NCBI GenBank assembly: GCA_016190055.1
Contig: JACPRH010000005.1
Coordinates: 35,233-99,232, forward strand
Direction: 5' to 3'
Source of the DNA: Nitrososphaerota archaeon
GTDB lineage: Archaea; Thermoproteota; Nitrososphaeria; Nitrososphaerales; JACPRH01
DNA length: 64,000 nt
In this document: positions 1 through 64,000 of the stretch, piece by piece
How positions within the stretch are numbered: position 1 is the first letter of the stretch
How the letters are laid out: every line of letters begins with the position of its first letter
The notes under the pieces: generated by a model
What the model was told of the DNA's origin: nothing
Seen by the model: only the letters and a program-made list of their open reading frames with translations
Databases searched by the model: none
Program-made: the position numbers and the translations under genes

Positions 1-17
1 CCCCCTCTTTTTAGATT

Positions 18-27
18 GCTAGCTAGC
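18..27. repeat. GCTAGCTAGC 10-bp palindrome, exact copy 1 of 4
   Basis: Exact string read at 18-27. Intergenic, 63 nt upstream of ORF 90-779. Confidence 0.9.
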
Positions 28-89
28 CTCCTGCTTCATCAAGACTTATTTCTAACCTAGGTATCTACCTAAAACTAGGATCTTCGGCG

Positions 90-779
90 ATGCTCAGGAA
101 GAACCTTCCCGCCACCGCAACTCTTGCTGCACTACTACTATTCACGGCGCTGCTGCTCCCTGAGTCAGTCTCAGCCATAAGTGGGCCAGGCCCGCCGGAC
201 GTCTATATGGCGGTGACACCGAAGGCGCTGCCTGTAGCGGCAGGATGCCCAGCTACCTTCAACGTTCAGCTAGTCTCTCAAGAAGGCTATCAAGGAGTAA
301 TGAACCTAGATACACTGTCTACGCCAAACGGGGTCGACGCCACCTTCTACCCGAACCCAGTCAGCATCAGAGAATACAGTGAAGCAAATTCAAAGCTCAC
401 AGTAACAGTCTCACCGGACACACCTCAAGGAGTAACAAGCCTATCCCTGAAAGCCGCATCAGCAGACCGAAGAATCAGCCACACCGCAACCGTCACCCTC
501 AACATCGGCCCACCCTGCGCCCAACTACAAAACGGAAAGACGACCACCAGCAGCAGTAACAGCATCATTACCGTAATCTCAGAGGTCACCTTAACTCAGA
601 CGATAACAGCGATTCAAACCAGTACATCAACAATCACTCTGCTAACCACGTTCACAAGCACGACCATTGCATCATCGCTGGAACAAGCTGTAGTACCGTT
701 TACGAGTGTCTGGGCGATTGGAGCCACGATCGTCACCTTGGCGCTGGCTGAAGTCCTGCTTCTGAAAAGAGCAAAATAA
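90..779 (+). CDS. Secreted/surface protein, Thr/Ser-rich, C-terminal membrane anchor (function unknown)
   Basis: N-terminal signal-like hydrophobic stretch (ATATLAALLLFTALLLP). Thr/Ser-rich tract (TTTSSSNS...TSTSTITLLTTFTSTT). C-terminal hydrophobic helix followed by a KRAK tail. Confidence 0.6.
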   Translation: MLRKNLPATATLAALLLFTALLLPESVSAISGPGPPDVYMAVTPKALPVAAGCPATFNVQLVSQEGYQGVMNLDTLSTPNGVDATFYPNPVSIREYSEANSKLTVTVSPDTPQGVTSLSLKAASADRRISHTATVTLNIGPPCAQLQNGKTTTSSSNSIITVISEVTLTQTITAIQTSTSTITLLTTFTSTTIASSLEQAVVPFTSVWAIGATIVTLALAEVLLLKRAK

Positions 780-912
780 CGTAGATAAACTGAATAACTA
801 ACTAATCATTGTAACTTTTTAGAAAGGTTGCAAAGATTTCTTGATGATAGACCGAACTATTATAGCTAGCTTTATACGTTCTTTTGCGGCTCTGAACCGG
901 TGTTTCTCGTAA

Positions 913-2280
913 TTGGGTACTGAGGAGACTGAAGCTAATCCTCACATTCCAAGAATTTTAGTCACCGGTGCCAGTGGGTTTATCGGAGGCCGTTTAGTAG
1001 AAAAACTGTCATCCTCAAGACGATACAAAATCAGATGCCTGACCAGACGCGCCGACACGCTGAAAGAAAGATTCAGCGGAGATGATGTCGAGATAGCGCA
1101 GGGCGATGCTGGAAACTACTACAACTTGGTTGACACATTATCCGGTGTTGACGTAGCCTTCTACCTCATACATTCTATGGAAGGATCCGCATCAGGCTTC
1201 GCGAAGTTCGCAGGGCGAGACAAGTTGTTCGCGGAGAACTTTGCTCGAGCCGCAACCGAGTGCCACGTAAGCAGAATAATCTATCTTGAAGAGCTAGGCA
1301 CGGGTCGAAACGAAGATCTCTCCCACCATATGTGGAGCAGGAGACGAGTCGGCAACATACTTGCGAAATCCACCGCCAAACTCACGGTGTTCAGAGCCTC
1401 CTCAATACTCGGGAAAGGCGGCCACTTATTTGAGATGCTGAGATACCTGGTTGAAAAACTGCCTCTGCTGCTATGTCCGAAGTGGGTTCTGAACAAAACT
1501 CAACCAATATCGGTGGACGACGTGGTAACCTACCTAGCCGAATCAGTAGCCTCGAAGGAGACAGAGGGCAAAATCTTCGACGTAGGCGGCCCAGAAACGC
1601 TCTCCTTCTTTGAAATGATTGAGAGATACGGAAGAATCAAAGGCAAGCAGACCAGAGTCGCTGTAACACCATTCCGCACACCGAGGCTTTCCGCCTACTG
1701 GATTGATCTAGTAACCCCGGTCAAAGCATCAATCGCCCGACCCCTGATCGACGCACTACAACACGATGCGACGGTCAGAGACAACTCAATAAGGCAGCTG
1801 ATCCCCATCAAGCTCAAAAGCTTTGAAGAAACAGTCGAGTCCATAGCAGGCGAGCCTGAAGGCAAAGCAAAGACAACCCAAATCCACCCAGACAAAACAC
1901 TCCTCTACTCCCTATTTGCACTTGAAGTTCTAATGATACCTTACGTAGCCACAACAGCCTTCCTAGGACTATCAAACATACCTTGGATACTCGCAGTCGC
2001 CCTATGGTACCTAGGAGTTGCCTTCGCCATACACTTCATCGACTACGGCGCAAAACTCGGCACACTCTCAGCAGGAATCATAGGCCCACTCTCAATAACA
2101 CTCTGGATAACAAGCGACATAGAGCAGCGGCGACAACTAATCTTAATCACCGGCGCAACAGTGCTCTACAACACCCTCGAAATTGACCTCTCCATACTCG
2201 CCGCAGTCCTAGCTGCAGCATCAGTCTGGGCCCTGCTCAAAACAAAAGTAACACACACTACCACCACCGAACTCCCCTAA
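913..2280 (+). CDS. NAD(P)-binding NmrA/SDR-like protein with C-terminal integral-membrane domain
   Basis: Rossmann motif TGASGFIGG near the N-terminus. The last ~120 aa are strongly hydrophobic (several TM helices). The start in the track is TTG. Confidence 0.75.
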   Translation: MGTEETEANPHIPRILVTGASGFIGGRLVEKLSSSRRYKIRCLTRRADTLKERFSGDDVEIAQGDAGNYYNLVDTLSGVDVAFYLIHSMEGSASGFAKFAGRDKLFAENFARAATECHVSRIIYLEELGTGRNEDLSHHMWSRRRVGNILAKSTAKLTVFRASSILGKGGHLFEMLRYLVEKLPLLLCPKWVLNKTQPISVDDVVTYLAESVASKETEGKIFDVGGPETLSFFEMIERYGRIKGKQTRVAVTPFRTPRLSAYWIDLVTPVKASIARPLIDALQHDATVRDNSIRQLIPIKLKSFEETVESIAGEPEGKAKTTQIHPDKTLLYSLFALEVLMIPYVATTAFLGLSNIPWILAVALWYLGVAFAIHFIDYGAKLGTLSAGIIGPLSITLWITSDIEQRRQLILITGATVLYNTLEIDLSILAAVLAAASVWALLKTKVTHTTTTELP

Positions 2281-2317
2281 CACCTAAACAACCCTCACAT
2301 GTCAGGCCAGCCAGCAA

Positions 2318-2327
2318 GCTAGCTAGC
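2318..2327. repeat. GCTAGCTAGC palindrome, exact copy 2 of 4
   Basis: Exact string, 38 nt after the stop of ORF 913-2280. It runs directly into a GCAA microsatellite. Confidence 0.9.
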
Positions 2328-2333
2328 AAGCAC

Positions 2334-2351
2334 GCAAGCAAGCAAGCAAGC
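2334..2351. repeat. (GCAA)n tetranucleotide microsatellite, ~4.5 units
   Basis: gcaagcaagcaagcaagc read directly, preceded by the imperfect unit gcaagcac. Confidence 0.85.
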
Positions 2352-2514
2352 GAATAGGGGACAGATAGACGTTAATCGCATCTTTAAACAGAAAATCTTC
2401 ACAAAAAATGCTAAACCCGTTCAAGCAAGCAGGCTGTTCTAATCCCTGTACAGGCTGTTCGCATCATTACTCTTAACCTACGCTGACCATATATTAGCTG
2501 CGGAGAATGATAAG

Positions 2515-3615
2515 ATGATGCGAACAATAGGCATCTTGGCAACAGCTGCGATCGTAGCGGCCGGAGCGATTCTACTAATAGCAGCATTTCTGTACCCAGT
2601 TGATCGACAGGTTGGAGGAGTTAACGAACTTACCTTTACGAGAACAGGCGGCTTCATCGGGTTAAACGAGAAGCTGCACATAAAAGAGAATGGAACAGCA
2701 GAGTACACCTCCGACAAATTCGGCAACACAACGATCCACTTAGATAAAACTGAAGTATCGGATCTCCTCAACAGGACCAGTTTCTTCACGGCTGACAAGA
2801 CATACAACCCGATACCGGGCGCTGCAGACTATTTCTTCTACGGATTAGATGTGCAAAGAGGATTTAACGTAACAACAATTCAGTGGGTTGACAGCGGAGC
2901 AGCCAACGAAACTCTGCCCCCACAGCTACTAGATATCCAGAGCCAAATAGAGAGCATAATTCTAAGAGCACGCAATATAACCACGACACCTGGCGCCACA
3001 GAGCAGCAACAGCAAGCAGCCGACATATCTAAAGACTTCATAATTCACGCGCCAACCTTCAAGTTCGACGGAATGAACGAAACACTCCGCGTCATCGACA
3101 CCAAGATACTCGAATCCTTCCCTGAACAATATGTCACTACACTAACCTTCGACTCAAGATTTGCAGGATACGGTAACCGATCCGGACAGATCTTGGCGCA
3201 GGTAATAACCCCGCACACAGCCGTAGTCACCGTAGTCAACAACACCGTAACCTCAGCAATCATCGACGGAAAATGGGACGAACTAAAACAGAAACCGGTG
3301 AACCAACCCATAGTACTGGAGCCTGAGCAGGCCCTAAACCTAGCTATGACCTACATCAAGGAAAAACACCCTGATGCGGCAAAACTAATCAACAGCAGCA
3401 TCACTTGGAACGCAACCAGAACCACACCGGGAGGACTCTTAGGACACGAAACTTACATTTACGAAGGCGGAAACTGGAAAGCAACCATGGAGTGGAGCAT
3501 AGTAGCACCCGAATACCTAACATACAAAATCACAGCGCAACACACATCAGGAATCACTTGGACCGGAGAAGTACACGGAGACCAAGTCACGGAAACAAGC
3601 TTCAAAACCGGCTAA
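2515..3615 (+). CDS. Membrane-anchored extracellular protein, function unknown
   Basis: N-terminal TM helix (IGILATAAIVAAGAILLIAAFLY), several N-x-T/S sequons, and a long uninterrupted ORF starting at ATG. Confidence 0.55.
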   Translation: MMRTIGILATAAIVAAGAILLIAAFLYPVDRQVGGVNELTFTRTGGFIGLNEKLHIKENGTAEYTSDKFGNTTIHLDKTEVSDLLNRTSFFTADKTYNPIPGAADYFFYGLDVQRGFNVTTIQWVDSGAANETLPPQLLDIQSQIESIILRARNITTTPGATEQQQQAADISKDFIIHAPTFKFDGMNETLRVIDTKILESFPEQYVTTLTFDSRFAGYGNRSGQILAQVITPHTAVVTVVNNTVTSAIIDGKWDELKQKPVNQPIVLEPEQALNLAMTYIKEKHPDAAKLINSSITWNATRTTPGGLLGHETYIYEGGNWKATMEWSIVAPEYLTYKITAQHTSGITWTGEVHGDQVTETSFKTG

Positions 3616-3705
3616 GCTAGACCAAGAAGCGACTGCACGAATAATGGGCTCTATGTGGAGCCCAAACGCTTCTTTCTATTTTTCAGGTACTGTTTTCCCA
3701 CTCAG

Positions 3706-4191
3706 CTAGGGGTTTAGGCTCCATATGAAGCCGTTGAGAGCCGCCGCAATCGTCACCCACGCGATATAAGGGACGAGGAGTAGACCAGCCGCTCTGGAAA
3801 CTCTGTAAAACAGCACAATTGTAGCTACGATCGCTATCCACAGCGCCGCAATCTCTATGAGTCCAAGGAGAGGCGATCTTAAGCCAAAGAACAGGACAGA
3901 CCAAAGCGCGTTCAGAACAAGCTGGATGCCGAACACCGACAATGCAGCCCTTACCGAACGATCATCTACGCCTCTGCTCCACACAAGATACAGCGAGACA
4001 CCCATCAAGGTGTAAAGAGAGAGCCAAACAGGAGCGAAGAGCCAGTTAGGAGGCGCAAAGAACGGCTTCTCAAGCCCAGCGTACCACGTCGGAATTGAAC
4101 TGACAGTAAATACAGAGCCGACGATGCCCGCTAACTGGCAAACAACTATAGCCGAGACCAGCCGCGGTAAACGCCTACTATTACTGAACAT
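3706..4191 (-). CDS. tspO: TspO/MBR family tryptophan-rich sensory protein
   Basis: Five hydrophobic segments, Trp-rich, with family-typical blocks (PSWYxxLxKPxFxPPNWLFxPVWxxLYxLMG; LxxNxxWSxLFF). Confidence 0.85.
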   Translation of the reverse strand: MFSNSRRLPRLVSAIVVCQLAGIVGSVFTVSSIPTWYAGLEKPFFAPPNWLFAPVWLSLYTLMGVSLYLVWSRGVDDRSVRAALSVFGIQLVLNALWSVLFFGLRSPLLGLIEIAALWIAIVATIVLFYRVSRAAGLLLVPYIAWVTIAAALNGFIWSLNP

Positions 4192-4489
4192 CCTTGATAG
4201 TTAATCGGTTAACCTCGGAATAAACATTCGATCGAGCGGGACAATGCACAGACATGTCTGGTCTTCCGCTATCAGAGTAGAGCATGTAATCTTTTGTCAT
4301 GGTTATGACCGGTATAATTCAAGGGTCGCCGAGAAGCATAAACTGCAACATCTTCCAAACAGTATTCGGTAAACCTTGCCTGCTGCAACAGTGTTTACTA
4401 GAACCCATGCCGCAGCAAACTGGCGAGAGGAAGGAATAGTGATGCCGCTTTAGGAGCCGGTAGCTCCGCATAATATTAGGGGCCTGCAC

Positions 4490-4900
4490 CTAGCGTTCAA
4501 AGTCGGAATCCCGCAGATCATTGTACTCTCTATCAGATGGTACGAATAGCTCCAAGGCTGCGTCAAGCTTTTGGTACCAGGTCTGAATCTCCTCCTCCCC
4601 ATATTTGCGGTTAAACCTCTCAATTACCTGCTTAACGGCTCGCGGATCAGTCAACGGCTTCGCCACCGAGTTTGCTGACTTGCCGGCTACCGATATGCGC
4701 ACAGAACGGTTTGCCTGAACATTCTTGTACCACTCGGAGTCCGAGCCTTTAACGGGGAGAAGATAGATTCTGCCAGCATCATACACAAACCAGACGGAGA
4801 TGCGACGGCTCTGGCCGCTCTGTCTACCCTTAACAGTGATCTCAAGCTCCTGCGCATTCGACAGCATTGATCTAACGTCTGAAGCGGCCAAGTAGATCAA
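4490..4900 (-). CDS. Small split-barrel (PNPOx/DUF385-like, deazaflavin-dependent nitroreductase-like) protein
   Basis: Size plus the pattern GRxSGxxRxxxVWFVxDxGRIYLLP...WYKNVxANxxVxI resemble the DUF385/PNPOx-like family. Assigned by eye only. Confidence 0.45.
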   Translation of the reverse strand: MIYLAASDVRSMLSNAQELEITVKGRQSGQSRRISVWFVYDAGRIYLLPVKGSDSEWYKNVQANRSVRISVAGKSANSVAKPLTDPRAVKQVIERFNRKYGEEEIQTWYQKLDAALELFVPSDREYNDLRDSDFER

Positions 4901-5078
4901 GACTCTTGAGGGGCATACCGAGACAATAACTTTTCTTGCGGATGCTTCGGCACACAGTAACTCGGGACTATCGCCACGTAAGGCTAGTGACCGCTAACAG
5001 TAGCAGGTCTAGCTGACTAACTATCTAACTGCGCTACTGCTCTTCGAGAGCGACGTTGCTGTTAATTGGTGCAGGGGC

Positions 5079-6293
5079 TTAGAAGAGTGTGACTTTGCCG
5101 TCTATGATGAGCGGAGTTAAGCTGGTGATGTTGGCTAGTTCTTCGTTGAGTATTGAGGAGATTTCGCCGTTGACGTTGGACAGCGATACACCGGGCTCCA
5201 GCACCACTGCGGAGCTGCAGACCTGCGGCTGATCGATTGGTGAGCCGATTCTGCTGAGCAGCCTCACATAAACCTCTTTAACACCCTTGACCTCTGCGAC
5301 AATCTTGTCCGCGGCTCTCTGAGCCAGCACGTTGTAGATCTTGCCTGTGTGGTTGATCGGGTTCTTTCCTGCGCAGGCCTCCATTGAGTACTGCCGCATT
5401 GAAGTAATCAGCCCGTTGTGCCGGTTGCCTCTGCCGGTGTTACCGTCGTCACCAGCCTCAGCTGAGGTGCCTGTGACGGTGAGGTAGTAGACGCTTAGCT
5501 TGGGGCTGTCACCAGCATTCACCTTAACATCCACGTCCAGGTTAGTTAATCTGGATGCGAGATCTTCAACACTCTGCTGCACATCGTTAACTACGCTGTG
5601 GTAGTGGCTAGCATCAGGCATCAGCCTGCTGATCATTGCACTGGCAACTGTGAGGTTAATCTTCTTCTCACGCCGGTATCCCATCACCTTGATGTCTTCA
5701 CCGACCTCCGGCAGCACCTTCTTCAAATCCGGTGAGTTAAGCATCTGCTCTGTCTTAAGAACAAGGTTCTCAGTAGGAGTCAACGGGGCGAAACCGATGC
5801 CGATTGAAGTGTCGTTGCCCAGCGGGATCTTTGAACCGCCGTCGAAAATCGCTACGAGATCTGTGGATCCCTGCTTCACCTTGTACTCGATGTGAACATC
5901 TTTATCGTCTAGGAAGCGGAGCGTTGATTTGAGGAACTCGCTGATAGCTGATTGAGCCAGCACGCCCACCGGTACCTCGTGAACCCCATCTTTCTCCTTG
6001 ATGAGAGATATGGCGCGACCGGCAACCATGATGAAGATAGGCTCAATCACTTCACCCCCACCGAAAACAGGGTTGGATCTGCCGCCGACAAGAATGCCTT
6101 TATCCACATTGTGGTGGAAGACGCGACCGAATTTGCTGAGATAGTATTTGCAGAGAGCTCTGGAGACCGCTTCAGAGGCTCCGTCGATTAGACTGTCAGG
6201 GTGACCCTTTCCCTTCCGCTCAACAATTTCAACTTCTAGATCCGAGACGGGGGCGCATCTTAGCTGTTCAACATGAATTTCTCGTGCACTCAA
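5079..6293 (-). CDS. mat: Archaeal-type S-adenosylmethionine synthetase
   Basis: EIVERKGKGHPDSLIDGASEAVSRALCKYY...HHNVDKGILVGG matches the archaeal MAT N-terminal signature. The ~400 aa length is typical. TTG start. Confidence 0.95.
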   Translation of the reverse strand: MSAREIHVEQLRCAPVSDLEVEIVERKGKGHPDSLIDGASEAVSRALCKYYLSKFGRVFHHNVDKGILVGGRSNPVFGGGEVIEPIFIMVAGRAISLIKEKDGVHEVPVGVLAQSAISEFLKSTLRFLDDKDVHIEYKVKQGSTDLVAIFDGGSKIPLGNDTSIGIGFAPLTPTENLVLKTEQMLNSPDLKKVLPEVGEDIKVMGYRREKKINLTVASAMISRLMPDASHYHSVVNDVQQSVEDLASRLTNLDVDVKVNAGDSPKLSVYYLTVTGTSAEAGDDGNTGRGNRHNGLITSMRQYSMEACAGKNPINHTGKIYNVLAQRAADKIVAEVKGVKEVYVRLLSRIGSPIDQPQVCSSAVVLEPGVSLSNVNGEISSILNEELANITSLTPLIIDGKVTLF

Positions 6294-6313
6294 CTATATC
6301 ACGTCATTAACTA

Positions 6314-6556
6314 CTAAAGATCTGTTTCTATCTTGATGAAGAGGACATTGTTGCCACGTATAACAATTTTCCCATAGTTTGCTGAAAGAGCACCATTGCT
6401 ATGCTCCTCCGCATCAACTAATATTACGTTCATGTACTGGTCGATGTTGATCATTTTACCTTTATACTCCTGATCATTCTTCAGACGAACTGAAACATCT
6501 TTGTTCACTGCCTTCTGCAGCATGTTCAAAGGCTTCTTTACAGAGTCTGACAACAC
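6314..6556 (-). CDS. Sm-like archaeal protein (SmAP/LSm)
   Basis: 80 aa. Sm1/Sm2 pattern: PLNMLQKAVNKDVSVRLKNDQEYKGKMINIDQYMNVILVDAEE...IVIRGNNVLFI. Confidence 0.85.
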   Translation of the reverse strand: MLSDSVKKPLNMLQKAVNKDVSVRLKNDQEYKGKMINIDQYMNVILVDAEEHSNGALSANYGKIVIRGNNVLFIKIETDL

Positions 6557-6627
6557 AAGCTCCTCTTTGGTTACGCAACATCGTCTGTACGTGGAATAAA
6601 AAGGTTGCTCGCAAACCGCGAAATCAT

Positions 6628-7425
6628 CTAAGTAAAGTGTAGATCAAGCCTATCCAACCCTTTAGAGCTATTCTTAGAGAAGACCGCTGCACATTGAGCC
6701 ACATCAACCGTACGGTAATCAACAGACAATGATTTAGCGAGTCGCTTCGCAGCAGGGCGAATGTTGGGCGCTAGGAGGATGCCTCGCAGATCCGGGGAGG
6801 TTTCTCTCATCTGTGAGATGTACCGGTAAAGCTGCTTAACTGCATCAGTGTCAGCGGCCACCCGCTTAACCTCCACCACAGTATATCTTCCTGAACGGTC
6901 TAACCCTGTAAGATCAGCCTTTCCACCACCCAACCCTTTCTGCTCCGAACTGATCCTGAAGCCCGGTTCAATCAAATCAGGATTAGCTCTTAACACACTG
7001 TAGAGATCCTGCTCAGAGATCAGCATGTCAAGCGAAGCATCATCCTTCAGCAAAACTGAGGAGACCAGAGCAACCTCACGGCAAATCACCTCAAGGGTTT
7101 CACGCGGCTTACGCCGGTCAGCCCGGATCACCAGTTCACCCTCCCGCTGAGAAAAGGTGATGCAGCACCCCGGCGGCTGCCAGTTAGCAGCTTCGAAACC
7201 GGTTCTCCTGTGAATCAGCACTGAACCATCCGGTTTCAGCAGAACAACCCGTTCACCCCAACCCATCTTCGAAGAGGAACGGCCATGGTAATCAACCCGG
7301 CAGTCAGCAACCAGTACCGTGAAGCAGCCCCGCGAACAAGCATCAGAAACAATAGACTCAACTTCCTGAAACGTTGGATCGACCTTGACCTGCGGATGAT
7401 TCATACTAACTGACTCCTCAACCAA
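6628..7425 (-). CDS. nucS: NucS/EndoMS mismatch-specific endonuclease
   Basis: Two-domain pattern. The N-terminal half has CRVDYHGRSSS...VLLKPDGSVLIH...ANWQPPG. The C-terminal RecB-like nuclease has GGGKADLTGLDRSGRYTVVEVKR...QLYRY. The true start may be the internal ATG at 7404. Confidence 0.9.
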   Translation of the reverse strand: MVEESVSMNHPQVKVDPTFQEVESIVSDACSRGCFTVLVADCRVDYHGRSSSKMGWGERVVLLKPDGSVLIHRRTGFEAANWQPPGCCITFSQREGELVIRADRRKPRETLEVICREVALVSSVLLKDDASLDMLISEQDLYSVLRANPDLIEPGFRISSEQKGLGGGKADLTGLDRSGRYTVVEVKRVAADTDAVKQLYRYISQMRETSPDLRGILLAPNIRPAAKRLAKSLSVDYRTVDVAQCAAVFSKNSSKGLDRLDLHFT

Positions 7426-7537
7426 CTCTTGACAATCACTGAAACAGAAGAAGTATTCACGATCCTGCTATCACCAGCGGGACGGCTTGTTTAAATGTGC
7501 ATCCACTATCTAAAGAGTAGCCGGAGATCATGCGTAA

Positions 7538-8500
7538 TTGGCCAGCGCACTCATTGAGGATATAGAGTGGATACCGAAGGAGACAGCGAAAGCACTCAGG
7601 GACGCTGGAGTAATATCTGTTCTAGATTTAGCATTAGCACCAAAAGATATCCTCCTGAAGCACGGCATCACTACTGAATCCGCGGCACATATCACTGAGA
7701 AAGCAGTCGGCGAAATCAAGCATCTACAACGGGGAAGCAGCCTACTCGGCAAAGGAGAACAGCGCAGAAAAATATCCACAGGATCCAGCTCACTTGATAA
7801 TCTGCTAGGAGGAGGCGTCTCATCCGGCAGAGTAACCGAGGTTTACGGTGAAAGCGGCGCAGGTAAGACCCAGCTCTGCTTCCAGCTTTGCGTAAACCTG
7901 CTGGCTACGGAACAGAAGAAGAATAAGGAGGAGGAGGAAGAGAGGAAAGGTGACATCGTGTTTATTGATACGGCTGGAACCTTTAGGCCTGAGCGGCTCG
8001 CCCAGATGGCTGCTGACCGCATCAGCGAGGATGAGCTACTCAAACACATCTTCCTCGTGAGTGCTCGTAGCTCAGAGGAGCAGGCCCGAGCTGTTCAGAG
8101 TAGCCAAGAGTCAACGTCCCTGAACACCCAGATGCTTATTATCGACACGTTGACAGACAACTTCGTCTATGAGTTTCAAGGCGAGGATCACATTACCTCT
8201 CGGCAGATATCTTTGGCGCATCACCTCCACGACTTGGCGGAGATGGCGCTGGACAAGGACATACCTGTTGTCGTAACCAACACTGTTAGGACGAGGTTGC
8301 TGGACACAGGCGAGACCCGGATTATCGAAACTGGAGGGAACACTGTTGCGCAGGGTGTTCATCTTCGCCTGAGGCTGGAGCGGCTTAGGGGAAAAGGTCA
8401 AGGGGGGGTAGCTCGTCTAGATGATACCGATATCAAAACGGTACCTAGAGTACGATTTAAGATAGAGAAAAACGGGATCATGGACTGGGAGGAAAAGTGA
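7538..8500 (+). CDS. radA: RadA-like recombinase (N-terminal HhH domain + RecA core), divergent
   Basis: The N-terminal HhH-like segment (IPKETAKALRDAGVISVLDLALAPKDILLKHGITTESAAHITEKA) and Walker A GESGAGKTQ fit RadA, as does IDTAGTFRPERL. The core C-terminal half is divergent and carries an acidic insert (KKNKEEEEERKG). TTG start. Confidence 0.7.
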   Translation: MASALIEDIEWIPKETAKALRDAGVISVLDLALAPKDILLKHGITTESAAHITEKAVGEIKHLQRGSSLLGKGEQRRKISTGSSSLDNLLGGGVSSGRVTEVYGESGAGKTQLCFQLCVNLLATEQKKNKEEEEERKGDIVFIDTAGTFRPERLAQMAADRISEDELLKHIFLVSARSSEEQARAVQSSQESTSLNTQMLIIDTLTDNFVYEFQGEDHITSRQISLAHHLHDLAEMALDKDIPVVVTNTVRTRLLDTGETRIIETGGNTVAQGVHLRLRLERLRGKGQGGVARLDDTDIKTVPRVRFKIEKNGIMDWEEK

Positions 8501-8506
8501 GAAACA

Positions 8507-8893
8507 ATGCCTACATCTGATGGGAAGAGCTTCTTCAACCACATACTGGTTAAGGATGTAATGGCAGCTAAAGCCGTCCTTAAGGAGGAGTTCAAGGTCA
8601 AAGATGACAGGAGTTGGGGTCGATACATGGCGGCACGCGGTATGGTTGGCATGTTGGATAACAAGAACATTGACGACGGCATCTTTGAGGATAAGGAGAA
8701 GATGATGAGGCTAAAGAAGCGGATGACCGAAAGGATAAGCTCAATCTGGTGCGACGAATTTGACAAAGGCTACTTCGACACCTGGATCGGCTTTATCAAC
8801 TACTACCGGCGGCAAGAACAAGAACAAGAGCCGGAGCTACTTGACGCCGCCGGTAAAGAGGGTATTAACCAGAATCCAGATGAAAAGAACTAG
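8507..8893 (+). CDS. Hypothetical protein
   Basis: ATG-initiated ORF 6 nt after the radA-like stop, with a charged C-terminus. No family recognised. Confidence 0.4.
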   Translation: MPTSDGKSFFNHILVKDVMAAKAVLKEEFKVKDDRSWGRYMAARGMVGMLDNKNIDDGIFEDKEKMMRLKKRMTERISSIWCDEFDKGYFDTWIGFINYYRRQEQEQEPELLDAAGKEGINQNPDEKN

Positions 8894-9133
8894 CATAATG
8901 AAGCTCCCTAGCCCTGTGGTAACTATTTTACGAGCCTCTTTCGGCGGGATTTGAGCTGAAACGGTGAAGCGCGCCAAATAGTAGGTTAGGAGATACATCA
9001 ACATGCCGAGAAAAATTCCGTTCTCTCCGCTGAGGCCCGCAAAGACTGTTAACAGTCCTAGAAATAAACCAGTTAAGGTGCCGACAGCGGCCCGCATCCA
9101 AAAGACTTTATCGAGAGGCTTCACTGGAAGCAC
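8837..9133 (-). CDS. Small integral membrane protein (2-3 TM), function unknown
   Basis: Hydrophobic helices (AAVGTLTGLFLGLLTVFAGL; IFLGMLMYLLTYYLA; LGSFIMLVLFIWILV). Its 3' end overlaps the convergent ORF 8507-8893. Confidence 0.45.
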   Translation of the reverse strand: MLPVKPLDKVFWMRAAVGTLTGLFLGLLTVFAGLSGENGIFLGMLMYLLTYYLARFTVSAQIPPKEARKIVTTGLGSFIMLVLFIWILVNTLFTGGVK

Positions 9134-9160
9134 CGTCGCTCAAGGGGGAAGAAGAAACAG

Positions 9161-11128
9161 TTGGAAATATCAGGCATAGAGCTAGAGCACATAACAGCCA
9201 AACTGAACAACACCCTTGCAGGGTATTACGTTAATAATGTTTATCTCATAAACCCCAACGCAGCCCTTATCCGCTTCCACCATAGCGAAAAACCTGATGC
9301 CCAACTTGTCTTGTCAATCAGCAAAGGCATCTGGCTCACCCGGTACGATCTGCCCAGAACAAGCGGCGGCATCGCCTCGAAGATCCGTAAAGAGATTCCG
9401 AGGTCAAAAATCCAGAAGGTAACTCAGCCTAAAGGCGAAAGAATAGCTGTAATCGAGTTCAAAGATGAACCGAACACTCGAAACGTGATACTGGAATTCT
9501 TCGGTGGAGGAAACATCATAGTGACCGACGAAACTCAGGTGATCCAAGCGGTTCTAAGACCTCTGCGGGTCAGACATAGGACGGTGAAGACTGGTGAAAA
9601 ATACCTGCTTCCCCCCGCCCGCGGAACAGACGTCTCCACTCTCGTAAAGGAAGACCTCAAACCTATCATGGAGACAGATTTACTGGTCTCAAGATGGCTC
9701 GGACGAAACCTTTCACTCTCAAAGAAATACATCGAAGAGATACTGGCGCGAGCAGACGTCAACCCTGAAGCACAGGGGCTCAGCCTATCCGACGGCGATG
9801 TTCAGAGACTCTTTGACAGTCTGAAAGAGGTTGTACAGCTGGTCATATCTGGAGACGGTGAGCCCACCGTTGTCTACCGTGAGGGGGTGCCTGTAGACGC
9901 AGCGCCCTTCATGCTTAGAGCCTACAAGGGACTTGAAACCAAGAAGTTCGGAACATTCATGGAGGCTCTGGACGAGGTTTTGACGAATGAGCTTCGCTCC
10001 GAAGCGCAGGGCACAGGCTCCAAGGGGCTTCGAGGTAGAATCGAGGAGCTTCAAAAATCCATTGAGCAGCAGAGTGAGGCTGAGAAGTCCAGCTTGGAGG
10101 CTGCAGAAGCACTGAGAACCTTCGCTAAACAGCTCCAGCAACATGTCTACCAGTCCACGGCGCAGCAGAAGGAGGAACAGGTTGCTGTGCTCCGTGATCT
10201 CGGAGCATCAGAGGTTGCGTCAATGAAGGGTAGGCTGACTATGAAGATCTCAGGAACAAAGATTGAAACTGAAGCCGGCGGCTCCATGATGAAGATAGCT
10301 TCAGAGATATTCGGAGAGGCTAAGCGGCTTGAAGAGAAGATAATCGCTATCCGCGCTGCGCAGCTGAGGCTGGAGTCTGGGCTCAAGGAACTTGAAGATA
10401 GTCTTGAGGAGCAGACGAGCGAGGCGGAGGCTGAGAAACCTGAGATCCGCAGAGAGAAGGCTTGGTATGAGCGTTACCGATGGTTCAAAACATCTGACGG
10501 GCTTCTAGCTATAGGTGGAAGAGACGCTTCATCCAACAGCATCATCATCCGCCGATACATGGAGGAAGACGACATCGTTTTCCACGCGGAGATACATGGC
10601 TCACCCTTCTTCGTCCTGAAAGGCGAGTCGAAGACGGAGAGGAGCATCGCGGAGACAGCGCAGGCCACCGTAGCGTTCAGCAGAGCTTGGGGACAAGGGC
10701 TCGCAGTAGCAGATGCATATTGGATACATCCGCAGCAAGTTAAGAGACAGGCGCCCTCAGGAATGTTCCTAGCGAAAGGAAGCTTCCTGATAGAGGGCAC
10801 GAAGAACTATCTTCGAGATATAAAGACCGAGTGTGCCGTAGGAATCGCGGATGTAGATGGGAATTTGGCGGTTATGGCGGGTCCACCGAGCGCGCTGCAG
10901 CGCAATTCGATCGTCTACGTAACCCTTGTACCTGACAAAGTCAAGGCCAGCGACACAGCGAAGAAGATCAAGGCAGAGCTCATCAGACTCCTAGGTGAAG
11001 ACGCCTCCTCCGCAGCCTACGTGAAGCAGATGTCGTTAGATGACTTTGTGCGGAGCCTTCCGGCAGGCGGAGGCCAAATCGTGTTGAAGGGACGCGGTGA
11101 GCAAAGATATAAGTCTGCGACGTCTTAA
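9161..11128 (+). CDS. NFACT-family protein (Rqc2/NEMF/FbpA homolog, ribosome quality control)
   Basis: N-terminal NFACT-N-like region, central coiled coil, and a DUF814/NFACT-R block (WFKTSDGLLAIGGRDASSNSIIIRRYMEEDDIVFHAEIHGSPFFVLK). Confidence 0.9.
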   Translation: MEISGIELEHITAKLNNTLAGYYVNNVYLINPNAALIRFHHSEKPDAQLVLSISKGIWLTRYDLPRTSGGIASKIRKEIPRSKIQKVTQPKGERIAVIEFKDEPNTRNVILEFFGGGNIIVTDETQVIQAVLRPLRVRHRTVKTGEKYLLPPARGTDVSTLVKEDLKPIMETDLLVSRWLGRNLSLSKKYIEEILARADVNPEAQGLSLSDGDVQRLFDSLKEVVQLVISGDGEPTVVYREGVPVDAAPFMLRAYKGLETKKFGTFMEALDEVLTNELRSEAQGTGSKGLRGRIEELQKSIEQQSEAEKSSLEAAEALRTFAKQLQQHVYQSTAQQKEEQVAVLRDLGASEVASMKGRLTMKISGTKIETEAGGSMMKIASEIFGEAKRLEEKIIAIRAAQLRLESGLKELEDSLEEQTSEAEAEKPEIRREKAWYERYRWFKTSDGLLAIGGRDASSNSIIIRRYMEEDDIVFHAEIHGSPFFVLKGESKTERSIAETAQATVAFSRAWGQGLAVADAYWIHPQQVKRQAPSGMFLAKGSFLIEGTKNYLRDIKTECAVGIADVDGNLAVMAGPPSALQRNSIVYVTLVPDKVKASDTAKKIKAELIRLLGEDASSAAYVKQMSLDDFVRSLPAGGGQIVLKGRGEQRYKSATS

Positions 11129-11154
11129 CCTCTCATGAGGGAGTGAGGAAGAAA

Positions 11155-11748
11155 ATGGCCGAAGTCAATCCCGCTGCACGTGAACGCGTCACGGTGAGAG
11201 AGGTCATGAACAGCCCAGTCATCACCGGAACTGAAGACGAAACCATACAGGCCATCTCAACCAGAATGATCGACTACCAGATCGGCAGCATCATAATCAT
11301 GAAGGGGTCGGAGCCAATAGGCATCGTAACAGACGGAAATATCATAGATCAGGTCGTCGCGAAGAATTTGAAGCCCAGCAGCGTCTTGGCGAAGGACGTA
11401 ATGTCCACCCCACTTCTAACAATCAAAGACGACAGGAATGTATCTGAGGCAGCGAACCTGATGAGGAAAAAGGGAGTCAAAAGACTCGGCGTAATGGACG
11501 ACGGAAGACTCATGGGAATAATATCCATCTCAGACATCATCTCAGTGATGCCTGAGCTCTACGCTATTGCTGCTGAAAAGGCCCGTATGATGGCGAACCA
11601 AGCCACCACAGGACGAACAACAAGTCTAGCAGGCGTCTGCGATAACTGCGGCCAATGGTCAGAGGATCTAGCCCGAACAGACGGACGATACCTATGCTAC
11701 GAATGCCGCACAGAGGTCGTCGCAGAAACCCCGGAAAGAGAAATCTAG
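11155..11748 (+). CDS. CBS-pair domain protein with C-terminal zinc ribbon
   Basis: Two CBS repeats (VREVMNSPVITGTEDETI...; AKDVMSTPLLTIKDDRNV...GVKRLGVMDDGRLMGIISISDI). C-terminal CDNCG...CYEC. ATG at 11155 is preceded by GGAGTGAGG. The track starts at GTG 11143. Confidence 0.8.
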   Translation: MAEVNPAARERVTVREVMNSPVITGTEDETIQAISTRMIDYQIGSIIIMKGSEPIGIVTDGNIIDQVVAKNLKPSSVLAKDVMSTPLLTIKDDRNVSEAANLMRKKGVKRLGVMDDGRLMGIISISDIISVMPELYAIAAEKARMMANQATTGRTTSLAGVCDNCGQWSEDLARTDGRYLCYECRTEVVAETPEREI

Positions 11749-11757
11749 CTAGCTAGC
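11745..11757. repeat. (CTAG)3-C: GCTAGCTAGC palindrome, exact copy 3 of 4
   Basis: ctagctagctagc read directly. The first TAG (11746-11748) is the stop codon of the CBS gene. Confidence 0.9.
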
Positions 11758-11875
11758 CACCGACCGACAGACCTACCTACTGGCCTAACTCGCCGTCGAG
11801 GCGTTAAGAAAGCTTGACGTACCTCCATTCTTATCTATCACCATATTATGCGAATTTGCAGTTGACAGTTAATCG

Positions 11876-12406
11876 ATGAAGAATCGGTTTATCGTTGACG
11901 GGATGCTGGGGAGCTTAGCTAGGAAGCTCAGAATCTTCGGTTATGACACGTTATACAACGCTGATCTGAGCGACAACGAGATTCTCAAGGCCGCGAGCAG
12001 CGAAGGAAGAACAATCCTGACCTCAGATCGGCAGCTCGCAGATAGAGCTTCTAAGAGAAGGATAAACTGCATTCTGCTGAACGAGGAGAACGACGAGGAC
12101 AGACTCGCAACTGTTCTACGCGAAGCCGGTGAAGGAGAGGTTCATCTTAACCCAGAGGAGACAAGATGCTCGGTCTGCAACGGAGAGGTTGAGCTAGTAG
12201 GTCGGGACGAAGTGGCAGGCGCTGTTCCCGAAGGCGTTTTAGCGAAGCAGGAGAAGTTCTATCGATGCAAATCCTGCGGAAAAATTTACTGGATCGGAGG
12301 ACACTGGAAACGCCTCAACGAACTATCTGCAAACCTGAAGAGGAACAACCAAGACAACAAGAAGTCTCCACCTCAACATAACTCACCGCCGGCAACCAGT
12401 CGATAA
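11876..12406 (+). CDS. Mut7-C (DUF82) PIN-like RNase domain protein with zinc ribbon
   Basis: N-terminus FIVDGMLGSLARKLRIFGYDT is the family hallmark. Zinc ribbon: CSVCNG...CKSCGKIYW. Confidence 0.8.
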   Translation: MKNRFIVDGMLGSLARKLRIFGYDTLYNADLSDNEILKAASSEGRTILTSDRQLADRASKRRINCILLNEENDEDRLATVLREAGEGEVHLNPEETRCSVCNGEVELVGRDEVAGAVPEGVLAKQEKFYRCKSCGKIYWIGGHWKRLNELSANLKRNNQDNKKSPPQHNSPPATSR

Positions 12407-12489
12407 TCGAATATCAGCCGCCGGCAGAAGATAACTGGTCTACGGTGGTTTCAACAAATTTAAGTTAAACCCGAAAGTCAGAATACGGG

Positions 12490-13131
12490 ATGAGCGACGA
12501 GGCGCCTGCTGTCGAAATCACTGATGAAGAGGGGGCTATGCTTGTACGCCTCGCACGAGAAGCTATTGAGAAGCATCTCAACGAGAAGCGAACCATCAAA
12601 ACTCCAGCGGGACTAGATGAGAAGTTCTACAGGAAGATGGGTGTCTTTGTCACCCTGAACACTCACAACCACCTCGGAGTTGGAGGCGAACTGCGAGGAT
12701 GCATAGGTCAACCACTCCCTGAGAGACCCCTGTTAGAGGCGCTCATTGACTCCGCTATCAGCTCAGCAGTACACGACCCTAGGTTTGAAAAGGTCAAGCC
12801 TAAGGAGCTTGACAACCTCGTCGTAGAGATAAGCGTGCTCACACCACCCCAGCTGATTACGGTGAAATCCCCGAATGAGTACTGCAACCACATCCACATA
12901 GGCGAGGATGGGCTGATCATTCGCTGGAGCTTCGGAGCGGGGCTGCTTCTACCTCAGGTTGCAGTTGAGTACGACTGGAGCACCGAGGATTTTCTCTGCC
13001 ACTGCTGCATGAAGGCTGGGGCCACACCGGATCACTGGCTCACCCAAGATGCGCAGATCTATAAGTTCCAAGCTCTCGTATTCGACGAGACTGAGCCGCA
13101 CGGTCAAGTTGTGCGGCGGACACTTGAGTAG
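12490..13131 (+). CDS. AMMECR1 domain protein
   Basis: GVFVTL...LRGCIG...DPRF signature blocks. Confidence 0.9.
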   Translation: MSDEAPAVEITDEEGAMLVRLAREAIEKHLNEKRTIKTPAGLDEKFYRKMGVFVTLNTHNHLGVGGELRGCIGQPLPERPLLEALIDSAISSAVHDPRFEKVKPKELDNLVVEISVLTPPQLITVKSPNEYCNHIHIGEDGLIIRWSFGAGLLLPQVAVEYDWSTEDFLCHCCMKAGATPDHWLTQDAQIYKFQALVFDETEPHGQVVRRTLE

Positions 13132-13144
13132 GGTTTACTAGATC

Positions 13145-14317
13145 TTGTCCCGGCGGGTCCACATCGCAGTATTCGGCTCAGGACTGGGCCATGCCGCGAG
13201 AATGAGCCCCGTTGCGCACCTCCTGAAGAAGGAGGAGGGGGTGACAGTTAGATTCTCATCTTTCTCTCATGCTGTCGACTATCTGAGGAAGCAGGGCTTC
13301 GACTGCGATCAAGTAGCACCAGTAGACATTGAGTGGAGGAATGAAGGAGTATCGGTTCGAGACACCTTCAACAAGTCTCCGATGCTAATTACGAACCTGT
13401 TTCGACAGATCGAGAAGGAGAGACAGATTATCAGGTGGTTTCAACCTAACCTAGTTCTCTCTGATACACGGCTCTCAGCAGTAATCGCCGCAGCCCTTGA
13501 AGGAGTCCCCTCGATCACGGTGGCTAACCAGCTCCGCATACATCTACCACCACGTTACCACACGGCACGCCTAAAGTCAATAGAGGGGTTCAGCGCCGAG
13601 ATGCTGGGCCTCTTCTGGTCGCGAAGCCGCCTAACCCTGATCCCGGATATCCCATTACCCTATGCCATCTGCGAGGAGAACACCAGCCCTATTCGAATAC
13701 TCAAAAAGCAGCTAAGATACGTCGGCTTCATGACGTCAACCGCCAAGCCCGCTCTAGGCAAGCTCCGCAAAGTCTCAGACATGCTCAACCTAAGTGACAA
13801 TGGTAAACCGGTCGTGTTCGCCAACATCAGCGGACCTCCTGAGACAAAGAGAGACGTTCTGGACGCAGCAGTCAAAGCGGCTAACCTGCTGAAGGATCGC
13901 TTCACAATCATTGTCTCGCGGGGCGATGTGGGCGGAGGAGAGGAGCCGAGGAGGATAAGCGGCGGGTGGCTCTACGAATGGTGCCCCGTTAAGGATGAGC
14001 TCTTCTCACTAGCTGATCTGGTAATTGTCCGCGGAGGTCACTCAACCATCGGTCAGGCTATCATATCCAGTAAGCCGATGGTTTCAGTGCCAATCCGCAA
14101 CCACAGCGAACAGTACGTTAACGCCTCTAAAGTAGACAAGCTAGGCTTGGGTCGAATGATTCCTACGCCCGATCTATCCGCTAGAAGACTCGCTGAAGCA
14201 GTTGAAGAGGTGGGCAGCAACCCGGCCTACAAGGAAAGGATAGAGAAGGTAGGCGCAGTTGCACGCAGAATGGACGGAATCAGGAAAACCGTCGAGATAG
14301 TGAACTCGCTACTTTGA
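13145..14317 (+). CDS. Glycosyltransferase (GT1/GT28 MurG/UDP-glycosyltransferase-like)
   Basis: N-terminal GSGLGHAAR glycine loop. The C-terminal donor-binding block (VRGGHSTIGQAIISSKPMVSVPIRNHSEQYVNA) is typical of GT-B enzymes. TTG start. Confidence 0.7.
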   Translation: MSRRVHIAVFGSGLGHAARMSPVAHLLKKEEGVTVRFSSFSHAVDYLRKQGFDCDQVAPVDIEWRNEGVSVRDTFNKSPMLITNLFRQIEKERQIIRWFQPNLVLSDTRLSAVIAAALEGVPSITVANQLRIHLPPRYHTARLKSIEGFSAEMLGLFWSRSRLTLIPDIPLPYAICEENTSPIRILKKQLRYVGFMTSTAKPALGKLRKVSDMLNLSDNGKPVVFANISGPPETKRDVLDAAVKAANLLKDRFTIIVSRGDVGGGEEPRRISGGWLYEWCPVKDELFSLADLVIVRGGHSTIGQAIISSKPMVSVPIRNHSEQYVNASKVDKLGLGRMIPTPDLSARRLAEAVEEVGSNPAYKERIEKVGAVARRMDGIRKTVEIVNSLL

Positions 14318-15778
14318 GCCTTTCGCGGCCGCTAGCCGCTCCCGAACCAGCCTGTTAGCCACAGCCGGATCAACACGACCCTTCGTAGCCCGCATAATCT
14401 GGCCTAGGAGGAAGTTAACCGCCTTCGGATCCTTCAGAGCGTCTTGAACGGCCTGAGGATTTTCGCTGAATATCTTATCGATGAGGCTCTCGACGAAGCC
14501 GGTGTCAGATATCACCTTAAGCCCCTTCTCTTCAGATATGGAACGGGGCATCCTGCCGGTCTTCAGCATTTCAACGAACGCTGTTTTAGCTGCGCCCCTG
14601 CTCACCTCGCCGCTGGACACCATGTTCGCCATCTCCGCGAAATGCTTCGGAGTCAGCTTAAGCTCCTCCAAACTCTTCCCGTACTCGTTGAGATAGGCTT
14701 GGAGATCCACAGCCAACCAGCTTCCAAGCTGTCTAGCATCCTTGCTGTGCTTAGCGGCCTCCTCGAAAAAGTCCGCCAGAGCCTTCTCCCGAACCAGTAT
14801 CTGCGCAGTCTCGCCTGAGAGATGATAATCCTTCTGGAACCGTTTCGCCCGCTCCTCAGGCATCTCAGGCATCCCCTTCTTCACATCCTGAACGAACTGC
14901 TTCGTAAGGGTGACAGGCACAAGATCAGCCTCAGGGAAGTACCTGTAATCCTGCTCCTCCTCCTTCAGCCTCAGCGAAATCGTGATTCTCCGAATCTCAT
15001 CCCAGTGCCGGGTCTCCTGCATCACCTTGATACCCTTAGAGGTTAGGCTTCGCTGCCTAGTGATCTCGAAGTTTAACGCCCGCTCCACCTCCTTGAAGGA
15101 GGAGATGTTCTTCACCTCAACCCGTCGCCCACCGGCCATCGAAATGTTAGCGTCACAGCGAACCGAGCCCTCCAGATTAAGATCTGAGACACTTAGATGC
15201 TCCAGTATCGAGGAGAGCTTGTTCAGAAACTCTCGGGCTTCACGGGGACTCTCAAAATCAGGATCCGTAACAATCTCAACCAGAGTTATACCGGCACGGT
15301 TGTAGTCAACAAAGGTCTGAGTCGACGACTCAATAGTCCCGTCGTAGCTGAGCTTCGCCGGATCCTCCTCAAGCTGCATCCTACCGATCCTGATCCTCTT
15401 TCCGCTGTCAAGAGTGATGTGACCGTCTGTTGCAAAGGGGACACCGCCAGCCCGATCGTACTGCGTTATCTGGAAGTTCTTCGCCATATCAGGGTAGAAG
15501 TAGTTCTTCCGGAAGAACAGCATCCTCTCAGGGATCTTGAAGTTGAGGGCAAGAGCAATCATTGCAGCATGAGTAACGGCCTTCCGGTTCAGAACCGGCA
15601 GCGACCCTGGAGTACCGATGCAGACTGGGCAGATGTTGGTGTTCGGAGGCTTACCGCGGTAATCTGATGGACTGCTGCAGAACAGCTTTGTAGCAAGGCT
15701 GGTGAGCTGACAGTGCACCTCCAACCCGATCTTAACACCCTCAGTGTCTTGCTCATGCATGGGTGAATTCACCGGCAC
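14309..15778 (-). CDS. gatB: Asp/Glu-tRNA amidotransferase subunit B
   Basis: IGLEVHCQL...KLFC...PNTNICPVCIGTPGSLPVLN N-terminal signature, plus a C-terminal YqeY-like tail. Confidence 0.95.
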   Translation of the reverse strand: MPVNSPMHEQDTEGVKIGLEVHCQLTSLATKLFCSSPSDYRGKPPNTNICPVCIGTPGSLPVLNRKAVTHAAMIALALNFKIPERMLFFRKNYFYPDMAKNFQITQYDRAGGVPFATDGHITLDSGKRIRIGRMQLEEDPAKLSYDGTIESSTQTFVDYNRAGITLVEIVTDPDFESPREAREFLNKLSSILEHLSVSDLNLEGSVRCDANISMAGGRRVEVKNISSFKEVERALNFEITRQRSLTSKGIKVMQETRHWDEIRRITISLRLKEEEQDYRYFPEADLVPVTLTKQFVQDVKKGMPEMPEERAKRFQKDYHLSGETAQILVREKALADFFEEAAKHSKDARQLGSWLAVDLQAYLNEYGKSLEELKLTPKHFAEMANMVSSGEVSRGAAKTAFVEMLKTGRMPRSISEEKGLKVISDTGFVESLIDKIFSENPQAVQDALKDPKAVNFLLGQIMRATKGRVDPAVANRLVRERLAAAKGSK

Positions 15779-17231
15779 TCCTATCTACAGGCAGAAGATC
15801 CTCAACTAAACGGCCAGCTTGGAAAAGCAGGTCTTCACGGAACGGAGGAGCCATAAGCTGCATCCCAACAGGCAGCCCCTCGCTCACACCGCAGGGAACT
15901 GACAGCGACGGAATCCCAGTGAGATTCGCTGGAACAGTCTCAATATCACACATGTAGAGCTGCAGCGGATCCTCCATCTTCTCACCGAGCCCAAAAGGAA
16001 GAATAGGCATCGAAGGAGCCAGCAGAAGATCGAACCGTTTGAAGGCGCCGTCAAACTCTCTTCTGAGCAGAGTCCTGATCTTCTGAGCCTTCAGATAGTA
16101 CTGGTCAAAGTAGCCGGCGGACAACGCGTAGGTTCCGAGCATGATGCGCCGCCGCACCTCAGCCCCGAAGCCCACTCCCCGATCCTTCGAGAAAACAGTT
16201 CCCCAGTCAAGCGTTCTATCCGGCACCCTGTAACCGTATCTGATCCCATCGTAGCGGGCGAGGTTTGACGAAGCCTCAGACATCGCGATAATATAGTAAG
16301 CAGGAAGCGCGTACTTCAGCATCGGCAGCGAAATCTCTTCAAAACTCAGCTTCACCCCAGCCTTCTCCAGCCTGCTGATCGCGTCTCGAACAGTTTTAGA
16401 AACACCCTCCTGAACACCCTCCTCGAAGAACTCCCGAGGAACACCTATCGTGAGTTTAGGCAGAGACCGCTTCAAGACTAAGTCGGCTGGAAACTTGTCG
16501 CTTGAAGTTGAGTCCCGCGCATCATAACCTGCGATTACACTAGTCAGCAGCGCGCAGCTCCGCACATCTCGGGCGAAAGGCCCGATCTGCTCCAGACTAT
16601 TAGCGTATGAGACCAGTCCGTATCGGCTTACCGCACCGTAGGTCGGTTTCAACCCCACTATGCAGCAGAAGCTAGCCGGGGAACGCACAGAGCCCCCTGT
16701 GTCGGAGCCGAGCGCGAAGGCCGCTTCCAATGCTGAGACTGCGGCTGCGCTGCCTCCTGATGAGCCTCCTGGGACCTTAGATGTGTCCCAAGGGTTCTTC
16801 GTGGGGCCGAAGTAGCTATATTCGGTTGAGGTTCCCATAGCGAACTCATCCAAGTTCGTTTTCCCGATGATGACGCCGTCCTCTCCAAGGATGCGTTCAA
16901 CCACTGTAGCATCGTAGGGGGTGACGAAGTTTTCCAGCATCTTTGAGGCGCAGGTGGTTGTGAAGCCGCGGACACAGATGTTGTCTTTAATCGCTACAGG
17001 AAGCCCGGCCAGCCGCCCCAAGTCTCCACCGCGCCGGATCTTCTTGTCAATCGCCTGAGCCTGAGTGAGAGCAGGCTCCTCGATCAACGTGATGTAGGCG
17101 TGAACATCAGGTTCAACTTCACGAATTCGCTTAAGCGTAGCGGCCACATACTCTTCAGACGTGATCTCTTGCCCTCGGATTTTGTCCGCCGCTTCCCAAA
17201 CGGGTAGCTCAAGGATTCGTTGTTTCGCCAT
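15753..17231 (-). CDS. gatA: Asp/Glu-tRNA amidotransferase subunit A (amidase)
   Basis: Amidase signature GGSSGGSAAAVS and KDNICVRGFTTTCASKML. Overlaps gatB by 26 nt. Confidence 0.95.
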   Translation of the reverse strand: MAKQRILELPVWEAADKIRGQEITSEEYVAATLKRIREVEPDVHAYITLIEEPALTQAQAIDKKIRRGGDLGRLAGLPVAIKDNICVRGFTTTCASKMLENFVTPYDATVVERILGEDGVIIGKTNLDEFAMGTSTEYSYFGPTKNPWDTSKVPGGSSGGSAAAVSALEAAFALGSDTGGSVRSPASFCCIVGLKPTYGAVSRYGLVSYANSLEQIGPFARDVRSCALLTSVIAGYDARDSTSSDKFPADLVLKRSLPKLTIGVPREFFEEGVQEGVSKTVRDAISRLEKAGVKLSFEEISLPMLKYALPAYYIIAMSEASSNLARYDGIRYGYRVPDRTLDWGTVFSKDRGVGFGAEVRRRIMLGTYALSAGYFDQYYLKAQKIRTLLRREFDGAFKRFDLLLAPSMPILPFGLGEKMEDPLQLYMCDIETVPANLTGIPSLSVPCGVSEGLPVGMQLMAPPFREDLLFQAGRLVEDLLPVDRSAGEFTHA

Positions 17232-17233
17232 CG

Positions 17234-17539
17234 CTAAATCATCTTCGGAGCCTTGATGAAGCGATCCTTCTTCTGCGGAGCGTCTTCCAGCAGCATATCA
17301 GGCTGCTGCGGTGTAGGTGTATCATCTCTGAGAACGTTTACTATATCCTGCACATGGTAGGTTGGTGAAACGTTTTCTGTGTCAACCTCATCGATCAACC
17401 GGAAGTAGCCGAGGATCTCGTTCAGCTCTCCGCGGAGCTTCGTAAACTCTTTTTTGGAGAGCTCAAGCTTAGCGAGCTCGGCGAGGTGCTCAACCTCCTT
17501 CTCCGAGATGAACTGTTCCTGCCGCTGCTTCTTCGTCAA
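17234..17539 (-). CDS. gatC: Asp/Glu-tRNA amidotransferase subunit C
   Basis: ~100 aa ORF ending 2 nt upstream of the gatA start, with a GatC-like helical pattern (VEHLAELAKLELSKKEFTKLRGELNEILGYF). Confidence 0.85.
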   Translation of the reverse strand: MTKKQRQEQFISEKEVEHLAELAKLELSKKEFTKLRGELNEILGYFRLIDEVDTENVSPTYHVQDIVNVLRDDTPTPQQPDMLLEDAPQKKDRFIKAPKMI

Positions 17540-17582
17540 TTTAACTCTCCAAGCATTATCGTAGCCATTATCATTATTATTG

Positions 17583-18905
17583 TTACGGTGATAGTCGTAG
17601 TCGGTCGCGTGGGAAGAGAGTGACTTCTCTAATGTTCTCTTCCTTGGTGATTATCATCATGAGTCTGTCAAGCCCCATTCCGAAGCCTGCGTGAGGCGGC
17701 ATACCGTAGTCGAACAGCTTCAGGTGGTACTCGAATGTCCGAGGCTTCAACCCCTGCTCCTTAAGCCGCTTTGTCAGAAGCTTCTTGGAGCTAAGTCTGG
17801 TTCCGCCTGACGATATCTCAAGAGAGCCTTTCATCAGATCAAAGGATTCGCTGATCTCCGGCTTATCTGTTCTCGGCTTGATATAGAAGGGCTTAGCATC
17901 GGTAGGCCAGTCGGTTATGAAGTAGAAGCTTGGGTATATTTCGCTGATCTTCTTGGTCGCCGCGGTGGATATGTCCTCGCCCCAAGCGGTTCTGTCACCC
18001 GCGTCGTGCAGTATGTCGATGACCTCGGTGTAGGTTAATCGTTTGAACGGTAGCTTCGGGATCTCAACCTCGACTCCAAGCTCCTTCAACTCGCTCTTGC
18101 ACTTCTCAGCGACCGTCTTCATGGTGTGGTGCACAAGCTTCTCAAGAGTCTCCATCACATCGGTGTAGGAAACATAGGCTTCCTCAACGTCGATAGAGAT
18201 GATCTCCGCCAGATGCCTCAGGGTTCGTGAAGGCTCAGCTCGGAAGACCGGTCCAATCTCGAAGACCTTCTCAAAGCTCATTGTAAGCTGCTCCTTGTAA
18301 AGCTGCGGGCTTTGAACCAGAAACGCCTCTTTGTCATAGTAGAGGACAGGGAAAAGCGAAGCGCCGCCTTCAGTGGCTGACGCAATAATCTTCGAGGTTT
18401 GAACCTCCAAGTGACCTGTGCTGCTCAGAAAATCTCTGATCGCTGCGAGCGCCGTGTGCCTGATCCTAAAGATGGCCTGAGCCTTAGGTCTGCGAAGCTC
18501 AAGCGAGCGGATGTCAAGCCTCTTATCGATGTTCGGAAGCTCTCCTCCGAAGAGGCTGAACGGCGGGGTTTTAGTGGCTACATTCAGTACACGCATTTCT
18601 TCAGGGCTTACTTCAGCACCGTTAGGCGCCTTATCAATCGCCTTCACTTTACCTTTAACCGCAACCACTGAGTGCGGCGTGAGCGTTTCAACCCGTTTAA
18701 GCACAGATTCAGGTGTCTTTCCGGTTTTAACGGTAACTTGGACGACACCCTCACTATCCTGCAGGATGAGAAAGATGATGCCCCCCTGCCGCCGGATGCT
18801 TGAGACCCAACCCATCACGGTGACCTGCTGACCTTCAAGCTTAGGGCTAAGGTTCACTGATCTATGGGTACGCCGCCAATCACCTAGCTCATCTATCTTG
18901 ACCAT
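17583..18905 (-). CDS. aspS: Aspartyl-tRNA synthetase, archaeal type (probably non-discriminating)
   Basis: OB-fold N-terminus (VTVMGWVSSIRRQGGIIFLILQDSEG). Class II motifs FRAEPS and GFGMGLDRL. Sits directly upstream of gatCAB. Confidence 0.95.
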   Translation of the reverse strand: MVKIDELGDWRRTHRSVNLSPKLEGQQVTVMGWVSSIRRQGGIIFLILQDSEGVVQVTVKTGKTPESVLKRVETLTPHSVVAVKGKVKAIDKAPNGAEVSPEEMRVLNVATKTPPFSLFGGELPNIDKRLDIRSLELRRPKAQAIFRIRHTALAAIRDFLSSTGHLEVQTSKIIASATEGGASLFPVLYYDKEAFLVQSPQLYKEQLTMSFEKVFEIGPVFRAEPSRTLRHLAEIISIDVEEAYVSYTDVMETLEKLVHHTMKTVAEKCKSELKELGVEVEIPKLPFKRLTYTEVIDILHDAGDRTAWGEDISTAATKKISEIYPSFYFITDWPTDAKPFYIKPRTDKPEISESFDLMKGSLEISSGGTRLSSKKLLTKRLKEQGLKPRTFEYHLKLFDYGMPPHAGFGMGLDRLMMIITKEENIREVTLFPRDRLRLSP

Positions 18906-19143
18906 TCGGCTGGATCGCTCCTTCTTCCTTACGTCTCAACCTCATTCAGACGCATTATATATCGTTACCAGCTTGGAGATAGGTGAGGCATAGCATTGTA
19001 CTCTAATCGGTTACTTCGGTTAATGGTTCAAGTTACAAGAAATGGTGGTATAGAGCCAGTCCAACGATTGAGCAAATTAGACTGTACCACAAACAAAGAT
19101 ATTCGAGAGATGCACAAATTATAATCTAAAAAGTGACACAGCA

Positions 19144-19491
19144 ATGAAATGCTTACAGTGTGGAGTTTGCTGCAAGATATTCTTTGTTAACCTGACCGAG
19201 GACGAATACAAGTCAGGAAGATACAAAACAATGTTTGACGAGTACATAGATAATTTTCAAGAGGCTGAAACGGTCGGAGCGAACATTTTAGCCCACAATA
19301 AAGACGAGGAATGCATCTATCTCAAAGACAAGAAATGCAGGGTACACAAAGACAGACCCGCATCATGCAGAACCTTCTTCTGCGACTCCGAAGAAAAAAG
19401 GTTCCAAGGAATGATAAAAGAGATAGAAGACTATAAGCATAGAAAAGAGGTTTTTGAAATAAAAACTGTAGTATCTCAGAAAAAGGTGTGA
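19144..19491 (+). CDS. YkgJ/UPF0153 family cysteine-cluster (Zn/Fe-chelating) protein
   Basis: N-terminal CLQCGVCC motif plus later Cys residues (CIYL...KCRVH...CRTFFC). Confidence 0.7.
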   Translation: MKCLQCGVCCKIFFVNLTEDEYKSGRYKTMFDEYIDNFQEAETVGANILAHNKDEECIYLKDKKCRVHKDRPASCRTFFCDSEEKRFQGMIKEIEDYKHRKEVFEIKTVVSQKKV

Positions 19492-19528
19492 CAGAAAATG
19501 AGCCTGCTTATGCAACGATACAGCCAGT

Positions 19529-20449
19529 TCAGGTAGAGAAGACCCCGTTCAAAAGATCTTGGAAGACCGCATCAACCTTCGATAGATCAACACGCCCAGA
19601 AGCAAACTCAGGCCTACCCCCACCTCGACCACCATACCTGCTTAGAACAGAGCGAAGAAGAGCCCCAGCGTCAAAACCAACATCCTTGCTCCTCGCTAAA
19701 ATCACAGTCGCATCCTCAGTCAAGTTCGCGATAAGCACCACAGCCTTGGTCTGCTGCTCAGTTAGCTCTCCAACCTTCTTCATCAACCGTTTAATGTCAA
19801 GCCCCTCAAACGTCTTAGAGTAGATTTTGACGCCGCTGCGCTCAGAAACCGGAATCTCCTCAGCCGCCTGCTCCGACATCGACGCAAACCTCCGTCTCAA
19901 ACCATCCAGCTCGCTCACCATATTCTCAGCTGTCTTCTCCACAGATCCCAGCGGCGCACCCAAGATGTCTACGATGTTGAGGATGATTTTTGACAACTCA
20001 AGAGCCTTCATCTTAGCTTCATCACCCACCGCAAAATCGACCTGGAAGCCCTTCTGGCCCGCCTTCACGACACGTGTAACCAGAAAGAAACCGCATTCAC
20101 CGGAGTTTGGCGCATGTTCGCGGCTGCAGGCAGCATAATCGTAGCCGTCAATCTCAACTACACGCACCTCGCCGCTGATACGCTCCTCCATCGCGCGGAG
20201 TCCAAGGAAACGCTGCTTAGCCTCTTCAAGAGAAGGGAGGAAATGCTCCCGGACAACCCGGTTCTCGGAGATAGCTTGATTCGCCCTCTTCTCAGCCTTC
20301 AGCACAGTATCCCAATCTAGACTCTCCGCCTCTATGAAGAGGCTGTTCCTATCTTCTGACTGATCCACCTTCACAATTTTGATGCTTGGCTGGATAATTC
20401 GAAGGCTACCGGCGAAGAGATGCTCCGCCGTGTGAGCTGCACGCATCAT
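19529..20449 (-). CDS. alaX: AlaX-type alanyl-tRNA editing protein with DHHA1-like C-terminal domain
   Basis: Metal motif HTAEHLF...CSREH of the Ala/Thr-tRNA synthetase second additional domain. The C-terminal GGRGGGRPEFASG is typical of the AlaRS C-terminal/DHHA1 domain. Confidence 0.8.
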   Translation of the reverse strand: MMRAAHTAEHLFAGSLRIIQPSIKIVKVDQSEDRNSLFIEAESLDWDTVLKAEKRANQAISENRVVREHFLPSLEEAKQRFLGLRAMEERISGEVRVVEIDGYDYAACSREHAPNSGECGFFLVTRVVKAGQKGFQVDFAVGDEAKMKALELSKIILNIVDILGAPLGSVEKTAENMVSELDGLRRRFASMSEQAAEEIPVSERSGVKIYSKTFEGLDIKRLMKKVGELTEQQTKAVVLIANLTEDATVILARSKDVGFDAGALLRSVLSRYGGRGGGRPEFASGRVDLSKVDAVFQDLLNGVFST

Positions 20450-20519
20450 ACTGTGTGCGAAGCAATCTCGCTATATCTGTTTATCCTTCTTTTTCCTTCT
20501 TCTTTCTTTGTTTGTTTGT

Positions 20520-20699
20520 TTAGACTGCTCGGCTGTTCTGGGGACGGTAAATCGCGTTAACCGTGATTTCGAAGGAGCAGGCGTTATGTGTTGAGCAGTA
20601 ATCTTGGCATTCCTGTGCGGTCTCCGGATTAGAGTAGCCGAAGCCGCATTCATCACATAGGTATACTGTGTGATCTCCGATTATTCGCTGAGAGACCAT
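20520..20699 (-). CDS. Small (59 aa) zinc-ribbon-like protein, below the ORF-track size cutoff
   Basis: Hand translation gives MVSQRIIGDHTVYLCDECGFGYSNPETAQECQDYCSTHNACSFEITVNAIYRPQNSRAV*. ATG at 20699-20697, TAA at 20522-20520. The CxxC...CxxxC...C pattern looks protein-like, unlike the overlapping 61-aa track ORF. Confidence 0.5.
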   Translation of the reverse strand: MVSQRIIGDHTVYLCDECGFGYSNPETAQECQDYCSTHNACSFEITVNAIYRPQNSRAV

Positions 20700-20710
20700 T
20701 TGCGCACCCC

Positions 20711-20941
20711 TTAATGGTGCAGATGCCCTGATTCTTTGTACTCAGGCTTAACTTCGAAGCCTATCTTCATTCGCGCCTGATACTCCACCGCTTTGTCCTC
20801 ATAGATCTTCATGTGAAAGCTGTCGACCTCAGCCCAGATTATGCCGTGCACAGTTTTGCTCGCAACTTCAACAGCATCCTTCGCCGCTTCATCGAAGCTC
20901 TTGTTTGATCTTCCAATGACCTCAATTAGTTTGTAAACCAT
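20711..20941 (-). CDS. Dodecin-family flavin-binding protein
   Basis: MVYKLIEVIGRSNKSFDEAAKDAVEVASKTVHGIIWAEVDSFHMKIYEDKAVEYQARMKIGFEV matches the dodecin pattern. I use the internal ATG at 20941. The track extends to TTG 20998. Confidence 0.8.
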   Translation of the reverse strand: MVYKLIEVIGRSNKSFDEAAKDAVEVASKTVHGIIWAEVDSFHMKIYEDKAVEYQARMKIGFEVKPEYKESGHLHH

Positions 20942-21011
20942 TAAACTCACACTGAGTGTAGAGGGCGTTCTAAAATAAAAAGGGTTACCCTTAAGCAAAG
21001 GTTTCAGCCAG

Positions 21012-21503
21012 CTACTTCTTCGGTTGAGGTGAGTATGGTATCTTGACCTTACGCATCATGAAGAGGATTGCGGGCACCAACATGATAATGGCTGCAACTA
21101 CGTATGATCCATACCCCATCAGCGGGTAGAACGATAGAATTAGAGAGAAGTAGATAGCGACGATTAGAGCGGTCAAGCCCCAGAGAATAAAACGATGGCT
21201 ACGATAGTAAATCTTGGTGGACTCTGCCTCAGTGAGCGGAAAGCTATGCAAATGATGATAGATAACTGGGAGCAGAAAAATCACCACCGATACTGATGCA
21301 AAAGATAAGGCCATCAGCAGAACTAGCTGCTCATCTGCACTCGCTATCAACCGGGACGATGAAACATTTAGTAGGAAACCGAAGAGAATCCCTGAGACAG
21401 CCACTAAGAGTCTAAACTCACCAAGAATAGCCCCGAGATCTACACGATACTCATTCCCCAAGATACATCTACCCGACCAGCATGAAGAAATACGGTCAAA
21501 CAA
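21012..21503 (-). CDS. Integral membrane protein (about 4 TM), function unknown
   Basis: Four long hydrophobic segments. No family recognised. Confidence 0.5.
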   Translation of the reverse strand: MFDRISSCWSGRCILGNEYRVDLGAILGEFRLLVAVSGILFGFLLNVSSSRLIASADEQLVLLMALSFASVSVVIFLLPVIYHHLHSFPLTEAESTKIYYRSHRFILWGLTALIVAIYFSLILSFYPLMGYGSYVVAAIIMLVPAILFMMRKVKIPYSPQPKK

Positions 21504-21684
21504 TATTTAAAATAGAACAAACTACCAAGAAAAACAGCTACGCGCTCGCTCAACCAGTTACTTCTCAGCCTAGTTCCTATTAGTGTGATTGACCGAATTT
21601 GACCTGCGACGCAAGTGATGGTTGAGTAACGGATGCTTAGGAATCGCCCGTTACTCTGTCTACGTTGCAGTTACCGCGTCTTGC

Positions 21685-22875
21685 TTACTCTACGTGGACC
21701 CTGAATTGGTCGATGTCTTCGCCGACGACGCTGAGGAGTTCACGGCATGCGCGCTCCACATCCTTCGACTGGGTGATGTAGCGGCCAACTATCAGTATGT
21801 CCGCGCCTTTTTCGATAGCTTCCTTCGCGGTCTCAGCGTTAATGCCTCCTGCGACGGCGACGTAGAGCTTCTTGTCAGCCAGCTCAGTCTTGACCTTCTG
21901 GATGATCTGCCACCTTGTCTTTCCACCCTCCTCTTCATCGATGCCTCGGTGCAGGATCACGATGTCAGGAATATCCTTCAAACCCTTCAGTACAGCCAGC
22001 GGATCCGCGACATCCATCATATCTATAGCGGAGTAGATGCCGAGCCGCCTCGCCTCATAGACGAACTTCTCAAGGGTCGCCTTGGACGCTAAACCTGATG
22101 CGACTACTGCGTCAGCAGTCTCGTTAAAGGATATGTCAACCTCTACCTGACCAACATCCAGCGTCTTCAAGTCAGCTATGATGAAGACATCCTGGTTCGC
22201 CTCGCGGAGATCACGGATGACTTTGAGCCCATACTTCTTTATGAGCGGTGTACCGGCTTCAAGCAGAATACGGTCGCTCTTTGGAAGCTGAGATATCACC
22301 TTCTTAGCTGATTCGATATCAGGGTTGTCTAGCGCAATCTGTAGGTAAGGCCGCATCCATAGACGTGGAACTCTGAAGCCCATAATCGGGTGTTTCGCCC
22401 TATCCTTATCATACATTATCTTTTCGAGGCTCGGATAGTTCTGGAGCGCCCGTTTCAACGCTAGCTTCGTGGCGCCGTAATTGTAGTGATAGATTTTCCG
22501 GTAGTCGGTAGCATCAGGGTGAATGAAGACGCTGATAACTATGACAAGATTCTCAATCTGATCCTGCGGCACAACACCTTCTTCAACAGCATCAGCAACT
22601 GCCTTAGCGACAGCCGCCTGAGCTGGGCCGAATATCTTGGAGGCCTGCTCCATATCCTTGACAGTAACCTTAGGAGTAATCAGAGTGAAGGGTTTAGGCG
22701 GCAAGTTAGGCCGTATAACAGCTAGGAGAGGAGTATGTCCGGCGGAGAGCTGTGTAAAACCGTTCGCAAACGCCTGTCCAACAGGCCCCTCTTTGTCACC
22801 GATCATAAGATCGATGTGCGCGACCTCGTTACCCTCGCCTATGAGAGCTTCACCAATGAAGAACAAACTGATCAC
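21685..22875 (-). CDS. fae-hps: Bifunctional formaldehyde-activating enzyme / 3-hexulose-6-phosphate synthase (Fae-Hps)
   Basis: The N-terminal Fae block is GEALIGEGNEVAHIDLMIG...LLAVIRPNLPPKP...FGPAQAAVAKAVADAV. The C-terminal OMPDC-family HPS block is YLQIALD...LLEAGTPLIKKYG...IIADLKTLD...GADILIVGR. GTG start. Confidence 0.9.
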   Translation of the reverse strand: MISLFFIGEALIGEGNEVAHIDLMIGDKEGPVGQAFANGFTQLSAGHTPLLAVIRPNLPPKPFTLITPKVTVKDMEQASKIFGPAQAAVAKAVADAVEEGVVPQDQIENLVIVISVFIHPDATDYRKIYHYNYGATKLALKRALQNYPSLEKIMYDKDRAKHPIMGFRVPRLWMRPYLQIALDNPDIESAKKVISQLPKSDRILLEAGTPLIKKYGLKVIRDLREANQDVFIIADLKTLDVGQVEVDISFNETADAVVASGLASKATLEKFVYEARRLGIYSAIDMMDVADPLAVLKGLKDIPDIVILHRGIDEEEGGKTRWQIIQKVKTELADKKLYVAVAGGINAETAKEAIEKGADILIVGRYITQSKDVERACRELLSVVGEDIDQFRVHVE

Positions 22876-23101
22876 TCACGAAGGACAGTCGAAGGGCTTT
22901 TAATCTTTACTTTACTAAACCCGGAAACAATTAATTCACTAGCATAACAATAGGAGCAGCACATCCACCTAGACATTGTTACCTTAAACGTCCACGCTGC
23001 TTATTCGACGAATTAAGTAACGCTATGAAAAAATGGGGCCTAGCCCGCCTTGCCTTATGCCCATCTGGCAGACTAGGATTTAGTGCAACTATCTCATTCT
23101 G

Positions 23102-24388
23102 CTAAGACACATTGAACATGTAGCTTATCGAGGAGCTACTACTGCCTGCGGTGATACATCTTTGAGATGAGTAACTGAAAATGGTTTGTCCGCTTGACGT
23201 TTCAACGACACGGAGGTTTCTGACGCAGGAGGAGTAGACGCTCTGCTTGAAGGTTAAAGTGTTCGTGCCGGATATTACGCTGCCCGTTATGTACATCGAG
23301 TAGCTGGTCCATGCGTTGTTATTTCCAGACAAGTATGATGAAGGTAAGCCGGCAACAACCTTCCCGTTAAGAGTGATTGTCACCTCATTAGCGTTATCGT
23401 AGTCATATCCTTCGAAGTACAGTTTGTACGCCTTGTTTGACGTTGACGTGGTTGTTGTGGTAGTAGTAGTTGTAGAGGAGGGTCCGGAGCTGCCATACAT
23501 AGATTGTGTTACTAGCCGCATGGTTCCGCTCTCGCTGACTGTGACGAAGTCGTACTTGCCGCTGACGAAGGTTATGCCTTCGCCTTGACCGTTGTTGAAG
23601 TGGATCTTCCATTCGCGAGAAGGTGAGGTAAAGAAGTCCTTGACATCTGTGGAAGATGAGGATCTCTCTATGATCCATTGATTATCGCTGTAGATAGCGG
23701 CGAGCGCCAATCGTCTTCCATCCTTTGAGATATCTGCGCCTCCGATGTAGCGGTCCTTAGACCAGTAGGTTACTAGTTGTGCGGTAACTGTTTTTCCCGA
23801 GACTATAGGTACCTTGTATACTCTTGCTGTTGGGCTATTAGTGAGGACGTAGGGGGTTCCCTGCCAGACGAAGCAGCTGTCCATATCTTTGGATCCGTCA
23901 GGTAGCCTGAAGTAGTAGGTGGCAGATGGGTAAATGTTGCGGGAGCCGCCGTAGGGATTAGGCTCTGGAACCTTGTAGAATCTGTAGTTGCTTCGCACCG
24001 CATTATTGTCACCGATATCGCAGACCCATAAGTTGTTGTTTGCATCTATAGCGATGTCCTCCCAATTCCAGTTTGATGCACCCTGCAACGGGAACCGACC
24101 TACTGTGCCGCCTTTACTGTTCACAGCGTATACAGAAGTTTGCGTGGATTGACCTGTATAATCAGATACCATCCAGTAAATGCCGGAGTAAGATCTGGAA
24201 GCCACAGTACCAGAGGATTCAGGAACGGAATGGTATCCCATGATAATAGGAGTGACGCTTAACGATGTATACGCGTAGGCCTGAAGAAGAAGTAGTGCTG
24301 AAAGCCCGGTTACGATCAGGACAGAAATAATTCCTTTGCAGAGAATGCGGTTGCTTTTATTTCCAACTCTAAAATATTTTGACGCCAA
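23102..24388 (-). CDS. Secreted protein: propeller-like N-domain, poly-Thr linker, beta-sandwich-like C-domain
   Basis: N-terminal TM/signal (ILCKGIISVLIVTGLSALLLL). WEDIAID...VCDIGDNNAVRSNY block. Linker SSTTTTTTTTTSTSN. C-terminal ~110 aa domain. Function not assignable. Confidence 0.6.
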   Translation of the reverse strand: MASKYFRVGNKSNRILCKGIISVLIVTGLSALLLLQAYAYTSLSVTPIIMGYHSVPESSGTVASRSYSGIYWMVSDYTGQSTQTSVYAVNSKGGTVGRFPLQGASNWNWEDIAIDANNNLWVCDIGDNNAVRSNYRFYKVPEPNPYGGSRNIYPSATYYFRLPDGSKDMDSCFVWQGTPYVLTNSPTARVYKVPIVSGKTVTAQLVTYWSKDRYIGGADISKDGRRLALAAIYSDNQWIIERSSSSTDVKDFFTSPSREWKIHFNNGQGEGITFVSGKYDFVTVSESGTMRLVTQSMYGSSGPSSTTTTTTTTTSTSNKAYKLYFEGYDYDNANEVTITLNGKVVAGLPSSYLSGNNNAWTSYSMYITGSVISGTNTLTFKQSVYSSCVRNLRVVETSSGQTIFSYSSQRCITAGSSSSSISYMFNVS

Positions 24389-24596
24389 TAATTCAGCCTC
24401 AGTTAAGGAAAGGTGGAACCGATATTACTAGTCCATGTGTACTACTAGTTATATTCAAAGCAGTATGTCTACAACATAAAAATAACGATCCTTAATCTGT
24501 ACATAAGATGTCAACAATATACATTAGGTTACAATGAGAATCTATGTAACATCCCTATTCATCAATAGTGAAAGAAGAGACCTGCTCCTAATAATA

Positions 24597-24611
24597 CTGA
24601 TAGATTATCAG
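24597..24611. promoter_or_regulatory. Inverted repeat CTGATA-gat-TATCAG, candidate operator upstream of the ABC ATPase gene
   Basis: Read directly. It lies 74-88 nt upstream of ATG 24685 in an AT-rich 296-nt intergenic region. Confidence 0.3.
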
Positions 24612-24684
24612 TGCATTTAAACCCGCAATCTTTACGACATTGAAAAGAGTTAAAAGCCAAGTTTAGATTAAATCGGGGAATATC

Positions 24685-25788
24685 ATGCCTGAAGTCAGAG
24701 TCGAATCCCTGAAGAAGAGCTTCGGCAGCGAGCTTGTGATAGATAATGTTACATTCACTGCTCACGACGGTATGTTCACCACAATACTAGGACCCAGCGG
24801 CTCAGGTAAAACCACCGTCCTAAGATGCATCGCGGGACTTGAAGAGCCTGACGAAGGAGAAATCTGGATCGGAGAAAACCTAGTGTTCTCCTCAACAGAG
24901 AAGGTGTCGGTGCCGCCTGAGAACAGAGGCATCGGCATGGTGTTCCAGTCATACGCAATCTGGCCGCACATGACCGTCTTCGACAACGTAGCTTACCCGC
25001 TTCAAGTCAGAAACATGCCGAAGAACGAAATTGAGAAACGGGTGAAGGCCAGTCTTGAACTCGTGGGCCTTCAAGGACTGGAGATGAGACCCGCACCCAA
25101 CCTCAGCGGAGGACAGCAGCAGCGAGTCGCACTGGCTCGAGCACTCGTCTATGAACCGAAGGTTCTCCTCCTCGACGAGCCGCTGAGTAACCTCGACAAC
25201 AGGCTGAGAGAGCGAATGAGAACTGAGCTGAAGGAGCTTCAACGAACAATCAAGGTCACCACCATCTATGTGACCCACGACCGGCTTGAGGCAATGGCTC
25301 TGAGCGACGAGGTCGCCTTGATGAGAAGAGGGCGGATTGCGGCTACCGGTAAACCGGATGATCTCTACAACAACCCACCGAACAGGTTCGTCGCCGGTTT
25401 CCTCTGCCGAATGAACATCTTCCTAGGAAAACAGACTGACAACACTAGGAAAGACCTGACGCAGATAGATACGACAATAGGATCTCTCTACTGCAAAGTT
25501 CCTGAAGCATTGAAGGGAGAAAGCGAAGTCATGGTGAGCATCCGGCGGAATGAAATCAGCATCGCCAGAGAAAAAGCATCAGGAGAAAACGTACTGACTG
25601 GAGTAGTGAAGAACAGGCTATTCGAAGGCGACTACGTCGAATACCACGTGGAGGTCGGAAAAGACATCGTGAAAGTTAGAGACGGTGGACCACAAACTAC
25701 CCTAGAGAAGAATGAGAAGGTCTACCTAAGCCTCCCGCCCGAAAACTGCTATGTGATCGAGAAGGCAGAAGCACTAGCAGTTGAGTAA
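24685..25788 (+). CDS. ABC transporter ATP-binding protein (FbpC/PotA-like, C-terminal TOBE-like domain)
   Basis: Walker A GPSGSGKTT, signature LSGGQQQRVALARAL, Walker B LLLDEPLS. The ~120 aa C-terminal extension is typical of the Fe3+/polyamine/sugar importer class. Confidence 0.9.
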   Translation: MPEVRVESLKKSFGSELVIDNVTFTAHDGMFTTILGPSGSGKTTVLRCIAGLEEPDEGEIWIGENLVFSSTEKVSVPPENRGIGMVFQSYAIWPHMTVFDNVAYPLQVRNMPKNEIEKRVKASLELVGLQGLEMRPAPNLSGGQQQRVALARALVYEPKVLLLDEPLSNLDNRLRERMRTELKELQRTIKVTTIYVTHDRLEAMALSDEVALMRRGRIAATGKPDDLYNNPPNRFVAGFLCRMNIFLGKQTDNTRKDLTQIDTTIGSLYCKVPEALKGESEVMVSIRRNEISIAREKASGENVLTGVVKNRLFEGDYVEYHVEVGKDIVKVRDGGPQTTLEKNEKVYLSLPPENCYVIEKAEALAVE

Positions 25789-25819
25789 ACAGGTAAAAAA
25801 AGCCAGCCAAGTTGCTTGC

Positions 25820-26704
25820 TTACTTAGGCATCGGATGACGCGAGAGTCGTTTACGTAGATTCATCAGCGCATCGATATTAGAGTGAATCGCCTTCCTGTG
25901 CTCGAAGAGGAGCTCACGTATAACCCAGCCCTCCTCAAGCAGCTCAAGAGAATCGTCAATTCGGTGAAGCGCAACCTTTAGCGCGACAATGCTCTTAGCC
26001 AAAGCTCGGTCGGTAATCCGCTGCTGCTTCTCTAGATCCGAGTAGGAGTATGGGATGCTGTCTGTAAAGGCGTCGAACTCAGGTAGATTTCCCCGATGAA
26101 TCATCTTAACCATGTCGCGGACGTCGCTTCGTGAGAGACTCTCGCCGACAGCCCTCATCCCGAGCTCAATCTGCTGGTTTTCATCGTCAAGTGAGAGAAG
26201 CTCCTCCCCAACACTCGGACTGATGTTTCGCCTCGCAATCTCAGCCCGAATCTCCTTCGGCAGTGAAAGGAGCCTCAAACGTTTGCTCACATAGACTTGG
26301 CTCTTACCTATCTGCCTCGCTAGCTCGCTTACCCCGCCCCAACCATAATCCTCCACATAACGTCTAAAGGCCTCAGCCTCCTCAACCGGGTTCAGCATGT
26401 TCCGCTGAACATTCTCGACCAGCGAGACCTCGAAAGCCTCCTTATCATCAAGCTCCACTATATGACAGGGAATCTTAATCCAGCCTAGCCTGCGACACGC
26501 CTCGAAACGCCTATTACCCGCAACAACCTCATAACCCTCCTCAACCGGGCGGACCACGATAGGCTGAAGAAGCCCAACCTTCGAGATTGACGCCATCAAC
26601 TCATCTAGGTCGCCGAGATCGCTTCTGAGACTCCGCTGAGCAGGATGAGTCTTCCGCATCTTCACCTCATCGAGAAAACCTGCGAGAGACGGGCCGTCCA
26701 TCAT
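25820..26704 (-). CDS. ParB/Spo0J-like protein (ParB N-terminal domain + HTH)
   Basis: GLLQPIVVRP...GYEVVAGNRRFEACRRLGW (GxRR box). HTH: ARQIGKSQVYVSKRLRLLSLP. The ~120 aa C-terminal region is of unknown type. Confidence 0.85.
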   Translation of the reverse strand: MMDGPSLAGFLDEVKMRKTHPAQRSLRSDLGDLDELMASISKVGLLQPIVVRPVEEGYEVVAGNRRFEACRRLGWIKIPCHIVELDDKEAFEVSLVENVQRNMLNPVEEAEAFRRYVEDYGWGGVSELARQIGKSQVYVSKRLRLLSLPKEIRAEIARRNISPSVGEELLSLDDENQQIELGMRAVGESLSRSDVRDMVKMIHRGNLPEFDAFTDSIPYSYSDLEKQQRITDRALAKSIVALKVALHRIDDSLELLEEGWVIRELLFEHRKAIHSNIDALMNLRKRLSRHPMPK

Positions 26705-26775
26705 AACAGTCAGAAAATCCCCGCAGAGTTATACTTTACTTTAATCCCCGAAAATCCCTGAAAGCATGAAGCCAA

Positions 26776-28482
26776 TTAGGGGGTCACCTTAAACATGAAC
26801 CTTCTACGCGAGACAAGGCTGACTATGATTATAGCAGCCCATAGAGCAAAGGTTAGCAAGATAATCGCAGCTATCGCCTGTTCAATATGTCCGCTGGACC
26901 ACACCCGGAAGAGGGTGGCTGAAATCACCTCGTTACCAGGAGTAAGCAGCAGAATTGCCGCGCCGATTTCTCTGAACGTAATCATAGCTATGTAGGCCCA
27001 GCCGCCTAGTAGAGCAGGCCTAAGCAACACAAGTGTGACCCTCCTGATCGTGTAGAGCGTCGAGGCGCCAGACACTCTTGAGGCGTCTTCAAGATCATGA
27101 TGAATCTGAAGAAGCGGTTCAGAGGTGAAACGCACACCGTGAGCCACATATTTGATAACATACGCGAGTACGAACGCCCAGATTGTTCCATATATCCCAA
27201 TTGGGAGACTGATGAAAGTCCAGAGCAGCCCGACACCGAGCACAAGCCCAGGGAAAGCGACCGGTAGCATAGCGAAAACCTCTAGGATCCCGCGGCCTTT
27301 GACACGACTCTTCTGGGAATAGTAGACGATGAAGACAGCGGCTAATACGGCGATGAAGGCTGAGATACTGGAGACTATGATGCTGTTGACCGCGCTGCTT
27401 GGGAGCTGGGAGTACGAGGTGAGATCAAGGTAGTTGGTGAGACTCAGGTTATCAAAGAGGGTCAGCGGATGCCAGTACGTTTGTAGAGAGGCGATTATGA
27501 GGGTAAAGTATGGGAGGATAACCCCCACGAAGAGATATAGAAGAAGAATAGCTAAGCCAAGGTATCGCCATTTCCCAAGCTTCATAATTCTAGGTGAATA
27601 CCCGCGCCCAGTGATAACGGCGAACCTCTCTGCGCGACGTGTCGCCCTCCGGTAAAGGTAGACGAAAAAGAGTGTGATTACGAACATGATGACAGATTGC
27701 GCGGTCGCTAATCCATAGTTTGGAGGGTTATCATAGAGTGCTGAGATGGTGATTACCGACATGTAGACATCTATATTTCCTGGGATTCCGATAATGGCTG
27801 GAATCTCAAATGATCCGAAGGCGATGATGAAAGAGAGTAAGAAGAGGGAGAGCATTGCGGGGCCCACAAGCGGGAGCGTAACTCGAAATAGCACTGCACG
27901 GACACCTCGGCCTGATATTCGCGCCGCCTCTTCTAGTGAAGGATCAAGGGAGACCATTGCGGATCTCACCCCGACGAAAGCCAAAGGCACCAAGGCGAGA
28001 CCCATCACCCAAATCATTCCTCCGAGGGAGTAAATGTTGAACGGAGGACTGGGAAAACCCAAGAACTGCGTAAAGAAAAGGTTGATCAACCCGGTTCTCG
28101 GAGTCAGCAGATAAACCCAAGCGAGCGATTCGGCGAGCGTCGGAATGACTAGTGCAAAGAAAGGAATGTAGGTGAATATTCGCGCTAACGGCGTATCGGT
28201 GCGTGAAGTTATGAACGCGATAACGGTCGCGATACTTGTCGCTAGAAAAGCGGAGCCCAGAGCAAAAACCACGCTGTTCAGGAGAAGACCGAGACTCCGG
28301 GCTTCACTGAACGTTGCAACATAATTGTCAAGCGTCAGGTGACCCGGCTCACCCGGATTTGAACTCCAAAGGCTTCCGAAGAAGAGCGCTACAGTAGGCA
28401 TTGCTATCAGCACACACATACTGACAATAACCGCCGGAATCAGCAACCGCGAAAGGCTTTTCGAAGCCAAGAGCGCCCTCAA
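26776..28482 (-). CDS. ABC transporter permease, fused two-module type (FbpB/ThiP-like)
   Basis: About 12 TM helices. Two EAA loops (EEAARISGRGVRAVLFRVTLPL and EDASRVSGASTLYTIRRVTLVL). Confidence 0.9.
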   Translation of the reverse strand: MRALLASKSLSRLLIPAVIVSMCVLIAMPTVALFFGSLWSSNPGEPGHLTLDNYVATFSEARSLGLLLNSVVFALGSAFLATSIATVIAFITSRTDTPLARIFTYIPFFALVIPTLAESLAWVYLLTPRTGLINLFFTQFLGFPSPPFNIYSLGGMIWVMGLALVPLAFVGVRSAMVSLDPSLEEAARISGRGVRAVLFRVTLPLVGPAMLSLFLLSFIIAFGSFEIPAIIGIPGNIDVYMSVITISALYDNPPNYGLATAQSVIMFVITLFFVYLYRRATRRAERFAVITGRGYSPRIMKLGKWRYLGLAILLLYLFVGVILPYFTLIIASLQTYWHPLTLFDNLSLTNYLDLTSYSQLPSSAVNSIIVSSISAFIAVLAAVFIVYYSQKSRVKGRGILEVFAMLPVAFPGLVLGVGLLWTFISLPIGIYGTIWAFVLAYVIKYVAHGVRFTSEPLLQIHHDLEDASRVSGASTLYTIRRVTLVLLRPALLGGWAYIAMITFREIGAAILLLTPGNEVISATLFRVWSSGHIEQAIAAIILLTFALWAAIIIVSLVSRRRFMFKVTP

Positions 28483-28599
28483 CCATCTAGCTGCGTAACA
28501 TAAAAGCAGTTTTTCACAGAATCCTGAATAAAGAAAGAATAGGAAGAAAAGATCAGAGCGGACGCTAAGGGTTAACTAGATAAAAAAATATGCGCCGGC

Positions 28600-28627
28600 G
28601 AATAACTTACCTTGAAGTAAGTTATTC
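28600..28627 (-). promoter_or_regulatory. Intercistronic stem-loop (11-bp perfect stem, 6-nt loop) right after the SBP stop codon
   Basis: GAATAACTTAC-cttgaa-GTAAGTTATTC read directly. It abuts the SBP stop (28628-28630) and precedes the permease start (28482). Confidence 0.6.
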
Positions 28628-29782
28628 TTAAGGCTGACTGGTGAAGAGCTTTGTGAAGTAACTCTTGTAAGTTGCGCTATTCTTGACCACGTCGTCGTTC
28701 GGGAAGATTTTTAGATCGTCTGGAGTCTTGCCCGGTAGCACCGTCTGGAGTGTGTATTTTGCAGTGATGTCTTGGCGGGCTGCTATCCTTACCTCGCTGT
28801 TCCCGACCATAGTCTGGCCGTCCTTAGAGAGTATCCAGTCCATGAAGAGTCTCGCGGCGACTGGGTGTGTAGCGTTAGTCACTACGCCCACGGGGAGTAG
28901 GCTTGTCAGCACAGGTAGCCCATCAATTGTGAAGGCGGCTACAGGGGCGCCTTTGTTCTTGGTTCCGAGAAAGTCATGCATATAGACTGATAGGGCGATG
29001 CTTTCTTCGCCGCTTGCAACTGGGTTGATTACATCTTCAAAGGCTGCTTTACGGATAGGCTGGACATTCGTGGCTAGTCGTTCCATGAAGGAGGTCCACT
29101 CTTGTTCACCCATGTATTGCTTTAAGGTGGCGAAGTACTGTGTTCCGACAGTTCCTAGTGTAAGATCGTGGATCGTGTCCTTGCCCTTCCACTTGGGATC
29201 AACAAGTTGATCTACAGTATGTGGAACATCTGAGTCCGGCACTAGAGCGGTGTTACGGACCTGAAGCATTGGGAGAAGCATTGCGGCGACCCAGTGACCT
29301 GTTGAATCTTTGAAGATCGCGGGGTAGGCTGCGGCCTCCGGCGAGTTGTACTGTTCTAGAAGACCCTTGTTTTGCAGGCTAAGCTGAAGAGAAAGACTAA
29401 TCATGACTACGTCAGCAGTCGGTTTGTTAGCTGCCCGCTCAGTCGTTATCTTTGTGAAGATGTTACCAGGCGTATCTGTAAAGAACTGGATACGGGTGCC
29501 CGGGTACTTTTCTTCGAAGACTTTCTGCCACGGAGCGAAGGTCTGTTGATCAACAGTCGTGTAGACAACAAGCGTGTCTTCGGGCTTAGGAGCAGATGTT
29601 GTTGAGGTGCTGGAGGTGGTAGTAGTTGATGTGCTACTGGTGGTGGTTGAGGAGGTGGGGGTGGTTGTGGATGGGTTTAGTGATATGTAGGCTGCGGCTG
29701 CGATGGCGACGATTACTACGATGGCTATTCCTATGTAGGCGTTGCGGTTAACCAATATATTTTCACTACTATGCGAAGACAA
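28628..29782 (-). CDS. ABC transporter substrate-binding protein (family-1 SBP, Fe3+/thiamine-like), membrane-anchored with Thr/Ser linker
   Basis: N-terminal TM (YIGIAIVVIVAIAAAAYISL), linker TTTPTSSTTTSSTSTTTTSSTSTTS, then an SBP fold (LVVYTTVDQ...). Heads the operon with the permease. Confidence 0.85.
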   Translation of the reverse strand: MSSHSSENILVNRNAYIGIAIVVIVAIAAAAYISLNPSTTTPTSSTTTSSTSTTTTSSTSTTSAPKPEDTLVVYTTVDQQTFAPWQKVFEEKYPGTRIQFFTDTPGNIFTKITTERAANKPTADVVMISLSLQLSLQNKGLLEQYNSPEAAAYPAIFKDSTGHWVAAMLLPMLQVRNTALVPDSDVPHTVDQLVDPKWKGKDTIHDLTLGTVGTQYFATLKQYMGEQEWTSFMERLATNVQPIRKAAFEDVINPVASGEESIALSVYMHDFLGTKNKGAPVAAFTIDGLPVLTSLLPVGVVTNATHPVAARLFMDWILSKDGQTMVGNSEVRIAARQDITAKYTLQTVLPGKTPDDLKIFPNDDVVKNSATYKSYFTKLFTSQP

Positions 29783-29863
29783 TAAAGATAACTAATAAAG
29801 ATTTTTCATTCAGACGAAGAGTTGATATCATGTTGCCACCGCCATTAAACTATATATAGAGAG

Positions 29864-31039
29864 TTGGGTTTCATTTTATCCGATTTGAGACTATCGGTTC
29901 CTAGCCGGTTCGAAATGGAGCTGCTGGAGAAGTTTGGGCGCTTTAACAAGAAGTACGGCAGCATCGACAAGATATACGGTTCGCTGCCGAGCTCGATTAT
30001 TGGGCACGGCAGAATCGCAGGGCTAGTGAAGAAGTTCGGAGACTTTGACATGGATCATGTCAGAGAGTTCACGGAGGAAGCGCATAGAATCGGGATTAGA
30101 GTGAACTATCTCGCAAACACACTCTGCCTAGGAGAGGTAGGTTACACTAACGATGGGCGAGAGAAAATTCTCAGCTACCTTGGAGAAGTGTATGAGACGG
30201 GTGCAGACATCATAACCGTCGCCTCACCCTATATTCACCGGCTCGTCAAAACCGAGTATCCTAGCTTGAAGACAGAGATCTCGGTTTACGCTGAAATCGA
30301 CACCGCCCAGAAGTTCAAGAGATGGGAAGAGCTCGGCGCAGACATCATCAACCTGCCTTCGCGAGCCAACCGTGACTTTGAGCTCCTCGAAAGCATCGCT
30401 AAATCCCGCAAAACCGAAGTTGAACTCCTCGTAAACGAATCCTGCCTCTTCCACTGCCCATACTCACTTTACCACCACACAGTAAGCTCTCACCGATCCC
30501 GCATCCCCGACGACGGCGTAGACTACTGCATGCTGGAATGCGTGCAGGATCGGCTAGAAGACCCCTCTGAGCTACTCAAGGCAGCTTGGATCAGACCTGA
30601 AGACATCGCGTACTACGAGAAAACCTACGGTATCGACCGGTACAAGATCCAGGGAAGACAGATGCCGGTTCAATGGATTGAAAAGACAGTCGAAGCCTAC
30701 TCAACCAGAAAGTACAGCGGAAACCTGCTTGACCTAATCAGCCCAACCTACCCAGACTGGTCAGCCCGCTCAGCAGCCAACCAGCAGACTCTGCCAGGAT
30801 TCCAGCCTCAAGACCTAAAGAGACCAGACGTATACATCGACAATAGCCAGCTCGATAGGTTCTTCACAACTCTAGTTAAGAAAGGGGGATGCGCCCCGAC
30901 AAAACCATGCGACACCTGCAGATACTGCAACCAAGCATCGAAGAATCTGGTTCAAATCAGGAACCAGGAACAGTTCAAAACCTATGCGGCTGCGACAAAA
31001 GCGCTTTTTGAACACGCAATAACTGCATCCACTGCCTAG
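29864..31039 (+). CDS. Peptidase-U32-family protein (UbiU/UbiV/RlhA-like putative Fe-S hydroxylase family)
   Basis: TIM-barrel-like U32 pattern: FTEEAHRIGIRVNYLANT...ETGADIITVASPYIHRLVKTEYPSLKTEISVYAEID...LGADIINLPSRANRDFELL...EVELLVNESCLFHCPYS. Four-Cys group: ESC, FHC, DYCMLEC. The TTG start is uncertain, because a TATA-like ctatatata lies only ~10 nt upstream. Confidence 0.7.
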   Translation: MGFILSDLRLSVPSRFEMELLEKFGRFNKKYGSIDKIYGSLPSSIIGHGRIAGLVKKFGDFDMDHVREFTEEAHRIGIRVNYLANTLCLGEVGYTNDGREKILSYLGEVYETGADIITVASPYIHRLVKTEYPSLKTEISVYAEIDTAQKFKRWEELGADIINLPSRANRDFELLESIAKSRKTEVELLVNESCLFHCPYSLYHHTVSSHRSRIPDDGVDYCMLECVQDRLEDPSELLKAAWIRPEDIAYYEKTYGIDRYKIQGRQMPVQWIEKTVEAYSTRKYSGNLLDLISPTYPDWSARSAANQQTLPGFQPQDLKRPDVYIDNSQLDRFFTTLVKKGGCAPTKPCDTCRYCNQASKNLVQIRNQEQFKTYAAATKALFEHAITASTA

Positions 31040-31092
31040 TCAAGACAGGCACGTCGATCTGACCCAGGTAAATCCAGCAAAGTAATGCTTTA

Positions 31093-31515
31093 ATGGTCAT
31101 CGCTGCAGGCTCGGTGAAGCATAAATTGACTCAGTTCTGGTCTAAAGAATTCTTTGAGCAAGCTGGTGAGCGGCTTAATCGTGACGATGAACTCACCAAG
31201 GTTTTCGCCGGTATGAACACTACCATACTCGCAGTAAGTAGTGACAAAGATGAGGCGTTCCTGATCCAGGTGGAAAACGGGAAGATCAGTTCAAGAGAGG
31301 CGCGCCCAGAGGATAAGGCGGAGTTCAAGTTCACATCACTCTATGAAAAATGGGAGAAGATAGCTAAGGGAGAGATGAGAGTCCAAAGCGAAGTAGTCAA
31401 AGGCGGCATCAAGTTCACCGGCTCGATGCCTAAAATGCTGCTCTACCTCGGCAAAGTAGTCCGAATGGAGAAGAAAATTCTCAACATCATCAAATCGATG
31501 AACCTTGAGTACTAA
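31093..31515 (+). CDS. SCP2 (sterol carrier protein 2-like) lipid-binding domain protein
   Basis: 140 aa. SCP2 pattern: ...TILAVSSDKDEAFLIQVENGKI...AEFKFTSLYEKWEKIAKGEMRVQSEVVKGGIKFTGSMPKMLLYLGK. Confidence 0.75.
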   Translation: MVIAAGSVKHKLTQFWSKEFFEQAGERLNRDDELTKVFAGMNTTILAVSSDKDEAFLIQVENGKISSREARPEDKAEFKFTSLYEKWEKIAKGEMRVQSEVVKGGIKFTGSMPKMLLYLGKVVRMEKKILNIIKSMNLEY

Positions 31516-31649
31516 CTGCCTCTATTCACTACTATCATCACCATCAGAGGCATTGCTACTTACATCGCTTCCATAAAATTCCGCCTCAGAAACAGAACCC
31601 CATAACCAAGACAAAATCTTAATAGTATCAGAAAAGTGAAGTTAACCGT

Positions 31650-32585
31650 ATGACCAAGCTAGTCGTATATACATCATTCTCGTTTATCCTCGACACGTTC
31701 GACATATCGCTGAGAGCGAAATACGCAGATGAACACTTTCACCTGATCACCTTCCGCGACCACCCAAAGATGGTTTACGAACGAATTAAGAAGGAAACAG
31801 AGACTGGAGAACGTACCGCCGATCTCGTGATAGGCCCGCATTGGATGATCCTGAACCTCCAACTCCAAGGTCTCCTACGACACTATGACTCACCTGAATT
31901 CGCTGCATACCCGAAGGAGTTCCACAACCCGAAGGGAGCTTGGTGCGCAATGGCACTCTCACCCGTAGGCCTCGCCTACAACACCGACTTGGTCAAGGAA
32001 GATGAGGCGCCGACGACATTAGATGGAGCGCTTGACGAGAAGTGGCGCGGAAAACTAGCCGCCCACGAAATCACCGACAACGTGGAAGGACAGATGGGAC
32101 TCACATACCTGACCGCACTCAACCGCATCATAGGCGAAAAGAAGTGGAACGAAATAGTCGGAAGGCTAGCTGATCTTAAACCGAAGACCTATATGTGCAT
32201 GCCTGAGATGGCACTAAACATTGGGTTAGGTAACAGCTACCTCGGCCTCCCCGCGACCCTGGCCTGCATTTCATACTACCTAGATATCCAAGGCCGGCCA
32301 GTCGCTCACAGAATGCCCACAGACATCCCATACATGGCGACCTTCGCACCCACAATCGCCATCGTAAAGGGCGGCGAGAACGCGGATTGGGCTGAACGAG
32401 CATTCAACTTCGCGCTCTCAGAGGATTGGCAATCCCACGTCGAGGGATTGGGCGGAAAGATTCCGACTAGACCAGGCATGGCTTCTTTAAACCCCGTTCC
32501 GGAAGATGCGAAGTATTTCCCAACCCTTGAAGATGCGAGAAACATACCGAAGTACCTTGACATCTTGAGAAGCAAGATGGCGTAA
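31650..32585 (+). CDS. Leaderless (cytoplasmic) paralog of the ABC substrate-binding protein
   Basis: Collinear similarity to the SBP at 28628-29782. For example, YDSPEFAAYPKEFHNPKGAWCAMALSPVGLAYNTDLV...LDEKWRGK aligns with YNSPEAAAYPAIFKDSTGHWVAAMLLPMLQVRNTALV...VDPKWKGK. It starts directly with the first beta-strand (KLVVYTS) and has no TM/signal or Thr-rich linker. Confidence 0.7.
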   Translation: MTKLVVYTSFSFILDTFDISLRAKYADEHFHLITFRDHPKMVYERIKKETETGERTADLVIGPHWMILNLQLQGLLRHYDSPEFAAYPKEFHNPKGAWCAMALSPVGLAYNTDLVKEDEAPTTLDGALDEKWRGKLAAHEITDNVEGQMGLTYLTALNRIIGEKKWNEIVGRLADLKPKTYMCMPEMALNIGLGNSYLGLPATLACISYYLDIQGRPVAHRMPTDIPYMATFAPTIAIVKGGENADWAERAFNFALSEDWQSHVEGLGGKIPTRPGMASLNPVPEDAKYFPTLEDARNIPKYLDILRSKMA

Positions 32586-32623
32586 GCAGCCTTCCCGAGG
32601 CGCATTCTTTCCGACTAGAAAGC

Positions 32624-32639
32624 CTAGCCGGCCGGCTGG
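32624..32639. repeat. CTAGCCGGCCGGCTGG near-palindrome between convergent genes. Short relative of the 42.9/63.0/63.4 kb repeat core.
   Basis: Read directly. Contains the 12-bp perfect palindrome AGCCGGCCGGCT. Shares the ctagccgg / cggctgg / ttagg blocks with copy C (63397-63430). Confidence 0.5.
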
Positions 32640-32695
32640 TTCTTAGGTTATTGTGTACATCTTCGCAGATGCATTGTAATAGACAGTAGTATGCT

Positions 32696-34132
32696 TTAGA
32701 CGGCGGTTACAGCGTCTTTGTATTCAACGGCTCGTTTGATGATTTCAGATTCCGTGAGGTCTTCACGCTCCAGTCCGAGCGGGTGCTCGATCTTTCCTTC
32801 GCCTAGATCGCGGCAGTAATCGTAATAGTCTTTGAAGCTGCTTCTCAGCCGCCGCATGTTGAACCGTTTCGGAAACAAGTCTATGGGTGAGCCGGGTGTT
32901 AGCCGGAGTGGGACGCATTCAAGCTGATCCTGCGGATTCTGGAACATCTGCGGGTACCGCTTCTTCATTTCAAGCGATAATTTGACAGTTTCTTGGAAGT
33001 CCTGTTCTGTTTCGAATGGGAGGCCACAGATGAACCAGAGAAAGAGCTGTGCACCGCGTGGAGAACCGACTTCCGAGATTTTCTCAACCGCCTTTGACAA
33101 CTGGTTGTTGGTGTAGAACTGCTTGTGGAAGCCTTGGCTGCAGAGCTTGTCTCTGAGCCTCTCGGAGCCGCTGTCAGGAGAGATTTGGATCTCGAAGCTC
33201 CTGAAGCTTTCGCCCACTTGGGAGATCAGCTCGTTTGATGGAAGGTTCCAAGGGAGGAAGGTGAGATCAACATCAAGCGGCTTAAGCTCAGCGAAGAGCT
33301 TCTGGAAGTAGGTTTCATCTTTGAAGGGCCCAAAGTCGAGGAAGAGGCTTTCAACCCCATTCTCACTAAGGAGGTTTGCGTCTCGGACAACATCCTCGAC
33401 GGGGCGAAATATTGAGACTCCGCGGCTGAAGATTCTGGTTGAGCCTGTTTTCGAGGTTCCGCAGAAGCAGCAGTTGTAGCTGCAGCCCTTACCCACATAT
33501 AGGTAGAACTCGCTTGATTTTGTGGATACCTTCTCAACTATTTTGCCGGACGATATCGGAGCGGAGGTGCGGACACGGGTCGTTTTGAGGTAATGATCCC
33601 ACTCATCAACCATCTCATTCATGTCTTTGTTGGCAGCGCTCAGGTTTTCAAGCGATGTCTGATGGTAGGTAATCGGCTTAGAAACAAACTCCCCGTCCTT
33701 CATGAACGAAGCATTCTCAGTACGCTCCGGATCAAGGGTGGAGACGTAGTCAAGAAGCGGCTTCTCACCATCACCTTTAACGATGAGGTCGATTGCCGAT
33801 GTGAAATCCAGTATCTGCTTGTTGAAGTAGGTGGATGTGTGGCCGCCGATTACCACCTTTGTCTCGGGGGACTCGGCTTTAACTGCCTCCGCGACCTTCA
33901 ACGCTTCATAACTGTGAATGTACCAGTGTAGACTGATGCAGGCGACCTTCGGATTAAACTGACGAATCTTCGTTCTCACCGTTTCTTCAGTGTTCTTATC
34001 CACAAGCACGGCGATTCGTGAATCATAGGCGTGTTTCCGGAGATAAGCGGACAGACTTAGCATGCCAAGGGAGATTATCCCGTACTGCTTGCCCACAGCA
34101 GGCTGGAAGAAGAGAACATCCACATCCGGCAT
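32696..34132 (-). CDS. B12-binding-domain radical SAM protein (class B rSAM)
   Basis: N-terminal cobalamin-binding Rossmann-like domain (VLFFQP...ISLGMLSLSAYLRKHAYDSRIAVLV...ACISLHW...VVIGGHTSTY). Radical SAM cluster motif CSYNCCFC (CxxxCxxC). Confidence 0.85.
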   Translation of the reverse strand: MPDVDVLFFQPAVGKQYGIISLGMLSLSAYLRKHAYDSRIAVLVDKNTEETVRTKIRQFNPKVACISLHWYIHSYEALKVAEAVKAESPETKVVIGGHTSTYFNKQILDFTSAIDLIVKGDGEKPLLDYVSTLDPERTENASFMKDGEFVSKPITYHQTSLENLSAANKDMNEMVDEWDHYLKTTRVRTSAPISSGKIVEKVSTKSSEFYLYVGKGCSYNCCFCGTSKTGSTRIFSRGVSIFRPVEDVVRDANLLSENGVESLFLDFGPFKDETYFQKLFAELKPLDVDLTFLPWNLPSNELISQVGESFRSFEIQISPDSGSERLRDKLCSQGFHKQFYTNNQLSKAVEKISEVGSPRGAQLFLWFICGLPFETEQDFQETVKLSLEMKKRYPQMFQNPQDQLECVPLRLTPGSPIDLFPKRFNMRRLRSSFKDYYDYCRDLGEGKIEHPLGLEREDLTESEIIKRAVEYKDAVTAV

Positions 34133-34240
34133 TTAGTATCTCACCACAAAAGACATTCTTCGGCTATTTTAGCACTCCGCCGCCGCAAAACCCTTTAATA
34201 ATTACGTTGGCTCTGACGAATTCACGGTACTGAATAATAG

Positions 34241-34489
34241 ATGTCGGCCTTACGAGATGCTTTCGCTGAGCTAGATGAGAAGCAGACGCTTCTAGCGATC
34301 CAGCAAATGATTGACCGTGGAGAAGATCCTAAGGAGATACTGGCTGAGGCGCGTCGAGGATTACAGATTGTCGGCGAACGGTTTGAAGCGAGGCAGTACG
34401 CGCTTATTGAGCTTGAGATGGCTGATGAGCTTTTCCGAGAATGCGTCAAAGCGGTGGAGGAGAAGACGGATCAGGGGAGGGTGGACTGA
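34241..34489 (+). CDS. Stand-alone corrinoid-protein 'cap' (B12-binding_2 helical bundle) mini-protein
   Basis: 82 aa. LRDAFAELDEKQTLLAIQQMIDRGEDPKEILAEARRGLQIVGERFEARQYALIELEMADELFRECVKAV matches the N-terminal cap of MtaC/MetH-type corrinoid domains. The ORF stops before any DxHxxG Rossmann module, and only 80 nt remain before the next gene. Confidence 0.6.
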   Translation: MSALRDAFAELDEKQTLLAIQQMIDRGEDPKEILAEARRGLQIVGERFEARQYALIELEMADELFRECVKAVEEKTDQGRVD

Positions 34490-34569
34490 ACCTGCGCCGA
34501 TTACCTAGAGAAAAGGAAAGTTGTTGTCAACAAATAACAATCGCCTAGAAGAGATGTGAGGAGCTAACA

Positions 34570-35679
34570 ATGCCTAAAAAAATTAACATGTCGAGGGAGA
34601 GACTTCGAAGAGCCGTCGAGTGCGAGACACCGGACCGTGTTCCAATCACGATTAGGCTTGAGTACGCTGCGGCGCGCTGGGCCGGGATCAGCTTCAAGGA
34701 TTTTGCGCTCGATCCTCTGAAGGCCTCTAACGCGATTGAGCAGACATACGAGAAGATGGGAGGATGGGACGCTGTGGACGCGTCTTGGACATTAGGCACC
34801 CGGTGGAGCAGGCTTGAGGCGGCTAAGGTTCAGTTCCCGGGAGTAGATTTCCCTGAGCAGCTTCCGCATAGAGTAGTTGACTATCCTGTGATGACGCCTG
34901 AGGACTACGGTTTAGCGGTTAAAGGAGGGTTGAATAGCCTAGCCACTGTTCTGCTAGACCGGCTCGGAAAGAAGATAGATAGGAGCACAAGCGAGGAGGT
35001 ATTCATATCGTTTACACCCATTTACAGACACTGGGATGAGGAGAAGGGTGTGCCGGTCTACAGGGGAGGTATGGTGAGGCTCCCGTTCGTACAGTTCTCG
35101 ATGTGGCGCACGTGGCGCGGAATGGCGCATGATCTTCTGAAGCAAGGTGACAAGGTGAAGGAGGCTTGCGATGCGGTTTTAGATGAAGCAATAACGATCG
35201 GGGAGAAGCACAGCCGCATCGTTGGCTGCAAATACATCTTCATGCCCTGTGGCCGCGCTTCAGCAACCTTCCTCTCAGAGAGACTCTTCCTAGAATACGT
35301 TTTCCCACATCTAAAGAAGATCACTGAAAAACTTGTTCAAGACGGGTTCACTCCTCGCCTACACTGCGACACAGACTGGGAGCCGTTTCTACAGTTCTTC
35401 CGTGAGCTGCCGAAAAAGAGCTGCATTCTCGAGCTGAGCCCAGCCACCAACATCAAGCGAGCCAAGGAGCTGCTTGGAGGCCACATGTGCCTGTACGGCA
35501 ATGTCCCGAGAAGCCTCCTTTCAGCAGGCTCCCCCGCTAGCGTAGAGACATACTGCAAGAAGCTAATTGATAATGTTGGGCGAGACGGATTCATCTTAGC
35601 AAATGATGATATTGTTCCATACAACGCTAGGTTCGAGAATGTTAAGATGCTCATAGACGCTGGGAAAAAATACGGGTAA
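34570..35679 (+). CDS. URO-D family protein, MtaA/CmuA-like methylcobamide methyltransferase homolog
   Basis: N-terminus RERLRRAVECETPDRVPI and C-terminus GGHMCLYGNVPRSLL...GFILANDDIVPYNARFENVKMLIDAGKKYG are typical of the family. PRLHCD is a possible Zn-ligand region. Confidence 0.8.
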   Translation: MPKKINMSRERLRRAVECETPDRVPITIRLEYAAARWAGISFKDFALDPLKASNAIEQTYEKMGGWDAVDASWTLGTRWSRLEAAKVQFPGVDFPEQLPHRVVDYPVMTPEDYGLAVKGGLNSLATVLLDRLGKKIDRSTSEEVFISFTPIYRHWDEEKGVPVYRGGMVRLPFVQFSMWRTWRGMAHDLLKQGDKVKEACDAVLDEAITIGEKHSRIVGCKYIFMPCGRASATFLSERLFLEYVFPHLKKITEKLVQDGFTPRLHCDTDWEPFLQFFRELPKKSCILELSPATNIKRAKELLGGHMCLYGNVPRSLLSAGSPASVETYCKKLIDNVGRDGFILANDDIVPYNARFENVKMLIDAGKKYG

Positions 35680-35745
35680 ACCGAGACGTTTTACACCCGA
35701 CAACGGGAAACAATATATTAATGGCAAGACCCGCAGCCGTAAAGT

Positions 35746-37605
35746 ATGACTCGACTTCTAGCGCCTTTGATAATTCTCCTAATCATATCATCCAGTATCA
35801 CGTTACTAATCGCGCCTCAAACAGCAGTAGGCCAGCAGCAGCAACAGCAACCACCGACCGCTGGCGACTGGGTTGCCACAGGTTACGATTACAAACACAC
35901 CGGGTTTAACCCTCAGACGGTGATTAACCGGGACAATGTGAAGGAGTTGGAGTTCAAATGGATTTACCAGCTCCCCTCGAACCCATACCGAAGTATTCTA
36001 CAACCGTCGCTTGGTCTTGAGACGAATCCGCTGGTCGTGAATGGAATGGTTTACTTCGCCGCATCCTACAGCAAGGTGTTTGCAGTCAACGCTTTGACTG
36101 GAAATCTAGTGTGGAGCCACGAGGTGAACGTAACCAAGGCACTTGAGAAGCCGTACATCGGTAACTTTGGAATACAACACGCGATTACATACAAGAGTGG
36201 CCTCATCTATCAGCTGGCAATAGACTGCACCCTTTACGGTCTCGACGCGGCGAACGGTCAAGTGAGGCTGCAGATCGATGACATCTGTAAAGATATACCG
36301 GGGAACAGAGGATTGTACTTCGGAGAAGAGGCGCCTACAATATATGAGAAGGACGGGCGAAGGATAGCTGTCGTACCTGTTGCAGCTGGACTCTTCTATG
36401 CACGAGGCTTCGTCGCAGCCTACGACCTCGAAACTAAGGAACTGCTGTGGCGATGGTTTGTTATTCCTCCTGGTGTAGAAGGGCCTAAGGATAACTGGGA
36501 AGGATACCAAGATGTAAGCAAAGGCAACATCAAGCCTTACCCCGGGGACTGGGGAGACAGCAGCGAAATCTGGGGAGGCTCAGCTTGGGTCTCAAGCTCC
36601 ATCGACGAGGACACCGGTCTCGTCTACACATCCACCGGTTACCCCGGCATCGGCTTGACACTTGCAGGTAATGGAGACGCCTCAAGGAGACCGGGGCCGA
36701 ACCTGTACACCAACTCGATAGTGGCGCTCGACGTGCTGACAGGCAAGATGAAGTGGTATTATCAGGTGACACCGCACGATTTAGTCCAGCACGGCTTCGG
36801 ATGGAACACGATACTCGCCAAAGTCACTATTGACGGTCAGGAGAAGAAGGTCATAGTCACCGGCAGCAAGAACGGGTACGTCTACGAGCTCGATGCGGTT
36901 ACAGGTGAGCCGGTCATACAGCCTGTGAAGGTAGGAGTTCACCTCAACGACTACAACACGAACCTAGGTAACGATGCAGACATGACGATGAACCAGCAAC
37001 CAGGAGTCACCTGCCCCGGAGGAAACGGCGGAATCGAAGCACCGGTAGCCGTCGCGCACAACACCATTTTTGCCGCAGCCCAGAACCGATGCTTTGATTG
37101 GCGACCGGTTCCGAACGCGTACAAAGGAACCGCAGTATGGGTCGCCGGCCCAGTGATGGATAGACCCCAAAACTCAACACTCTACGCCATCGACGCCACA
37201 TCAGGCAACATCAAGTGGCAGTTCAACATGCCTAACCCATACCAAGGAGCTGGCGTTATCGTCAGCGGAGGAGTCGTCTTTGCGCAGGACAGAATCGGAA
37301 CACTATACATGTTAGATGAGCAGAACGGGCAGCTTCTCAGGAGTATCTACTTCGGCGGGCTCGGCGCCGCAGGAGTATCCATCGGCCAGAATCCAAGAGG
37401 AGAAACAATGCTTTTCGTACCCTCCGGCGGAGGAGACATAATTGTACCCACGCCCGGCACACTCACAGCCTTCGCGTTACGTGAAGGATCCTCGTCCAGC
37501 GGAGGAGGAACATTCACAAACGAGGTGGTCTACATTGCGATAGCGGTTGCAATCGTAATGGGAGGAATCGCCTTGGTAAGCCTGAGAAGAAAATCAGTAA
37601 AGTAG
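35746..37605 (+). CDS. PQQ-like beta-propeller (quinoprotein dehydrogenase-like) exoprotein with N- and C-terminal membrane segments
   Basis: The N-terminal block GDWVATGYDYKHTGFNPQTVINRDNVKELEFKWIY resembles the quinoprotein dehydrogenase start (W..G.d....yspL.qIn..NV..L..aW). Repeated propeller blades follow (VNGMVYFAAS, GLIYQLAIDCTLYGLDAANG, GKMKWYY, GYVYELDAVTGE, LYAIDATSGNIKW, GTLYMLDEQNGQ). C-terminal TM plus RRKSVK tail. Confidence 0.7.
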   Translation: MTRLLAPLIILLIISSSITLLIAPQTAVGQQQQQQPPTAGDWVATGYDYKHTGFNPQTVINRDNVKELEFKWIYQLPSNPYRSILQPSLGLETNPLVVNGMVYFAASYSKVFAVNALTGNLVWSHEVNVTKALEKPYIGNFGIQHAITYKSGLIYQLAIDCTLYGLDAANGQVRLQIDDICKDIPGNRGLYFGEEAPTIYEKDGRRIAVVPVAAGLFYARGFVAAYDLETKELLWRWFVIPPGVEGPKDNWEGYQDVSKGNIKPYPGDWGDSSEIWGGSAWVSSSIDEDTGLVYTSTGYPGIGLTLAGNGDASRRPGPNLYTNSIVALDVLTGKMKWYYQVTPHDLVQHGFGWNTILAKVTIDGQEKKVIVTGSKNGYVYELDAVTGEPVIQPVKVGVHLNDYNTNLGNDADMTMNQQPGVTCPGGNGGIEAPVAVAHNTIFAAAQNRCFDWRPVPNAYKGTAVWVAGPVMDRPQNSTLYAIDATSGNIKWQFNMPNPYQGAGVIVSGGVVFAQDRIGTLYMLDEQNGQLLRSIYFGGLGAAGVSIGQNPRGETMLFVPSGGGDIIVPTPGTLTAFALREGSSSSGGGTFTNEVVYIAIAVAIVMGGIALVSLRRKSVK

Positions 37606-37623
37606 AGTAAAGTTTGTTGAGAA

Positions 37624-37639
37624 GCCGCTGAAAAGCGGC
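37624..37639. terminator. Short GC hairpin (GCCGCT-gaaa-AGCGGC) between convergent genes
   Basis: Read directly. Lies between the PQQ-like stop (37605) and the MFS stop (37708). Confidence 0.35.
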
Positions 37640-37707
37640 GAGGAGCAGGCGGCTGAGAACAGCAGTCGACCTGCAACCCTTTCTCTCACTCGGTTGTTCC
37701 TTTCTTT

Positions 37708-39231
37708 TTACGCAGGTTCGCTTTTAGCCTCTTCAGATATGCCGTCAAGAGGCTTTGTTGGTTTCACTATCAACGCGATCAGAAATGCTATGCCGGCGAT
37801 TGCGGCGGAGATGACGAGGGACTGGCTGATCCCTGCGATATACTGTTCTACAACTATTCGACCTCCGCTTAGGAAGAGGTTTGTCGGCAGGTAGAGTCCT
37901 ATTATGGACGCGCAGATTGCGTAGCTCAGAGTTTGGCCTGTGTACCTCATCATGCCGAGTACACCGTTCGCTAGGCTTCTCTGTCTGGGCGGTACTGACA
38001 TCAGGCACTCTGATGTGTTGACGGGTGAGAAGATACCTACACCGACGCCCAGTATTACCAGCGAAGCGAGTAGAAACTCGATTGAGGATTCGGCGGTTAT
38101 GCGGCTCATCAGGAGAAGAGAAAGCGCAGTTACACCTGCTGCAAGTATCCTAACTTCTCTTCGATCATACCGGTCTGAGAACCAGCCACTAATAGGTGAA
38201 ACAGCTGCAGCCACTAGAGGGAAGACAGCGAGTATGAGCCCTGTCTGGAACGGATCCATCAGTTTGACCAGACCAAGGTAGAAGGCGACTACAACGTAGA
38301 TGCTGTAGTGAGCTATGTAGATGAAGAGAGCCTCCAGATTGGTTGAGGCGAACTCCCGATTCTGAATGAATAACCGGAGATCCAGAACTGGAGACTTCAC
38401 CGTGAGCTGAGACACTAGGAAGAGAGTTAGGAATATTAGCCCAACCGCCAGCGTTTCAACCAGAGGTATCGAGATAGCGACGAATGTGTCAACGAAGATG
38501 TTGACGATTGGTATCCAGAAATTTGTGATTATGATGTCGAGGTTGGTCCAAGCCTGCTGCGGACCGAAGGTTATTGCAATAGAGATCATGATAAGTGATG
38601 CTGCCAGCAGTATAGAACCAATCCAATCCATTTTCTGCCCAGTAGCGACAGTGGTTTCACGGATAACAAAGTGCGAAACAACCAAGGTGACCACCGCTAT
38701 CGGGATAAGCATCCAGAAGAGAAAACGCCAGCCCAGATAGCTAGTGATGATGCCTCCAAGAGCAGGACCAAGAGTGTGACCGAGATAGACAACCAGCAGA
38801 TGCCATCCAAGAGCCTTACCGCGCTCGTTAGAGGGGAAAATATCGACTATGACAGAGCGCGTATTCACGATGAGAATAGCTGAGCCGATGCCGGTTAGGG
38901 AGCGGTAGAAGGGCATCTCGTAGATTGTTGAGGCGACCGCGGTTAGAAGAGAGCCGGCGATAAAGGCAACGATCCCGATGTTGAAGTAGCGTTTCCTGCC
39001 TTTAATGTCGGAGAGGAGCCCGAAGAGCGGCATGAACGCGGTCATCATAATGACCTTGGCTAGCGGAACCCAGATAGTTACGTTAACATCGGATCTAAAA
39101 TCACGAGCTATGTTAGGAAGTATCAGAGTCACAAGCCCAGTATCAAAGGATACGAGAAAGGCCGCTAGATTGATGACGATAAGAGCCATCCACTTGTACT
39201 CTAAGCCTCGACGTATCTGCAAGCCCTTCAA
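37708..39231 (-). CDS. MFS transporter, 14-TM DHA2/EmrB-like
   Basis: ~14 hydrophobic helices. MFS motif A-like GLLSDIKGRKRYF. The true start may be the internal ATG (MALIVINL...). Confidence 0.9.
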   Translation of the reverse strand: MKGLQIRRGLEYKWMALIVINLAAFLVSFDTGLVTLILPNIARDFRSDVNVTIWVPLAKVIMMTAFMPLFGLLSDIKGRKRYFNIGIVAFIAGSLLTAVASTIYEMPFYRSLTGIGSAILIVNTRSVIVDIFPSNERGKALGWHLLVVYLGHTLGPALGGIITSYLGWRFLFWMLIPIAVVTLVVSHFVIRETTVATGQKMDWIGSILLAASLIMISIAITFGPQQAWTNLDIIITNFWIPIVNIFVDTFVAISIPLVETLAVGLIFLTLFLVSQLTVKSPVLDLRLFIQNREFASTNLEALFIYIAHYSIYVVVAFYLGLVKLMDPFQTGLILAVFPLVAAAVSPISGWFSDRYDRREVRILAAGVTALSLLLMSRITAESSIEFLLASLVILGVGVGIFSPVNTSECLMSVPPRQRSLANGVLGMMRYTGQTLSYAICASIIGLYLPTNLFLSGGRIVVEQYIAGISQSLVISAAIAGIAFLIALIVKPTKPLDGISEEAKSEPA

Positions 39232-39283
39232 CGTAACTATGGCCTTATCCGACTGTTCTCCGACCTATTAATTTAACTTACTG

Positions 39284-39297
39284 TGTGAAATTTCACA
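39284..39297. promoter_or_regulatory. Perfect 14-bp palindrome TGTGAAATTTCACA flanked by direct ATTAATTT repeats. Candidate operator/promoter of the MFS gene.
   Basis: Read directly. It lies 53-66 nt upstream of the MFS start at 39231. ATTAATTT occurs at 39267-39274 and 39299-39306. Confidence 0.4.
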
Positions 39298-39330
39298 TAT
39301 TAATTTTTACGACGACTTTGCCGGTCGGCA

Positions 39331-39352
39331 GGACACCTACGAATAGGTGTCC
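39331..39352 (-). terminator. Strong hairpin (9-bp stem GGACACCTA/TAGGTGTCC, 4-nt loop) downstream of ORF 39385-39792
   Basis: Read directly. Lies 33 nt after the stop of the minus-strand gene. Adjacent mini-palindrome tgccggtcggca. Confidence 0.5.
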
Positions 39353-39384
39353 GTTGTTGATTAGTTGTTCTGCTTCTTCTGCTG

Positions 39385-39792
39385 TTACCACCCGCTGGCT
39401 TTCTTAGTAGTCTTGAGGTAGCTCAAGACCTGTGCTAAAGCCTCTGGAGGTAATGATTTGATCTCTGCTTCTACGGCCTGTTGTTGTTTCTCTAGATCGC
39501 TTGGAGTTGTGAATAGTTGGAGTTTCGGTGTTACCTTCCTGTAGTCTGCGGCTCTGTCCTCACGTGATTTCTTGTAGTATGTGATCAGGTATTCTTGGTG
39601 TCCGGCTATGGCGTGGGCGGCTAAGTCACTTATTGTGTCTGCGATTTTTGTGAACCCGAATTTCTTGAAGCTGTAGATGTGGATGGTATAGACGTTTTTA
39701 CCGTCTCTCCGCTCAAGCTTCTTTATGGTTGCCTGAAGTGTCGGTGAGTGGTTTCTGTTATGAGACCATTTACGTTCAAGCTGTTTCAGCAT
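39385..39792 (-). CDS. Hypothetical protein (135 aa)
   Basis: ATG start and a protein-like composition. No family recognised. Confidence 0.5.
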   Translation of the reverse strand: MLKQLERKWSHNRNHSPTLQATIKKLERRDGKNVYTIHIYSFKKFGFTKIADTISDLAAHAIAGHQEYLITYYKKSREDRAADYRKVTPKLQLFTTPSDLEKQQQAVEAEIKSLPPEALAQVLSYLKTTKKASGW

Positions 39793-40010
39793 GTCGTTGA
39801 CTTTCTTCTGGAAAAATCTTCGACTGGGGAGGGGAGAGGGATCTTCTGCTTAGCGATGTGGATGAGAAGGAATTCTACAAATTTCTAGAAGGATTAAACG
39901 TGTTCCTGAAGAAGGTTGTAGACGAATTGCCGTAATACCAGTCTGCGATCAGGCACAGTTTCGTGCTAGTGCGTATATACGGGCAGTGCGTATGCTCAGG
40001 CGTGAAGTAA

Positions 40011-40151
40011 ATGGTTCAAGCATATTGCGTCAAATGCCGAACTAAGCGAGATATCAAGAACCCGCAGAAGATCACAATGAAGAACGGAAGAGCCGCCATG
40101 AAAGGTACCTGTCCGGTCTGCGGAACAAAAGTCTTCAAAATCGGCGCGTAG
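40011..40151 (+). CDS. Small (46 aa) double zinc-ribbon protein, DUF5679-like. Missed by the ORF track.
   Basis: Hand translation gives MVQAYCVKCRTKRDIKNPQKITMKNGRAAMKGTCPVCGTKVFKIGA*. The pattern C-x-K-C-R...KNGR.A.KG.CP.CGTK.F+IG is characteristic of this small-protein family. It lies antisense to track ORF 40016-40474. Confidence 0.7.
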   Translation: MVQAYCVKCRTKRDIKNPQKITMKNGRAAMKGTCPVCGTKVFKIGA

Positions 40152-40239
40152 CGTAAATTCCGATAACCCTGCCTTCTTTTTTCTTCCTCAGCATCTAGAG
40201 TGAACAATGCGTCCAGTGCTGACCCAATTCTTTGAGGGA

Positions 40240-40623
40240 CTACTTTCCGAGAACAAGGGGAGGAGCGAGTGTGAAGAGAATCAGGGAGACCGACCCGTAG
40301 ATTGGCTTGTACCAGTCGATGAAGTTGAATGGTCCGCCGAGTGCGAATATCCATATTGCAAACGAAGCGGTTGAGACAGCTATCTGCGCATAAGCAGGTG
40401 GCAGATTCTTCTCTTTTGTTGCCCTCCAAGTGTAAAGTGGCGTGAATATCAGCAACGTAATAAACACCAACCAATAAAGAAACGTTGGAACCGTAGCATC
40501 AACCTTCAGAACACCGTCAAGCGTTACGAAGGTAGCGACAATCTCAGCCGGAATGTACTTTACAACTTTGGTCAGATAATCGTCAGGAACCTGTGATGAC
40601 TGCGCCGGCGCTGGCTCCCCCAC
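40240..40623 (-). CDS. Small integral membrane protein (3 TM), function unknown
   Basis: Three hydrophobic helices after a polar N-terminus. The alternative overlapping ORF 40016-40474 looks non-protein-like. Confidence 0.55.
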   Translation of the reverse strand: MGEPAPAQSSQVPDDYLTKVVKYIPAEIVATFVTLDGVLKVDATVPTFLYWLVFITLLIFTPLYTWRATKEKNLPPAYAQIAVSTASFAIWIFALGGPFNFIDWYKPIYGSVSLILFTLAPPLVLGK

Positions 40624-40824
40624 TGCGGTTGCCGTATCATCCCCCGCTTCCGAGGCCCGCGGCCGAAAACCCCACTCACCGATGTTGCCGCATTGTACTG
40701 CCTTCGAGCCGCAATGTCGCTACTCGAAACAACCCTTCTGAAGCCCCTTGCAACTCACAAGACGCAGGAAGATTATATGCCTTCTGCGAGCAAACCTAAC
40801 AAAGCCGATACTTTACGTGCCTAT

Positions 40825-41313
40825 CTACGCCAGCTCTTCGAACGTATGCTCTTTCTGCTGAGTCTTCAGTTCGATGAAGGTCTCGCTTCGGTTTACTCCG
40901 TCGATGTTGCCTATCTTGCCTGTTACGATGTTGTGCAGATCGTCCAGTGAGCGTGCCTTGACTGTAACCATGATGTCGAAGCGGCCAGTGACCTCCCCAA
41001 TCTCTCTAGCCTCTGGGAGTGACGCGATGCTTTCGAGAATATCCTCTCGCTTCTTCCCCTCCGTGTTGAGTCCTACTAGAGCAGTGACGCCGTATCCCAG
41101 CAGCTCCTCATTCGCAACGATAGTGAACTTCTTAATCAAGCCCCTTCGGACCAGCCGCTTAATCCTGCTGTAGCAAACTGAGGGATTAACCTTTATCTTC
41201 TTGCTCAGCTTAGGAACAGAGATACTGGCATCTTCAGCAAGCGCAGTCAATAATTTAGCATCTATCTCATCGATTTTCAACTGGATACATCTACCGCCGC
41301 CGTATTTCGGCAA
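40825..41313 (-). CDS. Lrp/AsnC family transcriptional regulator
   Basis: HTH: IDEIDAKLLTALAEDASISVPKLSKKIKVNPSVCYSRIKRLVRRGLIKKF. C-terminal RAM/ACT-like domain: ALVGLN...REIGEVTGRFDIMVTVKARSLDDLHNIV. Confidence 0.85.
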   Translation of the reverse strand: MPKYGGGRCIQLKIDEIDAKLLTALAEDASISVPKLSKKIKVNPSVCYSRIKRLVRRGLIKKFTIVANEELLGYGVTALVGLNTEGKKREDILESIASLPEAREIGEVTGRFDIMVTVKARSLDDLHNIVTGKIGNIDGVNRSETFIELKTQQKEHTFEELA

Positions 41314-41624
41314 AACGTTGCATATAAGCTGAATGTCGCGAAAATGGCGAAGCTATTATCAATATTTCCAATCACGGCTATTGCTGGCGATTCGGGCTCA
41401 ATCATCTCAAAACTGATCCATGCGAAGCTGAGCGCGAGGATCTGTCTCGACGTAATCCTTCATCATCCTCAGCAACCTATTCGTAAAGGATTCCTCGTAG
41501 AGCCATCTCTGAATCTAGCTTCCTGTAGAAGCCGCTGACTATCTCCGTAAAGTTATACACACCTCTGTCACGCTCTCTGGCAGCATATTCAAACAACTGC
41601 TTCATCAGCCTGTCAGCTTCCGAG

Positions 41625-42523
41625 TTAATTTGAAACACCTCTCAGCCTCTCTGTGGCTAGCTTCACATACTCAGAATTGAGGTCGCAACCCAGAAAGTGC
41701 CGGCCCAGCCTCCTTGCCATAACCGCAGTGGTCCCGCTGCCGATAAACGGGTCAAAAACAACATCCCTATCCGTGATGACGACAATATAGGCCTGCGCAA
41801 CAGCTCTTCGGGGTATACTGCAAAGTGCGCACCCTTGAAACCATGAGTGTTGATTATCCAAAAGTCTCCGGGATTCTTGTCCAACGGATGAGTAGTGTTA
41901 GGATGAGATTCTTTCCAAGCCTTCCAAGACATCGGTGAGGGCAGCGAATATGGGGGCCTGCTGGTTAGGCTGATGACTTTCCTCTTATGTTGTCTAGTCT
42001 TGATGTAGCTCATGTAGTCTTCCTCACTCGTGAATATCTTCCACTTCTCAAACTCACCTATTCTTACGTGTCTGACAAAGCATTTCTTGTCCGTTTTCAG
42101 TTCCGCAGATTTCTGGAAGTGAATTGCCTCTTCTTCCGTCTTCATCGGATAGGGCCAGTGAAGCAGACACTGCTTTCTTCCGCATTCTGGGCAGACATAT
42201 TTCTCATGCTTGCAGCCTGAAGAGAACCAGCGATCCCAACCGTAACAGGTTCTGCAGGGCTTCGACTTGGTATAGTTCCACTTCGTGACTCCTTGATACG
42301 TGAAGATTTTCCTTCTTCCGTCTGGGAAGATTCTTGTATAGCCATTCAGGTGTTTCTTGTTTCGTTGGTTCTCTTCATTGCTCAAGTCCCGCCAGTCAGG
42401 ATTTCGGCCATAATATCTGTAAGTCTTTGTTCTATCATTGGCTCCATACAACGCCCTGTCTATCTTGAGTATCTTGATAACTCCTTTATCTGCAGTGGTC
42501 ATGTGGAACGTCAAATCAAACAT
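41625..42523 (-). pseudogene. Beta-class N4/N6 DNA methyltransferase, split by a 1-nt frameshift near 41781-41790, with a long Zn-ribbon-containing N-terminal extension
   Basis: Frame 1 (41663-42523) carries SRPPY (motif IV) and HFAVYPEELLRRPI. Frame 2 (41625-41861) carries DVVFDPFIGSGTTAVMARRLGRHFLGCDLNSEYVKLATERL (motif I). Joining them at ...ILSSS/TDRDVVFDPF restores a canonical enzyme. Confidence 0.75.
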
Positions 42524-42854
42524 CTCTTGAGCACTTTATAGATTTAGAATACATAAGCATATGACAACCTAAGACTTGACGGAGCCATACGTATAGACTT
42601 CTCCATTGAGCAATGCGAACATCTTCAGATATTATATTCCTGCAAAAAAATTGAAGGCCAATATCCCCGGCCAAATAGGGAAGAGGTGCCATATGGTATA
42701 GCATTTGGTAGACTGTACTGAGCTACGGCAGACTTACGAAAGAAACATCCTACTTGAACTATCGCACTGACAAAAAGATGTGAGTGGTTTCTGCTATCTC
42801 GCTCAGACACTCTTATGTTTGGTAGGTCAAAACGTTCTGCGGGGAAGGAGAATA

Positions 42855-42945
42855 AAAGAAAAAGAAAGGGGCAGGTGCTCCTTTGCCGGCACCTATCGGC
42901 TGGAAGGATAAATTAATATGTCAAATTTGAAGCAGTAATTTGACT
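42855..42945. repeat. ~90-nt intergenic repeat, copy A (core GCCGGCACCTATCGGCTGGAAGGA at 42885-42908)
   Basis: aaagaaaggggcaggtgctcctttgccggcacctatcggctggaaggata... aligns with copy C (63371-63472) at high identity over ~55 nt, and more loosely downstream. Confidence 0.75.
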
Positions 42946-43069
42946 TACGATTTACCTGTTAATACTTCTGAGTTGGACGCATCTTCTGGAAAGATTTCTT
43001 GCGGTGGAATTTGCAAAAGTAAAACCACAAATTGCCCCAAGATTGATCAGATAAGAGAGGAGATCGAAT

Positions 43070-43765
43070 TTGACCGAAGCAGGTTACGCTAAGAAACGAC
43101 GCGCAATGGTGAATAGGCTTGTGCGCGAAGGCGTGATAAAATCTGAAGCGGTTAAACATGCCTTCCTGACTGTGCCGCGCGAGCTATTCGTCTGGGAAGG
43201 TGGCGAGACCGCTGCTTACGCTGATAGCCCGCAGCCACTAGGCATGACCGATCAAACTATCTCTGCGCCGCACATGATTGCGATTATGCTTGAGGAACTG
43301 GGTCTGAAGGTCGGAATGAGTGTTCTTGAAGTGGGTGCAGGAAGCGGCTACACGTCTGCTCTTATCAGCGAAATAGTTGCACCCTCGGAGAAAGAGTCGG
43401 AGGGTAGGGGGCATGTGACGAGCGTTGAGCTGCTTGATGAGCTTGTTCAGTTTGCGTCAGGGAATCTTGGGCGAGCAGGTTACCCCAGTGTAGTCACAGT
43501 GGTATCGGGGGATGGTACGCTTGGCTACCCTGAGAAGAATAGTGAGGAGATATACGATCGCATTATCGTGACGGCTGCGGCGCCGCATATACCGGTGTAT
43601 CTGCAGATGCAGCTGAAGAAGGGTGGGGTGCTTCTGATTCCTGTTGGGAACCCCTTGGAGCAGCTTCTGCTCCGTGTGTCTAAGAGCGAGGCCGGTGAAG
43701 TTACAAGTAGAAGCGTGATCGAGTGCATGTTCGTTCCGTTAATCGGTGAAGACGGTTTCCATTAG
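43070..43765 (+). CDS. pcm: Protein-L-isoaspartate O-methyltransferase
   Basis: VPRELFV...PLGMTDQTISAPHMIAIMLE...VLEVGAGSGYTSALI...GVLLIPVG signature blocks. TTG start. Confidence 0.9.
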   Translation: MTEAGYAKKRRAMVNRLVREGVIKSEAVKHAFLTVPRELFVWEGGETAAYADSPQPLGMTDQTISAPHMIAIMLEELGLKVGMSVLEVGAGSGYTSALISEIVAPSEKESEGRGHVTSVELLDELVQFASGNLGRAGYPSVVTVVSGDGTLGYPEKNSEEIYDRIIVTAAAPHIPVYLQMQLKKGGVLLIPVGNPLEQLLLRVSKSEAGEVTSRSVIECMFVPLIGEDGFH

Positions 43766-44082
43766 AGTTGTTTGAGGAGAGCAGTGAAGTCCTCCTCCGT
43801 TAGCCCGAAACCGTGGACAGCATTTCTTCGACTTGCTTCTAGCCCATTCTTGAATGCGATTACCGTGGGAACGGCCGGAATATCGTACCTATCCCAGAGA
43901 GGGTTATCGTCGTCGGTGATATCGGCCTTCGCGAACGTGTAATGCGGGTCTCGGCTGTACTGCTCAAAGATTGGAGCAAATCGTCTACTGTATGGACAGT
44001 AGGTGGCGTAGAACATTATCACAACTGGACGTTCGTCTTTAAGAGTCTTCTCTAGTAGAGCATCTGAAGTATCTTCAATCAT
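43762..44082 (-). CDS. Thioredoxin-fold protein with CPYS (CxxS) active-site variant
   Basis: PVVIMFYATYCPYSRRFAPIFEQ places CxxS where thioredoxins have WCGPC. cis-Pro region: IPAVPTVIAF. Convergent 4-nt overlap with pcm. Confidence 0.7.
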   Translation of the reverse strand: MIEDTSDALLEKTLKDERPVVIMFYATYCPYSRRFAPIFEQYSRDPHYTFAKADITDDDNPLWDRYDIPAVPTVIAFKNGLEASRRNAVHGFGLTEEDFTALLKQL

Positions 44083-44189
44083 AGGTAAAGACTGGGTTCA
44101 CACCTTATTTAACCATCATCAGGTTTCGGCGGCAACGGTCTTCTTGTCGTTGAAGGTTTAAGTGAGCGCGCTTTAGCTTCCAGATTTGG

Positions 44190-44744
44190 ATGAGCCGAGA
44201 AGAACGTGAAGAGGGAGAAGGGCTGGTTAGAACCTTAAAACTCTCAGGGCGCCTGAAGAAGGAACATAGGCGAGGATGGGTTATCAAGGTTGGAATACCT
44301 GATCCAGAGTCTGTTGCAGACCACTCTTTTCGCACCGCGTTAATCGCGATGCTTCTAGGTGACTCTAGGGGACTGGATACTGGGAAAATGATGCGAATGG
44401 CCCTGATTCACGATCTTGGAGAAGCCATCATCGGGGATTTGACGCCTCTAGACACTGCGAAGCTAGAGACAAAGAAGCATGATGAAACCGAAGCCATCGA
44501 AGAAATCTTCTCAACTCTACCTAAACAGTTGAGAGAGAAGTATCTGCATCTCTGGCGAGAGCTCCGAGACGGCTCCTCAGAAGAGGCAAAACTAGTATTG
44601 GATGCAGATAAACTAGAAATGGCACTTCAAGCATCAGAATACGAGAAGGAGGGTTACCCAAAGGAGATGCTGAGCGAATTCAAAGCCTCAGCAATAAAAC
44701 GGACATATGACAAAGATATCCTCAACATAATCCACCATCTTTAA
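44190..44744 (+). CDS. HD-domain phosphohydrolase (YfbR-like 5'-deoxynucleotidase family)
   Basis: LKKEHRRGW...ESVADHSFRTALIAMLL...LIHDLGEAIIGDLTP...DADKLEMALQA. Confidence 0.8.
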   Translation: MSREEREEGEGLVRTLKLSGRLKKEHRRGWVIKVGIPDPESVADHSFRTALIAMLLGDSRGLDTGKMMRMALIHDLGEAIIGDLTPLDTAKLETKKHDETEAIEEIFSTLPKQLREKYLHLWRELRDGSSEEAKLVLDADKLEMALQASEYEKEGYPKEMLSEFKASAIKRTYDKDILNIIHHL

Positions 44745-44941
44745 CGTCAATCCAACCCGAGCCAAGCAAAATGGGGTTAAGAAGCGGCACACGCACCATT
44801 ATTCCGATAGGAATAATTTTGTCATCAAACTATTTATAGGCTAAGAGTCCCGCCTTTCCATACAGACAGATAGGTGAGAGAGAAATCGGCGAAGTAACTA
44901 AACTGGTATGCAGAGAATGCGGAAAAGAGTATACACCTACT

Positions 44942-46108
44942 ATGCGGCATCTCTGCGACGAGTGTTTTGGACCGGTTGAGGTGGCGTACGATTACGATAA
45001 GATTAAGCTAACTCCTAGCATGTTCTACGGACGCGTAAAGAGTCTCTGGCGTTACCACGAACTGTTGCCCCTGAGAGATCCTGCGAAGGCAGTGGATTTG
45101 GGAGCAGGCTTCACACCTTTGCATCGAAGCATAGGACTAGCTGAGAGGCTGGGTCTAAAGAACCTCTACATCAAGAATGATAGCGTGAACCCGAGCTTCT
45201 CGTTCAAGGATCGACCTGCAACAGTCGCGGTCTCAAAATCAATCGAGTTTGGGCTTCAAGCGGTAGGATGCCCCTCAACCGGTAACCTCGCAGCCGCTAC
45301 AGCAGCTCACGCCGCGAGAGCACAGATCCCTTGTTACATCTTCGTTCCCGCAGACATTGAACCGACCAAAATCATCCAAGCATCAGTTTACGGTGCACAG
45401 GTCGTAGCGGTTAAAGGAACATATGATGACGCGAACAGAATATTGACTCAGGCCGCTGACATCTACCGGATCGGCGTGGTGAACGTGAATATCAGGTCAT
45501 ACTATGTTGAGGGATCGAAGACCCTCGCCTTTGAGGTTGCTGAGCAGCTAGGGTGGAGAGCACCTGACCATGCGATTGTTCCAACAGCCAGTGGAGCTCT
45601 TCTCTGCGCGATCAGCAAGGGCTTTGACGAACTCATCGAAGTCAATCTGCTGGAAGAATGCGGCACCAAGATTACAGCGGCACAGGGATACGGATGCGCA
45701 CCTATAGCTGACGCCTTCAAGAAGGGTGATGAGATGGTTACACCTGTTGAGAAACCTAAGACGATCGCTAAGAGCCTCGCGATCGGCGATCCGGGAGACG
45801 GTATCTACGCCTTAAGAAAAATTAGAAAGACAGGAGGCTACGCGGAGGATCCGACTGATCAAGAGATTATTGACGGCATAAGGCTGCTCGCGAAGACAGA
45901 AGGAATCTTCACTGAGCCCGCGGGAGGAGTCTCAATTGCGACTCTGAAGCGAATGGTTGACGACGGCAGAATTGATCGGGACGAGACCGTCGTATGCTAC
46001 ATCACCGGCAACGGGTTAAAGACACCGGAGGTGGTGGCTAGCCAGCTGCCGAAGCCGTTAGTTGTGGATCCGGAGATACAGGCTCTGGCCCCAATTCTTT
46101 CAAGGTGA
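44942..46108 (+). CDS. Threonine synthase-like fold-type II PLP enzyme with N-terminal zinc ribbon (5' end probably extends upstream of the first ATG)
   Basis: PLP-lysine motif NPSFSFKDRPA and a glycine-rich loop (PTASGALLCA). The in-frame upstream sequence encodes LVCRECGKEY, completing a CxxC-x11-CxxC ribbon with LCDEC. No ATG/GTG/TTG lies in frame between the stop at 44837 and 44942. Confidence 0.8.
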   Translation: MRHLCDECFGPVEVAYDYDKIKLTPSMFYGRVKSLWRYHELLPLRDPAKAVDLGAGFTPLHRSIGLAERLGLKNLYIKNDSVNPSFSFKDRPATVAVSKSIEFGLQAVGCPSTGNLAAATAAHAARAQIPCYIFVPADIEPTKIIQASVYGAQVVAVKGTYDDANRILTQAADIYRIGVVNVNIRSYYVEGSKTLAFEVAEQLGWRAPDHAIVPTASGALLCAISKGFDELIEVNLLEECGTKITAAQGYGCAPIADAFKKGDEMVTPVEKPKTIAKSLAIGDPGDGIYALRKIRKTGGYAEDPTDQEIIDGIRLLAKTEGIFTEPAGGVSIATLKRMVDDGRIDRDETVVCYITGNGLKTPEVVASQLPKPLVVDPEIQALAPILSR

Positions 46109-46398
46109 GCATGAAGATGGCGAAGATACGTTTCACAGTACCCGGTGTACTCGCAAGCGTCACAGGCGGTAACCGGCAGATTGACATGGAGGCATCCACA
46201 GTGAAAGAAGCGCTCTCCAACCTCGTATCGAAGTATGGGGAGGAGTTCGAGCGCAGAGTCTTTGACGTTACCGGTCAACCGAAGCGGCTACTGAACTTCT
46301 ACGTTAACGGGAAGAATGTTCGCTTCCTATCCAACCTTGATACACAGTTGAAGGATGGAGATGAAGTGATGCTTCTGCCAGCGGTGGGCGGAGGTTGA
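46105..46398 (+). CDS. MoaD/ThiS-family ubiquitin-like sulfur-carrier/SAMP-like protein ending in Gly-Gly
   Basis: ~93-97 aa beta-grasp-sized protein. MoaD-like pattern: IRFTVPG...LLNFYVNGKNV...LKDGDEVMLLPAVGGG*. GTG 46105 overlaps the upstream TGA. ATG 46117 has a GGTGA SD 8 nt upstream. Confidence 0.8.
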   Translation: MSMKMAKIRFTVPGVLASVTGGNRQIDMEASTVKEALSNLVSKYGEEFERRVFDVTGQPKRLLNFYVNGKNVRFLSNLDTQLKDGDEVMLLPAVGGG

Positions 46399-46408
46399 GC
46401 CAACAGAG

Positions 46409-47524
46409 ATGGCGTTTTCACGTGAAGAGATTGAGCGCTATTCACGGCAGATTGTCCTAGACGAGATTGGGTACGAGGGTCAGCTGCGGCTGAAGAAGGG
46501 CAAGGTTCTGCTAATAGGAGTCGGCGGACTAGGCTCTCCAATAGCTCTTCAACTCACCTCGATGGGTGTAGGTAACCTGCGCATCGTCGACCGCGACGTT
46601 GTGGAGCTCTCCAACCTTCACCGACAACCTCTGTACAGCACCGACGATATTGGATACCCGAAGGTTGAGGTGGCTGCAGCGAAGCTCAAAGCCAAAAACC
46701 CAGATGTAAAGATAGAGGCTCTCACAGTCTCAGTTAACCAAGACAGTATAAAGGAGATCATAAAGGACGTAGACGTAGTTGTCGACGGCCTTGACTCCAT
46801 CGAAACCCGCTACGTCGTGAACCGAGCCTGCATCGAGGCCGGCATCCCCTTCGTTTACGGAGCGGCCATCGAAACAATAGGCTCAGCCACAACGGTAATC
46901 CCGCGAGAAACAGCGTGTATCGAGTGCTTCGCACCTAATCTTGAGGACGATCAGCTCCCCAAATGCGGAACCGAAGGAGTCCACCCGTCAATCCTCAGCA
47001 TAATCGGCAGTATAGAGGCGTCTGAAGCAGTCCGCGTACTCATGGGAAAGAAACCGAATCTAGCGGGTCGACTAGCCTATTTTGACGTAAAGGATCTCAC
47101 CTTCGACCAGATCAACATCGAGAGGCAGGACACCTGCCCAACCTGCGGCGACCAGCCGCATCAGGCCCCTAAGCCGATTCACAGAAGGCTGGTAAGGGAG
47201 CTCTGCGGACGGGAGCAGGGAAAACGAGCATTAGCAATAACACCTAGGGAGAACCTGAACCTTGACGTACAGGATCTGACTCAGAGACTCAAGACCAGAG
47301 GCTTCACGATCGAAGTTGCAGCCAAGATGGGCATAACCTTCCGATACAACCCCGAGGTCACCGTCAGCATCCTGTCAAGCGGAGTCGCAGTGGTAGTCGG
47401 AGTCAAAGAGGAGATCGAGGCGCTCACAATATACAGCGACGTCATATCCGAGGAGATGCAGGTCGACCTGAACCGCGTAGATCCAAGCCTACCAACCCTG
47501 CTGGCGAAGCCGCGGAAAATCTAA
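46409..47524 (+). CDS. E1-like ThiF/MoeB/UbaA-family adenylyltransferase with an uncharacterised ~120-aa C-terminal extension
   Basis: YSRQIVLDEIGYEGQLRLKKGKVLLIGVGGLGSP nucleotide loop, RIVDRDVVELSNLHRQ, and a zinc pair CIECF...CPTCG. The C-terminal region is not a rhodanese pattern. Confidence 0.85.
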   Translation: MAFSREEIERYSRQIVLDEIGYEGQLRLKKGKVLLIGVGGLGSPIALQLTSMGVGNLRIVDRDVVELSNLHRQPLYSTDDIGYPKVEVAAAKLKAKNPDVKIEALTVSVNQDSIKEIIKDVDVVVDGLDSIETRYVVNRACIEAGIPFVYGAAIETIGSATTVIPRETACIECFAPNLEDDQLPKCGTEGVHPSILSIIGSIEASEAVRVLMGKKPNLAGRLAYFDVKDLTFDQINIERQDTCPTCGDQPHQAPKPIHRRLVRELCGREQGKRALAITPRENLNLDVQDLTQRLKTRGFTIEVAAKMGITFRYNPEVTVSILSSGVAVVVGVKEEIEALTIYSDVISEEMQVDLNRVDPSLPTLLAKPRKI

Positions 47525-47592
47525 ACAGCCAGCAATCTGATGCGCCGAAAGCTTATAGATACCAGACAGTTTTCGGTGCGGTGTGAGACTGG

Positions 47593-48723
47593 TTGGCTAA
47601 ATACCGAGTTCCCGTTATGCCCGGTGACGGAATCGGACCTGAAATCATAGCTGAAGGCAGAAAAGTCATCGACACAGTGAGCGAAGTCGATTCATTCGAG
47701 ATTGACTGGATTGATTACCCTCACGGCGCGGATCATTACCTCGCTACAGGCGAGTTGATCAGCGAAGACACTTTGAAGGAGCTTAGAAAGTACAGATCAA
47801 TCTATCTGGGAGCACTCGGAGACCCACGGGTTGAACCGGGGATTCTGGAGCTCGGAATCCTTCTACGCCTCCGCTTCTACATGGATGAGTACGTCAATCT
47901 AAGGCCAATCAAGCTCTTTGACGGCGTCGACACTCCGATCAAGTACAAAACCTCGAAGGACATCAACTTTACAGTGGTTCGTGAGAACACCGAGGACTTT
48001 TACGTCGGCCTCGGAGCACGAGTCAAGAAGGGAAAAAGCCACACAAAACTAGACTTGATCCGTGACACATATCAAGTAAAGTTCGGGATTGATGTAGAAA
48101 CAGACGCTGAGGAAGTTGCGTTTCAACTCGGAGTCATGAGCCGTCATGGCGCCAGACGCATAATCAAGTATGCGTTTGATTATGCTAAAGATCATAACCG
48201 GACTAAAGTTACGGCGGTTGACAAGGCCAATGTCATCACAAACTTGTACGGGATGTGGCGCGAGATTTGCCGAGACGTCGCTAAAGGATATCCAGGCATC
48301 GAAAACGACTTCGCCTTCGTCGACGCTACAACCATGTGGTTCGTGAAGAACCCTGAGTGGTTTCAGGTGCTCGTAACACCCAACCTCTTCGGAGACATCA
48401 TAACCGACCTAGGCGCGATGATCCAAGGCGGCCTCGGGTTCGCTGCAGGCGGCAACATCAACCCAGGAGGCACATCAATGTTTGAACCCATTCATGGCTC
48501 AGCCCCCAAGTACAAGGGAATGAACAAGGTGAACCCAATCGCAACAATCCTCTCAGGGGGCCTCCTTCTAGAAAACCTTGGACTCCGCAAATCAGCCGAT
48601 AAGCTGGAGAGAGCAGTAGCTGAAGTCATAAAGGAAGGCAAGGTCAAAACCTACGATATGGGCGGAAAATCAACCACAAGCGACATGGGAGACGCCGTCG
48701 CAGCCAAAGTCAAGACGCTTTAA
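47593..48723 (+). CDS. Isocitrate/isopropylmalate dehydrogenase family protein (tartrate/D-malate/3-IPM dehydrogenase-like)
   Basis: [38 protein letters not shown] and [22 protein letters not shown] blocks. Confidence 0.85.
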
Positions 48724-48879
48724 CTCGCAATTACTTACGAAAGAGAAACAACGCAGATCTGCAGTTGAATTAGCCGGATCTGCGGCTGTCTCCCGCATGC
48801 CCCTCCATACTGCCTCTTCTAGAATAGCGAAACAGTTTTTAGGAATCAACCCGCATGAGGGTTTTCCCGCGATGCCGAA

Positions 48880-49992
48880 TTGGACATAAGAAAGATAGTT
48901 GCGTTCATGTTAGTCGCTGCGTTCCTACTACCTACGCTTCTTACATCTAACATAGTTCAGGGGAAGGAAGGATTTGGTATGGTCAAAGTAGGCAACCCGA
49001 TTCTGATGCGAGATGATTTTTCGAAAGATCCTATCAACTGGACATTTCTTCACGCCGCTCGGTGGGACGCTGGAGCCCAGCAGATTATCCTCACGGAGCC
49101 GGGTTCAGAGCGTGTCGGGGTGATCTGGCTGAAAAGGAATGTTACTTCACCGTTCACCGCGGAGTTCCGTTACCGCGTAGGAGGCGGAACTGGAGCAGAT
49201 GGATTCGTCTTCATGTTCTATAAGGATCCGAATTACGAGCCCGGGATTGGTGGTTACCTAGGCTTTCTATGCAGACCGGTTGAGAAGCCTTGTCCGAGGA
49301 ATGATGCGCCGGGCTACGGATTAGAGGTTGACAATTATCTTAACAGCGAAGAGGCTTACGGTATGGCTGATCCGTCACCCAACCATATTGCGCTTCTCAA
49401 GGATGATATCAACAATCATTTGGTTTATGTGAACGACAGTAGAACTGAGGATGATAAGTGGCATCAGGTTAGATTACTGGCTCAGGAGAATGAGATTGTA
49501 GCCTACGTCGATGAAGGCGAAACCTTACGTTGGTCAGGCCCGATTAACCGCTCCTTCGGCGGTGCAGGTTTCGGCTCAGGCATCTGGGGTCTAAACCATC
49601 GGCATATCATCGATGACTTCCGAATCTATGGAAACAGCATCACCATTCAAGGATTACAGCAAGGCTGGACAGCTGAGCTCGTGAATGAGAATAATAAGAC
49701 TCTTGCAAATGGAGAGGCTGCTAAAAACGGGACCGAAGCAGTCTTGGAAGTCTTTGGGCTCCCGATGCCGCTTGAAGGCCGCTTCCGAATCTATGAAGGA
49801 AACAACAAAACTGTCTACGATTCTCCAGTATTGCGAGATATCTGGGGTGGTGACGTCTGGCTTCTGCGATACTTACCAGATCCAGCTGCAGAAGCCGGCT
49901 GGGACCCTCAGATAGTCGTGGCGGCAGCAGGTATTAGTGCAGTAGCTCTGTCGCTCGGGCTCCTTATCCTTAGGAGAAAAAAGACGTCCTAA
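48880..49992 (+). CDS. Exported L-type-lectin/ConA-like domain protein with C-terminal membrane anchor
   Basis: Signal/TM (IVAFMLVAAFLLPTLL). Lectin-like block GVIWLKRNVTSPFTAEFRYRVGGGTGADGFVFMFY. C-terminal TM plus RRKKTS. Confidence 0.6.
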   Translation: MDIRKIVAFMLVAAFLLPTLLTSNIVQGKEGFGMVKVGNPILMRDDFSKDPINWTFLHAARWDAGAQQIILTEPGSERVGVIWLKRNVTSPFTAEFRYRVGGGTGADGFVFMFYKDPNYEPGIGGYLGFLCRPVEKPCPRNDAPGYGLEVDNYLNSEEAYGMADPSPNHIALLKDDINNHLVYVNDSRTEDDKWHQVRLLAQENEIVAYVDEGETLRWSGPINRSFGGAGFGSGIWGLNHRHIIDDFRIYGNSITIQGLQQGWTAELVNENNKTLANGEAAKNGTEAVLEVFGLPMPLEGRFRIYEGNNKTVYDSPVLRDIWGGDVWLLRYLPDPAAEAGWDPQIVVAAAGISAVALSLGLLILRRKKTS

Positions 49993-50068
49993 CCTCAAGC
50001 AACATCTCAGCACAGATATTCTAAACGTTTAACTACCACTAGTTTTGTCCCGTTTTTCTGAAGCGTAA

Positions 50069-51097
50069 TTGGCTAAGAAGATCGCATTGATTCGAGGAGA
50101 CGGCGCCGGACCAGAGCTGGTCGACGCGATGCTTGCAGTCCTGAATGCAGTTGGAACAAAGGCAAATATCATCACCTGCGATGCAGGGCTTGAGTGGTGG
50201 GAGGAGCACGGGGGACCATCCTTCATCCCACCAGAGACTTGGGATGTTTTGAAGTCTTCAGATGCCTGTTACAAGGGCCCTACCACAACGCTTCCCACCC
50301 CAAACACGCCTAGAAGCGTCGCAGTCGGTATTCGCCAATACTTCGATCTCTATGCGAACATTCGGCCGATAAAGACATTCCCAGGCCAAGTCGGTCCGCT
50401 GGGTGAAGTTGACTTTGTTTGTGTCCGCGAGGGTACTGAGGGCTTATACTCGGGCCTTGAACACCGGTTGAGCGACGACTGCGCAATCAGCATCAGGAAA
50501 ATTACGCGGAAGAGCTGCACCCGAATTGCAAAGTATGCCTTTGACATGGCGCGTGAGAAGAAGTGGAAGAAGGTTGTTGCAATCAATAAGGGAAATATTC
50601 TGAAGGAGACTGATGGAATGTTTCTCAAGATCGTCGAGGAGGTTGCTAAAGGCTATCCGGAAATTGAGTGGGAGCCTTACTTTGTCGATAACTTCAGCCA
50701 GCAACTAATCAAGAATCCACAGCGCTTCAACCAGAATATTGTGATGAGCACCAACCTCTTCATGGACATTCTCTCCGAGGAAGCTTCAGGCCTAGTAGGA
50801 AGCATCGGTTGCATCTACTCAGCTAACATCGGCGAAAAATACGCAATGTTCGAGCCGGCTCATGGAAGCGCCCCTAAGTACAAGGGAATGAATAAGGTGA
50901 ACCCAGTAGCCACAATCCTCTCAGGCGCCTGGATGCTCGAGTACATCGGCGAAAAGAAGCTGTCCGACGCCATCTTCAAAGCAACCATCGAAGTGATCAA
51001 GGAAGGCAAGCATGTCACATACGATCTAGGCGGCAGCGAAACCACCTCAGGCATGGCTAAGGTCATCGCCAAGAAGGCAACTGCAATCCTAAAGTAA
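50069..51097 (+). CDS. Isocitrate/homoisocitrate/3-isopropylmalate dehydrogenase family protein (second paralog)
   Basis: IRGDGAGPEL, YANIRPIK, REGTEGLYSG and [22 protein letters not shown] blocks. TTG start. Confidence 0.85.
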   Translation: MAKKIALIRGDGAGPELVDAMLAVLNAVGTKANIITCDAGLEWWEEHGGPSFIPPETWDVLKSSDACYKGPTTTLPTPNTPRSVAVGIRQYFDLYANIRPIKTFPGQVGPLGEVDFVCVREGTEGLYSGLEHRLSDDCAISIRKITRKSCTRIAKYAFDMAREKKWKKVVAINKGNILKETDGMFLKIVEEVAKGYPEIEWEPYFVDNFSQQLIKNPQRFNQNIVMSTNLFMDILSEEASGLVGSIGCIYSANIGEKYAMFEPAHGSAPKYKGMNKVNPVATILSGAWMLEYIGEKKLSDAIFKATIEVIKEGKHVTYDLGGSETTSGMAKVIAKKATAILK

Positions 51098-51189
51098 AGA
51101 AGTAGCATACAGCAGCGCAACTGAATTGACACCGGTAGAGATATTCAGCGCCTAGCCTTTACCATAGATAGACAGTAGATGGCTGAGAG

Positions 51190-52245
51190 ATGCTGGACGA
51201 AGCGAGCGTAGAGAAGCTCAAGCTTGCCGAGCAGACAATAAGGAAATGCGTCGGTAGAAACGGTTTCTACGCGAGCGCTCAACTCTACAGGAAACAGTAT
51301 TGGATACGTGATCTAACCTACAGCATTGAGCCGTTGCTTGACCTAAACTTCGCGGACACCGTGAAACGTCAGCTCGAACTCACGCTTGAGCGGCAGAAGC
51401 GATCCGGTGAGGCGCCTGAGATGATTATTGAGAGGATACCATCGGTTATCAGCCAAATTAGGCTAGCTAGGATTCTTCTGGAGCGGAACCCGACTCTTCT
51501 GTTCCGGGAGATCCCTACTAGCGACAGTGATGCACTGGCTTTGATCAGCATTGAACGTTACAGTGCAGCTCGACCCGTTGAAGGATTCAAGGAGCTGCAC
51601 GCTACGCAGATAAAGCGGATTTGGCAGCATATTGAGAATAGTGTAACCTCTGATGGGTTAATGCCTGATGCTGATTGGCGTGATGCGATGTTTAACTATG
51701 TGGGTAAGACGAGTTTCTGCAACCAAGTGCTCCTAGTAATTGCCTACGGTTTAACAGGTCGAAATAAGCAGGCTGAAAGAGTCAAACGTAGTCTTGACAA
51801 AATGTTCTGGGATGAGGAGATAGGCTACTATCAAGATTACCCGGGCTCTTCACGGTTCGATGCTTTGGGACATTCGCTGGCTCTGCTGGAAGATATTGTG
51901 CCTGAGAAGCAGGTGGATAGAGCAGTAGAGGCGTTGCAGGATGCTTCAACCCAGTTCGGCGTCAGGAACATCTGGCCGAGCTACCCGGAGCGGGAGTGCG
52001 GTCAGTCTCCGGAGTATTACCAGAACTCCACGGTTTGGCCCTATATTCAAGGCTATGTGGTAGCGGCGCTGGCTAAGGTTGGGCGGCAGGATTTGGCTGA
52101 GGAGGAGTTTCGGAAGCTCAACGAGTTACCCGGGTTTAACGAGTGGTATAACCCGTCCACTGGGCGCGGTGGAGGCAGCAAAGATCAGCTCTGGAGTGCA
52201 GCAGGCTACATCAGAGCCTATAGAAGTGTGCAGAGAAAGTTTTAA
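51190..52245 (+). CDS. (alpha/alpha)6-barrel glycoside hydrolase-like protein (GDE_C/GH63/GH100-like)
   Basis: GFYAS...YWIRDLTY, NSTVWPYIQGYVVAAL and QLWSAAGYIRAY are typical six-hairpin glycosidase blocks. The exact family is not assignable by eye. Confidence 0.6.
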   Translation: MLDEASVEKLKLAEQTIRKCVGRNGFYASAQLYRKQYWIRDLTYSIEPLLDLNFADTVKRQLELTLERQKRSGEAPEMIIERIPSVISQIRLARILLERNPTLLFREIPTSDSDALALISIERYSAARPVEGFKELHATQIKRIWQHIENSVTSDGLMPDADWRDAMFNYVGKTSFCNQVLLVIAYGLTGRNKQAERVKRSLDKMFWDEEIGYYQDYPGSSRFDALGHSLALLEDIVPEKQVDRAVEALQDASTQFGVRNIWPSYPERECGQSPEYYQNSTVWPYIQGYVVAALAKVGRQDLAEEEFRKLNELPGFNEWYNPSTGRGGGSKDQLWSAAGYIRAYRSVQRKF

Positions 52246-52272
52246 ACAACCTTAACATTCTCTCTCCATGAT

Positions 52273-52875
52273 ATGGAGCTTTCTGAACAGGAGATTAAGC
52301 GAGCCGCAGAGATAAAGCAGTGGGCAGAATCAAGAATCGCAGAACTAGAAGAAGAGACGACACGTCTAAGAGAGATACTATCAGTGCTGGATGTTTTCCT
52401 CCGCAAAACTAGCTTCCAGTCAGCCGCCACAATCCCAAAGGAGACTACTCCGGCCCCGGCTCCTAGAGCCAAGAAGGCTACGGCTTCAGAGAAATCGACA
52501 CAGGTCTCTGCTACCGCTGAGTACAAGGAGGTCAAGCCTTTGACGAAGGCTAAGGATGGGCATCTTTTGGCGAACGCGTACGTATCAGATAATTCGGTAG
52601 CGATTGTTCCGGCCAGCGATGTTGTTTTGAACAGCTCAAAGCCTCCGTTCAAATCCTTCTTTCTGAACCGTATTCTAGACGGAATGCGAAGCAAGGACAT
52701 GGAGAACGTTTCAGCGGGCAGGCTGAGTGAAGATGAGGCTCTGAACTATAACGTAGAGGAGCAGAGCGGCGTAATCAAAAAAATTGTCATCAACAACTAC
52801 CGGGATAAGAGCCGGTTAAACGAGGTATTCAACACATCAGCATGGACATTCGCACGGATGCTGGAAAAGAAGTAG
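52273..52875 (+). CDS. Hypothetical protein with N-terminal coiled coil
   Basis: ATG start and a heptad-like N-terminus (EQEIKRAAEIKQWAESRIAELEEETTRLREIL). Preferred over the antisense ORF 52242-52700. Confidence 0.45.
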   Translation: MELSEQEIKRAAEIKQWAESRIAELEEETTRLREILSVLDVFLRKTSFQSAATIPKETTPAPAPRAKKATASEKSTQVSATAEYKEVKPLTKAKDGHLLANAYVSDNSVAIVPASDVVLNSSKPPFKSFFLNRILDGMRSKDMENVSAGRLSEDEALNYNVEEQSGVIKKIVINNYRDKSRLNEVFNTSAWTFARMLEKK

Positions 52876-52966
52876 ACAGATAGCAAGATAAATAACTGAA
52901 CCATCAACCACGTCGAGTAAGCAGCGAATAGCAAGTTAGTGAACGAGGAGGATAGAGAGTAGAAGA

Positions 52967-54517
52967 TTGCCGCCTATACAGCACGGGGAAGAGATACTCA
53001 TCCTTGACTTTGGAGCACAGTACGCTCACCTGATCAGCCGACGGGTAAGAGAGGCAGGAGTCTACGCTGAGCTCGTCCCATACAACATCTCAGCGGCAGA
53101 GATTAAGAGGCGAAAACCGGCAGGGCTCATACTTTCAGGCGGACCTCGAAGCGTCTACGATAAGGACGCTTTCCTCCCAGACCCGGCTATTTACAACCTC
53201 GGCATCCCTATCTTAGGGATATGCTATGGTCTTCAGCTTATCACTCATCAGCTTGGAGGAAAAGTGGCTAGAGGAGCTAAGCATGAGTACGGTAGGGCGC
53301 CGCTTAGAATAGATGATAAATCAGATCTCTTCAAGAGACTTCCAGATCATATCACATGCTGGATGAGCCACGCTGACGCGGCTGAGAGTCTACCCAGCGG
53401 CTTCAAGCCTATTGCGCATACCGAGAACTCGCCTGCAGCCGCTATAGGGAGCAAGGCGCTCAGCATTTACGGCGTCCAGTTCCACCCGGAGGTTGCTCAC
53501 ACCGAGCATGGCTCCGAGATTATTGAGAACTTTCTCTTCCAAGTCTGCAGCTGCCGCGGCGGCTGGAGTATGAAGACATTCATCGAAACCTCGGTGAGCG
53601 AGATCCGGGATAAAGTCGGTGATGAACACGTGCTTTGCGGTTTAAGCGGCGGAGTAGACTCCTCTACAGTGGCGCTTCTGCTGCATCAAGCTATTGGAGA
53701 CAAGCTGACCTGCGTCTTCATCGATCACGGGCTGATGAGGAAGGGTGAAGGTGAGCAGATCGTCAAGACCTTCCGAGAGCACTTCAAGATACAGCTGATT
53801 AACGTGGATGCTTCAGAGAGATTTTTGAGGCGGCTTGACGGTGTAGAAGACCCTGAGAAGAAGCGTAAAATCATCGGCGAAGAGTTCGTCAACGTCTTCA
53901 CCGAAGAAGGGTTGAAGATAGGTGATTTTCAGTGGCTGGCTCAGGGAACACTTTACCCTGACGTCATTGAAAGCTCGAGAGCAGGGAGCCCCGCGGCCAA
54001 AATCAAAACTCATCACAATGTCGGCGGACTTCCTGAGAAGATGAACTTCAAGCTCCTTGAACCGCTGCGAGACCTCTACAAGGACGAGGTTAGACGTGTA
54101 GCTAAACTACTCGGTCTACCTGACGAGATCGTGACCCGTCACCCCTTCCCTGGCCCAGGTTTAGCTGTACGCATAATTGGCGCAGTCACCCCTGAGAAGC
54201 TGAGAGTCTGCAGAGACGCAAGTTGGATCGTAGAGGAGGAGCTGAAGAAGAGCGGAATCTACGATAAAGTTTGGCAGGCCTTCGCCGTCACCGGTGACGA
54301 CCATGCCACAGGCGTACTAGGAGATGAAAGAAATTACGGTCACCTTGTAACGGTGCGGGTAGTCGAATCAGTAGATGCGATGACAGCGGACTGGACAAGA
54401 CTACCGTATCCAGTTATCGAAGAAATCAGCAACCGGATCACCAACGAGGTACCAGGCGTAACTTGGGTCACCTACGCGGTGTCAAGCAAACCGCCCGCTA
54501 CGATAGAACCTCAATAA
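52967..54517 (+). CDS. guaA: GMP synthase (glutamine-hydrolysing), fused GATase + ATP-PPase
   Basis: GATase: ILGICYGLQL...VQFHPE. PP-loop: LSGGVDSS. C-terminal dimerisation domain ending PPATIEPQ. Confidence 0.95.
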   Translation: MPPIQHGEEILILDFGAQYAHLISRRVREAGVYAELVPYNISAAEIKRRKPAGLILSGGPRSVYDKDAFLPDPAIYNLGIPILGICYGLQLITHQLGGKVARGAKHEYGRAPLRIDDKSDLFKRLPDHITCWMSHADAAESLPSGFKPIAHTENSPAAAIGSKALSIYGVQFHPEVAHTEHGSEIIENFLFQVCSCRGGWSMKTFIETSVSEIRDKVGDEHVLCGLSGGVDSSTVALLLHQAIGDKLTCVFIDHGLMRKGEGEQIVKTFREHFKIQLINVDASERFLRRLDGVEDPEKKRKIIGEEFVNVFTEEGLKIGDFQWLAQGTLYPDVIESSRAGSPAAKIKTHHNVGGLPEKMNFKLLEPLRDLYKDEVRRVAKLLGLPDEIVTRHPFPGPGLAVRIIGAVTPEKLRVCRDASWIVEEELKKSGIYDKVWQAFAVTGDDHATGVLGDERNYGHLVTVRVVESVDAMTADWTRLPYPVIEEISNRITNEVPGVTWVTYAVSSKPPATIEPQ

Positions 54518-54574
54518 AAAAAGAAGAGGAGAAGAAGGAAGGCGGCCAGAAAACACCGCCTCTAAATTCTCTAT

Positions 54575-55639
54575 TTAGATGCTCTTTTCAAGCAGTGATA
54601 GGATGCGGGTTGTTGAAGGGGATTCGGCGTCTAAGCTTGAGATGTACAACGCCGCAGCTGCGTTTGCCAGTCTAAGTCGTTCCGGAGGGTCGAGTTTAAG
54701 CAGGTGACCGGTTATGTTCGCTGAGTCCCAGACGTCGCCTGCGCCTGTTGATATCCGTCGCTCAGCCTCGAAGGAGGGAGAGAAGTATGTTACTTCTTCA
54801 TATGAGGAGGCTGAGCCGAAGGGGGTGTGCATATCGACTCTAGTACCTATTACATCTGAGATGAGTTCAACACATCTCGCAATGTGATCAGGCAGATAAT
54901 CTATGGGTAGACGATCAATTGAAAGCATCTCAGCGATAACTCTAGCCTCATTCTCGTTAATGCTCAAGACGTCTAGTGTGCCTTGAAGCGCTGAGAGCAG
55001 CTTAGGGATCTCGCTGCGTCGCCCTGAAACATCCGCAGGTGCAAAGTAGGTCATTACCCCGTTCTCAGAGGCCTCTTGAAAGACATGTTCAGCCAGCTCA
55101 GAGCCCTTCCGGTTAGCAGCCCAGTTGAAGACACCTACGAGATCTGCGTTTCGTATTTTCTCCCAGCAGTCCACAGGCATTTTATCAGGGGTGAAGTCTC
55201 CGACCTCGCCTACATCGCTCAGCATCACGTTGACAAGCCTATCTTGGTGGGGAAATTCGAGCGCAACGGTGTAGCCTGGCCGTCCATCTACGGTGTCGAT
55301 TGACACGTTCGGGAGAGGTGAAAAGACGTGTCTGAGAAGAGCCTCAGCTGACTTGTTCGCCACCGCAATGAGGTTGACTCCGACGCCGAGTCGACCTAAA
55401 CCGTAGGCAACGTTCGCGGCGTTTCCACCACGCATCTCCACCTGTTCGATGGAGTGTATGCTTCCGCCTCCGGCCTCTCGCTTAACTTCTATGTTCGTCA
55501 GAAAATCGCTGAATGAGGGCAGCTTCACGATTCTGTCGATGAAAAAGTCTGGCATAATCACAGTTCGAAACTGTGACAGCTTCTCAATCAGCCGCTCCTC
55601 GGATGTGAGATTCAAACCGGTTATCATCGAGTAACACAC
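54575..55639 (-). CDS. PfkB-family carbohydrate/nucleoside kinase
   Basis: MRGGNAANVAYGLGRLG N-terminal motif and the C-terminal anion-hole motif TGAGDVWDSA. Confidence 0.8.
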   Translation of the reverse strand: MCYSMITGLNLTSEERLIEKLSQFRTVIMPDFFIDRIVKLPSFSDFLTNIEVKREAGGGSIHSIEQVEMRGGNAANVAYGLGRLGVGVNLIAVANKSAEALLRHVFSPLPNVSIDTVDGRPGYTVALEFPHQDRLVNVMLSDVGEVGDFTPDKMPVDCWEKIRNADLVGVFNWAANRKGSELAEHVFQEASENGVMTYFAPADVSGRRSEIPKLLSALQGTLDVLSINENEARVIAEMLSIDRLPIDYLPDHIARCVELISDVIGTRVDMHTPFGSASSYEEVTYFSPSFEAERRISTGAGDVWDSANITGHLLKLDPPERLRLANAAAALYISSLDAESPSTTRILSLLEKSI

Positions 55640-55649
55640 ACCTACCTAT

Positions 55650-56156
55650 CTATCGCTTCAGGGTCAGGCTGTCCACCTGTGCGAGTGACTGTATCTTTCC
55701 GATGGCGTCAGACGGGACACGCCCATCTAGAACAAGCGTCAGCTTCGGGTCAGGGATAAAGTCAGGGTCATCTGCGAGCGCCTGCCTGATAACAACATTG
55801 TAGTCAGAGAGAACAGAGGAGATGCCGGAGATCACACCAGGCTTATGCGGATCGGCGTAGACAACCAAAACGCTGTAACCTAGTTTTTCCGCGACATCCA
55901 CTAAACTCATCCCGATCGGCTTTACCTGTGTAAAGATTGAGCGCAGATCCGGGTCCTGCATAATCTGCTTCACAGTGCTTCGAACAACCCGTCTATCCAC
56001 TCCAGTTGCTTCAGCCAAAGCGGAGTCGCTTACAGCCACATCGCCTACGCGCAGCTGAAAAGGCGGCGCAACACCGATTCCAAGTTCAATCATCTTACGT
56101 ACGACACTAAGCCGTGCCTTCTGCCGCGTGAACCGAGTCTGAATCTGCCGCCACAT
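55650..56156 (-). CDS. Archaeal ACT-domain putative regulator of amino-acid metabolism (HTH + ACT)
   Basis: N-terminal HTH-like region (LSVVRKMIELG...ALAEATGVDRRVVRSTVKQI). C-terminal ACT-like beta-alpha-beta-beta-alpha-beta (LVVYADPHKPGVISGISSVLSDYNVVIRQA). Confidence 0.6.
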   Translation of the reverse strand: MWRQIQTRFTRQKARLSVVRKMIELGIGVAPPFQLRVGDVAVSDSALAEATGVDRRVVRSTVKQIMQDPDLRSIFTQVKPIGMSLVDVAEKLGYSVLVVYADPHKPGVISGISSVLSDYNVVIRQALADDPDFIPDPKLTLVLDGRVPSDAIGKIQSLAQVDSLTLKR

Positions 56157-56180
56157 AACTAATCATAAGCAATGTTACGA

Positions 56181-56188
56181 AATATAAA
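56181..56188 (-). promoter_or_regulatory. TATA-box-like TTTATATT about 29 nt upstream of ATG 56156 (leaderless-type promoter)
   Basis: Read directly on the minus strand. The spacing fits archaeal TATA-to-TSS distance if the mRNA is leaderless. A polypyrimidine (T/C-rich) tract just upstream (56195-56260, minus sense) could terminate the thermosome transcript. Confidence 0.4.
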
Positions 56189-56271
56189 TGTAAGAGAGGA
56201 AAAAGAAAAAGGAACTTTAAAGGGAAAGAAAAGAAAGGGAAAAGGAAGAAATGGGGGTGAGGAAGACTTGT

Positions 56272-57930
56272 TTAGTCTTCGCCCATGCCGCCCATGCCAC
56301 CCATTCCGCCGGGTGGTCCGGCCGGTGCCCTCATTTTGGATGAGGCGATGACGTCGTCTATCCTGAGGATCATGCAGCTACATTCGGTTGCTGACTTGAT
56401 TATCTGCTCTTTGACCGCGACAGGCTCGAAGACATTTAGCTTCTCCATATCCTTGACGCCTCCGTCTAGGGCGCTGACGCCGTACCATGTCTTTCCTTGA
56501 CTCTGCGCAGCCCGAAGCTCTACTTGAGTATCGATTGGATCCAGTCCCGCGTTCTCCGCTAAGGTCAGTGGTATTGATTCGAGGGCGTCGCTGAACAGTT
56601 GGACGGCGAGCTGCTCTCTTCCGCCTAGAGTGTTAGACCATGCGCGTAGCTTACTGGCGATGTGGGCTTCAGGTGCTCCTCCGCCGGCGACCACTGCAGG
56701 CTTCTGGATCACGTCTCGCACTACGCAGAGAGCGTCGTGGATTGATCTTTCAGCTTCGTCGACGATGCGTTGAGTTCCTCCGCGTATCAGGAGGCTGACA
56801 GCCTTAGGGTTTGCTGCGCCTTCAACGAAGACCCATTTGTCCTCCTCGACGTTCCGCTCTTCAACGAGCCCGGCCTTGCCGAGATCGCTCTTTGAGAGCT
56901 CCTCGAGGTTGGTGACCACGCGGCCTCCTGTTGCCTTGGCGAGCTTCTCTATGTCGCTCTGCTTTACTCGTCTAACCGCTATGATGCCTTGCTTTGCTAG
57001 GTAGTGCTGAGCAATGTCGTCGATGCCTTTCTGGCAGATAACTACGTTTGCACCGGATTCTACGATTTTGTCAACCATGCCTTTGAGCATACGGTTCTCT
57101 TCGTCAAGGAAGAGCTTCATCTGCTCAGGGTTGCTGATGTTGATCTTGGCGTCGAACTCTGTCTTCTCAATTTCGAGGGCTGAGTTGAGCAGCGCGATAC
57201 TGGCGCTCTTGACGCTCTTCGGCATTCCGCTGTGGACGACCTCTTTGTCAAGTATGATGCCTTTGACAAGCGATGTGTCTCTGATTGATCCTCCAGGCTT
57301 CTTCTCAACCTTCACATCGTCGATATCGACCTTAAGTCCACCTTTGGTCTTCTCAGCTACCTGTAATAGTGCGTCTACAACTATTGCTGAGAGCACATCG
57401 GATTCTTTGCTGACAAGTTTGGTTGATACGCTTGTCTTCGCGATTTTAATCAGCCATTCACGGTCGTCAGGAGAAATCTTGATTGCAGAGGTGTTCAGGA
57501 TCTCTAGGGCCTTTGCGGCGGCCTTCCTGTATCCGTCTACAATAATAGTGGGGTGCACATCCTTTGAGATGAGCTCCTCAGCCTTTTCCAAAAGCGATCC
57601 TGCAAAGATGACTGCAGAGGTAGTTCCATCACCTACTTCCTGGTCTGTAGCCTTTGAAATCTCGACCATCATCTTAGCGGCCGGATGCTGAACATCAATC
57701 TCCTTCAGAATGGTTGCGCCATCGTTGGTAATAGTGACATCGCCGAGGCTGTCGACGAGCATCTTATCCATTCCACGTGGGCCGAGGGAGGAGCGGACGA
57801 TTTCAGCGATTAGCTTCGCCGCCATGATGTTATTCTTCTGAGCATCTCGTCCTCTTGTTTGAGAGGATCCTTCCTTTAGTATTAGAACCGGTTGACCGGA
57901 TGATGTAACTGCAGGTATAGCTGTTGCCAA
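56272..57930 (-). CDS. ths: Thermosome subunit (group II chaperonin)
   Basis: [28 protein letters not shown] and VVAGGGAPE blocks, plus the C-terminal [12 protein letters not shown] tail. TTG start preceded by GGTGA. Confidence 0.95.
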
Positions 57931-57982
57931 CCTTATTGATTCACCATTAGCTACCGCCAGATAGTCGGCTAATAAACATTTT

Positions 57983-58132
57983 TCAAAATTTCTTGCTTTG
58001 CTTTACGGCTTTCGATCTCTTTCCAATCCACCATACGGTTAGGAAGGAGATCGCGGTAATGAGCAGAAATAGGATCAGAGCTTCCTTGAAGGAGATAAAG
58101 GCAAAGACAAGCGTCGATTCTACTAGCGTCAC
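57983..58132 (-). CDS. Possible small (49 aa) single/double-TM protein upstream of the thermosome (weak call)
   Basis: Hand translation from GTG gives VTLVESTLVFAFISFKEALILFLLITAISFLTVWWIGKRSKAVKQSKKF*. Hydrophobic core plus a basic tail, but no SD or homology support. Confidence 0.25.
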   Translation of the reverse strand: MTLVESTLVFAFISFKEALILFLLITAISFLTVWWIGKRSKAVKQSKKF

Positions 58133-58177
58133 TCATCACTCATCTCTATCTGCTCAGGGCGATTAGCCGAGATATAA

Positions 58178-58197
58178 GTTAAGTTGAGTTAAGTTGA
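58178..58197. repeat. Tandem direct repeat 2 x GTTAAGTTGA preceded by GATATAA
   Basis: Read directly. Lies 60-79 nt upstream of ATG 58257. Confidence 0.8.
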
Positions 58198-58256
58198 AAC
58201 ATGCCTCTTGTTGGCTGAACAATAGCGCAGTAAGAAATCTGTGGTTGAAAGGTTAA

Positions 58257-59510
58257 ATGCGCAAGTCTAGAGTAAGCAGGCTGATGACGGTGCCTGATAA
58301 AGAGTCGGGAAGCTTGGCCGTCGTCCCGAACGATCGAATACTGATACAGCAGGAGGCCACATGGTACTACGGGGGATATGCCCCGTTTAACCGGGTTGCT
58401 CTGGGTCACTTGATTGTGACTGAAAGGAGGCTGCTCTTCTTTGAGCAGAAGCCCGTGGCGCTCAGCCAGTTTTTTTCAGACACCTCGATTGAAACCTTTA
58501 GCTTAGCATTCACGCTGCTTCTGGATAAGTTGAGGAGCGCGCAGGTTGAGTTGCGCATCAGAGGTAAGGGCGGTCGACCCAATTGGCGTGACGCTGAACT
58601 GTACAGGAAAATCATGCTTGGACAGCAGCAAGTCAACCAGCCAGCTGGGTTTCTGGGGCGGAAAAATGAGTATCAGGTGCTCATAATATCTGTTAACAAC
58701 GAAGGTGGTGGAGTCGATAGCCTAGTCTTTGAAGTAGAGAGTCCAGTTGAATGGATGCGTGTGCTGAGGAAAGAGGCGGAGGGGGAGGAGGAACCGCTTA
58801 CTGCTCCTGAGGAGGCGCCTAAGGAAGAGAGTGTCGCTGTAGAGGCGGTGGAGGGCAGGGTTAAGATCGGCATCGCTATGCTAGATGAGATGTTGAACGG
58901 GGGCATACCTGAAGGATACAGCGTTGTGCTCGCTTCACCGTCCTGTGATGAGAAAGATGATATGCTTCAACAGTTCCTCGGTAAGGCGGTTGATGACGGA
59001 AAGATTGCTATCTATGTCTGCGTCGACCCGTTGAAGGTGCAGTCCACTAGTGAAGCTCATCCTAAGAATCTCCATGTGTTAGCTTGCAGCTCACGGACAG
59101 AGGTGTTACCGCAGGGGGCGCTCAATGTGAGAAGCATAAAGGGGTTGGAGAACCTCAGCGATCTCAACATTGGGCTTATGGATATCATAGACAGAGTTGT
59201 CGGTGGAGACAATGGAAAGGGCGGAGTAATTTGCATCGATGTTCTCTCCGAGATTCTGCTGCAGCATAAGATTCTAAACACGCGACGGTGGCTCATGGAT
59301 ATTCTTCCTAGGCTTCGATACAAAGGATACACAGTCCTCGCCACATTCAACCTGTACATGCATAGCTCAGAGGAGACACAGGCGGTGGTCGATGTCTTCG
59401 ACGGAGAGATCAGCCTCTACGACAAGGAAGGCTCAGATGTTAAGTGGATACAGGTCAAGAAGATGTTCAACATAGAATACTCTAGAAAAGCAATACCTTT
59501 CGACAGGTAA
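58257..59510 (+). CDS. Two-domain protein: novel ~165-aa N-terminal (PH/GRAM-like?) domain + acidic linker + KaiC/RecA-like domain with degenerate P-loop
   Basis: The C-terminal half aligns with the KaiC-like protein at 60412. GIAMLDEMLNGGIPEGYSVVLASPSCDEKDDMLQQFL corresponds to GIKGVDEILANKGIPRSYVVFVIGSPGSGKTTLALQFL. The Walker A GxxGxGKT is replaced by ASPSCDEKD. Confidence 0.6.
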   Translation: MRKSRVSRLMTVPDKESGSLAVVPNDRILIQQEATWYYGGYAPFNRVALGHLIVTERRLLFFEQKPVALSQFFSDTSIETFSLAFTLLLDKLRSAQVELRIRGKGGRPNWRDAELYRKIMLGQQQVNQPAGFLGRKNEYQVLIISVNNEGGGVDSLVFEVESPVEWMRVLRKEAEGEEEPLTAPEEAPKEESVAVEAVEGRVKIGIAMLDEMLNGGIPEGYSVVLASPSCDEKDDMLQQFLGKAVDDGKIAIYVCVDPLKVQSTSEAHPKNLHVLACSSRTEVLPQGALNVRSIKGLENLSDLNIGLMDIIDRVVGGDNGKGGVICIDVLSEILLQHKILNTRRWLMDILPRLRYKGYTVLATFNLYMHSSEETQAVVDVFDGEISLYDKEGSDVKWIQVKKMFNIEYSRKAIPFDR

Positions 59511-59596
59511 ACCTCTGCTCAGCTAACATCCCCACCATCGTGTTAGTATTGCTAAGGAGAGTACGCCGAAGTAACTTTCTCTGCCCGTGCATATTG

Positions 59597-59603
59597 TTTA
59601 AAT
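59597..59603 (+). promoter_or_regulatory. TATA-box-like TTTAAAT about 30 nt upstream of ATG 59630
   Basis: Read directly. The spacing fits a leaderless archaeal promoter and supports 59630 as the true start rather than the track start at 59540. Confidence 0.4.
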
Positions 59604-59629
59604 CCTGTGCGCATTTAATCCGTCAAGCG

Positions 59630-60151
59630 ATGAGCTACACCTTCATCCCGGGCGAGCAGATTTCGAAGGAGGAGGATAGGGTCTGGTATCTAGGGGGTCA
59701 CAGCGCCTTCACTCGAATGATGGTAGGGCAGCTGTTAGCAACAACCGAGCGGCTCATCTTCTATGAGAAGAGACCGACAGGCTCGAAGACCCTTGAGACT
59801 ATTGGTTTAGCCTTTGAAATACCGCTTGAGAAGGTGATAGCCGCCAAATTTGAGAAGAGGCTGCGGAGAAGCTCCTCAAGACCACGTTGGGACGACTTCA
59901 GAGTTTACCGTGAAATAATTGGGCAGCAGTTCGCCGCAAACCTGCCTCCAACCCTTCTCGACGGCAAAGAGGTTTACAACATCCTTCTCGTCGCTATCGA
60001 AGGTGATGGGCATCCTGAAAGCCCAACCTTTGAAGTACGGGATCCGTCAGGATGGCTCAAGACGCTTGGAATATCTAGAAGACGATTCGAAGGTGAAGAA
60101 GGAGAAGAGAAAATGAAGAAGACTGAGCCGGAAGCGAATCTAGATCAGTAA
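59630..60151 (+). CDS. Stand-alone paralog of the N-terminal domain of 58257-59510, with acidic tail
   Basis: Shared collinear blocks with the upstream protein: WYxGG; G.L..TERxLxFxExxP; LAFxxxLxK; RPxWxDxxxYRxIxGQQ; Y..L; FEVxxPxxW; EGEE. Confidence 0.6.
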   Translation: MSYTFIPGEQISKEEDRVWYLGGHSAFTRMMVGQLLATTERLIFYEKRPTGSKTLETIGLAFEIPLEKVIAAKFEKRLRRSSSRPRWDDFRVYREIIGQQFAANLPPTLLDGKEVYNILLVAIEGDGHPESPTFEVRDPSGWLKTLGISRRRFEGEEGEEKMKKTEPEANLDQ

Positions 60152-60411
60152 GCGCGAAAACCGTCTTCAGAGAAATTCATCATCGCTTTGCGTTAGAGTG
60201 ACTACTGCTGAATGATTTTAGGCGAGGTTTCTTGTTTCGGATAGCGAAGCCGGAAGAAAGATTATTCAGTCCTGTAGAGAGAGTTACCGGTTGATTCGCG
60301 TTTAGCGGAATGGGTGCAGTGGTGCTCTGGAGCCGATTTAGGTGAAAGATTGTTCTAAAGTTACCATATGCTTAATATTTAGCCGGCTCTGCACGTATGG
60401 AGAGTAAGTAG

Positions 60412-61167
60412 ATGCCAATGAGCGAGAGGGAAGAGTTCGCACGCACCGGAATTAAGGGTGTAGATGAGATTTTAGCGAACAAAGGGATACCGCGAAGCTA
60501 CGTCGTATTTGTAATTGGAAGCCCCGGCAGTGGAAAGACTACGTTGGCGCTACAGTTCCTCTACAACGGCGTCAAAGAGTACGGTGAGAATGGCGTCTAT
60601 GTTTCGCTTGACGAGGAACCTGACGCGTTGGTGAAAAACGCCAAGGCGGTTGGTCTCGATCTCTCCAAGATGATTAAGGATGATAAGTTAGCAATTATTG
60701 ATGCATCGCCTATCAGATTCCTTCCCGGAGAAGTAAAGCTGGGCGATATCTCGGTTGGGAAACGAGAGTTTGCGCTCATCTCTCTGATTGACGCTATTAA
60801 GAAGAATGTGGAGAGGCTTGGTGCAAAAAGACTGGTAGTTGACCCGCTCGCGACCCTTATACTTCAGTACCCTGATGCGGCGGAGCGTCGAACAGCGGTT
60901 CTGGATCTTATGCAGGCAATAGCTTCAACAGGCTGCACGACTCTTCTGATATCTGAGTTAACGACAAGCTCGCTGTACCGGAAGTATCAGTTTGAAGAGT
61001 TCTTAGCTCAAGGTGTCCTTATCCTGAGAAAGATACTGAGGCCCGGTGGAATGCTGAGGATATTCAGCGTAGAGAAGATGCGCGGGGTTGACCATGATAC
61101 GCAGCCTCACCCATATAAGATCGGGGACGGCGGCATAGAGGTCTATCCTTCAGAGATAGCTCTGTGA
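60412..61167 (+). CDS. Single-domain KaiC/RadB-like RecA-superfamily ATPase
   Basis: Walker A GSPGSGKTT, Walker B RLVVDPL, and typical blocks TGIKGVDEIL..GIP and FSVEKMRG..H. Confidence 0.85.
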   Translation: MPMSEREEFARTGIKGVDEILANKGIPRSYVVFVIGSPGSGKTTLALQFLYNGVKEYGENGVYVSLDEEPDALVKNAKAVGLDLSKMIKDDKLAIIDASPIRFLPGEVKLGDISVGKREFALISLIDAIKKNVERLGAKRLVVDPLATLILQYPDAAERRTAVLDLMQAIASTGCTTLLISELTTSSLYRKYQFEEFLAQGVLILRKILRPGGMLRIFSVEKMRGVDHDTQPHPYKIGDGGIEVYPSEIAL

Positions 61168-61217
61168 GAATAGCCTCTTAAGGAAGATAATTCTTCGAAC
61201 AAGCATGATGAAGTGGG

Positions 61218-61736
61218 ATGCGCGTCCTAGTCGTCTACTTCTCTTGGACGGGAAACACCCGAGCAGTTGCTGACGAATTGGTACGGCAGCTTTCACCGCA
61301 TCATAAGGTTGAGGTCTGCAGGATTGAGCCGCAGAAGCAGAGAGGCTACCTCAGATGGCTGCTATTGTCATTTATCCCGTCTTCAAAGGTCAAGATTCAA
61401 CCCGCAGTTGAAGACGTCTCAAAATACGATGCGATTGTTCTAGGCGGCCCGAAGTGGACCTTCAGCTGTCCTCCTGTGAACAGCTATCTCAGCAGGCTTA
61501 GTGGTTGTGAAGGTAAAAATGGGGCGATCTTTATCACGTACGGTGGCTTCGGGGAAGACAGATATCTCAACGGGTTGGTTAAGAAGATGGAGGCTAAAGG
61601 CTTGGATGTGCGTGCAACCTTGCTGGCTCGACGGAGCCAAGTTAGAAGCGGAGAGTATCGTAGTGGGGTCAAGGTGTTCTGCGGTGAAGTTGAGGCTGTG
61701 GCATCTATGAGGAAGGAAACAGGTGTGGTGCAGTAG
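61218..61736 (+). CDS. Flavodoxin-like fold protein
   Basis: N-terminus MRVLVVYFSWTGNTRAVADEL (FMN phosphate-binding loop pattern) and AIVLGGPKW. Confidence 0.7.
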   Translation: MRVLVVYFSWTGNTRAVADELVRQLSPHHKVEVCRIEPQKQRGYLRWLLLSFIPSSKVKIQPAVEDVSKYDAIVLGGPKWTFSCPPVNSYLSRLSGCEGKNGAIFITYGGFGEDRYLNGLVKKMEAKGLDVRATLLARRSQVRSGEYRSGVKVFCGEVEAVASMRKETGVVQ

Positions 61737-61739
61737 TCG

Positions 61740-62348
61740 TTGCCTAACGTTACTACTCGGTTGGTTGTTGGTATTTCAGGTGCTTCAGGCGCCATCTACG
61801 GGGTAAGGCTGCTTGAAGTGTTGAAGAGTAAGGGTGTTGAGACGCATCTCATAATCACTCCGTGGGGTGAAGAGATGATCAGGGTTGAGACAGATATGTC
61901 GCCTGACGATGTGAAGAACCTCGCAACACAGGTATATGATGATAAAGATATGGCGGCTCGCGTCTCAAGCGGCTCGTTCAAGTTCGATGGAATGGTAGTT
62001 ATCCCCTGCAGCATGAAGACTATCTCCGCGATTGCTAACGGATACGCCTCGACTCTCCTCGTTCGCGCAGCAGATGTCACGATGAAGGAGGGGCGGAAGC
62101 TGATTGTTGTTCCCCGGGAAACACCGGTAAACCAAGTGCATCTGAAGAATATGCTTCAGTTAGCCCAAATGGGAGTGACGGTGCTACCGGCGATGCCCGG
62201 CTTCTACCACCGACCCAAATCAATGGGCGACCTCGTCGATCATGTTGTAGGTAAGGTTCTGGATCAGTTCAACATAGAGCATAATCTCTACAAACGTTGG
62301 CAACCTATGAGAGACCAGCAACATCTTGCGGATCAGAAGCACTACTAA
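61740..62348 (+). CDS. ubiX: UbiX/Pad1-family flavin prenyltransferase
   Basis: LVVGISGASGAIYGVRLLEVL, VVIPCSMKTISAIANG and LIVVPRETP blocks. TTG start 3 nt after the flavodoxin-like stop. Confidence 0.9.
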   Translation: MPNVTTRLVVGISGASGAIYGVRLLEVLKSKGVETHLIITPWGEEMIRVETDMSPDDVKNLATQVYDDKDMAARVSSGSFKFDGMVVIPCSMKTISAIANGYASTLLVRAADVTMKEGRKLIVVPRETPVNQVHLKNMLQLAQMGVTVLPAMPGFYHRPKSMGDLVDHVVGKVLDQFNIEHNLYKRWQPMRDQQHLADQKHY

Positions 62349-62360
62349 CTAGCTCAAGAA

Positions 62361-62370
62361 GCTAGCTAGC
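62361..62370. repeat. GCTAGCTAGC palindrome, exact copy 4 of 4
   Basis: Exact string between the convergent stops of ubiX (62346-62348) and the nitroreductase (62373-62375). Confidence 0.9.
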
Positions 62371-62372
62371 CA

Positions 62373-62897
62373 CTACCATTTTTCCCAGTGTACCAGATCT
62401 TTCAGAGGCCTGCGGCTGATATTTGCCAAAACCTCTTCACGCGGTCTGCCTTCAATTGTTAACGGTTGGTTAGGAAGAGGATAGCCGAAGGAGATTTCTA
62501 TCGGAATATCTTTGTTTTCAGGAACATCTAGAAGGGTACGTGCTTGACTTTCGTAGTGGAGTGAAGCAATGCAGGAGCCGACTCCTTCACCCCAAGCAGC
62601 CAGCATCATGTTCTGCGAAGCTCTTCCTATGTCAAATGACGCAAAATGGCTGCGCTCATTTACTATGACAATCGCTGTGTCTGCGCCGCTGATGTGGCTT
62701 GCGTATCGTCCGCATTTGGATAATTTGTTCAACGTATCTTTATCACGTATAACGATGAAATGCCACGGCTCAACATTCTTTGCACTGCCCGTCCAGCGCC
62801 CAGCCTGCAGAATCCGAGTCAAAGTTTCATCAGACAATCGCCGCTTAGTAAAATAACGAACTGCTCGGAGACGGGTAATAGTTTCAAAAAGAGTCAT
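62373..62897 (-). CDS. Nitroreductase-family flavoprotein
   Basis: MTLFETITRLRAVRYFTKRRL is the typical nitroreductase N-terminus, supported by ILQAGRWTGSAKNVEPWHFIVI. I use the internal ATG at 62897. The track TTG at 62954 would run into repeat copy B. Confidence 0.8.
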   Translation of the reverse strand: MTLFETITRLRAVRYFTKRRLSDETLTRILQAGRWTGSAKNVEPWHFIVIRDKDTLNKLSKCGRYASHISGADTAIVIVNERSHFASFDIGRASQNMMLAAWGEGVGSCIASLHYESQARTLLDVPENKDIPIEISFGYPLPNQPLTIEGRPREEVLANISRRPLKDLVHWEKW

Positions 62898-62941
62898 AAA
62901 AAGATCCAAACTGAGAAGAACGCTACTCATAGATAAATTAT

Positions 62942-63030
62942 AGGTGTTTCCCAAGCCGGCACCCGCAGGCTGGAACGACTACGTTGGTTATTGCGTTAAT
63001 TTTGACCTAATCAGAAGCATTAATAGCTCA
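62942..63030. repeat. ~90-nt intergenic repeat, copy B (core GCCGGCACCCGCAGGCTGGAACGA at 62955-62978)
   Basis: The core and the downstream block gttaattttgacctaatcagaagcattaatag align with copy C (gttagtttcgacgtaatgagaagcattattag). Confidence 0.65.
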
Positions 63031-63080
63031 GAAAAGGAAGTCTTCGATTGCTAGCACCGTGTAGGAATTATGCTATTATG

Positions 63081-63317
63081 CTATTTCTTATGGCTCGGCT
63101 TAAACACGAATCCTTCGATAATCTGTCGAACGTCCTTGCCTTCCTTTCTTGACTGCTTCCAAATTTCTTCTTTTCTCCCAGGGGGTAGCTTGTTCCAGTA
63201 TTTCGCTACCTCGTCTTTAACTTCGAACACATAATATTCACCCTGCTTGAACGGGGTTTCGCGGCCCTTCTCTACAATAGGTAACGTCCCATCGTCTCGG
63301 ACTCTGATTGAAACCAT
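63081..63317 (-). CDS. Hypothetical small protein (78 aa), flanked by repeat copies B and C
   Basis: ATG start and a Lys/Glu-rich, protein-like sequence. No family recognised. Confidence 0.45.
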   Translation of the reverse strand: MVSIRVRDDGTLPIVEKGRETPFKQGEYYVFEVKDEVAKYWNKLPPGRKEEIWKQSRKEGKDVRQIIEGFVFKPSHKK

Positions 63318-63370
63318 GTATCTGCTTGCAAGGTCAACCGGTTAAAAAGATTACTTAAAGCGATACGACC

Positions 63371-63472
63371 AAATTAAAAGAAAGGGCAGGTGCATCCCTA
63401 GCCGGCACCTGTCGGCTGGAAGGATTAGGCGAGTTATAATGTTAGTTTCGACGTAATGAGAAGCATTATTAG
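63371..63472. repeat. ~90-nt intergenic repeat, copy C (core GCCGGCACCTGTCGGCTGGAAGGA at 63401-63424)
   Basis: aaattaaaagaaagggcaggtgcatccctagccggcacctgtcggctggaaggattaggc... Same orientation as copies A and B. Confidence 0.75.
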
Positions 63473-63496
63473 GCAAGTTTCGCAAAGACTACGCAT

Positions 63497-64000
63497 ATGC
63501 CGCGGTTCTTCGATCTTCTCGGCCGGAGCAAAAAGGCACAGGGGGAAAAAGTGGATCTTGCTGATCTTGAGGAGTGGCTGAGGAGACGCATTGACGCGGA
63601 GTTCAAGGAGGTTTGCCGAGAGGGTGAAGAGATTCTCCGGCGCGTGGAGGCGGCGCGCTCAGCTGTGAAGGAGGCGGCGGAGGACTTTTCAAAGTCCGAG
63701 ATAAGAACTGGGGAGTTGAATCAACCGCTTATCCCGCTGATTCGGAGTTCAAAGGAAAGTATTGCGGGTAAGGCGTTGAACACTGTTGGCAAAATTGAGA
63801 TTCCGCGTGTACAAGGATTCGAAAGTCTGGTCGAGGCTAGTCGAAGCTCCGTGCAGGCGTTGGCTCAAATGGATCAGACGCTTAGAACTCATGGGCGAGT
63901 CGTTTACTCGATTCTGGACAAGGAAATCCGTCCTCTACTGTCTCAGTTGAAGCAGATGCAGCGTGAGGTGGCCAGCCTCTCCAAATTAGTTGAGCAGCAT
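63497..64000 (+). CDS. Hypothetical coiled-coil protein, 5' partial (runs off the window end)
   Basis: ATG at 63497. The frame stays open to 64000 (168 codons): MPRFFDLLGRSKKAQGEKVDLADLEEWLRRRIDAEFKEV.... Not in the track because no stop falls inside the window. Confidence 0.45.
   Translation, partial: MPRFFDLLGRSKKAQGEKVDLADLEEWLRRRIDAEFKEVCREGEEILRRVEAARSAVKEAAEDFSKSEIRTGELNQPLIPLIRSSKESIAGKALNTVGKIEIPRVQGFESLVEASRSSVQALAQMDQTLRTHGRVVYSILDKEIRPLLSQLKQMQREVASLSKLVEQH

What the first reader, a model, noticed from the sequence alone, without database searches (positions are those of the whole stretch)
11745..11757. Four exact intergenic copies of the palindrome GCTAGCTAGC, all hugging gene 3' ends: a bidirectional all-frame stop / terminator-like motif
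GCTAGCTAGC occurs at 18-27, 2318-2327, 11748-11757 (extended to CTAGCTAGCTAGC from 11745) and 62361-62370. Under uniform base composition, about 0.06 occurrences of any given 10-mer are expected in 64 kb, so four copies is a strong excess. None lies inside a supported CDS. At 11745 the first TAG is the stop codon of the CBS gene. At 62361 the motif sits in the 24-nt gap between the convergent stops of ubiX and the nitroreductase. At 2318 it follows a stop by 38 nt and runs into a (GCAA)n repeat. Because the unit is 4 nt long and palindromic, (CTAG)3 places TAG in all three frames on both strands. Candidate roles:

- A fail-safe stop for read-through or frameshifted ribosomes.
- A protein-binding or termination site.
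- A recombination or restriction-related site (two overlapping GCTAGC sites).
Basis: seen in the sequence. Interest (0 to 1): 0.6.

Follow-up and report, generated by a model that had tools for sequence, protein, structure and literature searches.

The report
Fast-changing four-base repeats after genes
The four GCTAGCTAGC copies are real and far more than chance gives, but they are small, fast-changing four-base tandem repeats (microsatellites) in the unconstrained DNA just after genes of an uncultured soil-type archaeon, not a conserved stop or terminator signal.

Summary
GCTAGCTAGC occurs four times against 0.09 expected. All four copies lie outside genes, and independent assemblies carry the same sequence.

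The functional reading does not hold. The 10-mer is 2.5 copies of a CTAG unit. It belongs to a wider excess of short period-4 tandem repeats in intergenic DNA of this Nitrososphaerales-like lineage: 13 runs against 1.6 expected. Other units include GCAA, GCCA, ACCG, ACCT, TAAC and GCCG.

At each of the four sites I compared relatives that are 87-99.8% identical in DNA.
- The flanks are conserved, but the repeat is not.
- Copy number goes 1, 3.25 and 4.75 at the CBS stop codon.
- A 99.8% identical strain has GCAA units where the window has GCTA.
- The motif shrinks or is missing in relatives at the ubiX/nitroreductase junction.
- Long intergenic indels all fall in these arrays, mostly in multiples of 4.

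Stop-bearing units are not enriched. No T-run or hairpin accompanies three of the four copies. CTAG is not depleted, and the window encodes no methyltransferase, restriction enzyme or transposase.

The bias toward gene 3' ends is real: there are no runs in divergent promoter spacers. Low constraint explains that bias.

Only the convergent-gene copy forms a stable hairpin, a 12-bp stem.

Verdict: ordinary microsatellite behaviour with a CTAG bias. Interest is low.

The parts
18..27 (.). GCTAGCTAGC copy 1: (CTAG)x2.5, mid-spacer, 6 nt after a T5 run and 63 nt before the start at position 90
   Evidence: The upstream context comes from L098. The copy is kept in L099 but reads TTAGATAGTA in L100.
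2306..2353 (+). Degenerate tetranucleotide array of 12 GCNA units: GCCA GCCA GCAA GCTA GCTA GCAA GCAC GCAA x4 GCGA. It contains copy 2 at 2318-2327 and starts 25 nt after the stop of 913..2280.
   Evidence: (TRF: period 4, 10.8 copies). A strain 99.8% identical (L098) has pure (GCAA)>=7 here and its contig ends inside the array. L099 and L100 have shorter, different arrays.
11745..11784 (+). In-phase tetranucleotide array of 10 units starting at the CBS stop codon: CTAG x3, CCAC, CGAC x2, AGAC, CTAC x2, TGGC. It contains copy 3.
   Evidence: The orthologous spacer has 4.75 CTAG units in L007/L008 and one in L009, with alignment gaps of 16 and 28 nt. The flanks are conserved.
62344..62370 (-). 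Hairpin in the 24-nt convergent spacer between ubiX and the nitroreductase gene. It contains copy 4 (62361-62370). On the - strand it forms a 12-bp stem, GCUAGCUAGCUU/GAGCUAGUUAGU, which overlaps the ubiX stop codon.
   Evidence: -19.6 kcal/mol, z -2.57; z -5.06. L095 is identical. L096 has TAGCTAGC and an 18-nt spacer. L097 has a 10-nt spacer with no CTAG.
795..805 (+). TAACTAACTAA, a period-4 run 15 nt after the stop of 90..779
   Evidence: It is identical in L099 and L100.
2422..2431 (+). CAAGCAAGCA, a period-4 run in the same spacer as the 2306 array
25812..25821 (.). TTGCTTGCTT (the GCAA unit on the other strand), in the 31-nt convergent spacer between the ABC ATPase and ParB-like genes
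32627..32636 (.). GCCGGCCGGC, a self-complementary period-4 run in a convergent spacer. It is part of the 12-nt palindrome AGCCGGCCGGCT.
20500..20521 (.). T-rich period-4 runs TTCTTTCTTT and TTTGTTTGTTTGTTT (low-complexity)
28530..28539 (.). AAAGAAAGAA, a period-4 run in a tandem spacer

Best explanation
The four GCTAGCTAGC copies are independent short tetranucleotide microsatellites, each 2.5-3.25 copies of a CTAG unit. They are not copies of one functional element.

In this Nitrososphaerales-like lineage, the DNA between a stop codon and the next promoter, or between two convergent stops, gains 4-nt tandem duplications. These grow, shrink and mutate unit by unit. Slipped-strand mispairing at replication or repair is the most likely mechanism.

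Inside genes, a 4-nt change shifts the reading frame and is removed by selection. In promoter-bearing divergent spacers, such changes would disturb the spacing of signals. The arrays therefore survive only in the least constrained 3' spacer DNA, and this produces the apparent 'hugging' of gene ends.

The CTAG unit is over-used. Two causes are likely. First, CTAGC-type seeds are supplied at or beside TAG stop codons. Second, self-complementary units can fold back, which stabilises slipped intermediates.

Shown here:
- the excess and its restriction to intergenic 3' spacers
- copy-number change in whole units between relatives
- conserved flanks around variable arrays

Inferred, not shown:
- slippage as the mechanism
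- the reason for the CTAG bias
- the absence of any fitness effect
For: 1. There is a general excess, not specific to one motif.
- Of 18 exact period-4 runs of at least 10 nt, 15 lie in the 12% of the window that is intergenic.
- Within intergenic DNA there are 13 runs against 1.60 +/- 1.28 in shuffles (maximum 6). Density is 1.70 per kb, against 0.053 per kb in coding DNA.
- 79 loci from diverse other organisms show no such excess: 34 observed against 28.6 expected. They contain no GCTAGCTAGC at all.

2. Copy number varies in whole units while the flanks stay conserved.
- Site 3: L009 has TAG+CCAC ATAC, the window has (CTAG)3.25 plus 7 more units, and L007/L008 have (CTAG)4.75. The alignment gaps are 16 and 28 nt.
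- Site 2: L098 is 99.8% identical over 2,342 nt. All 5 of its mismatches fall in 2301-2335, it has GCAA where the window has GCTA/GCAC, and its contig ends inside a pure (GCAA) run. L099 and L100 carry shorter, different arrays.
- Site 4: there are 2.5 copies in the window and L095, TAGCTAGC in L096 (18-nt spacer), and none in L097 (10-nt spacer).
- Site 1: the copy is kept in L099 but replaced by TTAGATAGTA in L100.

3. All six intergenic indels of 8 nt or more between the window and its relatives fall in the two large arrays. Their lengths are 8, 11, 12, 12, 16 and 23 nt.

4. The four copies share no flanking similarity beyond 14 nt, so they are not a dispersed element.

5. Position follows constraint. 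There are 0 runs in 1,993 nt of divergent spacers and 3 in 451 nt of convergent spacers. Seven of 11 runs in tandem spacers lie in the stop-proximal 26%.

6. Stop-bearing units are not enriched (6/15 against 0.39 expected). Self-complementary units are enriched (5/15 against 0.107).

7. Background knowledge:
- Non-triplet STRs concentrate in intergenic DNA across taxa (PMC12699852).
- The window encodes NucS/EndoMS (6628..7425). In mycobacteria, the NucS pathway does not repair indels (PMC7015689). Whether this genome lacks MutS/MutL could not be checked.
Against: - Even given the general period-4 excess, four runs of one unit class is unusual. The probability that any class reaches 4 is 0.04 for 14 draws and 0.006 for 9 loci. 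The AGCT class ranks only 24th of 33 in intergenic tetramer frequency. Some CTAG-specific bias therefore exists, and its cause is not shown.
- AGCTAGC is the most intergenic-enriched 7-mer (14 of 19), and single GCTAGC sites also sit just after two other stops (41656, 63050).
- Site 1 is conserved in a relative that is 92% identical.
- Site 4 forms a stable hairpin, so a local function there is not excluded.
- No within-population length polymorphism was seen at site 3: five assemblies are identical.
- Only about 64 kb of this genome and about 45 kb of close relatives could be examined.
Confidence: 0.75

Rival explanations
1. The motif is a selected 3'-end element. Self-complementary repeats that carry stop codons, such as (CTAG)n, would be kept because they build a hairpin readable from both strands. 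That hairpin would act as a bidirectional terminator or 3'-end stabiliser between genes. The repeats would also place TAG in several frames on both strands and so catch frameshifted or read-through ribosomes.
For: - The 3' bias is real.
- Site 4 forms a 12-bp hairpin on the nitroreductase-sense strand (z -2.57 and -5.06). L096 keeps a 7-bp version despite sequence change.
- Other convergent spacers in the window also hold strong hairpins: 3616-3705, 37606-37707 and 54518-54574.
- Self-complementary units are enriched among the runs (5/15 against 0.107).
- L100 keeps TAG-N-TAG spacing at site 1 (TTAGATAGTA).
- TAACTAACTAA, which puts TAA in three frames, is conserved in three relatives.
Against: - Three of the four copies show no structure better than shuffles and no terminator-like site.
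- Known archaeal terminators are U-tracts acting with aCPSF1 (PMC8716108 and PMC7515710, listed). The motif contains no T run.
- The motif is lost or resized in close relatives while the flanks stay put.
- Stop-bearing units are not enriched.
- Most period-4 runs (GCAA, GCCA, ACCG) carry no stop and are not self-complementary.
- The 10-mer covers only two frames.
Confidence: 0.12
2. The duplications come from staggered double-strand cuts followed by fill-in and rejoining, not from slippage. A nuclease cutting G^CTAGC leaves 4-nt 5' overhangs, and filling these in and religating yields exactly GCTAGCTAGC. The same logic turns G^CCGGC into GCCGGCCGGC. A variant of this idea is that the repeats are footprints of a transposon that duplicates a CTAG target and later excises.
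For: - GCTAGCTAGC and GCCGGCCGGC (32627) are exactly the fill-in products of 6-bp palindromes. This rests on sequence logic and general knowledge of restriction-site fill-in.
- Self-complementary units are enriched.
- ATGCATGCAT in relatives has the same form.
Against: - Most runs have non-palindromic units (GCAA, GCCA, ACCG, ACCT, TAAC), which a site-specific cut cannot explain.
- Copy number differs by several units between relatives and arrays are degenerate, as expected from slippage.
- CTAG and GCTAGC are not avoided.
- The window encodes no restriction enzyme, methyltransferase or transposase.
- Single intergenic GCTAGC sites persist unduplicated at 865, 41656 and 63050.
Confidence: 0.07
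3. The motif is a palindromic operator or binding site for a DNA-binding protein, that is, a regulon or nucleoid-associated site.
For: - It is a perfect 10-bp palindrome, strongly over-represented and strictly intergenic.
- Site 1 lies upstream of a gene and is conserved in L099.
Against: - Two copies lie where no promoter is expected, at a stop codon and between convergent stops.
- Neighbouring genes are functionally unrelated.
- The motif is not conserved in orthologous spacers, and its length changes by 4 nt, which would destroy a dyad site's geometry.
- There are none in divergent promoter spacers.
Confidence: 0.04
4. The four copies are a chance coincidence or an assembly artefact.
For: None beyond the small sample of 64 kb.
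Against: - 4 observed against 0.09 expected, and 0 of 100 shuffles reached 4.
- The sequence is identical in independent assemblies.
- The 10-mer is absent from about 600 kb of control loci.
Confidence: 0.01

Closest known systems
Short tandem repeats / microsatellites (tetranucleotide class) evolving by slipped-strand mispairing
   Same: - Units are head to tail, and the runs are at least 10 bp long.
- There is an excess over composition-matched expectation.
- Copy number changes in whole units between close relatives.
- Arrays are degenerate, with point-mutated units.
- Non-triplet units are excluded from coding DNA (general pattern in PMC12699852).
   Different: - The runs are very short, 2.5-4.75 copies, or up to 12 degenerate units.
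- Archaeal genomes on average show no STR excess (PMC12699852). A local 8-fold excess confined to 3' spacers of one Nitrososphaerales-like lineage, with a CTAG/GCNA unit bias, is therefore a lineage peculiarity.
Phase-variation (contingency) tetranucleotide repeats of Haemophilus and Neisseria
   Same: The unit is a tetranucleotide, copy number is unstable, and the host relies on limited repair of slippage loops.
   Different: Contingency repeats are long tracts placed inside reading frames or promoter spacers, so that unit changes switch a gene on or off. The arrays here are short and lie after stop codons of housekeeping genes, where unit changes have no obvious read-out.
Archaeal transcription terminators (U-tract recognised with aCPSF1/FttA)
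   Same: They occupy the same place, just downstream of stop codons. Two copies have a T5 run within 10 nt.
   Different: The motif itself has no T run. Two copies have no T run nearby. The motif is not conserved. Transcript 3' ends could not be tested (PMC8716108).
Engineered three-frame stop linkers (CTAGCTAGCTAG-type cassettes) and filled-in NheI sites
   Same: The sequence is identical, and (CTAG)3 does give TAG in all frames on both strands.
   Different: Those are laboratory constructs. Here the sequence is native to a metagenomic archaeal chromosome found in several independent environmental assemblies. Only one copy reaches three units.

Membership tests
Microsatellite / short tandem repeat | Head-to-tail repetition of a 1-9 nt unit over at least 10 bp | tested here: met
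   All four copies are exact period-4 runs of 10-13 nt. The 2306-2353 array has 12 units, and TRF reports period 4 with 10.8 copies.
Microsatellite / short tandem repeat | Copy number differs between related genomes by whole units while the flanks align | tested here: met
   Site 3 has 1, 3.25 and 4.75 CTAG units, with gaps of 16 and 28 nt. Sites 2 and 4 also differ between relatives.
Microsatellite / short tandem repeat | Non-triplet units are depleted in coding sequence relative to non-coding | tested here: met
   Period-4 runs occur at 1.70 per kb in intergenic DNA and 0.053 per kb in coding DNA. Period-3 runs occur at about the same density in both.
Microsatellite / short tandem repeat | Length polymorphism within a population | tested here: inconclusive
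   Site 3 is identical in five assemblies of one strain. Site 2 differs in unit content in a 99.8% identical contig that breaks inside the array. No read-level data were available.
Archaeal U-tract terminator | A run of about 5 or more T at the termination point | tested here: not met
   The motif contains no T run. A T5 lies 6 nt upstream at site 1 and 8 nt downstream at site 4. Sites 2 and 3 have none.
Archaeal U-tract terminator | Coincidence with mapped transcript 3' ends | not testable with these tools
   No transcriptome data exist for this uncultured organism.
Bacterial-type intrinsic terminator | A G+C-rich hairpin followed by a T run | tested here: not met
   The scan found no terminator-like site at any of the four copies. 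Fold z-scores are +1.35, -0.27 and +0.81 at sites 1-3.
Fail-safe / all-frame stop signal | Stop codons in all three frames on both strands at each copy | tested here: not met
   Only 11745-11757 has three TAGs per strand. The 10-mer has two (sequence). Stop-bearing units are not enriched among period-4 runs: 6/15 against 0.39.
Dispersed repeat element (REP/MITE-like) | Copies share sequence beyond the core, with element-like ends | tested here: not met
   In 150-nt flanks no similarity extends beyond 10-14 nt.
Restriction-modification target | The site is avoided or specially distributed, and a cognate methyltransferase or nuclease is encoded | tested here: inconclusive
   CTAG observed/expected is 0.83 (composition) and 0.90 (Markov), so there is no avoidance. 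None of the 60 window proteins scanned against Pfam is a methyltransferase, restriction enzyme or transposase. The rest of the genome is not available.
Phase-variation contingency locus | The repeat lies inside an ORF or between promoter elements, so that unit changes switch expression | tested here: not met
   All arrays lie after stop codons or between convergent stops. There are none in divergent promoter spacers.

The most novel reading that the evidence does not exclude
In this Nitrososphaerales-like lineage, self-complementary tetranucleotide repeats such as (CTAG)n and (CCGG)n could be positively maintained at gene 3' ends. They would be cheap, evolvable, strand-symmetric elements that give a hairpin and multi-frame stops readable from both directions, with copy number tuning read-through between neighbouring genes. 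Alternatively, they could be the scars of a CTAG-specific staggered-cut and fill-in process. Either reading would make the CTAG bias more than a mutational accident.
Probability: 0.1. Interest if true: 0.5.

Novelty: new member of a known kind. Interest (0 to 1): 0.2.

Why it matters
The main value is as a caution. A strikingly over-represented palindrome that seems to mark gene ends turns out to be a mutational by-product, once orthologous spacers are compared.

It also records a small lineage peculiarity. Archaeal genomes are usually not enriched in short tandem repeats. This uncultured Nitrososphaerales-like group shows an eight-fold local excess of tetranucleotide repeats in 3' spacers.
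- These arrays are the main indel hotspots between strains, so they could serve as strain markers.
- They break short-read assemblies.
- They hint at weak correction of slippage loops in a NucS-type repair background.

If the CTAG bias proved to be selected, it would bear on how 3' ends are defined in ammonia-oxidiser relatives. The present evidence does not favour that.

Tried and rejected
- **Source genome.** A search of one representative genome per species with the CBS protein returned only an unrelated proteobacterial hit at 29% identity. No genome-wide count was therefore possible.
- **UbiX search of metagenome contigs.** It gave 80 loci, but only one close relative, and that one is cut before the site (L024). 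The loci were reused as a composition control.
- **RNA genes.** The Rfam and tRNA scans of the window found nothing.
- **Terminators and folding.** Terminator scans found nothing at the copies. Folding showed nothing at sites 1-3.
- **Dispersed element.** The flanks are unrelated.
- **Restriction-modification or IS origin.** No such genes are in the window, and CTAG is not depleted.
- **Pervasive period-4 signal.** The lag-4 autocorrelation of intergenic DNA is only 0.277 against 0.254 expected, and it drops to 0.265 once the exact runs are masked. The signal is therefore local hotspots, not a property of all spacers.
- **Enrichment of stop-bearing units.** Rejected.
- **Literature.** I found no description of GCTAGCTAGC or (CTAG)n as a natural termination or stop element. 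The only hits were engineered stop cassettes.

Full report
**1. The observation**

GCTAGCTAGC occurs at 18, 2318, 11748 and 62361. That is four matches against 0.09 expected from dinucleotide-preserving shuffles, and no shuffle reached four. The 11748 copy extends to CTAGCTAGCTAGC from 11745. A further CTAGCTAG, 8 nt only, lies inside a gene at 51463.

A simple gene map covers 64 ORFs and 88% of the window.
- The TAG at 11746-11748 is the stop of a CBS-domain gene.
- The 62361 copy lies in a 24-nt gap between the convergent stops of a UbiX-type flavoprotein gene and a nitroreductase gene.
- The 2318 copy follows the stop of an NmrA-like gene by 38 nt and runs into (GCAA)n.

The sequence is not an artefact. 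Five independent assemblies of the same strain are identical through the 11745 region, and other assemblies carry sites 1 and 4.

Two details need correcting.
- In the longer contig L098, copy 1 lies mid-spacer. It is 82 nt after the upstream stop, 6 nt after a T5 run, and 63 nt before the next start. It does not hug a 3' end.
- Only the 13-nt version gives TAG in three frames per strand. The 10-mer gives two.

**2. The organism**

The window holds archaeal housekeeping genes: NFACT, Mut7-C, AMMECR1, GatB/GatA, AspRS, thermosome, RadA, NucS, SAM synthetase and a Fae-Hps fusion. Where homologues of the CBS protein carry a source name, that name is Nitrososphaerales or Nitrososphaerota. The collection of one genome per species holds no close relative. 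The lineage is known only from metagenomes.

**3. What the motif belongs to**

Listing every exact period-4 run of at least 10 nt gives 18 runs. Fifteen of them lie in the 12% of the window that is intergenic.
- GCTA-type: 4 runs.
- GCAA-type: 3 runs.
- One each of GCCA, TAAC, ACCG, ACCT and GCCG, plus three runs that are T- or A-rich.

Within intergenic DNA there are 13 runs against 1.60 +/- 1.28 in shuffles (maximum 6). Density is 1.70 per kb, against 0.053 per kb in coding DNA. Period-3 runs are equally dense in both compartments.

The copies at 2318 and 11745 are embedded in longer in-phase arrays.
- 2306-2353 is twelve GCNA units.
- 11745-11784 is ten units: CTAG x3, CCAC, CGAC x2, AGAC, CTAC x2, TGGC.

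Seventy-nine loci from diverse other organisms show no excess (34 runs against 28.6 expected) and contain no GCTAGCTAGC. The lag-4 autocorrelation of intergenic DNA is only slightly raised, and it falls once the exact runs are masked. The signal is a set of local hotspots.

**4. Comparison with relatives at all four sites**

This is the decisive test. The relatives are 87-99.8% identical in DNA.

- *Site 3 (CBS to Mut7-C spacer).* After the stop codon, L009 has TAG CCAC ATAC, the window has ten units, and L007/L008 have (CTAG)4.75 CTAC CCAC. All then continue into the same conserved block, CCTAACTCGCCGTCGAGGCG. The alignment gaps are 16 and 28 nt.
- *Site 2.* L098 is 99.8% identical over 2,342 nt. 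All five of its mismatches fall in 2301-2335, it has GCAA where the window has GCTA GCTA and GCAC, and its contig stops inside a pure (GCAA) run. L099 and L100 have shorter, different arrays between conserved flanks.
- *Site 4.* L095 (99%) is identical. L096 (88%) has TAGCTAGC in an 18-nt spacer. L097 (87%) has a 10-nt spacer with no CTAG.
- *Site 1.* L099 (92%) keeps the 10-mer. L100 has TTAGATAGTA at the same place.

All six intergenic indels of 8 nt or more between the window and its relatives fall in the two large arrays. Their lengths are 8, 11, 12, 12, 16 and 23 nt.

The motif is therefore the fastest-changing part of each spacer, and it changes mostly in whole units. That is how a microsatellite behaves. 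A motif under purifying selection would not behave this way.

**5. Position**

Period-4 runs are absent from divergent spacers (1,993 nt). There are three in convergent spacers (451 nt). Seven of the 11 runs in tandem spacers lie in the stop-proximal 26%.

The simplest reading is constraint.
- A 4-nt change inside a gene shifts the frame.
- A 4-nt change inside a promoter region alters signal spacing.
- Between a stop codon and the next promoter, nothing is disturbed.

**6. Tests of the functional readings**

- *Terminator.* No terminator-like site is found at any copy. Folds at sites 1-3 are no better than shuffles (z = +1.35, -0.27, +0.81). Known archaeal terminators are U-tracts working with aCPSF1 (PMC8716108 and PMC7515710, listed), and the motif has no T run.
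- *Site 4 is the exception.* On the nitroreductase-sense strand, the duplicated CTAG pairs with the end of ubiX in a 12-bp stem (-19.6 kcal/mol, z -2.57; z -5.06 on the spacer alone). L096 keeps a 7-bp version. Several other convergent spacers in the window also hold strong hairpins. A local role for that hairpin is possible, but it depends on the partner sequence, not on the 10-mer as such.
- *All-frame stop.* Stop-bearing units are not enriched among the runs (6 of 15 against 0.39 expected).
- *Restriction-modification or mobile element.* CTAG is not depleted (0.83 and 0.90). GCTAGC occurs singly in genes and spacers. None of the 60 window proteins scanned against Pfam is a methyltransferase, restriction enzyme or transposase. 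The flanks of the four copies are unrelated.
- *Operator.* Two copies sit where no promoter is expected. The neighbouring genes are unrelated in function. The site length changes by 4 nt between relatives.

**7. What remains unexplained**

Given about 14 period-4 runs, four of one unit class is itself unlikely. The probability that any class reaches four is 0.04, or 0.006 if the nine loci are counted. AGCTAGC is also the most intergenic-enriched 7-mer. Self-complementary units are over-represented (5 of 15 against 0.107). Relatives add ATGCATGCAT.

I infer a mutational bias, but have not shown one. There are two likely contributors.
- CTAGC seeds arise at TAG stop codons. The stop is part of the repeat at site 3, and in L096 at site 4.
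- Self-complementary units can fold back and stabilise slipped intermediates.

A staggered-cut and fill-in origin would give exactly GCTAGCTAGC from G^CTAGC, and GCCGGCCGGC from G^CCGGC. It cannot explain the non-palindromic units or the multi-unit changes.

The window encodes NucS. In mycobacteria the NucS pathway does not repair indels (PMC7015689). That would fit poor correction of slippage loops, but I could not check whether MutS/MutL are absent from the genome.

**8. Comparison with what is known, and verdict**

These are short tandem repeats of the tetranucleotide class. They meet the defining features that I could test: repetition, excess over expectation, unit-wise copy-number change, and exclusion from coding DNA.

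They are not contingency loci, U-tract terminators, bacterial-type terminators or dispersed elements. At least one defining feature of each was tested and not met.

A survey of 117,861 genomes reports that archaeal genomes on average show no STR excess, and that non-triplet STRs favour intergenic DNA (PMC12699852). The local eight-fold excess here is a lineage peculiarity within a known kind.

Interest is low.

Noticed in passing
window 3616-3705, 37606-37707, 54518-54574: Three convergent-gene spacers hold strong hairpins: GGGCTC..GAGCCC inside a longer stem, GCCGCTgaaaAGCGGC, and GGCGG..CCGCC. The last has z about -4 to -5 on both strands and a long T/C-rich run on the - strand. Hairpins at convergent 3' ends may be a feature of this archaeon.
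   Followed up: partly
window 795-805; L099:8299-8309; L100:1814-1824: TAACTAACTAA lies 15 nt after the stop of the 229-aa gene and puts TAA in three frames. It is identical in three relatives, unlike the variable CTAG arrays.
   Followed up: partly
L098:1498-1507; L099:6996-7005 and 5763-5773; L100:547-556: A perfect 10-bp palindrome, ATGCATGCAT, lies about 45 nt upstream of a small gene just left of the window. It is conserved with its flanks in three relatives and is a candidate operator. L099 carries a second copy, TGCATGCATGC.
   Followed up: no
window 11785-11804: A conserved block, CCTAACTCGCCGTCGAGGCG, directly follows the variable array. It contains the small inverted repeat CTCG-CCGT-CGAG and is identical in relatives 89-93% identical in DNA. 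It may be a real 3' or regulatory signal.
   Followed up: no
window 2301-2335 vs L098:4297-4331: All five mismatches between the window and a 99.8% identical contig over 2,342 nt cluster in 35 nt at and beside the GCNA array, and that contig ends inside the array. This points to either a local mutation hotspot or co-existing strain alleles that break assembly.
   Followed up: partly
window 6628-7425: The window encodes the NucS/EndoMS mismatch endonuclease, next to RadA (7538-8500). It is relevant to indel repair capacity, but the MutS/MutL status of the genome is unknown.
   Followed up: partly
window 21685-22875; 35746-37605; 58257-61167: The window also encodes a Fae-Hps fusion (formaldehyde-activating enzyme plus an OMPdecase/HUMPS-family domain), a PQQ-dependent dehydrogenase, and KaiC-like ATPases at 58257..59510 and 60412..61167.
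   Followed up: no
window 41656-41661, 63050-63055, 865-870: Single GCTAGC sites also sit in spacers: 2 nt and 26 nt after stops, and 43 nt before a start. GTGGCTAGC or its complement recurs five times in the window (5604, 11752, 41653, 46034, 62365), three times in spacers and twice in genes.
   Followed up: no

Follow-up and report, generated by a model that had tools for sequence, protein, structure and literature searches.

A conserved gene neighbourhood of separately inherited blocks, including a B12-related gene set, in an uncultured Nitrososphaerota lineage

An 11-kb stretch (24685-35679) of the window, the 64,000-nucleotide stretch of DNA that was analysed, is a real, conserved neighbourhood of an uncultured Nitrososphaerota lineage, and its blocks are inherited separately. 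Block 1, which is always present, comprises a type I ABC importer of the FbpA/AfuA/PhnS class and a ParB-like gene. Block 2 is an optional gene for a U32 Fe-S protein. Block 3 is a co-inherited set encoding an SCP2-fold protein, a leaderless substrate-binding protein (SBP), a class B radical SAM enzyme (rSAM), a cap-only remnant of a corrinoid protein and a predicted substrate:corrinoid methyltransferase (MTI). Block 4, which is optional, consists of genes for a PQQ alcohol dehydrogenase (PQQ-ADH) and a major facilitator superfamily (MFS) transporter. Because the locus consists of several separately inherited blocks, the single import-and-modify pathway proposed in a first-pass annotation is unsupported. 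We tentatively favor a reading in which block 3 is a functional unit.

Gene content and modular inheritance

The features of the locus and its immediate flank are as follows.

24685..25788, + strand: ABC importer ATPase (Pfam ABC_tran E 8.6e-35, TOBE_2 E 1.5e-8)
25820..26704, - strand: ParB/Spo0J-like protein, 294 aa (Pfam ParB_N E 4.3e-21, HTH_ParB E 8.1e-20)
26776..28482, - strand: fused double permease of a type I ABC importer, 568 aa (two Pfam BPD_transp_1 stretches)
28628..29782, - strand: membrane-anchored SBP (Pfam SBP_bac_6/1/11; N-terminal transmembrane helix, Thr/Ser-rich linker)
29783..29863, no strand: divergent SBP/U32 intergenic region, 81 bp (TATA-like ctatatatag at 29850-29859, read from the sequence)
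29864..31039, + strand: U32-family Fe-S protein (Pfam PF01136, Peptidase_U32, E 3.5e-12)
31093..31515, + strand: SCP2-fold small lipid-binding protein (Pfam Alkyl_sulf_C E 3.7e-7; SCP2 23.1 bits, cut-off 21.3)
31650..32585, + strand: leaderless (cytoplasmic) SBP-fold protein (SBP_bac_6 E 1.2e-12)
32696..34132, - strand: class B (cobalamin-binding) radical SAM enzyme (B12-binding E 8.7e-13, Radical_SAM E 8.2e-11)
34133..34240, no strand: divergent rSAM/cap-only intergenic region, 108 bp (A/T-rich TATA-like elements facing both ways)
34241..34489, + strand: cap-only corrinoid-protein remnant, 82 aa (PF02607, B12-binding_2, E 3.7e-7)
34570..35679, + strand: URO-D-superfamily methyltransferase (PF01208 E 8.1e-22)
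35746..37605, + strand: exported, C-terminally anchored homologue of quinoprotein (PQQ) alcohol dehydrogenases (PF01011 E 6.8e-52)
37708..39231, - strand: MFS transporter (MFS_1 E 5.8e-47)

An open reading frame check recovered all nine genes listed by the first-pass annotation with exactly the coordinates and strands that it gave, and each scores above the Pfam gathering threshold in the family named for it; these include the ATPase, the fused permease and the Thr-linker-anchored SBP of the importer. The claim that no unrelated genes intervene does not hold, in that the 294-aa ParB_N and HTH_ParB gene lies between the ATPase and permease genes. Because genes lie on both strands, with at least six transcription directions, the 11-kb set is not one operon. 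The ATPase gene is transcribed alone, convergent with the ParB-like gene; several genes of the locus have TATA-like elements of their own, and the two divergent intergenic regions are putative promoters.

The DNA of the window belongs to the core chromosome of a Nitrososphaerota archaeon that is unclassified, and its relatives are uncultured soil and marine archaea. About 20 independent related contigs, with GC contents of 32-50%, share the locus gene order, so the arrangement is beyond chance and the set is syntenic in many relatives, as the earlier proposal required. However, housekeeping flanks (Fae/Hps, AspRS, GatC and PCMT) are also collinear, in the same order. Order conservation alone is therefore weak evidence, and gene order in close relatives may reflect passive retention.

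The modularity of the locus is revealed by three variants. On 18 contigs besides the window (GC 32-50%, protein identities of roughly 50-84%), the genes for the leaderless SBP, the rSAM, the cap-only protein and the MTI occur in that order, preceded by the SCP2 gene wherever the contig extends that far, and these five genes are never found apart. In contrast to a single pathway, the lineage of L095 and L097-L099 lacks the U32 gene and keeps everything else, and no U32 remnant is detectable in the approximately 300-430 bp between its SCP2 and SBP genes; U32 is thus a facultative member. Conversely, L004 and L005 retain the importer, ParB and U32 genes and are missing those for SCP2, the leaderless SBP, the rSAM and the cap-only protein, whereas MTI homologues persist beside complete corrinoid proteins. 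In L170, the PQQ-ADH gene is replaced by other genes and the MFS gene is lost, and the core stays. The MFS gene is also absent in L004, and its relatives in variants A and B are 68-71% identical. The PQQ-ADH and MFS genes are therefore facultative neighbors.

Importer, U32 protein and flanking genes

The importer and the ParB-like gene are present in all variants. In relatives, the ATPase occupies the same position with 68-76% identity; its best NCBIfam matches (PotA, PhnT2 and ferric FbpC-type) all fall below their cut-offs. The permease aligns with PhnU2 from end to end (13-560), yet scores 136 bits against a cut-off of 593. The best solved relative of the exported SBP is an 'iron-binding protein' (7f6e, E 3.5e-17); it also matches the pyridoxal-phosphate binder 6wce (E 7e-17) and AfuA 4r72 (E 2.4e-16), and reaches 78 bits with PhnS2, for which the cut-off is 393. 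By these similarities, the importer is assigned to the FbpA/AfuA/P5PA/PhnS class. Among the solved or curated relatives that were found, the ligand bound or named is Fe3+, pyridoxal phosphate or 2-aminoethylphosphonate, none of them hydrophobic; this speaks against the proposal that a hydrophobic or aromatic substrate is imported. The ParB-like protein (TIGR00180 132.6 bits, cut-off 58) is encoded 71 bp downstream of the permease gene on the same strand, and occurs at the same spot in all variants with 62-74% identity. It was absent from the earlier gene list.

The U32 protein probably starts at the TTG at 29885, rather than at 29864, which gives 384 aa. It consists of a TIM-barrel U32 core followed by a C-terminal CX5CX2CX2C group (C343-x5-C349-x2-C352-x2-C355). 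The four-Cys group noted earlier is borne out across 30 homologues, in which three of the cysteines never vary and the fourth shows conservation of at least 90%; C88, C194, C198 and C226 are also conserved. Among PDB structures, the AF2 model (pLDDT 90.9) matches the U32 protein MK0906 (5d88) best. The RNA hydroxylase RlhA is a characterised member of the U32 family (PMC6747719), as is TrhP, named in NCBIfam.

Elsewhere, U32 proteins of this subfamily are encoded near B12-radical SAM genes, acyl-CoA ligases, or type III polyketide synthases (PKS) with methyltransferases. Among 77 loci from unrelated bacteria and Asgard archaea, 27 to 31 have a B12-rSAM gene near the U32 gene, within 3 kb in 25, and such genes are densest next to U32, at 1.03 per 10 kb, compared with approximately 0.3-0.5 beyond 3 kb. 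Part of this enrichment may be background, because those bacteria carry numerous B12-rSAM genes. The rSAM of the window is only distantly related to those near bacterial U32 genes (20-29% identity), and in L086 a 38%-identical homologue and a U32 gene of this subfamily are 1.5 kb apart. L170 and L171 have a second U32 paralogue, at a distance of 3-6.5 kb from a pair of corrinoid protein and MTI genes. Nine bacterial loci are type III PKS-U32-methyltransferase clusters, in which U32 fills the slot where aerobes carry an FAD oxidoreductase, as in the characterised alkylresorcinol operon (PMC10896814). By analogy, these contexts are consistent with O2-independent hydroxylation of phenolic lipids, and to that extent fit the earlier suggestion of such chemistry on aromatic or lipidic molecules. 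UbiU/UbiV with the SCP2 protein UbiT is a known precedent (PMC6747719), but the retention of SCP2 where U32 is lost makes a UbiT-like role for SCP2 beside U32 less likely.

The protein described earlier as a PQQ-like propeller does belong to the PQQ family, but is more exactly a genuine homologue of quinoprotein alcohol dehydrogenases (1kb0 E 2.7e-36; XoxF 6dam E 1.2e-27). Its presence alongside the locus argues against the label 'anaerobic', as does the aerobic or microaerophilic lifestyle of published non-ammonia-oxidising Thaumarchaeota (PMC7300363, PMC10640624), families to which the window may not belong.

The co-inherited B12-related genes

The SCP2 gene, whose relatives are 53-70% identical, always adjoins that of the leaderless SBP. 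The latter protein has no leader and is a paralogue of the exported SBP of the importer (29% identity, E 2e-32), as claimed earlier, although its closest exported relatives are other proteins (36% identity). Its orthologues are 68-84% identical, which makes it the most conserved protein of the locus, and its family is narrow, with 17 representatives at E<=1e-30 among 1.84 billion.

In the rSAM, the CX3CX2C motif (C217/C221/C224) is invariant. The AF2 model (pLDDT 90.6) has a confident class B fold, most like those of MgmA, TsrM, TokK, CysS, AprD4 and OxsB, and the protein scores 153 bits with TIGR04190, for which the cut-off is 500.

The cap-only protein is, as first described, a B12-binding_2 four-helix cap and nothing else, and stops at the point from which a full corrinoid protein would continue into its Rossmann B12-binding domain. 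At least 18 loci have such an ORF (82-107 aa), which shares the conserved core GLxIVGERFExKQYALIELEMAxELF and a conserved C-terminal tail. The best full corrinoid match (48% identity) is to the N-terminus of one of three such proteins in L004, and L088 has a split or degraded corrinoid protein copy. Differences by codon position (0.26/0.17/0.47) follow a purifying-selection pattern, which points to a real gene.

The methyltransferase was correctly placed in the URO-D family (PF01208), and the comparison to MtaA was imprecise. A single-sequence search yields CdmB (9rui, E 4e-25) as the sole solved match; as a profile, the protein matches CdmB over its full length at 6e-70, versus 1.9e-7 for MtaA, which was rejected as its identity, and approximately 1e-5 for HemE. 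It thus belongs to the MTI clade of CdmB/MtoB/MtvB. This clade includes methoxy-aromatic O-demethylases (PMC13222342), which would in part sustain the suggested methoxy-aromatic link, and homologues at 32-34% identity are located in MTI-CP(-MTII) operons. Neither a complete corrinoid protein nor an MTII nor a (reductive) activase is encoded in the window, contrary to a working corrinoid methyl-transfer system. The MTI is therefore without an obvious partner and may be a relic.

Competing explanations

One explanation, which we consider rather unlikely, is that the region holds only small sub-modules, and that their order is kept merely by clade-wide collinearity. The importer would take up a polar nutrient, such as an iron or phosph(on)ate compound, U32 would act on RNA (like RlhA and TrhP) or another cell component, the cap-only and MTI genes would be a decaying O-demethylase remnant, and the role of the rSAM would be unrelated. 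The equally collinear housekeeping flanks, the independent variation of the blocks, the use of both strands with promoter-like elements for each gene, and the truncated corrinoid protein, with its split or degraded copy in L088, all fit this explanation. However, it does not account for the five block 3 genes staying together across contigs of such different GC content, for purifying selection and a conserved tail in the cap-only ORF, for U32-B12 enzyme associations in unrelated phyla, or for the strong conservation of the leaderless SBP. The original proposal of one anoxic pathway, in which a hydrophobic or aromatic compound is imported, passed to the SBP paralogue and SCP2, hydroxylated by U32 and then methylated or demethylated with B12, appears improbable. 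The importer adjoins in every variant, the family chemistries are as originally stated, and the paralogy of the two SBPs could imply a related ligand. Nevertheless, the importer and U32 persist in L004 without most of block 3, block 3 persists without U32, none of the ligands of the solved and curated SBP relatives that were found is hydrophobic, the leaderless SBP is closer to other exported SBPs than to its neighbor, and the PQQ dehydrogenase gives no sign of anaerobiosis.

Two further explanations center on methyl groups. It is similarly improbable that the locus is a catabolic C1 island, in which an imported methylated compound is demethylated by the MTI, alcohols are oxidised by the PQQ dehydrogenase, a Fae/Hps fusion (21685-22875, 1.8 kb upstream) handles formaldehyde, and the rSAM and U32 are accessory. 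The resemblance of the PQQ-ADH to ethanol and methanol dehydrogenases, the two MTIs, three corrinoid proteins and second ABC importer of the sister variant L004, and the canonical MTI-CP-MTII operons of distant homologues favor such an island. Yet the window lacks the complete corrinoid protein, MTII and activase, L170 loses the PQQ and MFS genes while retaining the core, and the Fae/Hps fusion is a stable flank in all variants; archaeal fusions of this kind also serve pentose synthesis. Still more improbable is a relay in which the MTI loads methyl from a non-SAM donor, for example a methoxylated compound, onto the cobalamin of the rSAM, whose B12 domain replaces the lost Rossmann domain with the assistance of the cap-only protein. 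Wherever an MTI orthologue is beside the rSAM gene (the window and 18 loci), its partner is always cap-only, whereas MTI homologues without an rSAM neighbor (L004, L170, L171, L172 and L174) are always partnered by a full corrinoid protein of 211-228 aa; moreover, the rSAM gene and the cap-MTI pair diverge from the 108-bp spacer, and MTII is missing. This correlation, however, represents a single evolutionary origin, and the rSAM B12 domain has no specific similarity to the Rossmann domains of corrinoid proteins. Solved structures of class B enzymes have the cobalamin turned towards the rSAM active site, and SAM is what methylates it; no precedent for a relay was found in the literature searched.

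The reading that we favor, as possible rather than probable, is that block 3 is a cobalamin-dependent tailoring system, that SCP2 holds its substrate, a small lipophilic molecule, and that U32 is an optional accessory. We infer the class of substrate, which might be a phenolic lipid, quinone or isoprenoid, because SCP2 always adjoins the core, U32 occurs in PKS clusters, and UbiU/UbiV-UbiT provides a precedent. The rSAM would perform radical C-H functionalisation, most likely C-methylation, and the MTI-type enzyme would shuttle methyl between a cobalamin and an O-methyl group or one like it; where present, U32 would carry out O2-independent hydroxylation on the same class of molecule. Some of the block 3 proteins might also interact physically. 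The most unusual block of the locus is the one in which a B12 radical enzyme stands together with a methyl-transfer enzyme and a B12-carrier protein that is truncated.

Organisation and variants of the locus

The best-supported view of the region is that of a modular neighbourhood, with block 3 as its proposed functional core. This block encodes an SCP2 lipid-binding protein, a leaderless substrate-binding protein (SBP'), a class B radical SAM enzyme (rSAM), a protein that comprises only a corrinoid-protein cap domain, and a substrate:corrinoid methyltransferase of the URO-D superfamily (MTI). The U32 protein is an optional accessory. The nine ORFs between positions 24685 and 35679, from which the first-pass annotation had proposed a candidate anaerobic import-and-tailoring pathway, have the coordinates and strands originally assigned, and each exceeds the Pfam gathering score of its named family. 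They do not form a single operon, because six transcription units lie on both strands, and several plus-strand genes have their own TATA-like element approximately 30 nt upstream. The units are as follows:

Unit 1, plus strand: ATPase of the ABC importer (24685-25788)
Unit 2, minus strand: exported substrate-binding protein, SBP (28628-29782); fused permease (26776-28482); ParB-like protein (25820-26704)
Unit 3, plus strand: U32 protein (29864-31039 as first annotated); SCP2 protein (31093-31515); leaderless SBP' (31650-32585)
Unit 4, minus strand: rSAM (32696-34132)
Unit 5, plus strand: cap-only protein (34241-34489); MTI (34570-35679); PQQ protein
Unit 6, minus strand: MFS transporter

The importer genes are likewise not contiguous, because a 294-aa gene with ParB_N and HTH_ParB domains (25820-26704, minus strand) separates the ATPase from the permease. 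This ParB/Spo0J-like orphan lies 71 bp downstream of the permease gene on the same strand. Its position is identical in all related loci, at 62-74% identity, and no ParA is present among its annotated neighbours in the window or the related loci.

The PQQ protein had been described as a PQQ-like propeller. The propeller stands, and the protein is more exactly a true quinoprotein alcohol dehydrogenase homologue, with a PF01011 score of 177 bits and PDB matches to 1kb0 (2.7e-36), 6zcv (8e-30), and 6dam, a XoxF (1.2e-27). These matches place it in the class of predicted eight-bladed PQQ propellers of the ADH/MDH/XoxF type.

A fusion of formaldehyde-activating enzyme and hexulose-phosphate synthase (Fae/Hps; 21685-22875, minus strand) is the constant upstream flank in all variants of the locus. 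The gene at 23102-24388 (minus strand) encodes 428 aa with a hydrophobic stretch at the N-terminus and a segment rich in Thr, and its product is presumably exported. It matches no Pfam family, no related locus has a counterpart at the same position, and it is the sole clearly lineage-specific insertion beside the conserved block. Farther downstream, a run of genes at 44942-51097 (plus strand) specifies a PLP enzyme, a ThiF-family protein and two Iso_dh paralogues, with a gene for a lectin-like protein breaking the run. Elsewhere, the window contains genes for the thermosome, GatA/GatB, AspRS, RadA, NucS, SAM synthetase, GMP synthase and similar core functions, and scans of the window for tRNAs and Rfam families found neither. 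Because of this core-gene content, and because the closest homologues come from MAGs of Thaumarchaeota, Nitrososphaerota or Nitrososphaerales, the region is core chromosome of an uncultured Nitrososphaerota archaeon.

With U32, rSAM and URO-D homologues as anchors, approximately 20 related contigs were recovered (L numbers denote loci from other genomes), and these represent three variants. Variant A is found in the window, L001-L003, L007, L008, L088/L089 and L170, and has the order Fae/Hps, ATPase, ParB, permease and SBP, then U32, SCP2 and SBP', then rSAM, then cap, MTI and PQQ, and finally MFS. L170 has other genes in place of PQQ and MFS; there, the MTI orthologue is followed by a second pair of corrinoid protein and MTI, an AMP-ligase, other genes and a second U32 paralogue. 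Variant B (L095, L097-L099) has the variant A order without U32, and no U32 remnant is detectable in the gap of only 300-430 bp between SCP2 and the SBP gene. Variant C (L004, L005) retains Fae/Hps, importer, ParB and U32. Where the other variants have SCP2, SBP' and rSAM, it has two MTI homologues and three full corrinoid proteins, along with a gene of the PEP_mutase family and a second ABC importer, whose SBP is of the NMT1 type. Seven shorter contigs (L090-L094, L096, L113) contain the core in part and fit variant A or B.

The GC content of these loci ranges from 32% to 50%, so the gene order has outlasted substantial divergence. Nevertheless, the genes may be unrelated and only passively collinear: because the housekeeping flanks of the related contigs are collinear too, conservation of order does not by itself prove functional coupling, and the pattern of gain and loss, rather than order, is the informative signal. 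In this pattern, SCP2, SBP', rSAM, cap and MTI co-occur (SCP2 wherever the contig extends that far). In variant C, which lacks SCP2, SBP', rSAM and the cap-only gene, MTI homologues persist and adjoin full corrinoid proteins. The importer and ParB are constant, U32 varies independently, and so do PQQ and MFS. The locus may also be a C1 island that includes Fae/Hps and the PQQ dehydrogenase, of which the former is present in every variant and the latter is replaced in L170. Two observations weaken the single import-and-tailor pathway: neither U32 nor the importer follows the core in its variation, and no evidence for anaerobiosis was found.

Importer, binding proteins and SCP2

As in importers of the FbpABC, AfuABC and PhnS2T2U2 types, the double permease is fused, the ATPase has a TOBE tail, and the SBP falls in the SBP_bac_6/1 class. 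However, the importer scores far below every equivalog cut-off (PhnS2, 78 bits versus 393; PhnU2, 136 versus 593; PhnT2, 316 versus 458; ferric ATPase, 306 versus 496), its SBP is anchored by an archaeal Thr-rich linker, and its ATPase is on the opposite strand with the ParB-like gene intervening. By the equivalog scores, its membership is at class level only, and it is neither PhnS2T2U2 nor FbpABC.

The exported SBP resembles an "iron-binding" protein, a pyridoxal-phosphate binder, AfuA and models of 2-aminoethylphosphonate binders about equally well. An adjacent Tyr-Tyr pair provides Fe3+ ligands in TtFbpA and VmFbpA (PMC10804667), and within the region aligned with the best solved relative, 7f6e, neither sequence has such a pair. 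A role in iron uptake was also considered, and this comparison speaks neither for nor against it. A hydrophobic import substrate had been proposed, but nothing about the relatives of the SBP hints at such a ligand. That the class of the SBP is wrong for hydrophobic ligands further weakens the single pathway. A phosphonate interpretation was considered because of the PhnS2-like matches, the PEP_mutase gene in L004 and weak PhpK matches. It was rejected: the Phn scores are all far below their cut-offs, the PhpK-type matches (approximately 30 bits) cover the B12 domain only, and the PEP_mutase family is broad.

The leaderless SBP' starts at the first beta-strand of the SBP fold, and no upstream extension of its ORF is possible. 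Its conservation (68-84% identity) exceeds that of every other protein of the locus. The family is small and has leaderless as well as exported members; a 42%-identical homologue lies on a contig of only 1.4 kb. The SCP2 domain is marginal (23.1 bits; cut-off, 21.3), and the SCP2 protein reaches 30.8 bits with Alkyl_sulf_C. Its gene is beside U32 in variant A, and is kept without U32 in L095 and L097-L099.

Cap-only protein, MTI and radical SAM enzyme

The cap-only ORF encodes 82 aa. Its orthologues, from at least 18 loci, are 100-107 aa long, and all are conserved in the C-terminal tail and strongly so in the core. Orthologues differ by 0.26, 0.17 and 0.47 at codon positions 1, 2 and 3, a signature that indicates a translated gene under purifying selection. 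The ORF matches PF02607 (30.7 bits), shares 33-48% identity with the cap domains of the three full corrinoid proteins in L004, and lacks the Rossmann domain with DxHxxG that would bind B12. It ends (...GRVD, stop) exactly at the start of the Rossmann strand, where full corrinoid proteins continue ...LGRVVIGTVKGDIHDLGKN, and the next gene is only 80 bp away. It is thus not a complete corrinoid protein of the MtaC/MtoC/CdmC type. In L088, positions 12960-13474, between U32 and SCP2, contain a cap-like stretch followed by an 84-aa B12-binding ORF. This region resembles a complete corrinoid protein that has been split or has degraded, which suggests that the ancestral locus had an intact one beside U32.

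The URO-D protein had been called MtaA-like, a label that is not strictly correct. When searched alone, it matches only CdmB among solved structures (E = 4e-25), and a profile that includes its homologues matches CdmB over the full length (6e-70), compared with 1.9e-7 for MtaA and approximately 1e-5 for HemE. The MtaA/CmuA cut-offs are unmet (NF004889, 44.1 versus 244; TIGR01463, 34 versus 235; NF040654, 22.6 versus 400), as is that of the HemE model TIGR01464 (20.7 bits versus 303). By these sequence comparisons, the protein is nearer to the characterised MTIs than to either MtaA or HemE and falls in the MTI clade. The clade includes CdmB together with MtoB, MtvB, OdmB and VdmB, and CdmB is zinc-free (PMC13222342). 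Similarly, the conserved HxC...C zinc motif is absent from the window MTI.

Three-component MTI-CP-MTII systems (CP, corrinoid protein) include the Cdm chloromethane system and the Mto/Mtv/Odm O-demethylases (PMC13222342). In common with them, the window has a gene homologous to a corrinoid-protein cap domain upstream of the MTI. In contrast to them, its corrinoid protein is cut to the cap, without the B12-binding Rossmann domain; no MTII or activase is encoded nearby, and a divergent class B radical SAM gene is found instead. MTI homologues in L004, L170, L171, L172 and L174 are accompanied by full corrinoid proteins; those at 32-34% identity are in ordinary MTI-CP operons, and the operon in L174 also includes CobW and a Pterin_bind MTII. 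The His of DxHxxG, the cobalamin-ligand motif, is missing from most full-length corrinoid proteins in the clade (L004 10169-14918, L171 9317-9997), and GDIHDLGKN is found in only one of the three in L004. Each MTI orthologue with the divergent rSAM as a neighbour has a cap-only partner, and each MTI homologue without it has a full corrinoid protein. This correlation is striking, but it represents one evolutionary event. Derivation of the rSAM B12 domain from the lost Rossmann half was rejected, as the domain has no specific similarity to the Rossmann domains of corrinoid proteins.

The rSAM matches PF02310 (48.6 bits versus 32.1) and PF04055 (42.8 versus 29.5), and the CX3CX2C motif (C217/C221/C224) is invariant. 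Its predicted structure (pLDDT 90.6) has MgmA, TsrM, TokK, CysS, AprD4 and OxsB as top Foldseek matches. MgmA, TsrM, TokK and CysS, all methylases, agree with the window enzyme in domain order, CX3CX2C motif and predicted fold. The N-terminal predicted B12-binding domain, cluster motif and modelled fold thus identify a class B enzyme. It is outside every curated equivalog: TIGR04190, for Ta0216-type B12 radical SAM proteins, gives 153.2 bits versus a cut-off of 500, and no mention of this model was found in the searched literature. Sequence searches against solved structures gave no match better than E = 3e-4.

The rSAM family is narrow. Among 5.8 billion clusters, approximately 14 close homologues (66-94% identity, all thaumarchaeal) are followed by 7 at 36-41%, and beyond this distant group nothing exceeds 29% identity. 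Distant homologues (31-41%) do not share the block 3 module. One of them, in L086, is 1.5 kb from a U32 gene of the window's subfamily, in surroundings that include further radical SAM genes and a double-cubane-type reductase homologue. Others have as neighbours a TPP enzyme and a SPASM radical SAM enzyme, an NMT1-type SBP, or more B12 radical SAM enzymes. Class B enzymes that act on archaeal lipids include Grs, the GDGT methylases and Ted (10.1101/2025.10.20.683597). The window rSAM likewise has an archaeal host, and this host and the adjacent SCP2 gene would suit a lipid substrate.

Block 3 could be responsible for cobalamin-dependent tailoring of a lipophilic molecule bound by SCP2, which we propose tentatively. 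It is unusual for a cap-only gene to stand beside an MTI and an rSAM gene; the arrangement is either a relic or a novel form of methyl relay. The genes may be the relic of an O-demethylase system; no complete corrinoid protein, MTII (Pterin_bind or MtaA type) or activase is encoded nearby in the window, and the cap-only gene itself has the signature of purifying selection. Alternatively, the cap-only protein, MTI and rSAM could constitute a split corrinoid methyl relay, which we consider improbable and whose basis is gene position only. In such a relay, the MTI would take a methyl group from a non-SAM donor, such as a methoxylated compound, and put it on the cobalamin held by the rSAM, which would then methylate the lipophilic substrate bound by SCP2. 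If true, the relay would feed a B12 radical SAM methylase while sparing SAM, and would be a fate not seen before for a corrinoid protein.

The U32 protein and its subfamily

The window protein belongs to the Peptidase U32 superfamily, according to its HMM score (PF01136, 46.5 bits versus a cut-off of 22.4) and U32 TIM-barrel fold. MK0906 (5d88), the only solved U32 protein, is found at E = 1.1e-21 in a profile search, and is the best fold match to the AF2 model (pLDDT 90.9; TM-score 0.74, normalised to the target). The canonical [4Fe-4S] motif of U32 proteins is CX6CX15CX3/4C (PMC6747719), and only its CX3C part (C194, C198) is in register. Other conserved Cys residues are C88, which is UbiV-like and far upstream, and C226, which is UbiU-like and downstream; the conserved Cys residues might fit a [4Fe-4S] site. 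Because all homologues align from residue 8, and because of the placement of a TATA-like ctatatatag at 29850-29859, the start is most likely TTG at 29885 rather than 29864. The spacing of 26-35 nt would fit a leaderless transcript.

The UbiU/UbiV/UbiT system shares with the window a U32 gene directly upstream of a small SCP2 lipid-binding gene, and a lipophilic aromatic as the implied substrate. However, the window has a single U32 gene, and therefore no heterodimer pair of the UbiU/UbiV type; the canonical motif is present only in part; and there is an additional C-terminal 4-Cys group. The SCP2 gene survives in lineages without U32, and the archaeal host has no ubiquinone pathway in view. 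The UbiU and UbiV models do not match the window protein, and TrhP gives 18.5 bits against a cut-off of 534. By equivalog-level similarity and gene number, the protein is not UbiU or UbiV.

The protein belongs to a large subfamily in which a WIRPED motif is conserved and the C-terminus carries a CX5CX2CX2C group. A search limited to one genome per species gave at least 593 confirmed matches, mostly in Dehalococcoidia, Omnitrophota, Planctomycetota and Asgard archaea. In U32 loci outside Thaumarchaeota, the window proteins detected no SCP2, SBP, cap, MTI or PQQ homologues. B12 radical SAM genes are present in 27-31 of 77 U32 loci (within 3 kb of U32 in 25 of them), and their density drops with distance from U32. 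Acyl-CoA ligases occur in 30 loci, type III PKS in 9, UbiE-like methyltransferases in 7 and other methyltransferases in 8. A recurrent architecture in Dehalococcoidia consists of a B12 radical SAM gene and an AMP-ligase, with a divergent U32 gene followed by an SDR, and is fixed in L026, L027 and L033. A second U32 paralogue, 41-43% identical to the window protein, is found in L170 (1629-11113) and L171 (5079-11098), 3-6.5 kb from a corrinoid protein and MTI pair and near genes for an AMP-ligase, an HMGL-like synthase, a PLP enzyme and SdhAB-like proteins. One genome has this cluster directly next to the main locus, and another has it on a separate contig.

The order PKS3, U32, methyltransferase recurs in MAGs of uncultured Planctomycetota, Riflebacteria, Fibrobacterota and Bdellovibrionales. 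Such loci are L043, L052, L055, L063, L074, L075, L078, L079 and L082, and their U32 gene is flanked by, or next to, the type III PKS and UbiE-like methyltransferase genes. [quoted passage not shown] UbiU and UbiV perform O2-independent hydroxylation of ubiquinone precursors (PMC6747719). Because U32 takes the oxidoreductase slot, this analogy suggests that the subfamily performs O2-independent hydroxylation of phenolic lipids, and the PKS3 clusters may be an oxygen-independent version of the alkylresorcinol pathway. The window itself has neither a PKS nor a SAM-dependent methyltransferase, and its U32 protein is linked to these clusters through subfamily membership only (29-39% identity).

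All families in the locus are already known. However, the combination of a cap-only protein, MTI, narrow class B rSAM, leaderless SBP and SCP2 beside U32 is undescribed in the searched literature, including that on U32 with SCP2 in archaea and on U32 with B12 radical SAM enzymes. Thaumarchaeota that do not oxidise ammonia abound in soils and in the dark ocean, yet what is known of their metabolism comes from genomes only; to our knowledge, none has been cultured. The conserved module, centred on a B12 radical SAM enzyme of a narrow and lineage-specific family, suggests undescribed cobalamin-dependent chemistry in these archaea, which would bear on their vitamin B12 dependence and possibly on lipid or quinone biomarkers. 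Also, because the U32 subfamily associates with B12 enzymes, acyl-CoA ligases and type III PKS across phyla, it may be an oxygen-independent counterpart of the flavin hydroxylases in phenolic-lipid pathways. The locus thus provides two testable leads: the chemistry of block 3, and the U32 subfamily as a candidate anaerobic phenolic-lipid hydroxylase.

Follow-up and report, generated by a model that had tools for sequence, protein, structure and literature searches.

Proteins of the U32 superfamily are, to our knowledge, associated with only three types of reaction: hydroxylation of the ubiquinone ring, formation of ho5U in tRNA and formation of ho5C in rRNA. Reviews describe the majority of U32 subfamilies as uncharacterised, and Kimura et al. 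distinguished 12 U32 groups by manual definition. Members of the superfamily have been proposed to act as prephenate-dependent Fe-S hydroxylases, with UbiT as an SCP2 accessory factor (PMC6747719, PMC10990095, PMC11574389), and those with cysteine motifs are regarded as Fe-S oxidases (PMC11574389). The O2-independent activity of UbiUV and the prephenate origin of the O atom are known from genetics and labelling only, and hydroxylation in vitro is yet to be shown for any U32 enzyme (PMC10990095). The Fe-S ligands of UbiU and UbiV have been defined experimentally, and a fusion of UbiT to UbiU has been reported in Zymomonas (PMC6747719). UbiU and UbiV form a heterodimeric U32 pair in Proteobacteria; TrhP (YegQ) and RlhA (YdcP) act as single U32 products in E. 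coli. A search of the literature for U32 proteins together with SCP2, Asgard, Nitrososphaera or radical SAM returned nothing beyond the papers on UbiUVT.

The locus described here lies in a 64-kb stretch of DNA (the window) from the chromosome of an uncultured archaeon of the Nitrososphaerota. An earlier note on this DNA had described a U32 ORF followed, on the same strand and after 53 nt, by an SCP2 ORF of 140 aa, and had read the two as an archaeal analogue of the UbiU/V-UbiT module; both genes are present as it placed them, and both family assignments held. The first (29864-31039, + strand, 391 aa) matches the Pfam family Peptidase_U32 (PF01136) over residues 100-281 with 46.5 bits (cut-off 22.4), and is predicted to encode an Fe-S enzyme with a TIM-barrel fold, from a U32 subfamily that is uncharacterised. 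An exact-sequence look-up of the protein gave no identical entry; there is a cluster (P0001) that is 98% identical to it. The best Foldseek match of its AF2 model (pLDDT 92.3, pTM 0.92), searched against the PDB only, is the U32 domain of MK0906 from Methanopyrus kandleri (5d88; E 8e-11, TM on target 0.75), the only U32 domain with a solved structure. This closest solved structure also matches the family profile (E 3e-22), but has 254 aa, lacks cysteines at the cluster positions in the profile alignment and has no C-terminal four-cysteine region. The true start of the gene is probably TTG 29885, which gives 384 aa, because homologues are 382-389 aa long and align to the window ORF from residue 8, and because a TATA-like box read from the sequence (TATATATA, 29851-29858, + strand) lies about 27-34 nt upstream of this codon. 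The box is a putative archaeal promoter, from which we infer a leaderless or short-leader U32 mRNA.

The second ORF (31093-31515, + strand) encodes 140 aa from its ATG, although translation may start at GTG 31114 (133 aa) instead; the 53 nt that separate this ATG from the U32 stop (31039) contain no oligo-T run. Two Pfam families are matched above their cut-offs, SCP2 (PF02036; 23.1 bits, cut-off 21.3) and the SCP2-like domain Alkyl_sulf_C (30.8 bits, cut-off 27). The Foldseek matches of the AF2 model (pLDDT 91) are SCP2 structures, namely a Thermus structure (2cx7, TMq 0.73), AF1534, human SCP2 and the UbiJ-SCP2 structure 6h6o (TM 0.58-0.67); 1wfr and 3bn8 are among the matching entries. Its invariant residues are mainly hydrophobic or aromatic, and the protein is a putative lipid carrier.

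Two further observations of the earlier note, that the U32 gene is single and that no ubiquinone genes are in view, were borne out. The family HMM matches no other ORF of the 64-kb window, and the related loci likewise show one U32 gene each; a lone U32 gene has precedents since TrhP and RlhA each act as single products, while the heterodimeric UbiUV pair differs in this respect. Of the 40 larger window ORFs scanned (about a dozen smaller ones fall outside the scan), none was recognisable as a gene of a quinone pathway or of aromatic-lipid biosynthesis, a role in ubiquinone or menaquinone biosynthesis was rejected for want of such genes in that set, and the window has no PKS gene. Nitrososphaerota are not known as producers of ubiquinone.

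In the numbering of the 391-aa U32 ORF, and with conservation taken from the alignment columns of 73 subfamily members, eight of its nine cysteines are conserved in Fe-S-like motifs. The four clustered cysteines that had been pointed out earlier are real and form a central motif, C194-X3-C198-X23-C222-X3-C226 (30443-30541, + strand), a putative [4Fe-4S] site. C194, C198 and C226 are invariant, whereas C222 is present in only 50 of the 73 members. The C194 and C198 columns correspond to UbiU C169 and C176 and to the first two cysteines of RlhA and TrhP, that of C222 to the third cysteine of RlhA, TrhP and UbiV, and that of C226 to UbiV C197; the spacing is CX3CX23CX3C, as opposed to the canonical CX6CX15CX3-4C of Fe-S U32 oxidases. 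The remaining conserved cysteines had been overlooked. One is Cys88 (codon 30125-30127, + strand), which about 97% of the subfamily shares and the E. coli U32 proteins lack; given that C222 is so often missing, it is a candidate alternative fourth ligand. The others make up a C-terminal motif, C343-X5-C349-X2-C352-X2-C355 (30890-30928, + strand), a putative second metal or Fe-S site, of which each cysteine is retained in 71-72 of the 73 homologues (about 97%) and to which UbiU, UbiV, RlhA and TrhP have no counterpart in the alignment. Judged by these columns, CX5CX2CX2C is the hallmark of the subfamily, and the protein probably carries two Cys-ligated clusters, one held by C194, C198 and C226 together with C222 or C88, and the other by the C-terminal motif.

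In a neighbour-joining tree the subfamily is parted from all four E. coli U32 proteins (UbiU, UbiV, RlhA and TrhP) in 198 of 200 bootstraps. The tree is crude: the long outgroup branch joins within the Nitrososphaerota clade, which brings support for the monophyly of that clade to 0/200 replicates, and topology within the family is given no weight here. The protein scores 12.4 bits against the UbiU model NF047963 (cut-off 440; E. coli UbiU control 559.9) and gives no match at E <= 1 to the UbiV models NF047965 and NF011991 (cut-offs 275 and 283; E. coli UbiV control 363 and 440). For the SCP2 protein, there is likewise no match at E <= 1 to the UbiT model NF047962 (cut-off 46.9; E. coli UbiT control 153.6), and neither blastp nor HMM comparison finds similarity to UbiT. 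The U32 protein can be equated with none of UbiU, UbiV, TrhP and RlhA, being assigned to an uncharacterised subfamily, and its SCP2 partner is not UbiT. The claimed analogy to UbiU/V-UbiT is thus one of architecture and not of orthology. Both systems link a U32 TIM-barrel with Fe-S-aligned cysteines to a stand-alone SCP2 protein, both include U32-SCP2 fusions (UbiT-UbiU in Zymomonas, and the apparent Asgard case described below), and the lipophilic substrate of the one is probable for the other. On the other hand, the window pair is non-orthologous, with its CX3C...CX3C spacing, added Cys88 and added C-terminal four-cysteine motif; its partners are B12-radical-SAM, SBP-like and MtaA-like genes with no ubiquinone pathway in view; and its U32 and SCP2 genes are separable within the clade.

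The subfamily so delineated is widespread. At 50% identity it forms about 400 clusters, it has at least 593 genome matches, and it extends across many phyla of bacteria and three lineages of archaea. Its diagnostic second cysteine motif is accompanied by a consistent lipid or polyketide context. Across 79 loci the commonest class of neighbour is radical-SAM genes, mostly B12-binding (31 loci), followed by AMP-ligase (24) and type III PKS genes (nine, L005 and 8 other loci), and SDR, ACP, DegV, O-methyltransferase, MMPL, YceI and ABBA prenyltransferase genes are also found. Distant members occur in lipid, polyketide or prenyl-aromatic gene clusters. The radical-SAM enzymes, acyl ligases, PKSs, prenyltransferases and YceI and DegV carriers suggest hydrophobic substrates, which fits the hydrophobic substrate proposed in the earlier note. 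The phenolic-lipid clusters of Streptomyces griseus (SrsABC) comprise a type III PKS, a methyltransferase and a flavin hydroxylase. Similar to them are those loci in which distant U32 members (about 32% identity) lie beside type III PKS, UbiE-like and ICMT-like methyltransferase, MMPL and YceI genes, and there the U32 gene appears to stand where SrsABC has its O2-dependent hydroxylase.

The reading preferred here, whose chances we judge to be evenly balanced, is that of an O2-independent Fe-S hydroxylase or oxidase to which SCP2 presents a lipid-like substrate. By analogy to UbiU/V, TrhP and RlhA, the U32 enzymes characterised so far, the U32 protein would be a cytoplasmic enzyme carrying out an O2-independent two-electron oxidation or hydroxylation. 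Electrons would pass through its clusters, and the O atom would come from an organic donor, for instance prephenate. The substrate would be a small hydrophobic molecule associated with the membrane, with isoprenoid or alkyl substituents and possibly aromatic, which SCP2 would extract from the membrane and present to the U32 enzyme, as proposed for UbiT and UbiJ with ubiquinone intermediates. It is plausible that the neighbouring cobalamin radical-SAM enzyme would act on this molecule too, by C-methylation or another tailoring step.

The conservation of the pairing bears directly on this reading. In the window's clade, in which U32 identity is 55-78%, the order U32-then-SCP2 is kept in nine distinct contexts, that is, in nine of the ten that bear a U32 gene, the SCP2 gene following directly and in the same direction. 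MAGs that carry the locus are represented by the NCBI proteins MCL5316818.1, MCL4435646.1 and MBI2936706.1. The left flank of U32 is conserved too, and it borders SCP2 in loci that have no U32 gene; it is a divergent ABC importer set (24685-29782) identified by Pfam and NCBIfam, which in the window consists of an importer ATPase (24685-25788, + strand), a ParB-like gene (25820-26704, - strand), a fused double permease (26776-28482, - strand) and a membrane-anchored SBP (28628-29782, - strand). To the right, a cytoplasmic SBP-like protein (31650-32585, + strand; SBP_bac_6 fold in Pfam, no signal peptide or TM segment), about 29% identical to its exported paralogue, the SBP at 28628-29782, is encoded next after SCP2 in every SCP2-bearing locus with sequence past SCP2 (tblastn and gene tables). 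Beyond it lies a cobalamin-binding radical SAM enzyme (32696-34132, - strand; B12-binding and Radical_SAM domains), which is found with SCP2 wherever a locus of the clade extends far enough and is distantly TIGR04190/Ta0216-like, with a score under the cut-off of that model. Two more genes hold conserved positions: one for a small B12-binding_2 protein consisting of the 'cap' domain only (34241-34489, + strand; PF02607, 30.7 bits), and one for a URO-D/MtaA-like methyltransferase (34570-35679, + strand; URO-D, 78 bits), which the NCBIfam MtaA and CmuA models match under their cut-offs. A link to hydroxy-GDGT synthesis was considered and rejected, that synthesis being assigned to a radical-SAM desaturase and an AttH hydratase in a preprint (10.1101/2025.10.20.683597) that makes no mention of U32, SCP2 or Ta0216.

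The pairing has exceptions as well. Two contexts (L092/93 and L094) have the arrangement SBP<>SCP2-SBPlike-B12rSAM-B12b2-UROD with no U32 gene, and in one other (L003/4) U32 adjoins SBP in the absence of SCP2, the SBP-like gene and B12-rSAM; the two genes are separable, since each can be found without the other. In L003/4 the right-hand module is replaced by other corrinoid or MtaA-like genes, a PEP_mutase-family gene and a phosphonate-type SBP. A role in phosphonate metabolism, raised by PhnS-like SBP matches and by the PEP_mutase-family gene of L003, was rejected, as the scores are far under the equivalog cut-offs. The cassette is best explained as an accessory island that differs between related genomes, and not as part of a core pathway. 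These exceptions also speak for a rival account, possible although we would not call it probable, by which the adjacency is positional: SCP2 would serve the SBP-like/B12-rSAM/MtaA-like module, for example by bringing lipid to the radical-SAM methylase, and U32 would be an independent insertion by the ABC importer, perhaps acting on an imported compound. Consistent with this account, SCP2 keeps its module where U32 is missing and U32 persists where the module has been replaced. The SBP-like, B12-rSAM and MtaA-like genes are closer companions of SCP2 than U32 is; the spacing from SCP2 to the SBP-like gene is short and constant, whereas U32 and SCP2 are 96-210 nt apart in relatives, which leaves room for a separate promoter. 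The nine contexts out of ten count against it, and so does the rank of B12-rSAM genes as the commonest partners of the U32 subfamily, which allows the 'two modules' to be read as a single pathway, some of whose steps are optional.

A further argument against mere position comes from Asgard archaea. In Thorarchaeota and Promethearchaeota an SCP2 gene is again adjacent to U32, although this SCP2 lineage is unrelated to that of the window and the gene order is opposite, and at one locus (L043) a continuous ORF of 683 aa appears to be a U32-SCP2 fusion. An HMM built from the SCP2 proteins of the window's clade found no SCP2 outside the clade and missed those of Asgard archaea, which the Pfam scan alone revealed. 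This separate association supports a real functional affinity between U32 and SCP2. Recruitment of SCP2 by the subfamily took place on two or more occasions, separately from that of UbiT in Proteobacteria, and the enrichment of SCP2 beside U32 reflects only two independent evolutionary events beyond Proteobacteria. Of 150 small ORFs drawn at random from more distant parts of the same loci, the families that occur two or more times do not include SCP2. The pairing is conserved but not obligatory.

That the U32 protein is instead an RNA-modifying hydroxylase of the TrhP/RlhA kind, making ho5U or ho5C next to an irrelevant SCP2 gene, is very unlikely. It belongs to the same superfamily, with the first three cysteine columns aligned; its best similarity among characterised proteins, although very weak, is to TrhP (blastp E 8e-7), and database names of some distant homologues point the same way, one from Methanophagales being entered at its source as RlhA/YrrN/YrrO. 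Against this, the score of 18.6 bits with the TrhP model NF011996 is far under the cut-off of 534, and neither an RNA-binding domain of those families nor their C-terminal domains Peptidase_U32_C and DUF3656 are detected by Pfam, which gives PF01136 only. The distribution within the clade is patchy, and only two Nitrososphaerota loci are among the 80 best genome matches, unlike that of a housekeeping RNA-modification enzyme, and the neighbours over the 79 loci are lipid and polyketide genes rather than translation genes. A genuine peptidase or collagenase, as implied by what Pfam calls the family, by the annotation at NCBI ('U32 family peptidase') and by the collagenolytic activity reported for PrtC and HP0169 (cited in PMC5727448), is least credible of all for a protein with no signal peptide, eight of nine cysteines in conserved Fe-S-like motifs and a biosynthetic gene context, given that U32 proteins with such motifs are held to be Fe-S oxidases (PMC11574389).

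If the subfamily does consist of hydroxylases, as the preferred reading has it, they would explain O2-free oxygenation of hydrophobic natural products, possibly of membrane or redox lipids, in anaerobes and microaerophiles. A broader and more speculative extension, to which we give limited credence, is that U32 and SCP2, with or without the B12-radical-SAM enzyme, form a recurrent, horizontally mobile cassette oxygenating prenylated or alkylated aromatic lipids without O2. Were this true, Nitrososphaerota, Asgard archaea and many anaerobic bacteria (Dehalococcoidia, Planctomycetota, Omnitrophota and others) would make undescribed quinone-like or phenolic lipids. The Asgard operon, which contains two rSAM-SPASM genes, a B12-rSAM, an ABBA aromatic prenyltransferase, SCP2 and U32, would in that case make up a whole pathway of such a kind. 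For archaeal biology, the loci flag candidate pathways for lipophilic cofactors in Nitrososphaerota and Asgard archaea. Several operons of the subfamily that would lend themselves to experimental testing occur in cultured bacteria such as Desulfoluna butyratoxydans (MSL71) and Lacrimispora amygdalina (DSM 12857), carriers of PKS, AMP-ligase or rSAM clusters, and Thomasclavelia saccharogumia.

The U32-family gene of the window occupies 29864-31039 (+; 391 aa; Pfam Peptidase_U32, 46.5 bits, gathering score 22.4) and is followed on the same strand, after 53 nt, by an ORF at 31093-31515 (+; 140 aa) that matches both Pfam SCP2 (23.1 bits against 21.3) and the SCP2-like domain Alkyl_sulf_C (30.8 against 27). 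Predicted structures support both assignments. The U32 model, computed from an alignment of 53 sequences (A1), has alternating strands and helices (pLDDT 92.3, pTM 0.92), and its closest PDB match is 5d88, the sole solved U32 domain, with generic TIM barrels next; the SCP2 model (pLDDT 91) matches Thermus SCP2 2cx7 (TMq 0.73), AF1534, mammalian and insect SCP2, alkylsulfatase C-terminal domains and the UbiJ SCP2 domain (6h6o). The gene pair described in the earlier note is therefore real. That note counted one U32 gene; this gene, annotated by NCBI as 'U32 family peptidase', is the only ORF in the 64-kb window to match the family HMM. Homologues are 382-389 aa long, their alignment begins at window residue 8, and a TATATATA box at 29851-29858 lies ~27-34 nt 5' of an in-frame TTG at 29885; together these suggest that TTG 29885 is the true start and that the product would have 384 aa. 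The 53 nt that separate the two genes in the window contain no oligo-T run, which makes read-through transcription plausible there.

Judged by sequence comparison, the window protein is not UbiU, UbiV, TrhP or RlhA. The NCBIfam equivalog model for UbiU gives it 12 bits, against 560 for E. coli UbiU, and the TrhP model 18.6 bits against a cut-off of 534; the UbiV equivalog models do not match it (E. coli UbiV control, 363-440), and the equivalog models return nothing for the window SCP2 protein (the UbiT model scores 154 on E. coli UbiT). BLASTP against E. coli yields TrhP at E 8e-7, RlhA at 1e-4, UbiU at 0.5 and UbiV at 0.7, which are marginal values; UbiU, RlhA and TrhP match one another at 1e-32 to 1e-43. 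The phylogenetic placement proposed earlier agrees: in a crude NJ tree of 288 barrel columns, 198 of 200 bootstraps set the subfamily apart from the four E. coli proteins. Pelosi et al. found more than one of ubiT, ubiU and ubiV only in ubiquinone-producing proteobacterial classes and three Acidithiobacillia genomes (PMC6747719), a distribution consistent with the failure of the window proteins on the UbiT/U/V-specific models. The window protein is very probably a U32 Fe-S enzyme of a distinct subfamily. At least 593 members were confirmed from a pattern scan of species-representative genomes. Run exhaustively against 1.84 billion cluster representatives, phmmer returned 406 clusters at E <= 1e-30 and 1067 at E <= 1e-10; in this search the U32 proteins of the window's own Nitrososphaerota clade form one 50% cluster, with the next relatives just 42% identical. 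The subfamily is represented in Dehalococcoidia, Omnitrophota, Planctomycetota, Solirubrobacteraceae, Desulfobacterota, Clostridia, Sulfolobales and Asgard archaea. In the papers searched, we found neither this subfamily nor a U32-SCP2 module outside UbiUVT described.

All four clustered cysteines named in the earlier note (C194, C198, C222 and C226) are present, but the conservation expected of putative ligands holds for three: C194, C198 and C226 are invariant in 73 homologues and in A1, and C222 is retained in only 50 of the 73. C194/C198 align with UbiU C169/C176 and the first two cysteines of RlhA and TrhP, C226 with UbiV C197, and C222 with the third cysteine of RlhA, TrhP and UbiV. C88, ~97% conserved in the subfamily and without counterpart in the four references, may be a remote fourth ligand, as the distant C39 is in UbiV (PMC6747719). 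The C-terminal motif C343-X5-C349-X2-C352-X2-C355, also ~97% conserved and missing in all four references, is a hallmark of the subfamily and suggests a putative second cluster or metal site.

UbiU and UbiV, each carrying one [4Fe-4S] bound by conserved cysteines, are both needed for O2-independent hydroxylation of ubiquinone intermediates, with prephenate as oxygen donor and UbiT as SCP2 accessory factor; no U32 protein has so far been directly shown to hydroxylate in vitro (PMC6747719, PMC10990095, PMC11574389). By analogy, the window protein would be a two-cluster Fe-S oxidase/hydroxylase, SCP2 would pass it a lipophilic substrate, and the neighbouring B12-binding radical SAM (B12-rSAM) protein would tailor the same molecule. 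The lone U32 gene is no obstacle, since TrhP and RlhA are single gene products in E. coli. Hydroxylase chemistry is an even proposition; a functional partnership with SCP2 is slightly favoured, and the probability of a ubiquinone-like product is low.

Loci of the clade show three gene orders. State A (SBP <> U32, SCP2, SBP-like, <B12-rSAM, B12-binding_2, URO-D, PQQ-DH) is found in nine distinct contexts (the window and loci L001/2, L010, L011, L089/90, L091, L095, L096 and L097), with U32 proteins 55-78% identical; short contigs, e.g. L011, L089/90, L095 and L097, end before the distal genes. State B, in the AT-rich lineage of L092/93 and L094, is the same island without U32, the SBP gene facing SCP2 across ~295 nt. 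In state C (L003/4) U32 adjoins SBP, and the place of SCP2, SBP-like and B12-rSAM is taken by a phosphonate-type SBP, a PEP_mutase-family gene and corrinoid-protein/MtaA-like pairs. The pairing that the earlier note expected in relatives is therefore frequent but not obligatory. SCP2, a narrow family (30 clusters, none below 50% identity), is linked more constantly to SBP-like and B12-rSAM than to U32, and the U32-SCP2 gaps of 96-210 nt in relatives leave space for a separate promoter. States B and C speak for a positional adjacency, with SCP2 serving a B12-rSAM/SBP-like/MtaA-like module and U32 acting independently; recurrence of the pair in Asgard archaea speaks against this reading, which we regard as possible though unlikely.

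The SBP-like gene (31650-32585, +), next after SCP2 in each locus whose contig continues past SCP2, encodes a cytoplasmic 'binding protein': an SBP_bac_6-fold protein without signal peptide or membrane anchor, paralogous (~29% identity) to the exported SBP at 28628-29782. An 82-aa protein (34241-34489, +) consists solely of a B12-binding_2 'cap' domain, without a Rossmann B12-binding domain, and adjoins an MtaA/URO-D-like methyltransferase (34570-35679, +); the two are kept with B12-rSAM throughout the clade. A PQQ-dependent dehydrogenase (35746-37605, +), which has a signal/TM segment at its N-terminus and a TM segment at its C-terminus, forms the right edge of the island in most related loci; next to it, on the other strand, comes an MFS transporter. 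At L003:9355-15648 (GCA_053537335.1), the sole U32 locus of the clade without SCP2, three corrinoid-protein/MtaA-like sets after U32, together with the PEP_mutase-family gene and an NMT1/phosphonate-type SBP, suggest a corrinoid-dependent methyl-transfer island in that archaeal lineage.

Among the immediate U32 neighbours at 80 loci, a Pfam census picked up three SCP2 proteins, of which one came from outside the clade. In Promethearchaeota L054 and L063 U32 is directly preceded by a co-directional SCP2 gene; Thorarchaeota L023 has a corresponding 135-aa ORF (82% identity to the L063 SCP2), and Promethearchaeota L043 has a continuous 683-aa ORF in which a U32 paralogue is joined at its C-terminal end to an SCP2 domain (85% identical to that of L063). 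The SCP2 part is preceded by an SD-like GAGGTG and an ATG, so separate initiation or an assembly error is possible. BLAST shows no similarity between the Asgard SCP2s and that of the window, and the Asgard gene order is the reverse of that in the window's clade, which indicates a separate recruitment event. SCP2 was not among the families seen at least twice in 150 random small ORFs farther out in the same loci, a sample in which the lipid-binding proteins YceI and DegV did recur. The operons (L063:3186-11419, L054:3251-11416, L023:5618-11401 and L043:4052-11407) comprise two rSAM-SPASM genes, B12-rSAM, an ABBA aromatic prenyltransferase (PTase_Orf2), SCP2 and U32 (471-488 aa), L043 having instead three U32 paralogues, one of them the apparent fusion; they look like a complete pathway to a tailored prenylated aromatic compound. 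A weak DUF2621-like segment, present both at the N-terminus of one rSAM-SPASM enzyme and in the C-terminal extension of the Asgard U32 proteins of the same operon (L063:5341-6801, L043:9992-11407, L043:7904-9955), may be a docking or cluster-binding module that they share. The observation of the earlier note was real, and its interpretation as a UbiU/V-UbiT analogue partly right. It offers a concrete lead into a widespread, uncharacterised branch of the superfamily of O2-independent hydroxylases, although U32 and SCP2 are separable in the clade to which the window belongs.

Within five genes of U32 at 79 loci, the subfamily is accompanied by radical SAM proteins, mostly B12-binding (31 loci), AMP-dependent ligases (24), additional U32 paralogues (~11-12), type III PKS (nine), SDR and ACP (six each), and DegV, O-methyltransferase and MMPL (five each). 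On a bacterial 459-kb contig (L005:3174-10560, GCA_040960625.1), YceI, type III PKS, MMPL and a 220-aa protein precede U32, and UbiE-like and then ICMT/PEMT-like methyltransferases follow; we take this cluster to resemble phenolic-lipid or alkylquinone clusters, with U32 perhaps in the place of the O2-dependent hydroxylase expected there. As a whole, these contexts speak for small hydrophobic molecules as substrates, and against both RNA modification and proteolysis. An RNA hydroxylase is very improbable, and a true peptidase is scarcely credible.

The window itself is ordinary archaeal chromosome, with archaeal SAM synthetase, NucS, RadA, NFACT, GatA/GatB, AspRS, Fae-Hps, thermosome and KaiC-like genes. 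NCBI MAGs labelled Thaumarchaeota/Nitrososphaerota archaeon carry proteins that share 100% identity with its thermosome; three close relatives (protein clusters P0106-P0108) are 85-93% identical, and the other matches listed 72-80%. Of the 40 larger window ORFs scanned, none was recognisable as a quinone-pathway gene, in line with the earlier remark that no ubiquinone genes were in view. A PF02441 Flavoprotein (UbiX/CoaC-type; 61740-62348, +), 30 kb from the U32 gene and without evidence of a connection to it, is the sole window gene loosely linked to prenyl-aromatic cofactor chemistry. A 428-aa ORF without Pfam match (23102-24388, -) has a poly-Thr/Ser linker and, at its N-terminus, a hydrophobic segment; it is probably a secreted or surface protein. 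A ParB_N + HTH_ParB protein (25820-26704, -) lies between the ATPase and permease genes of an ABC importer, an odd site for a ParB-like protein that is kept in all related loci.
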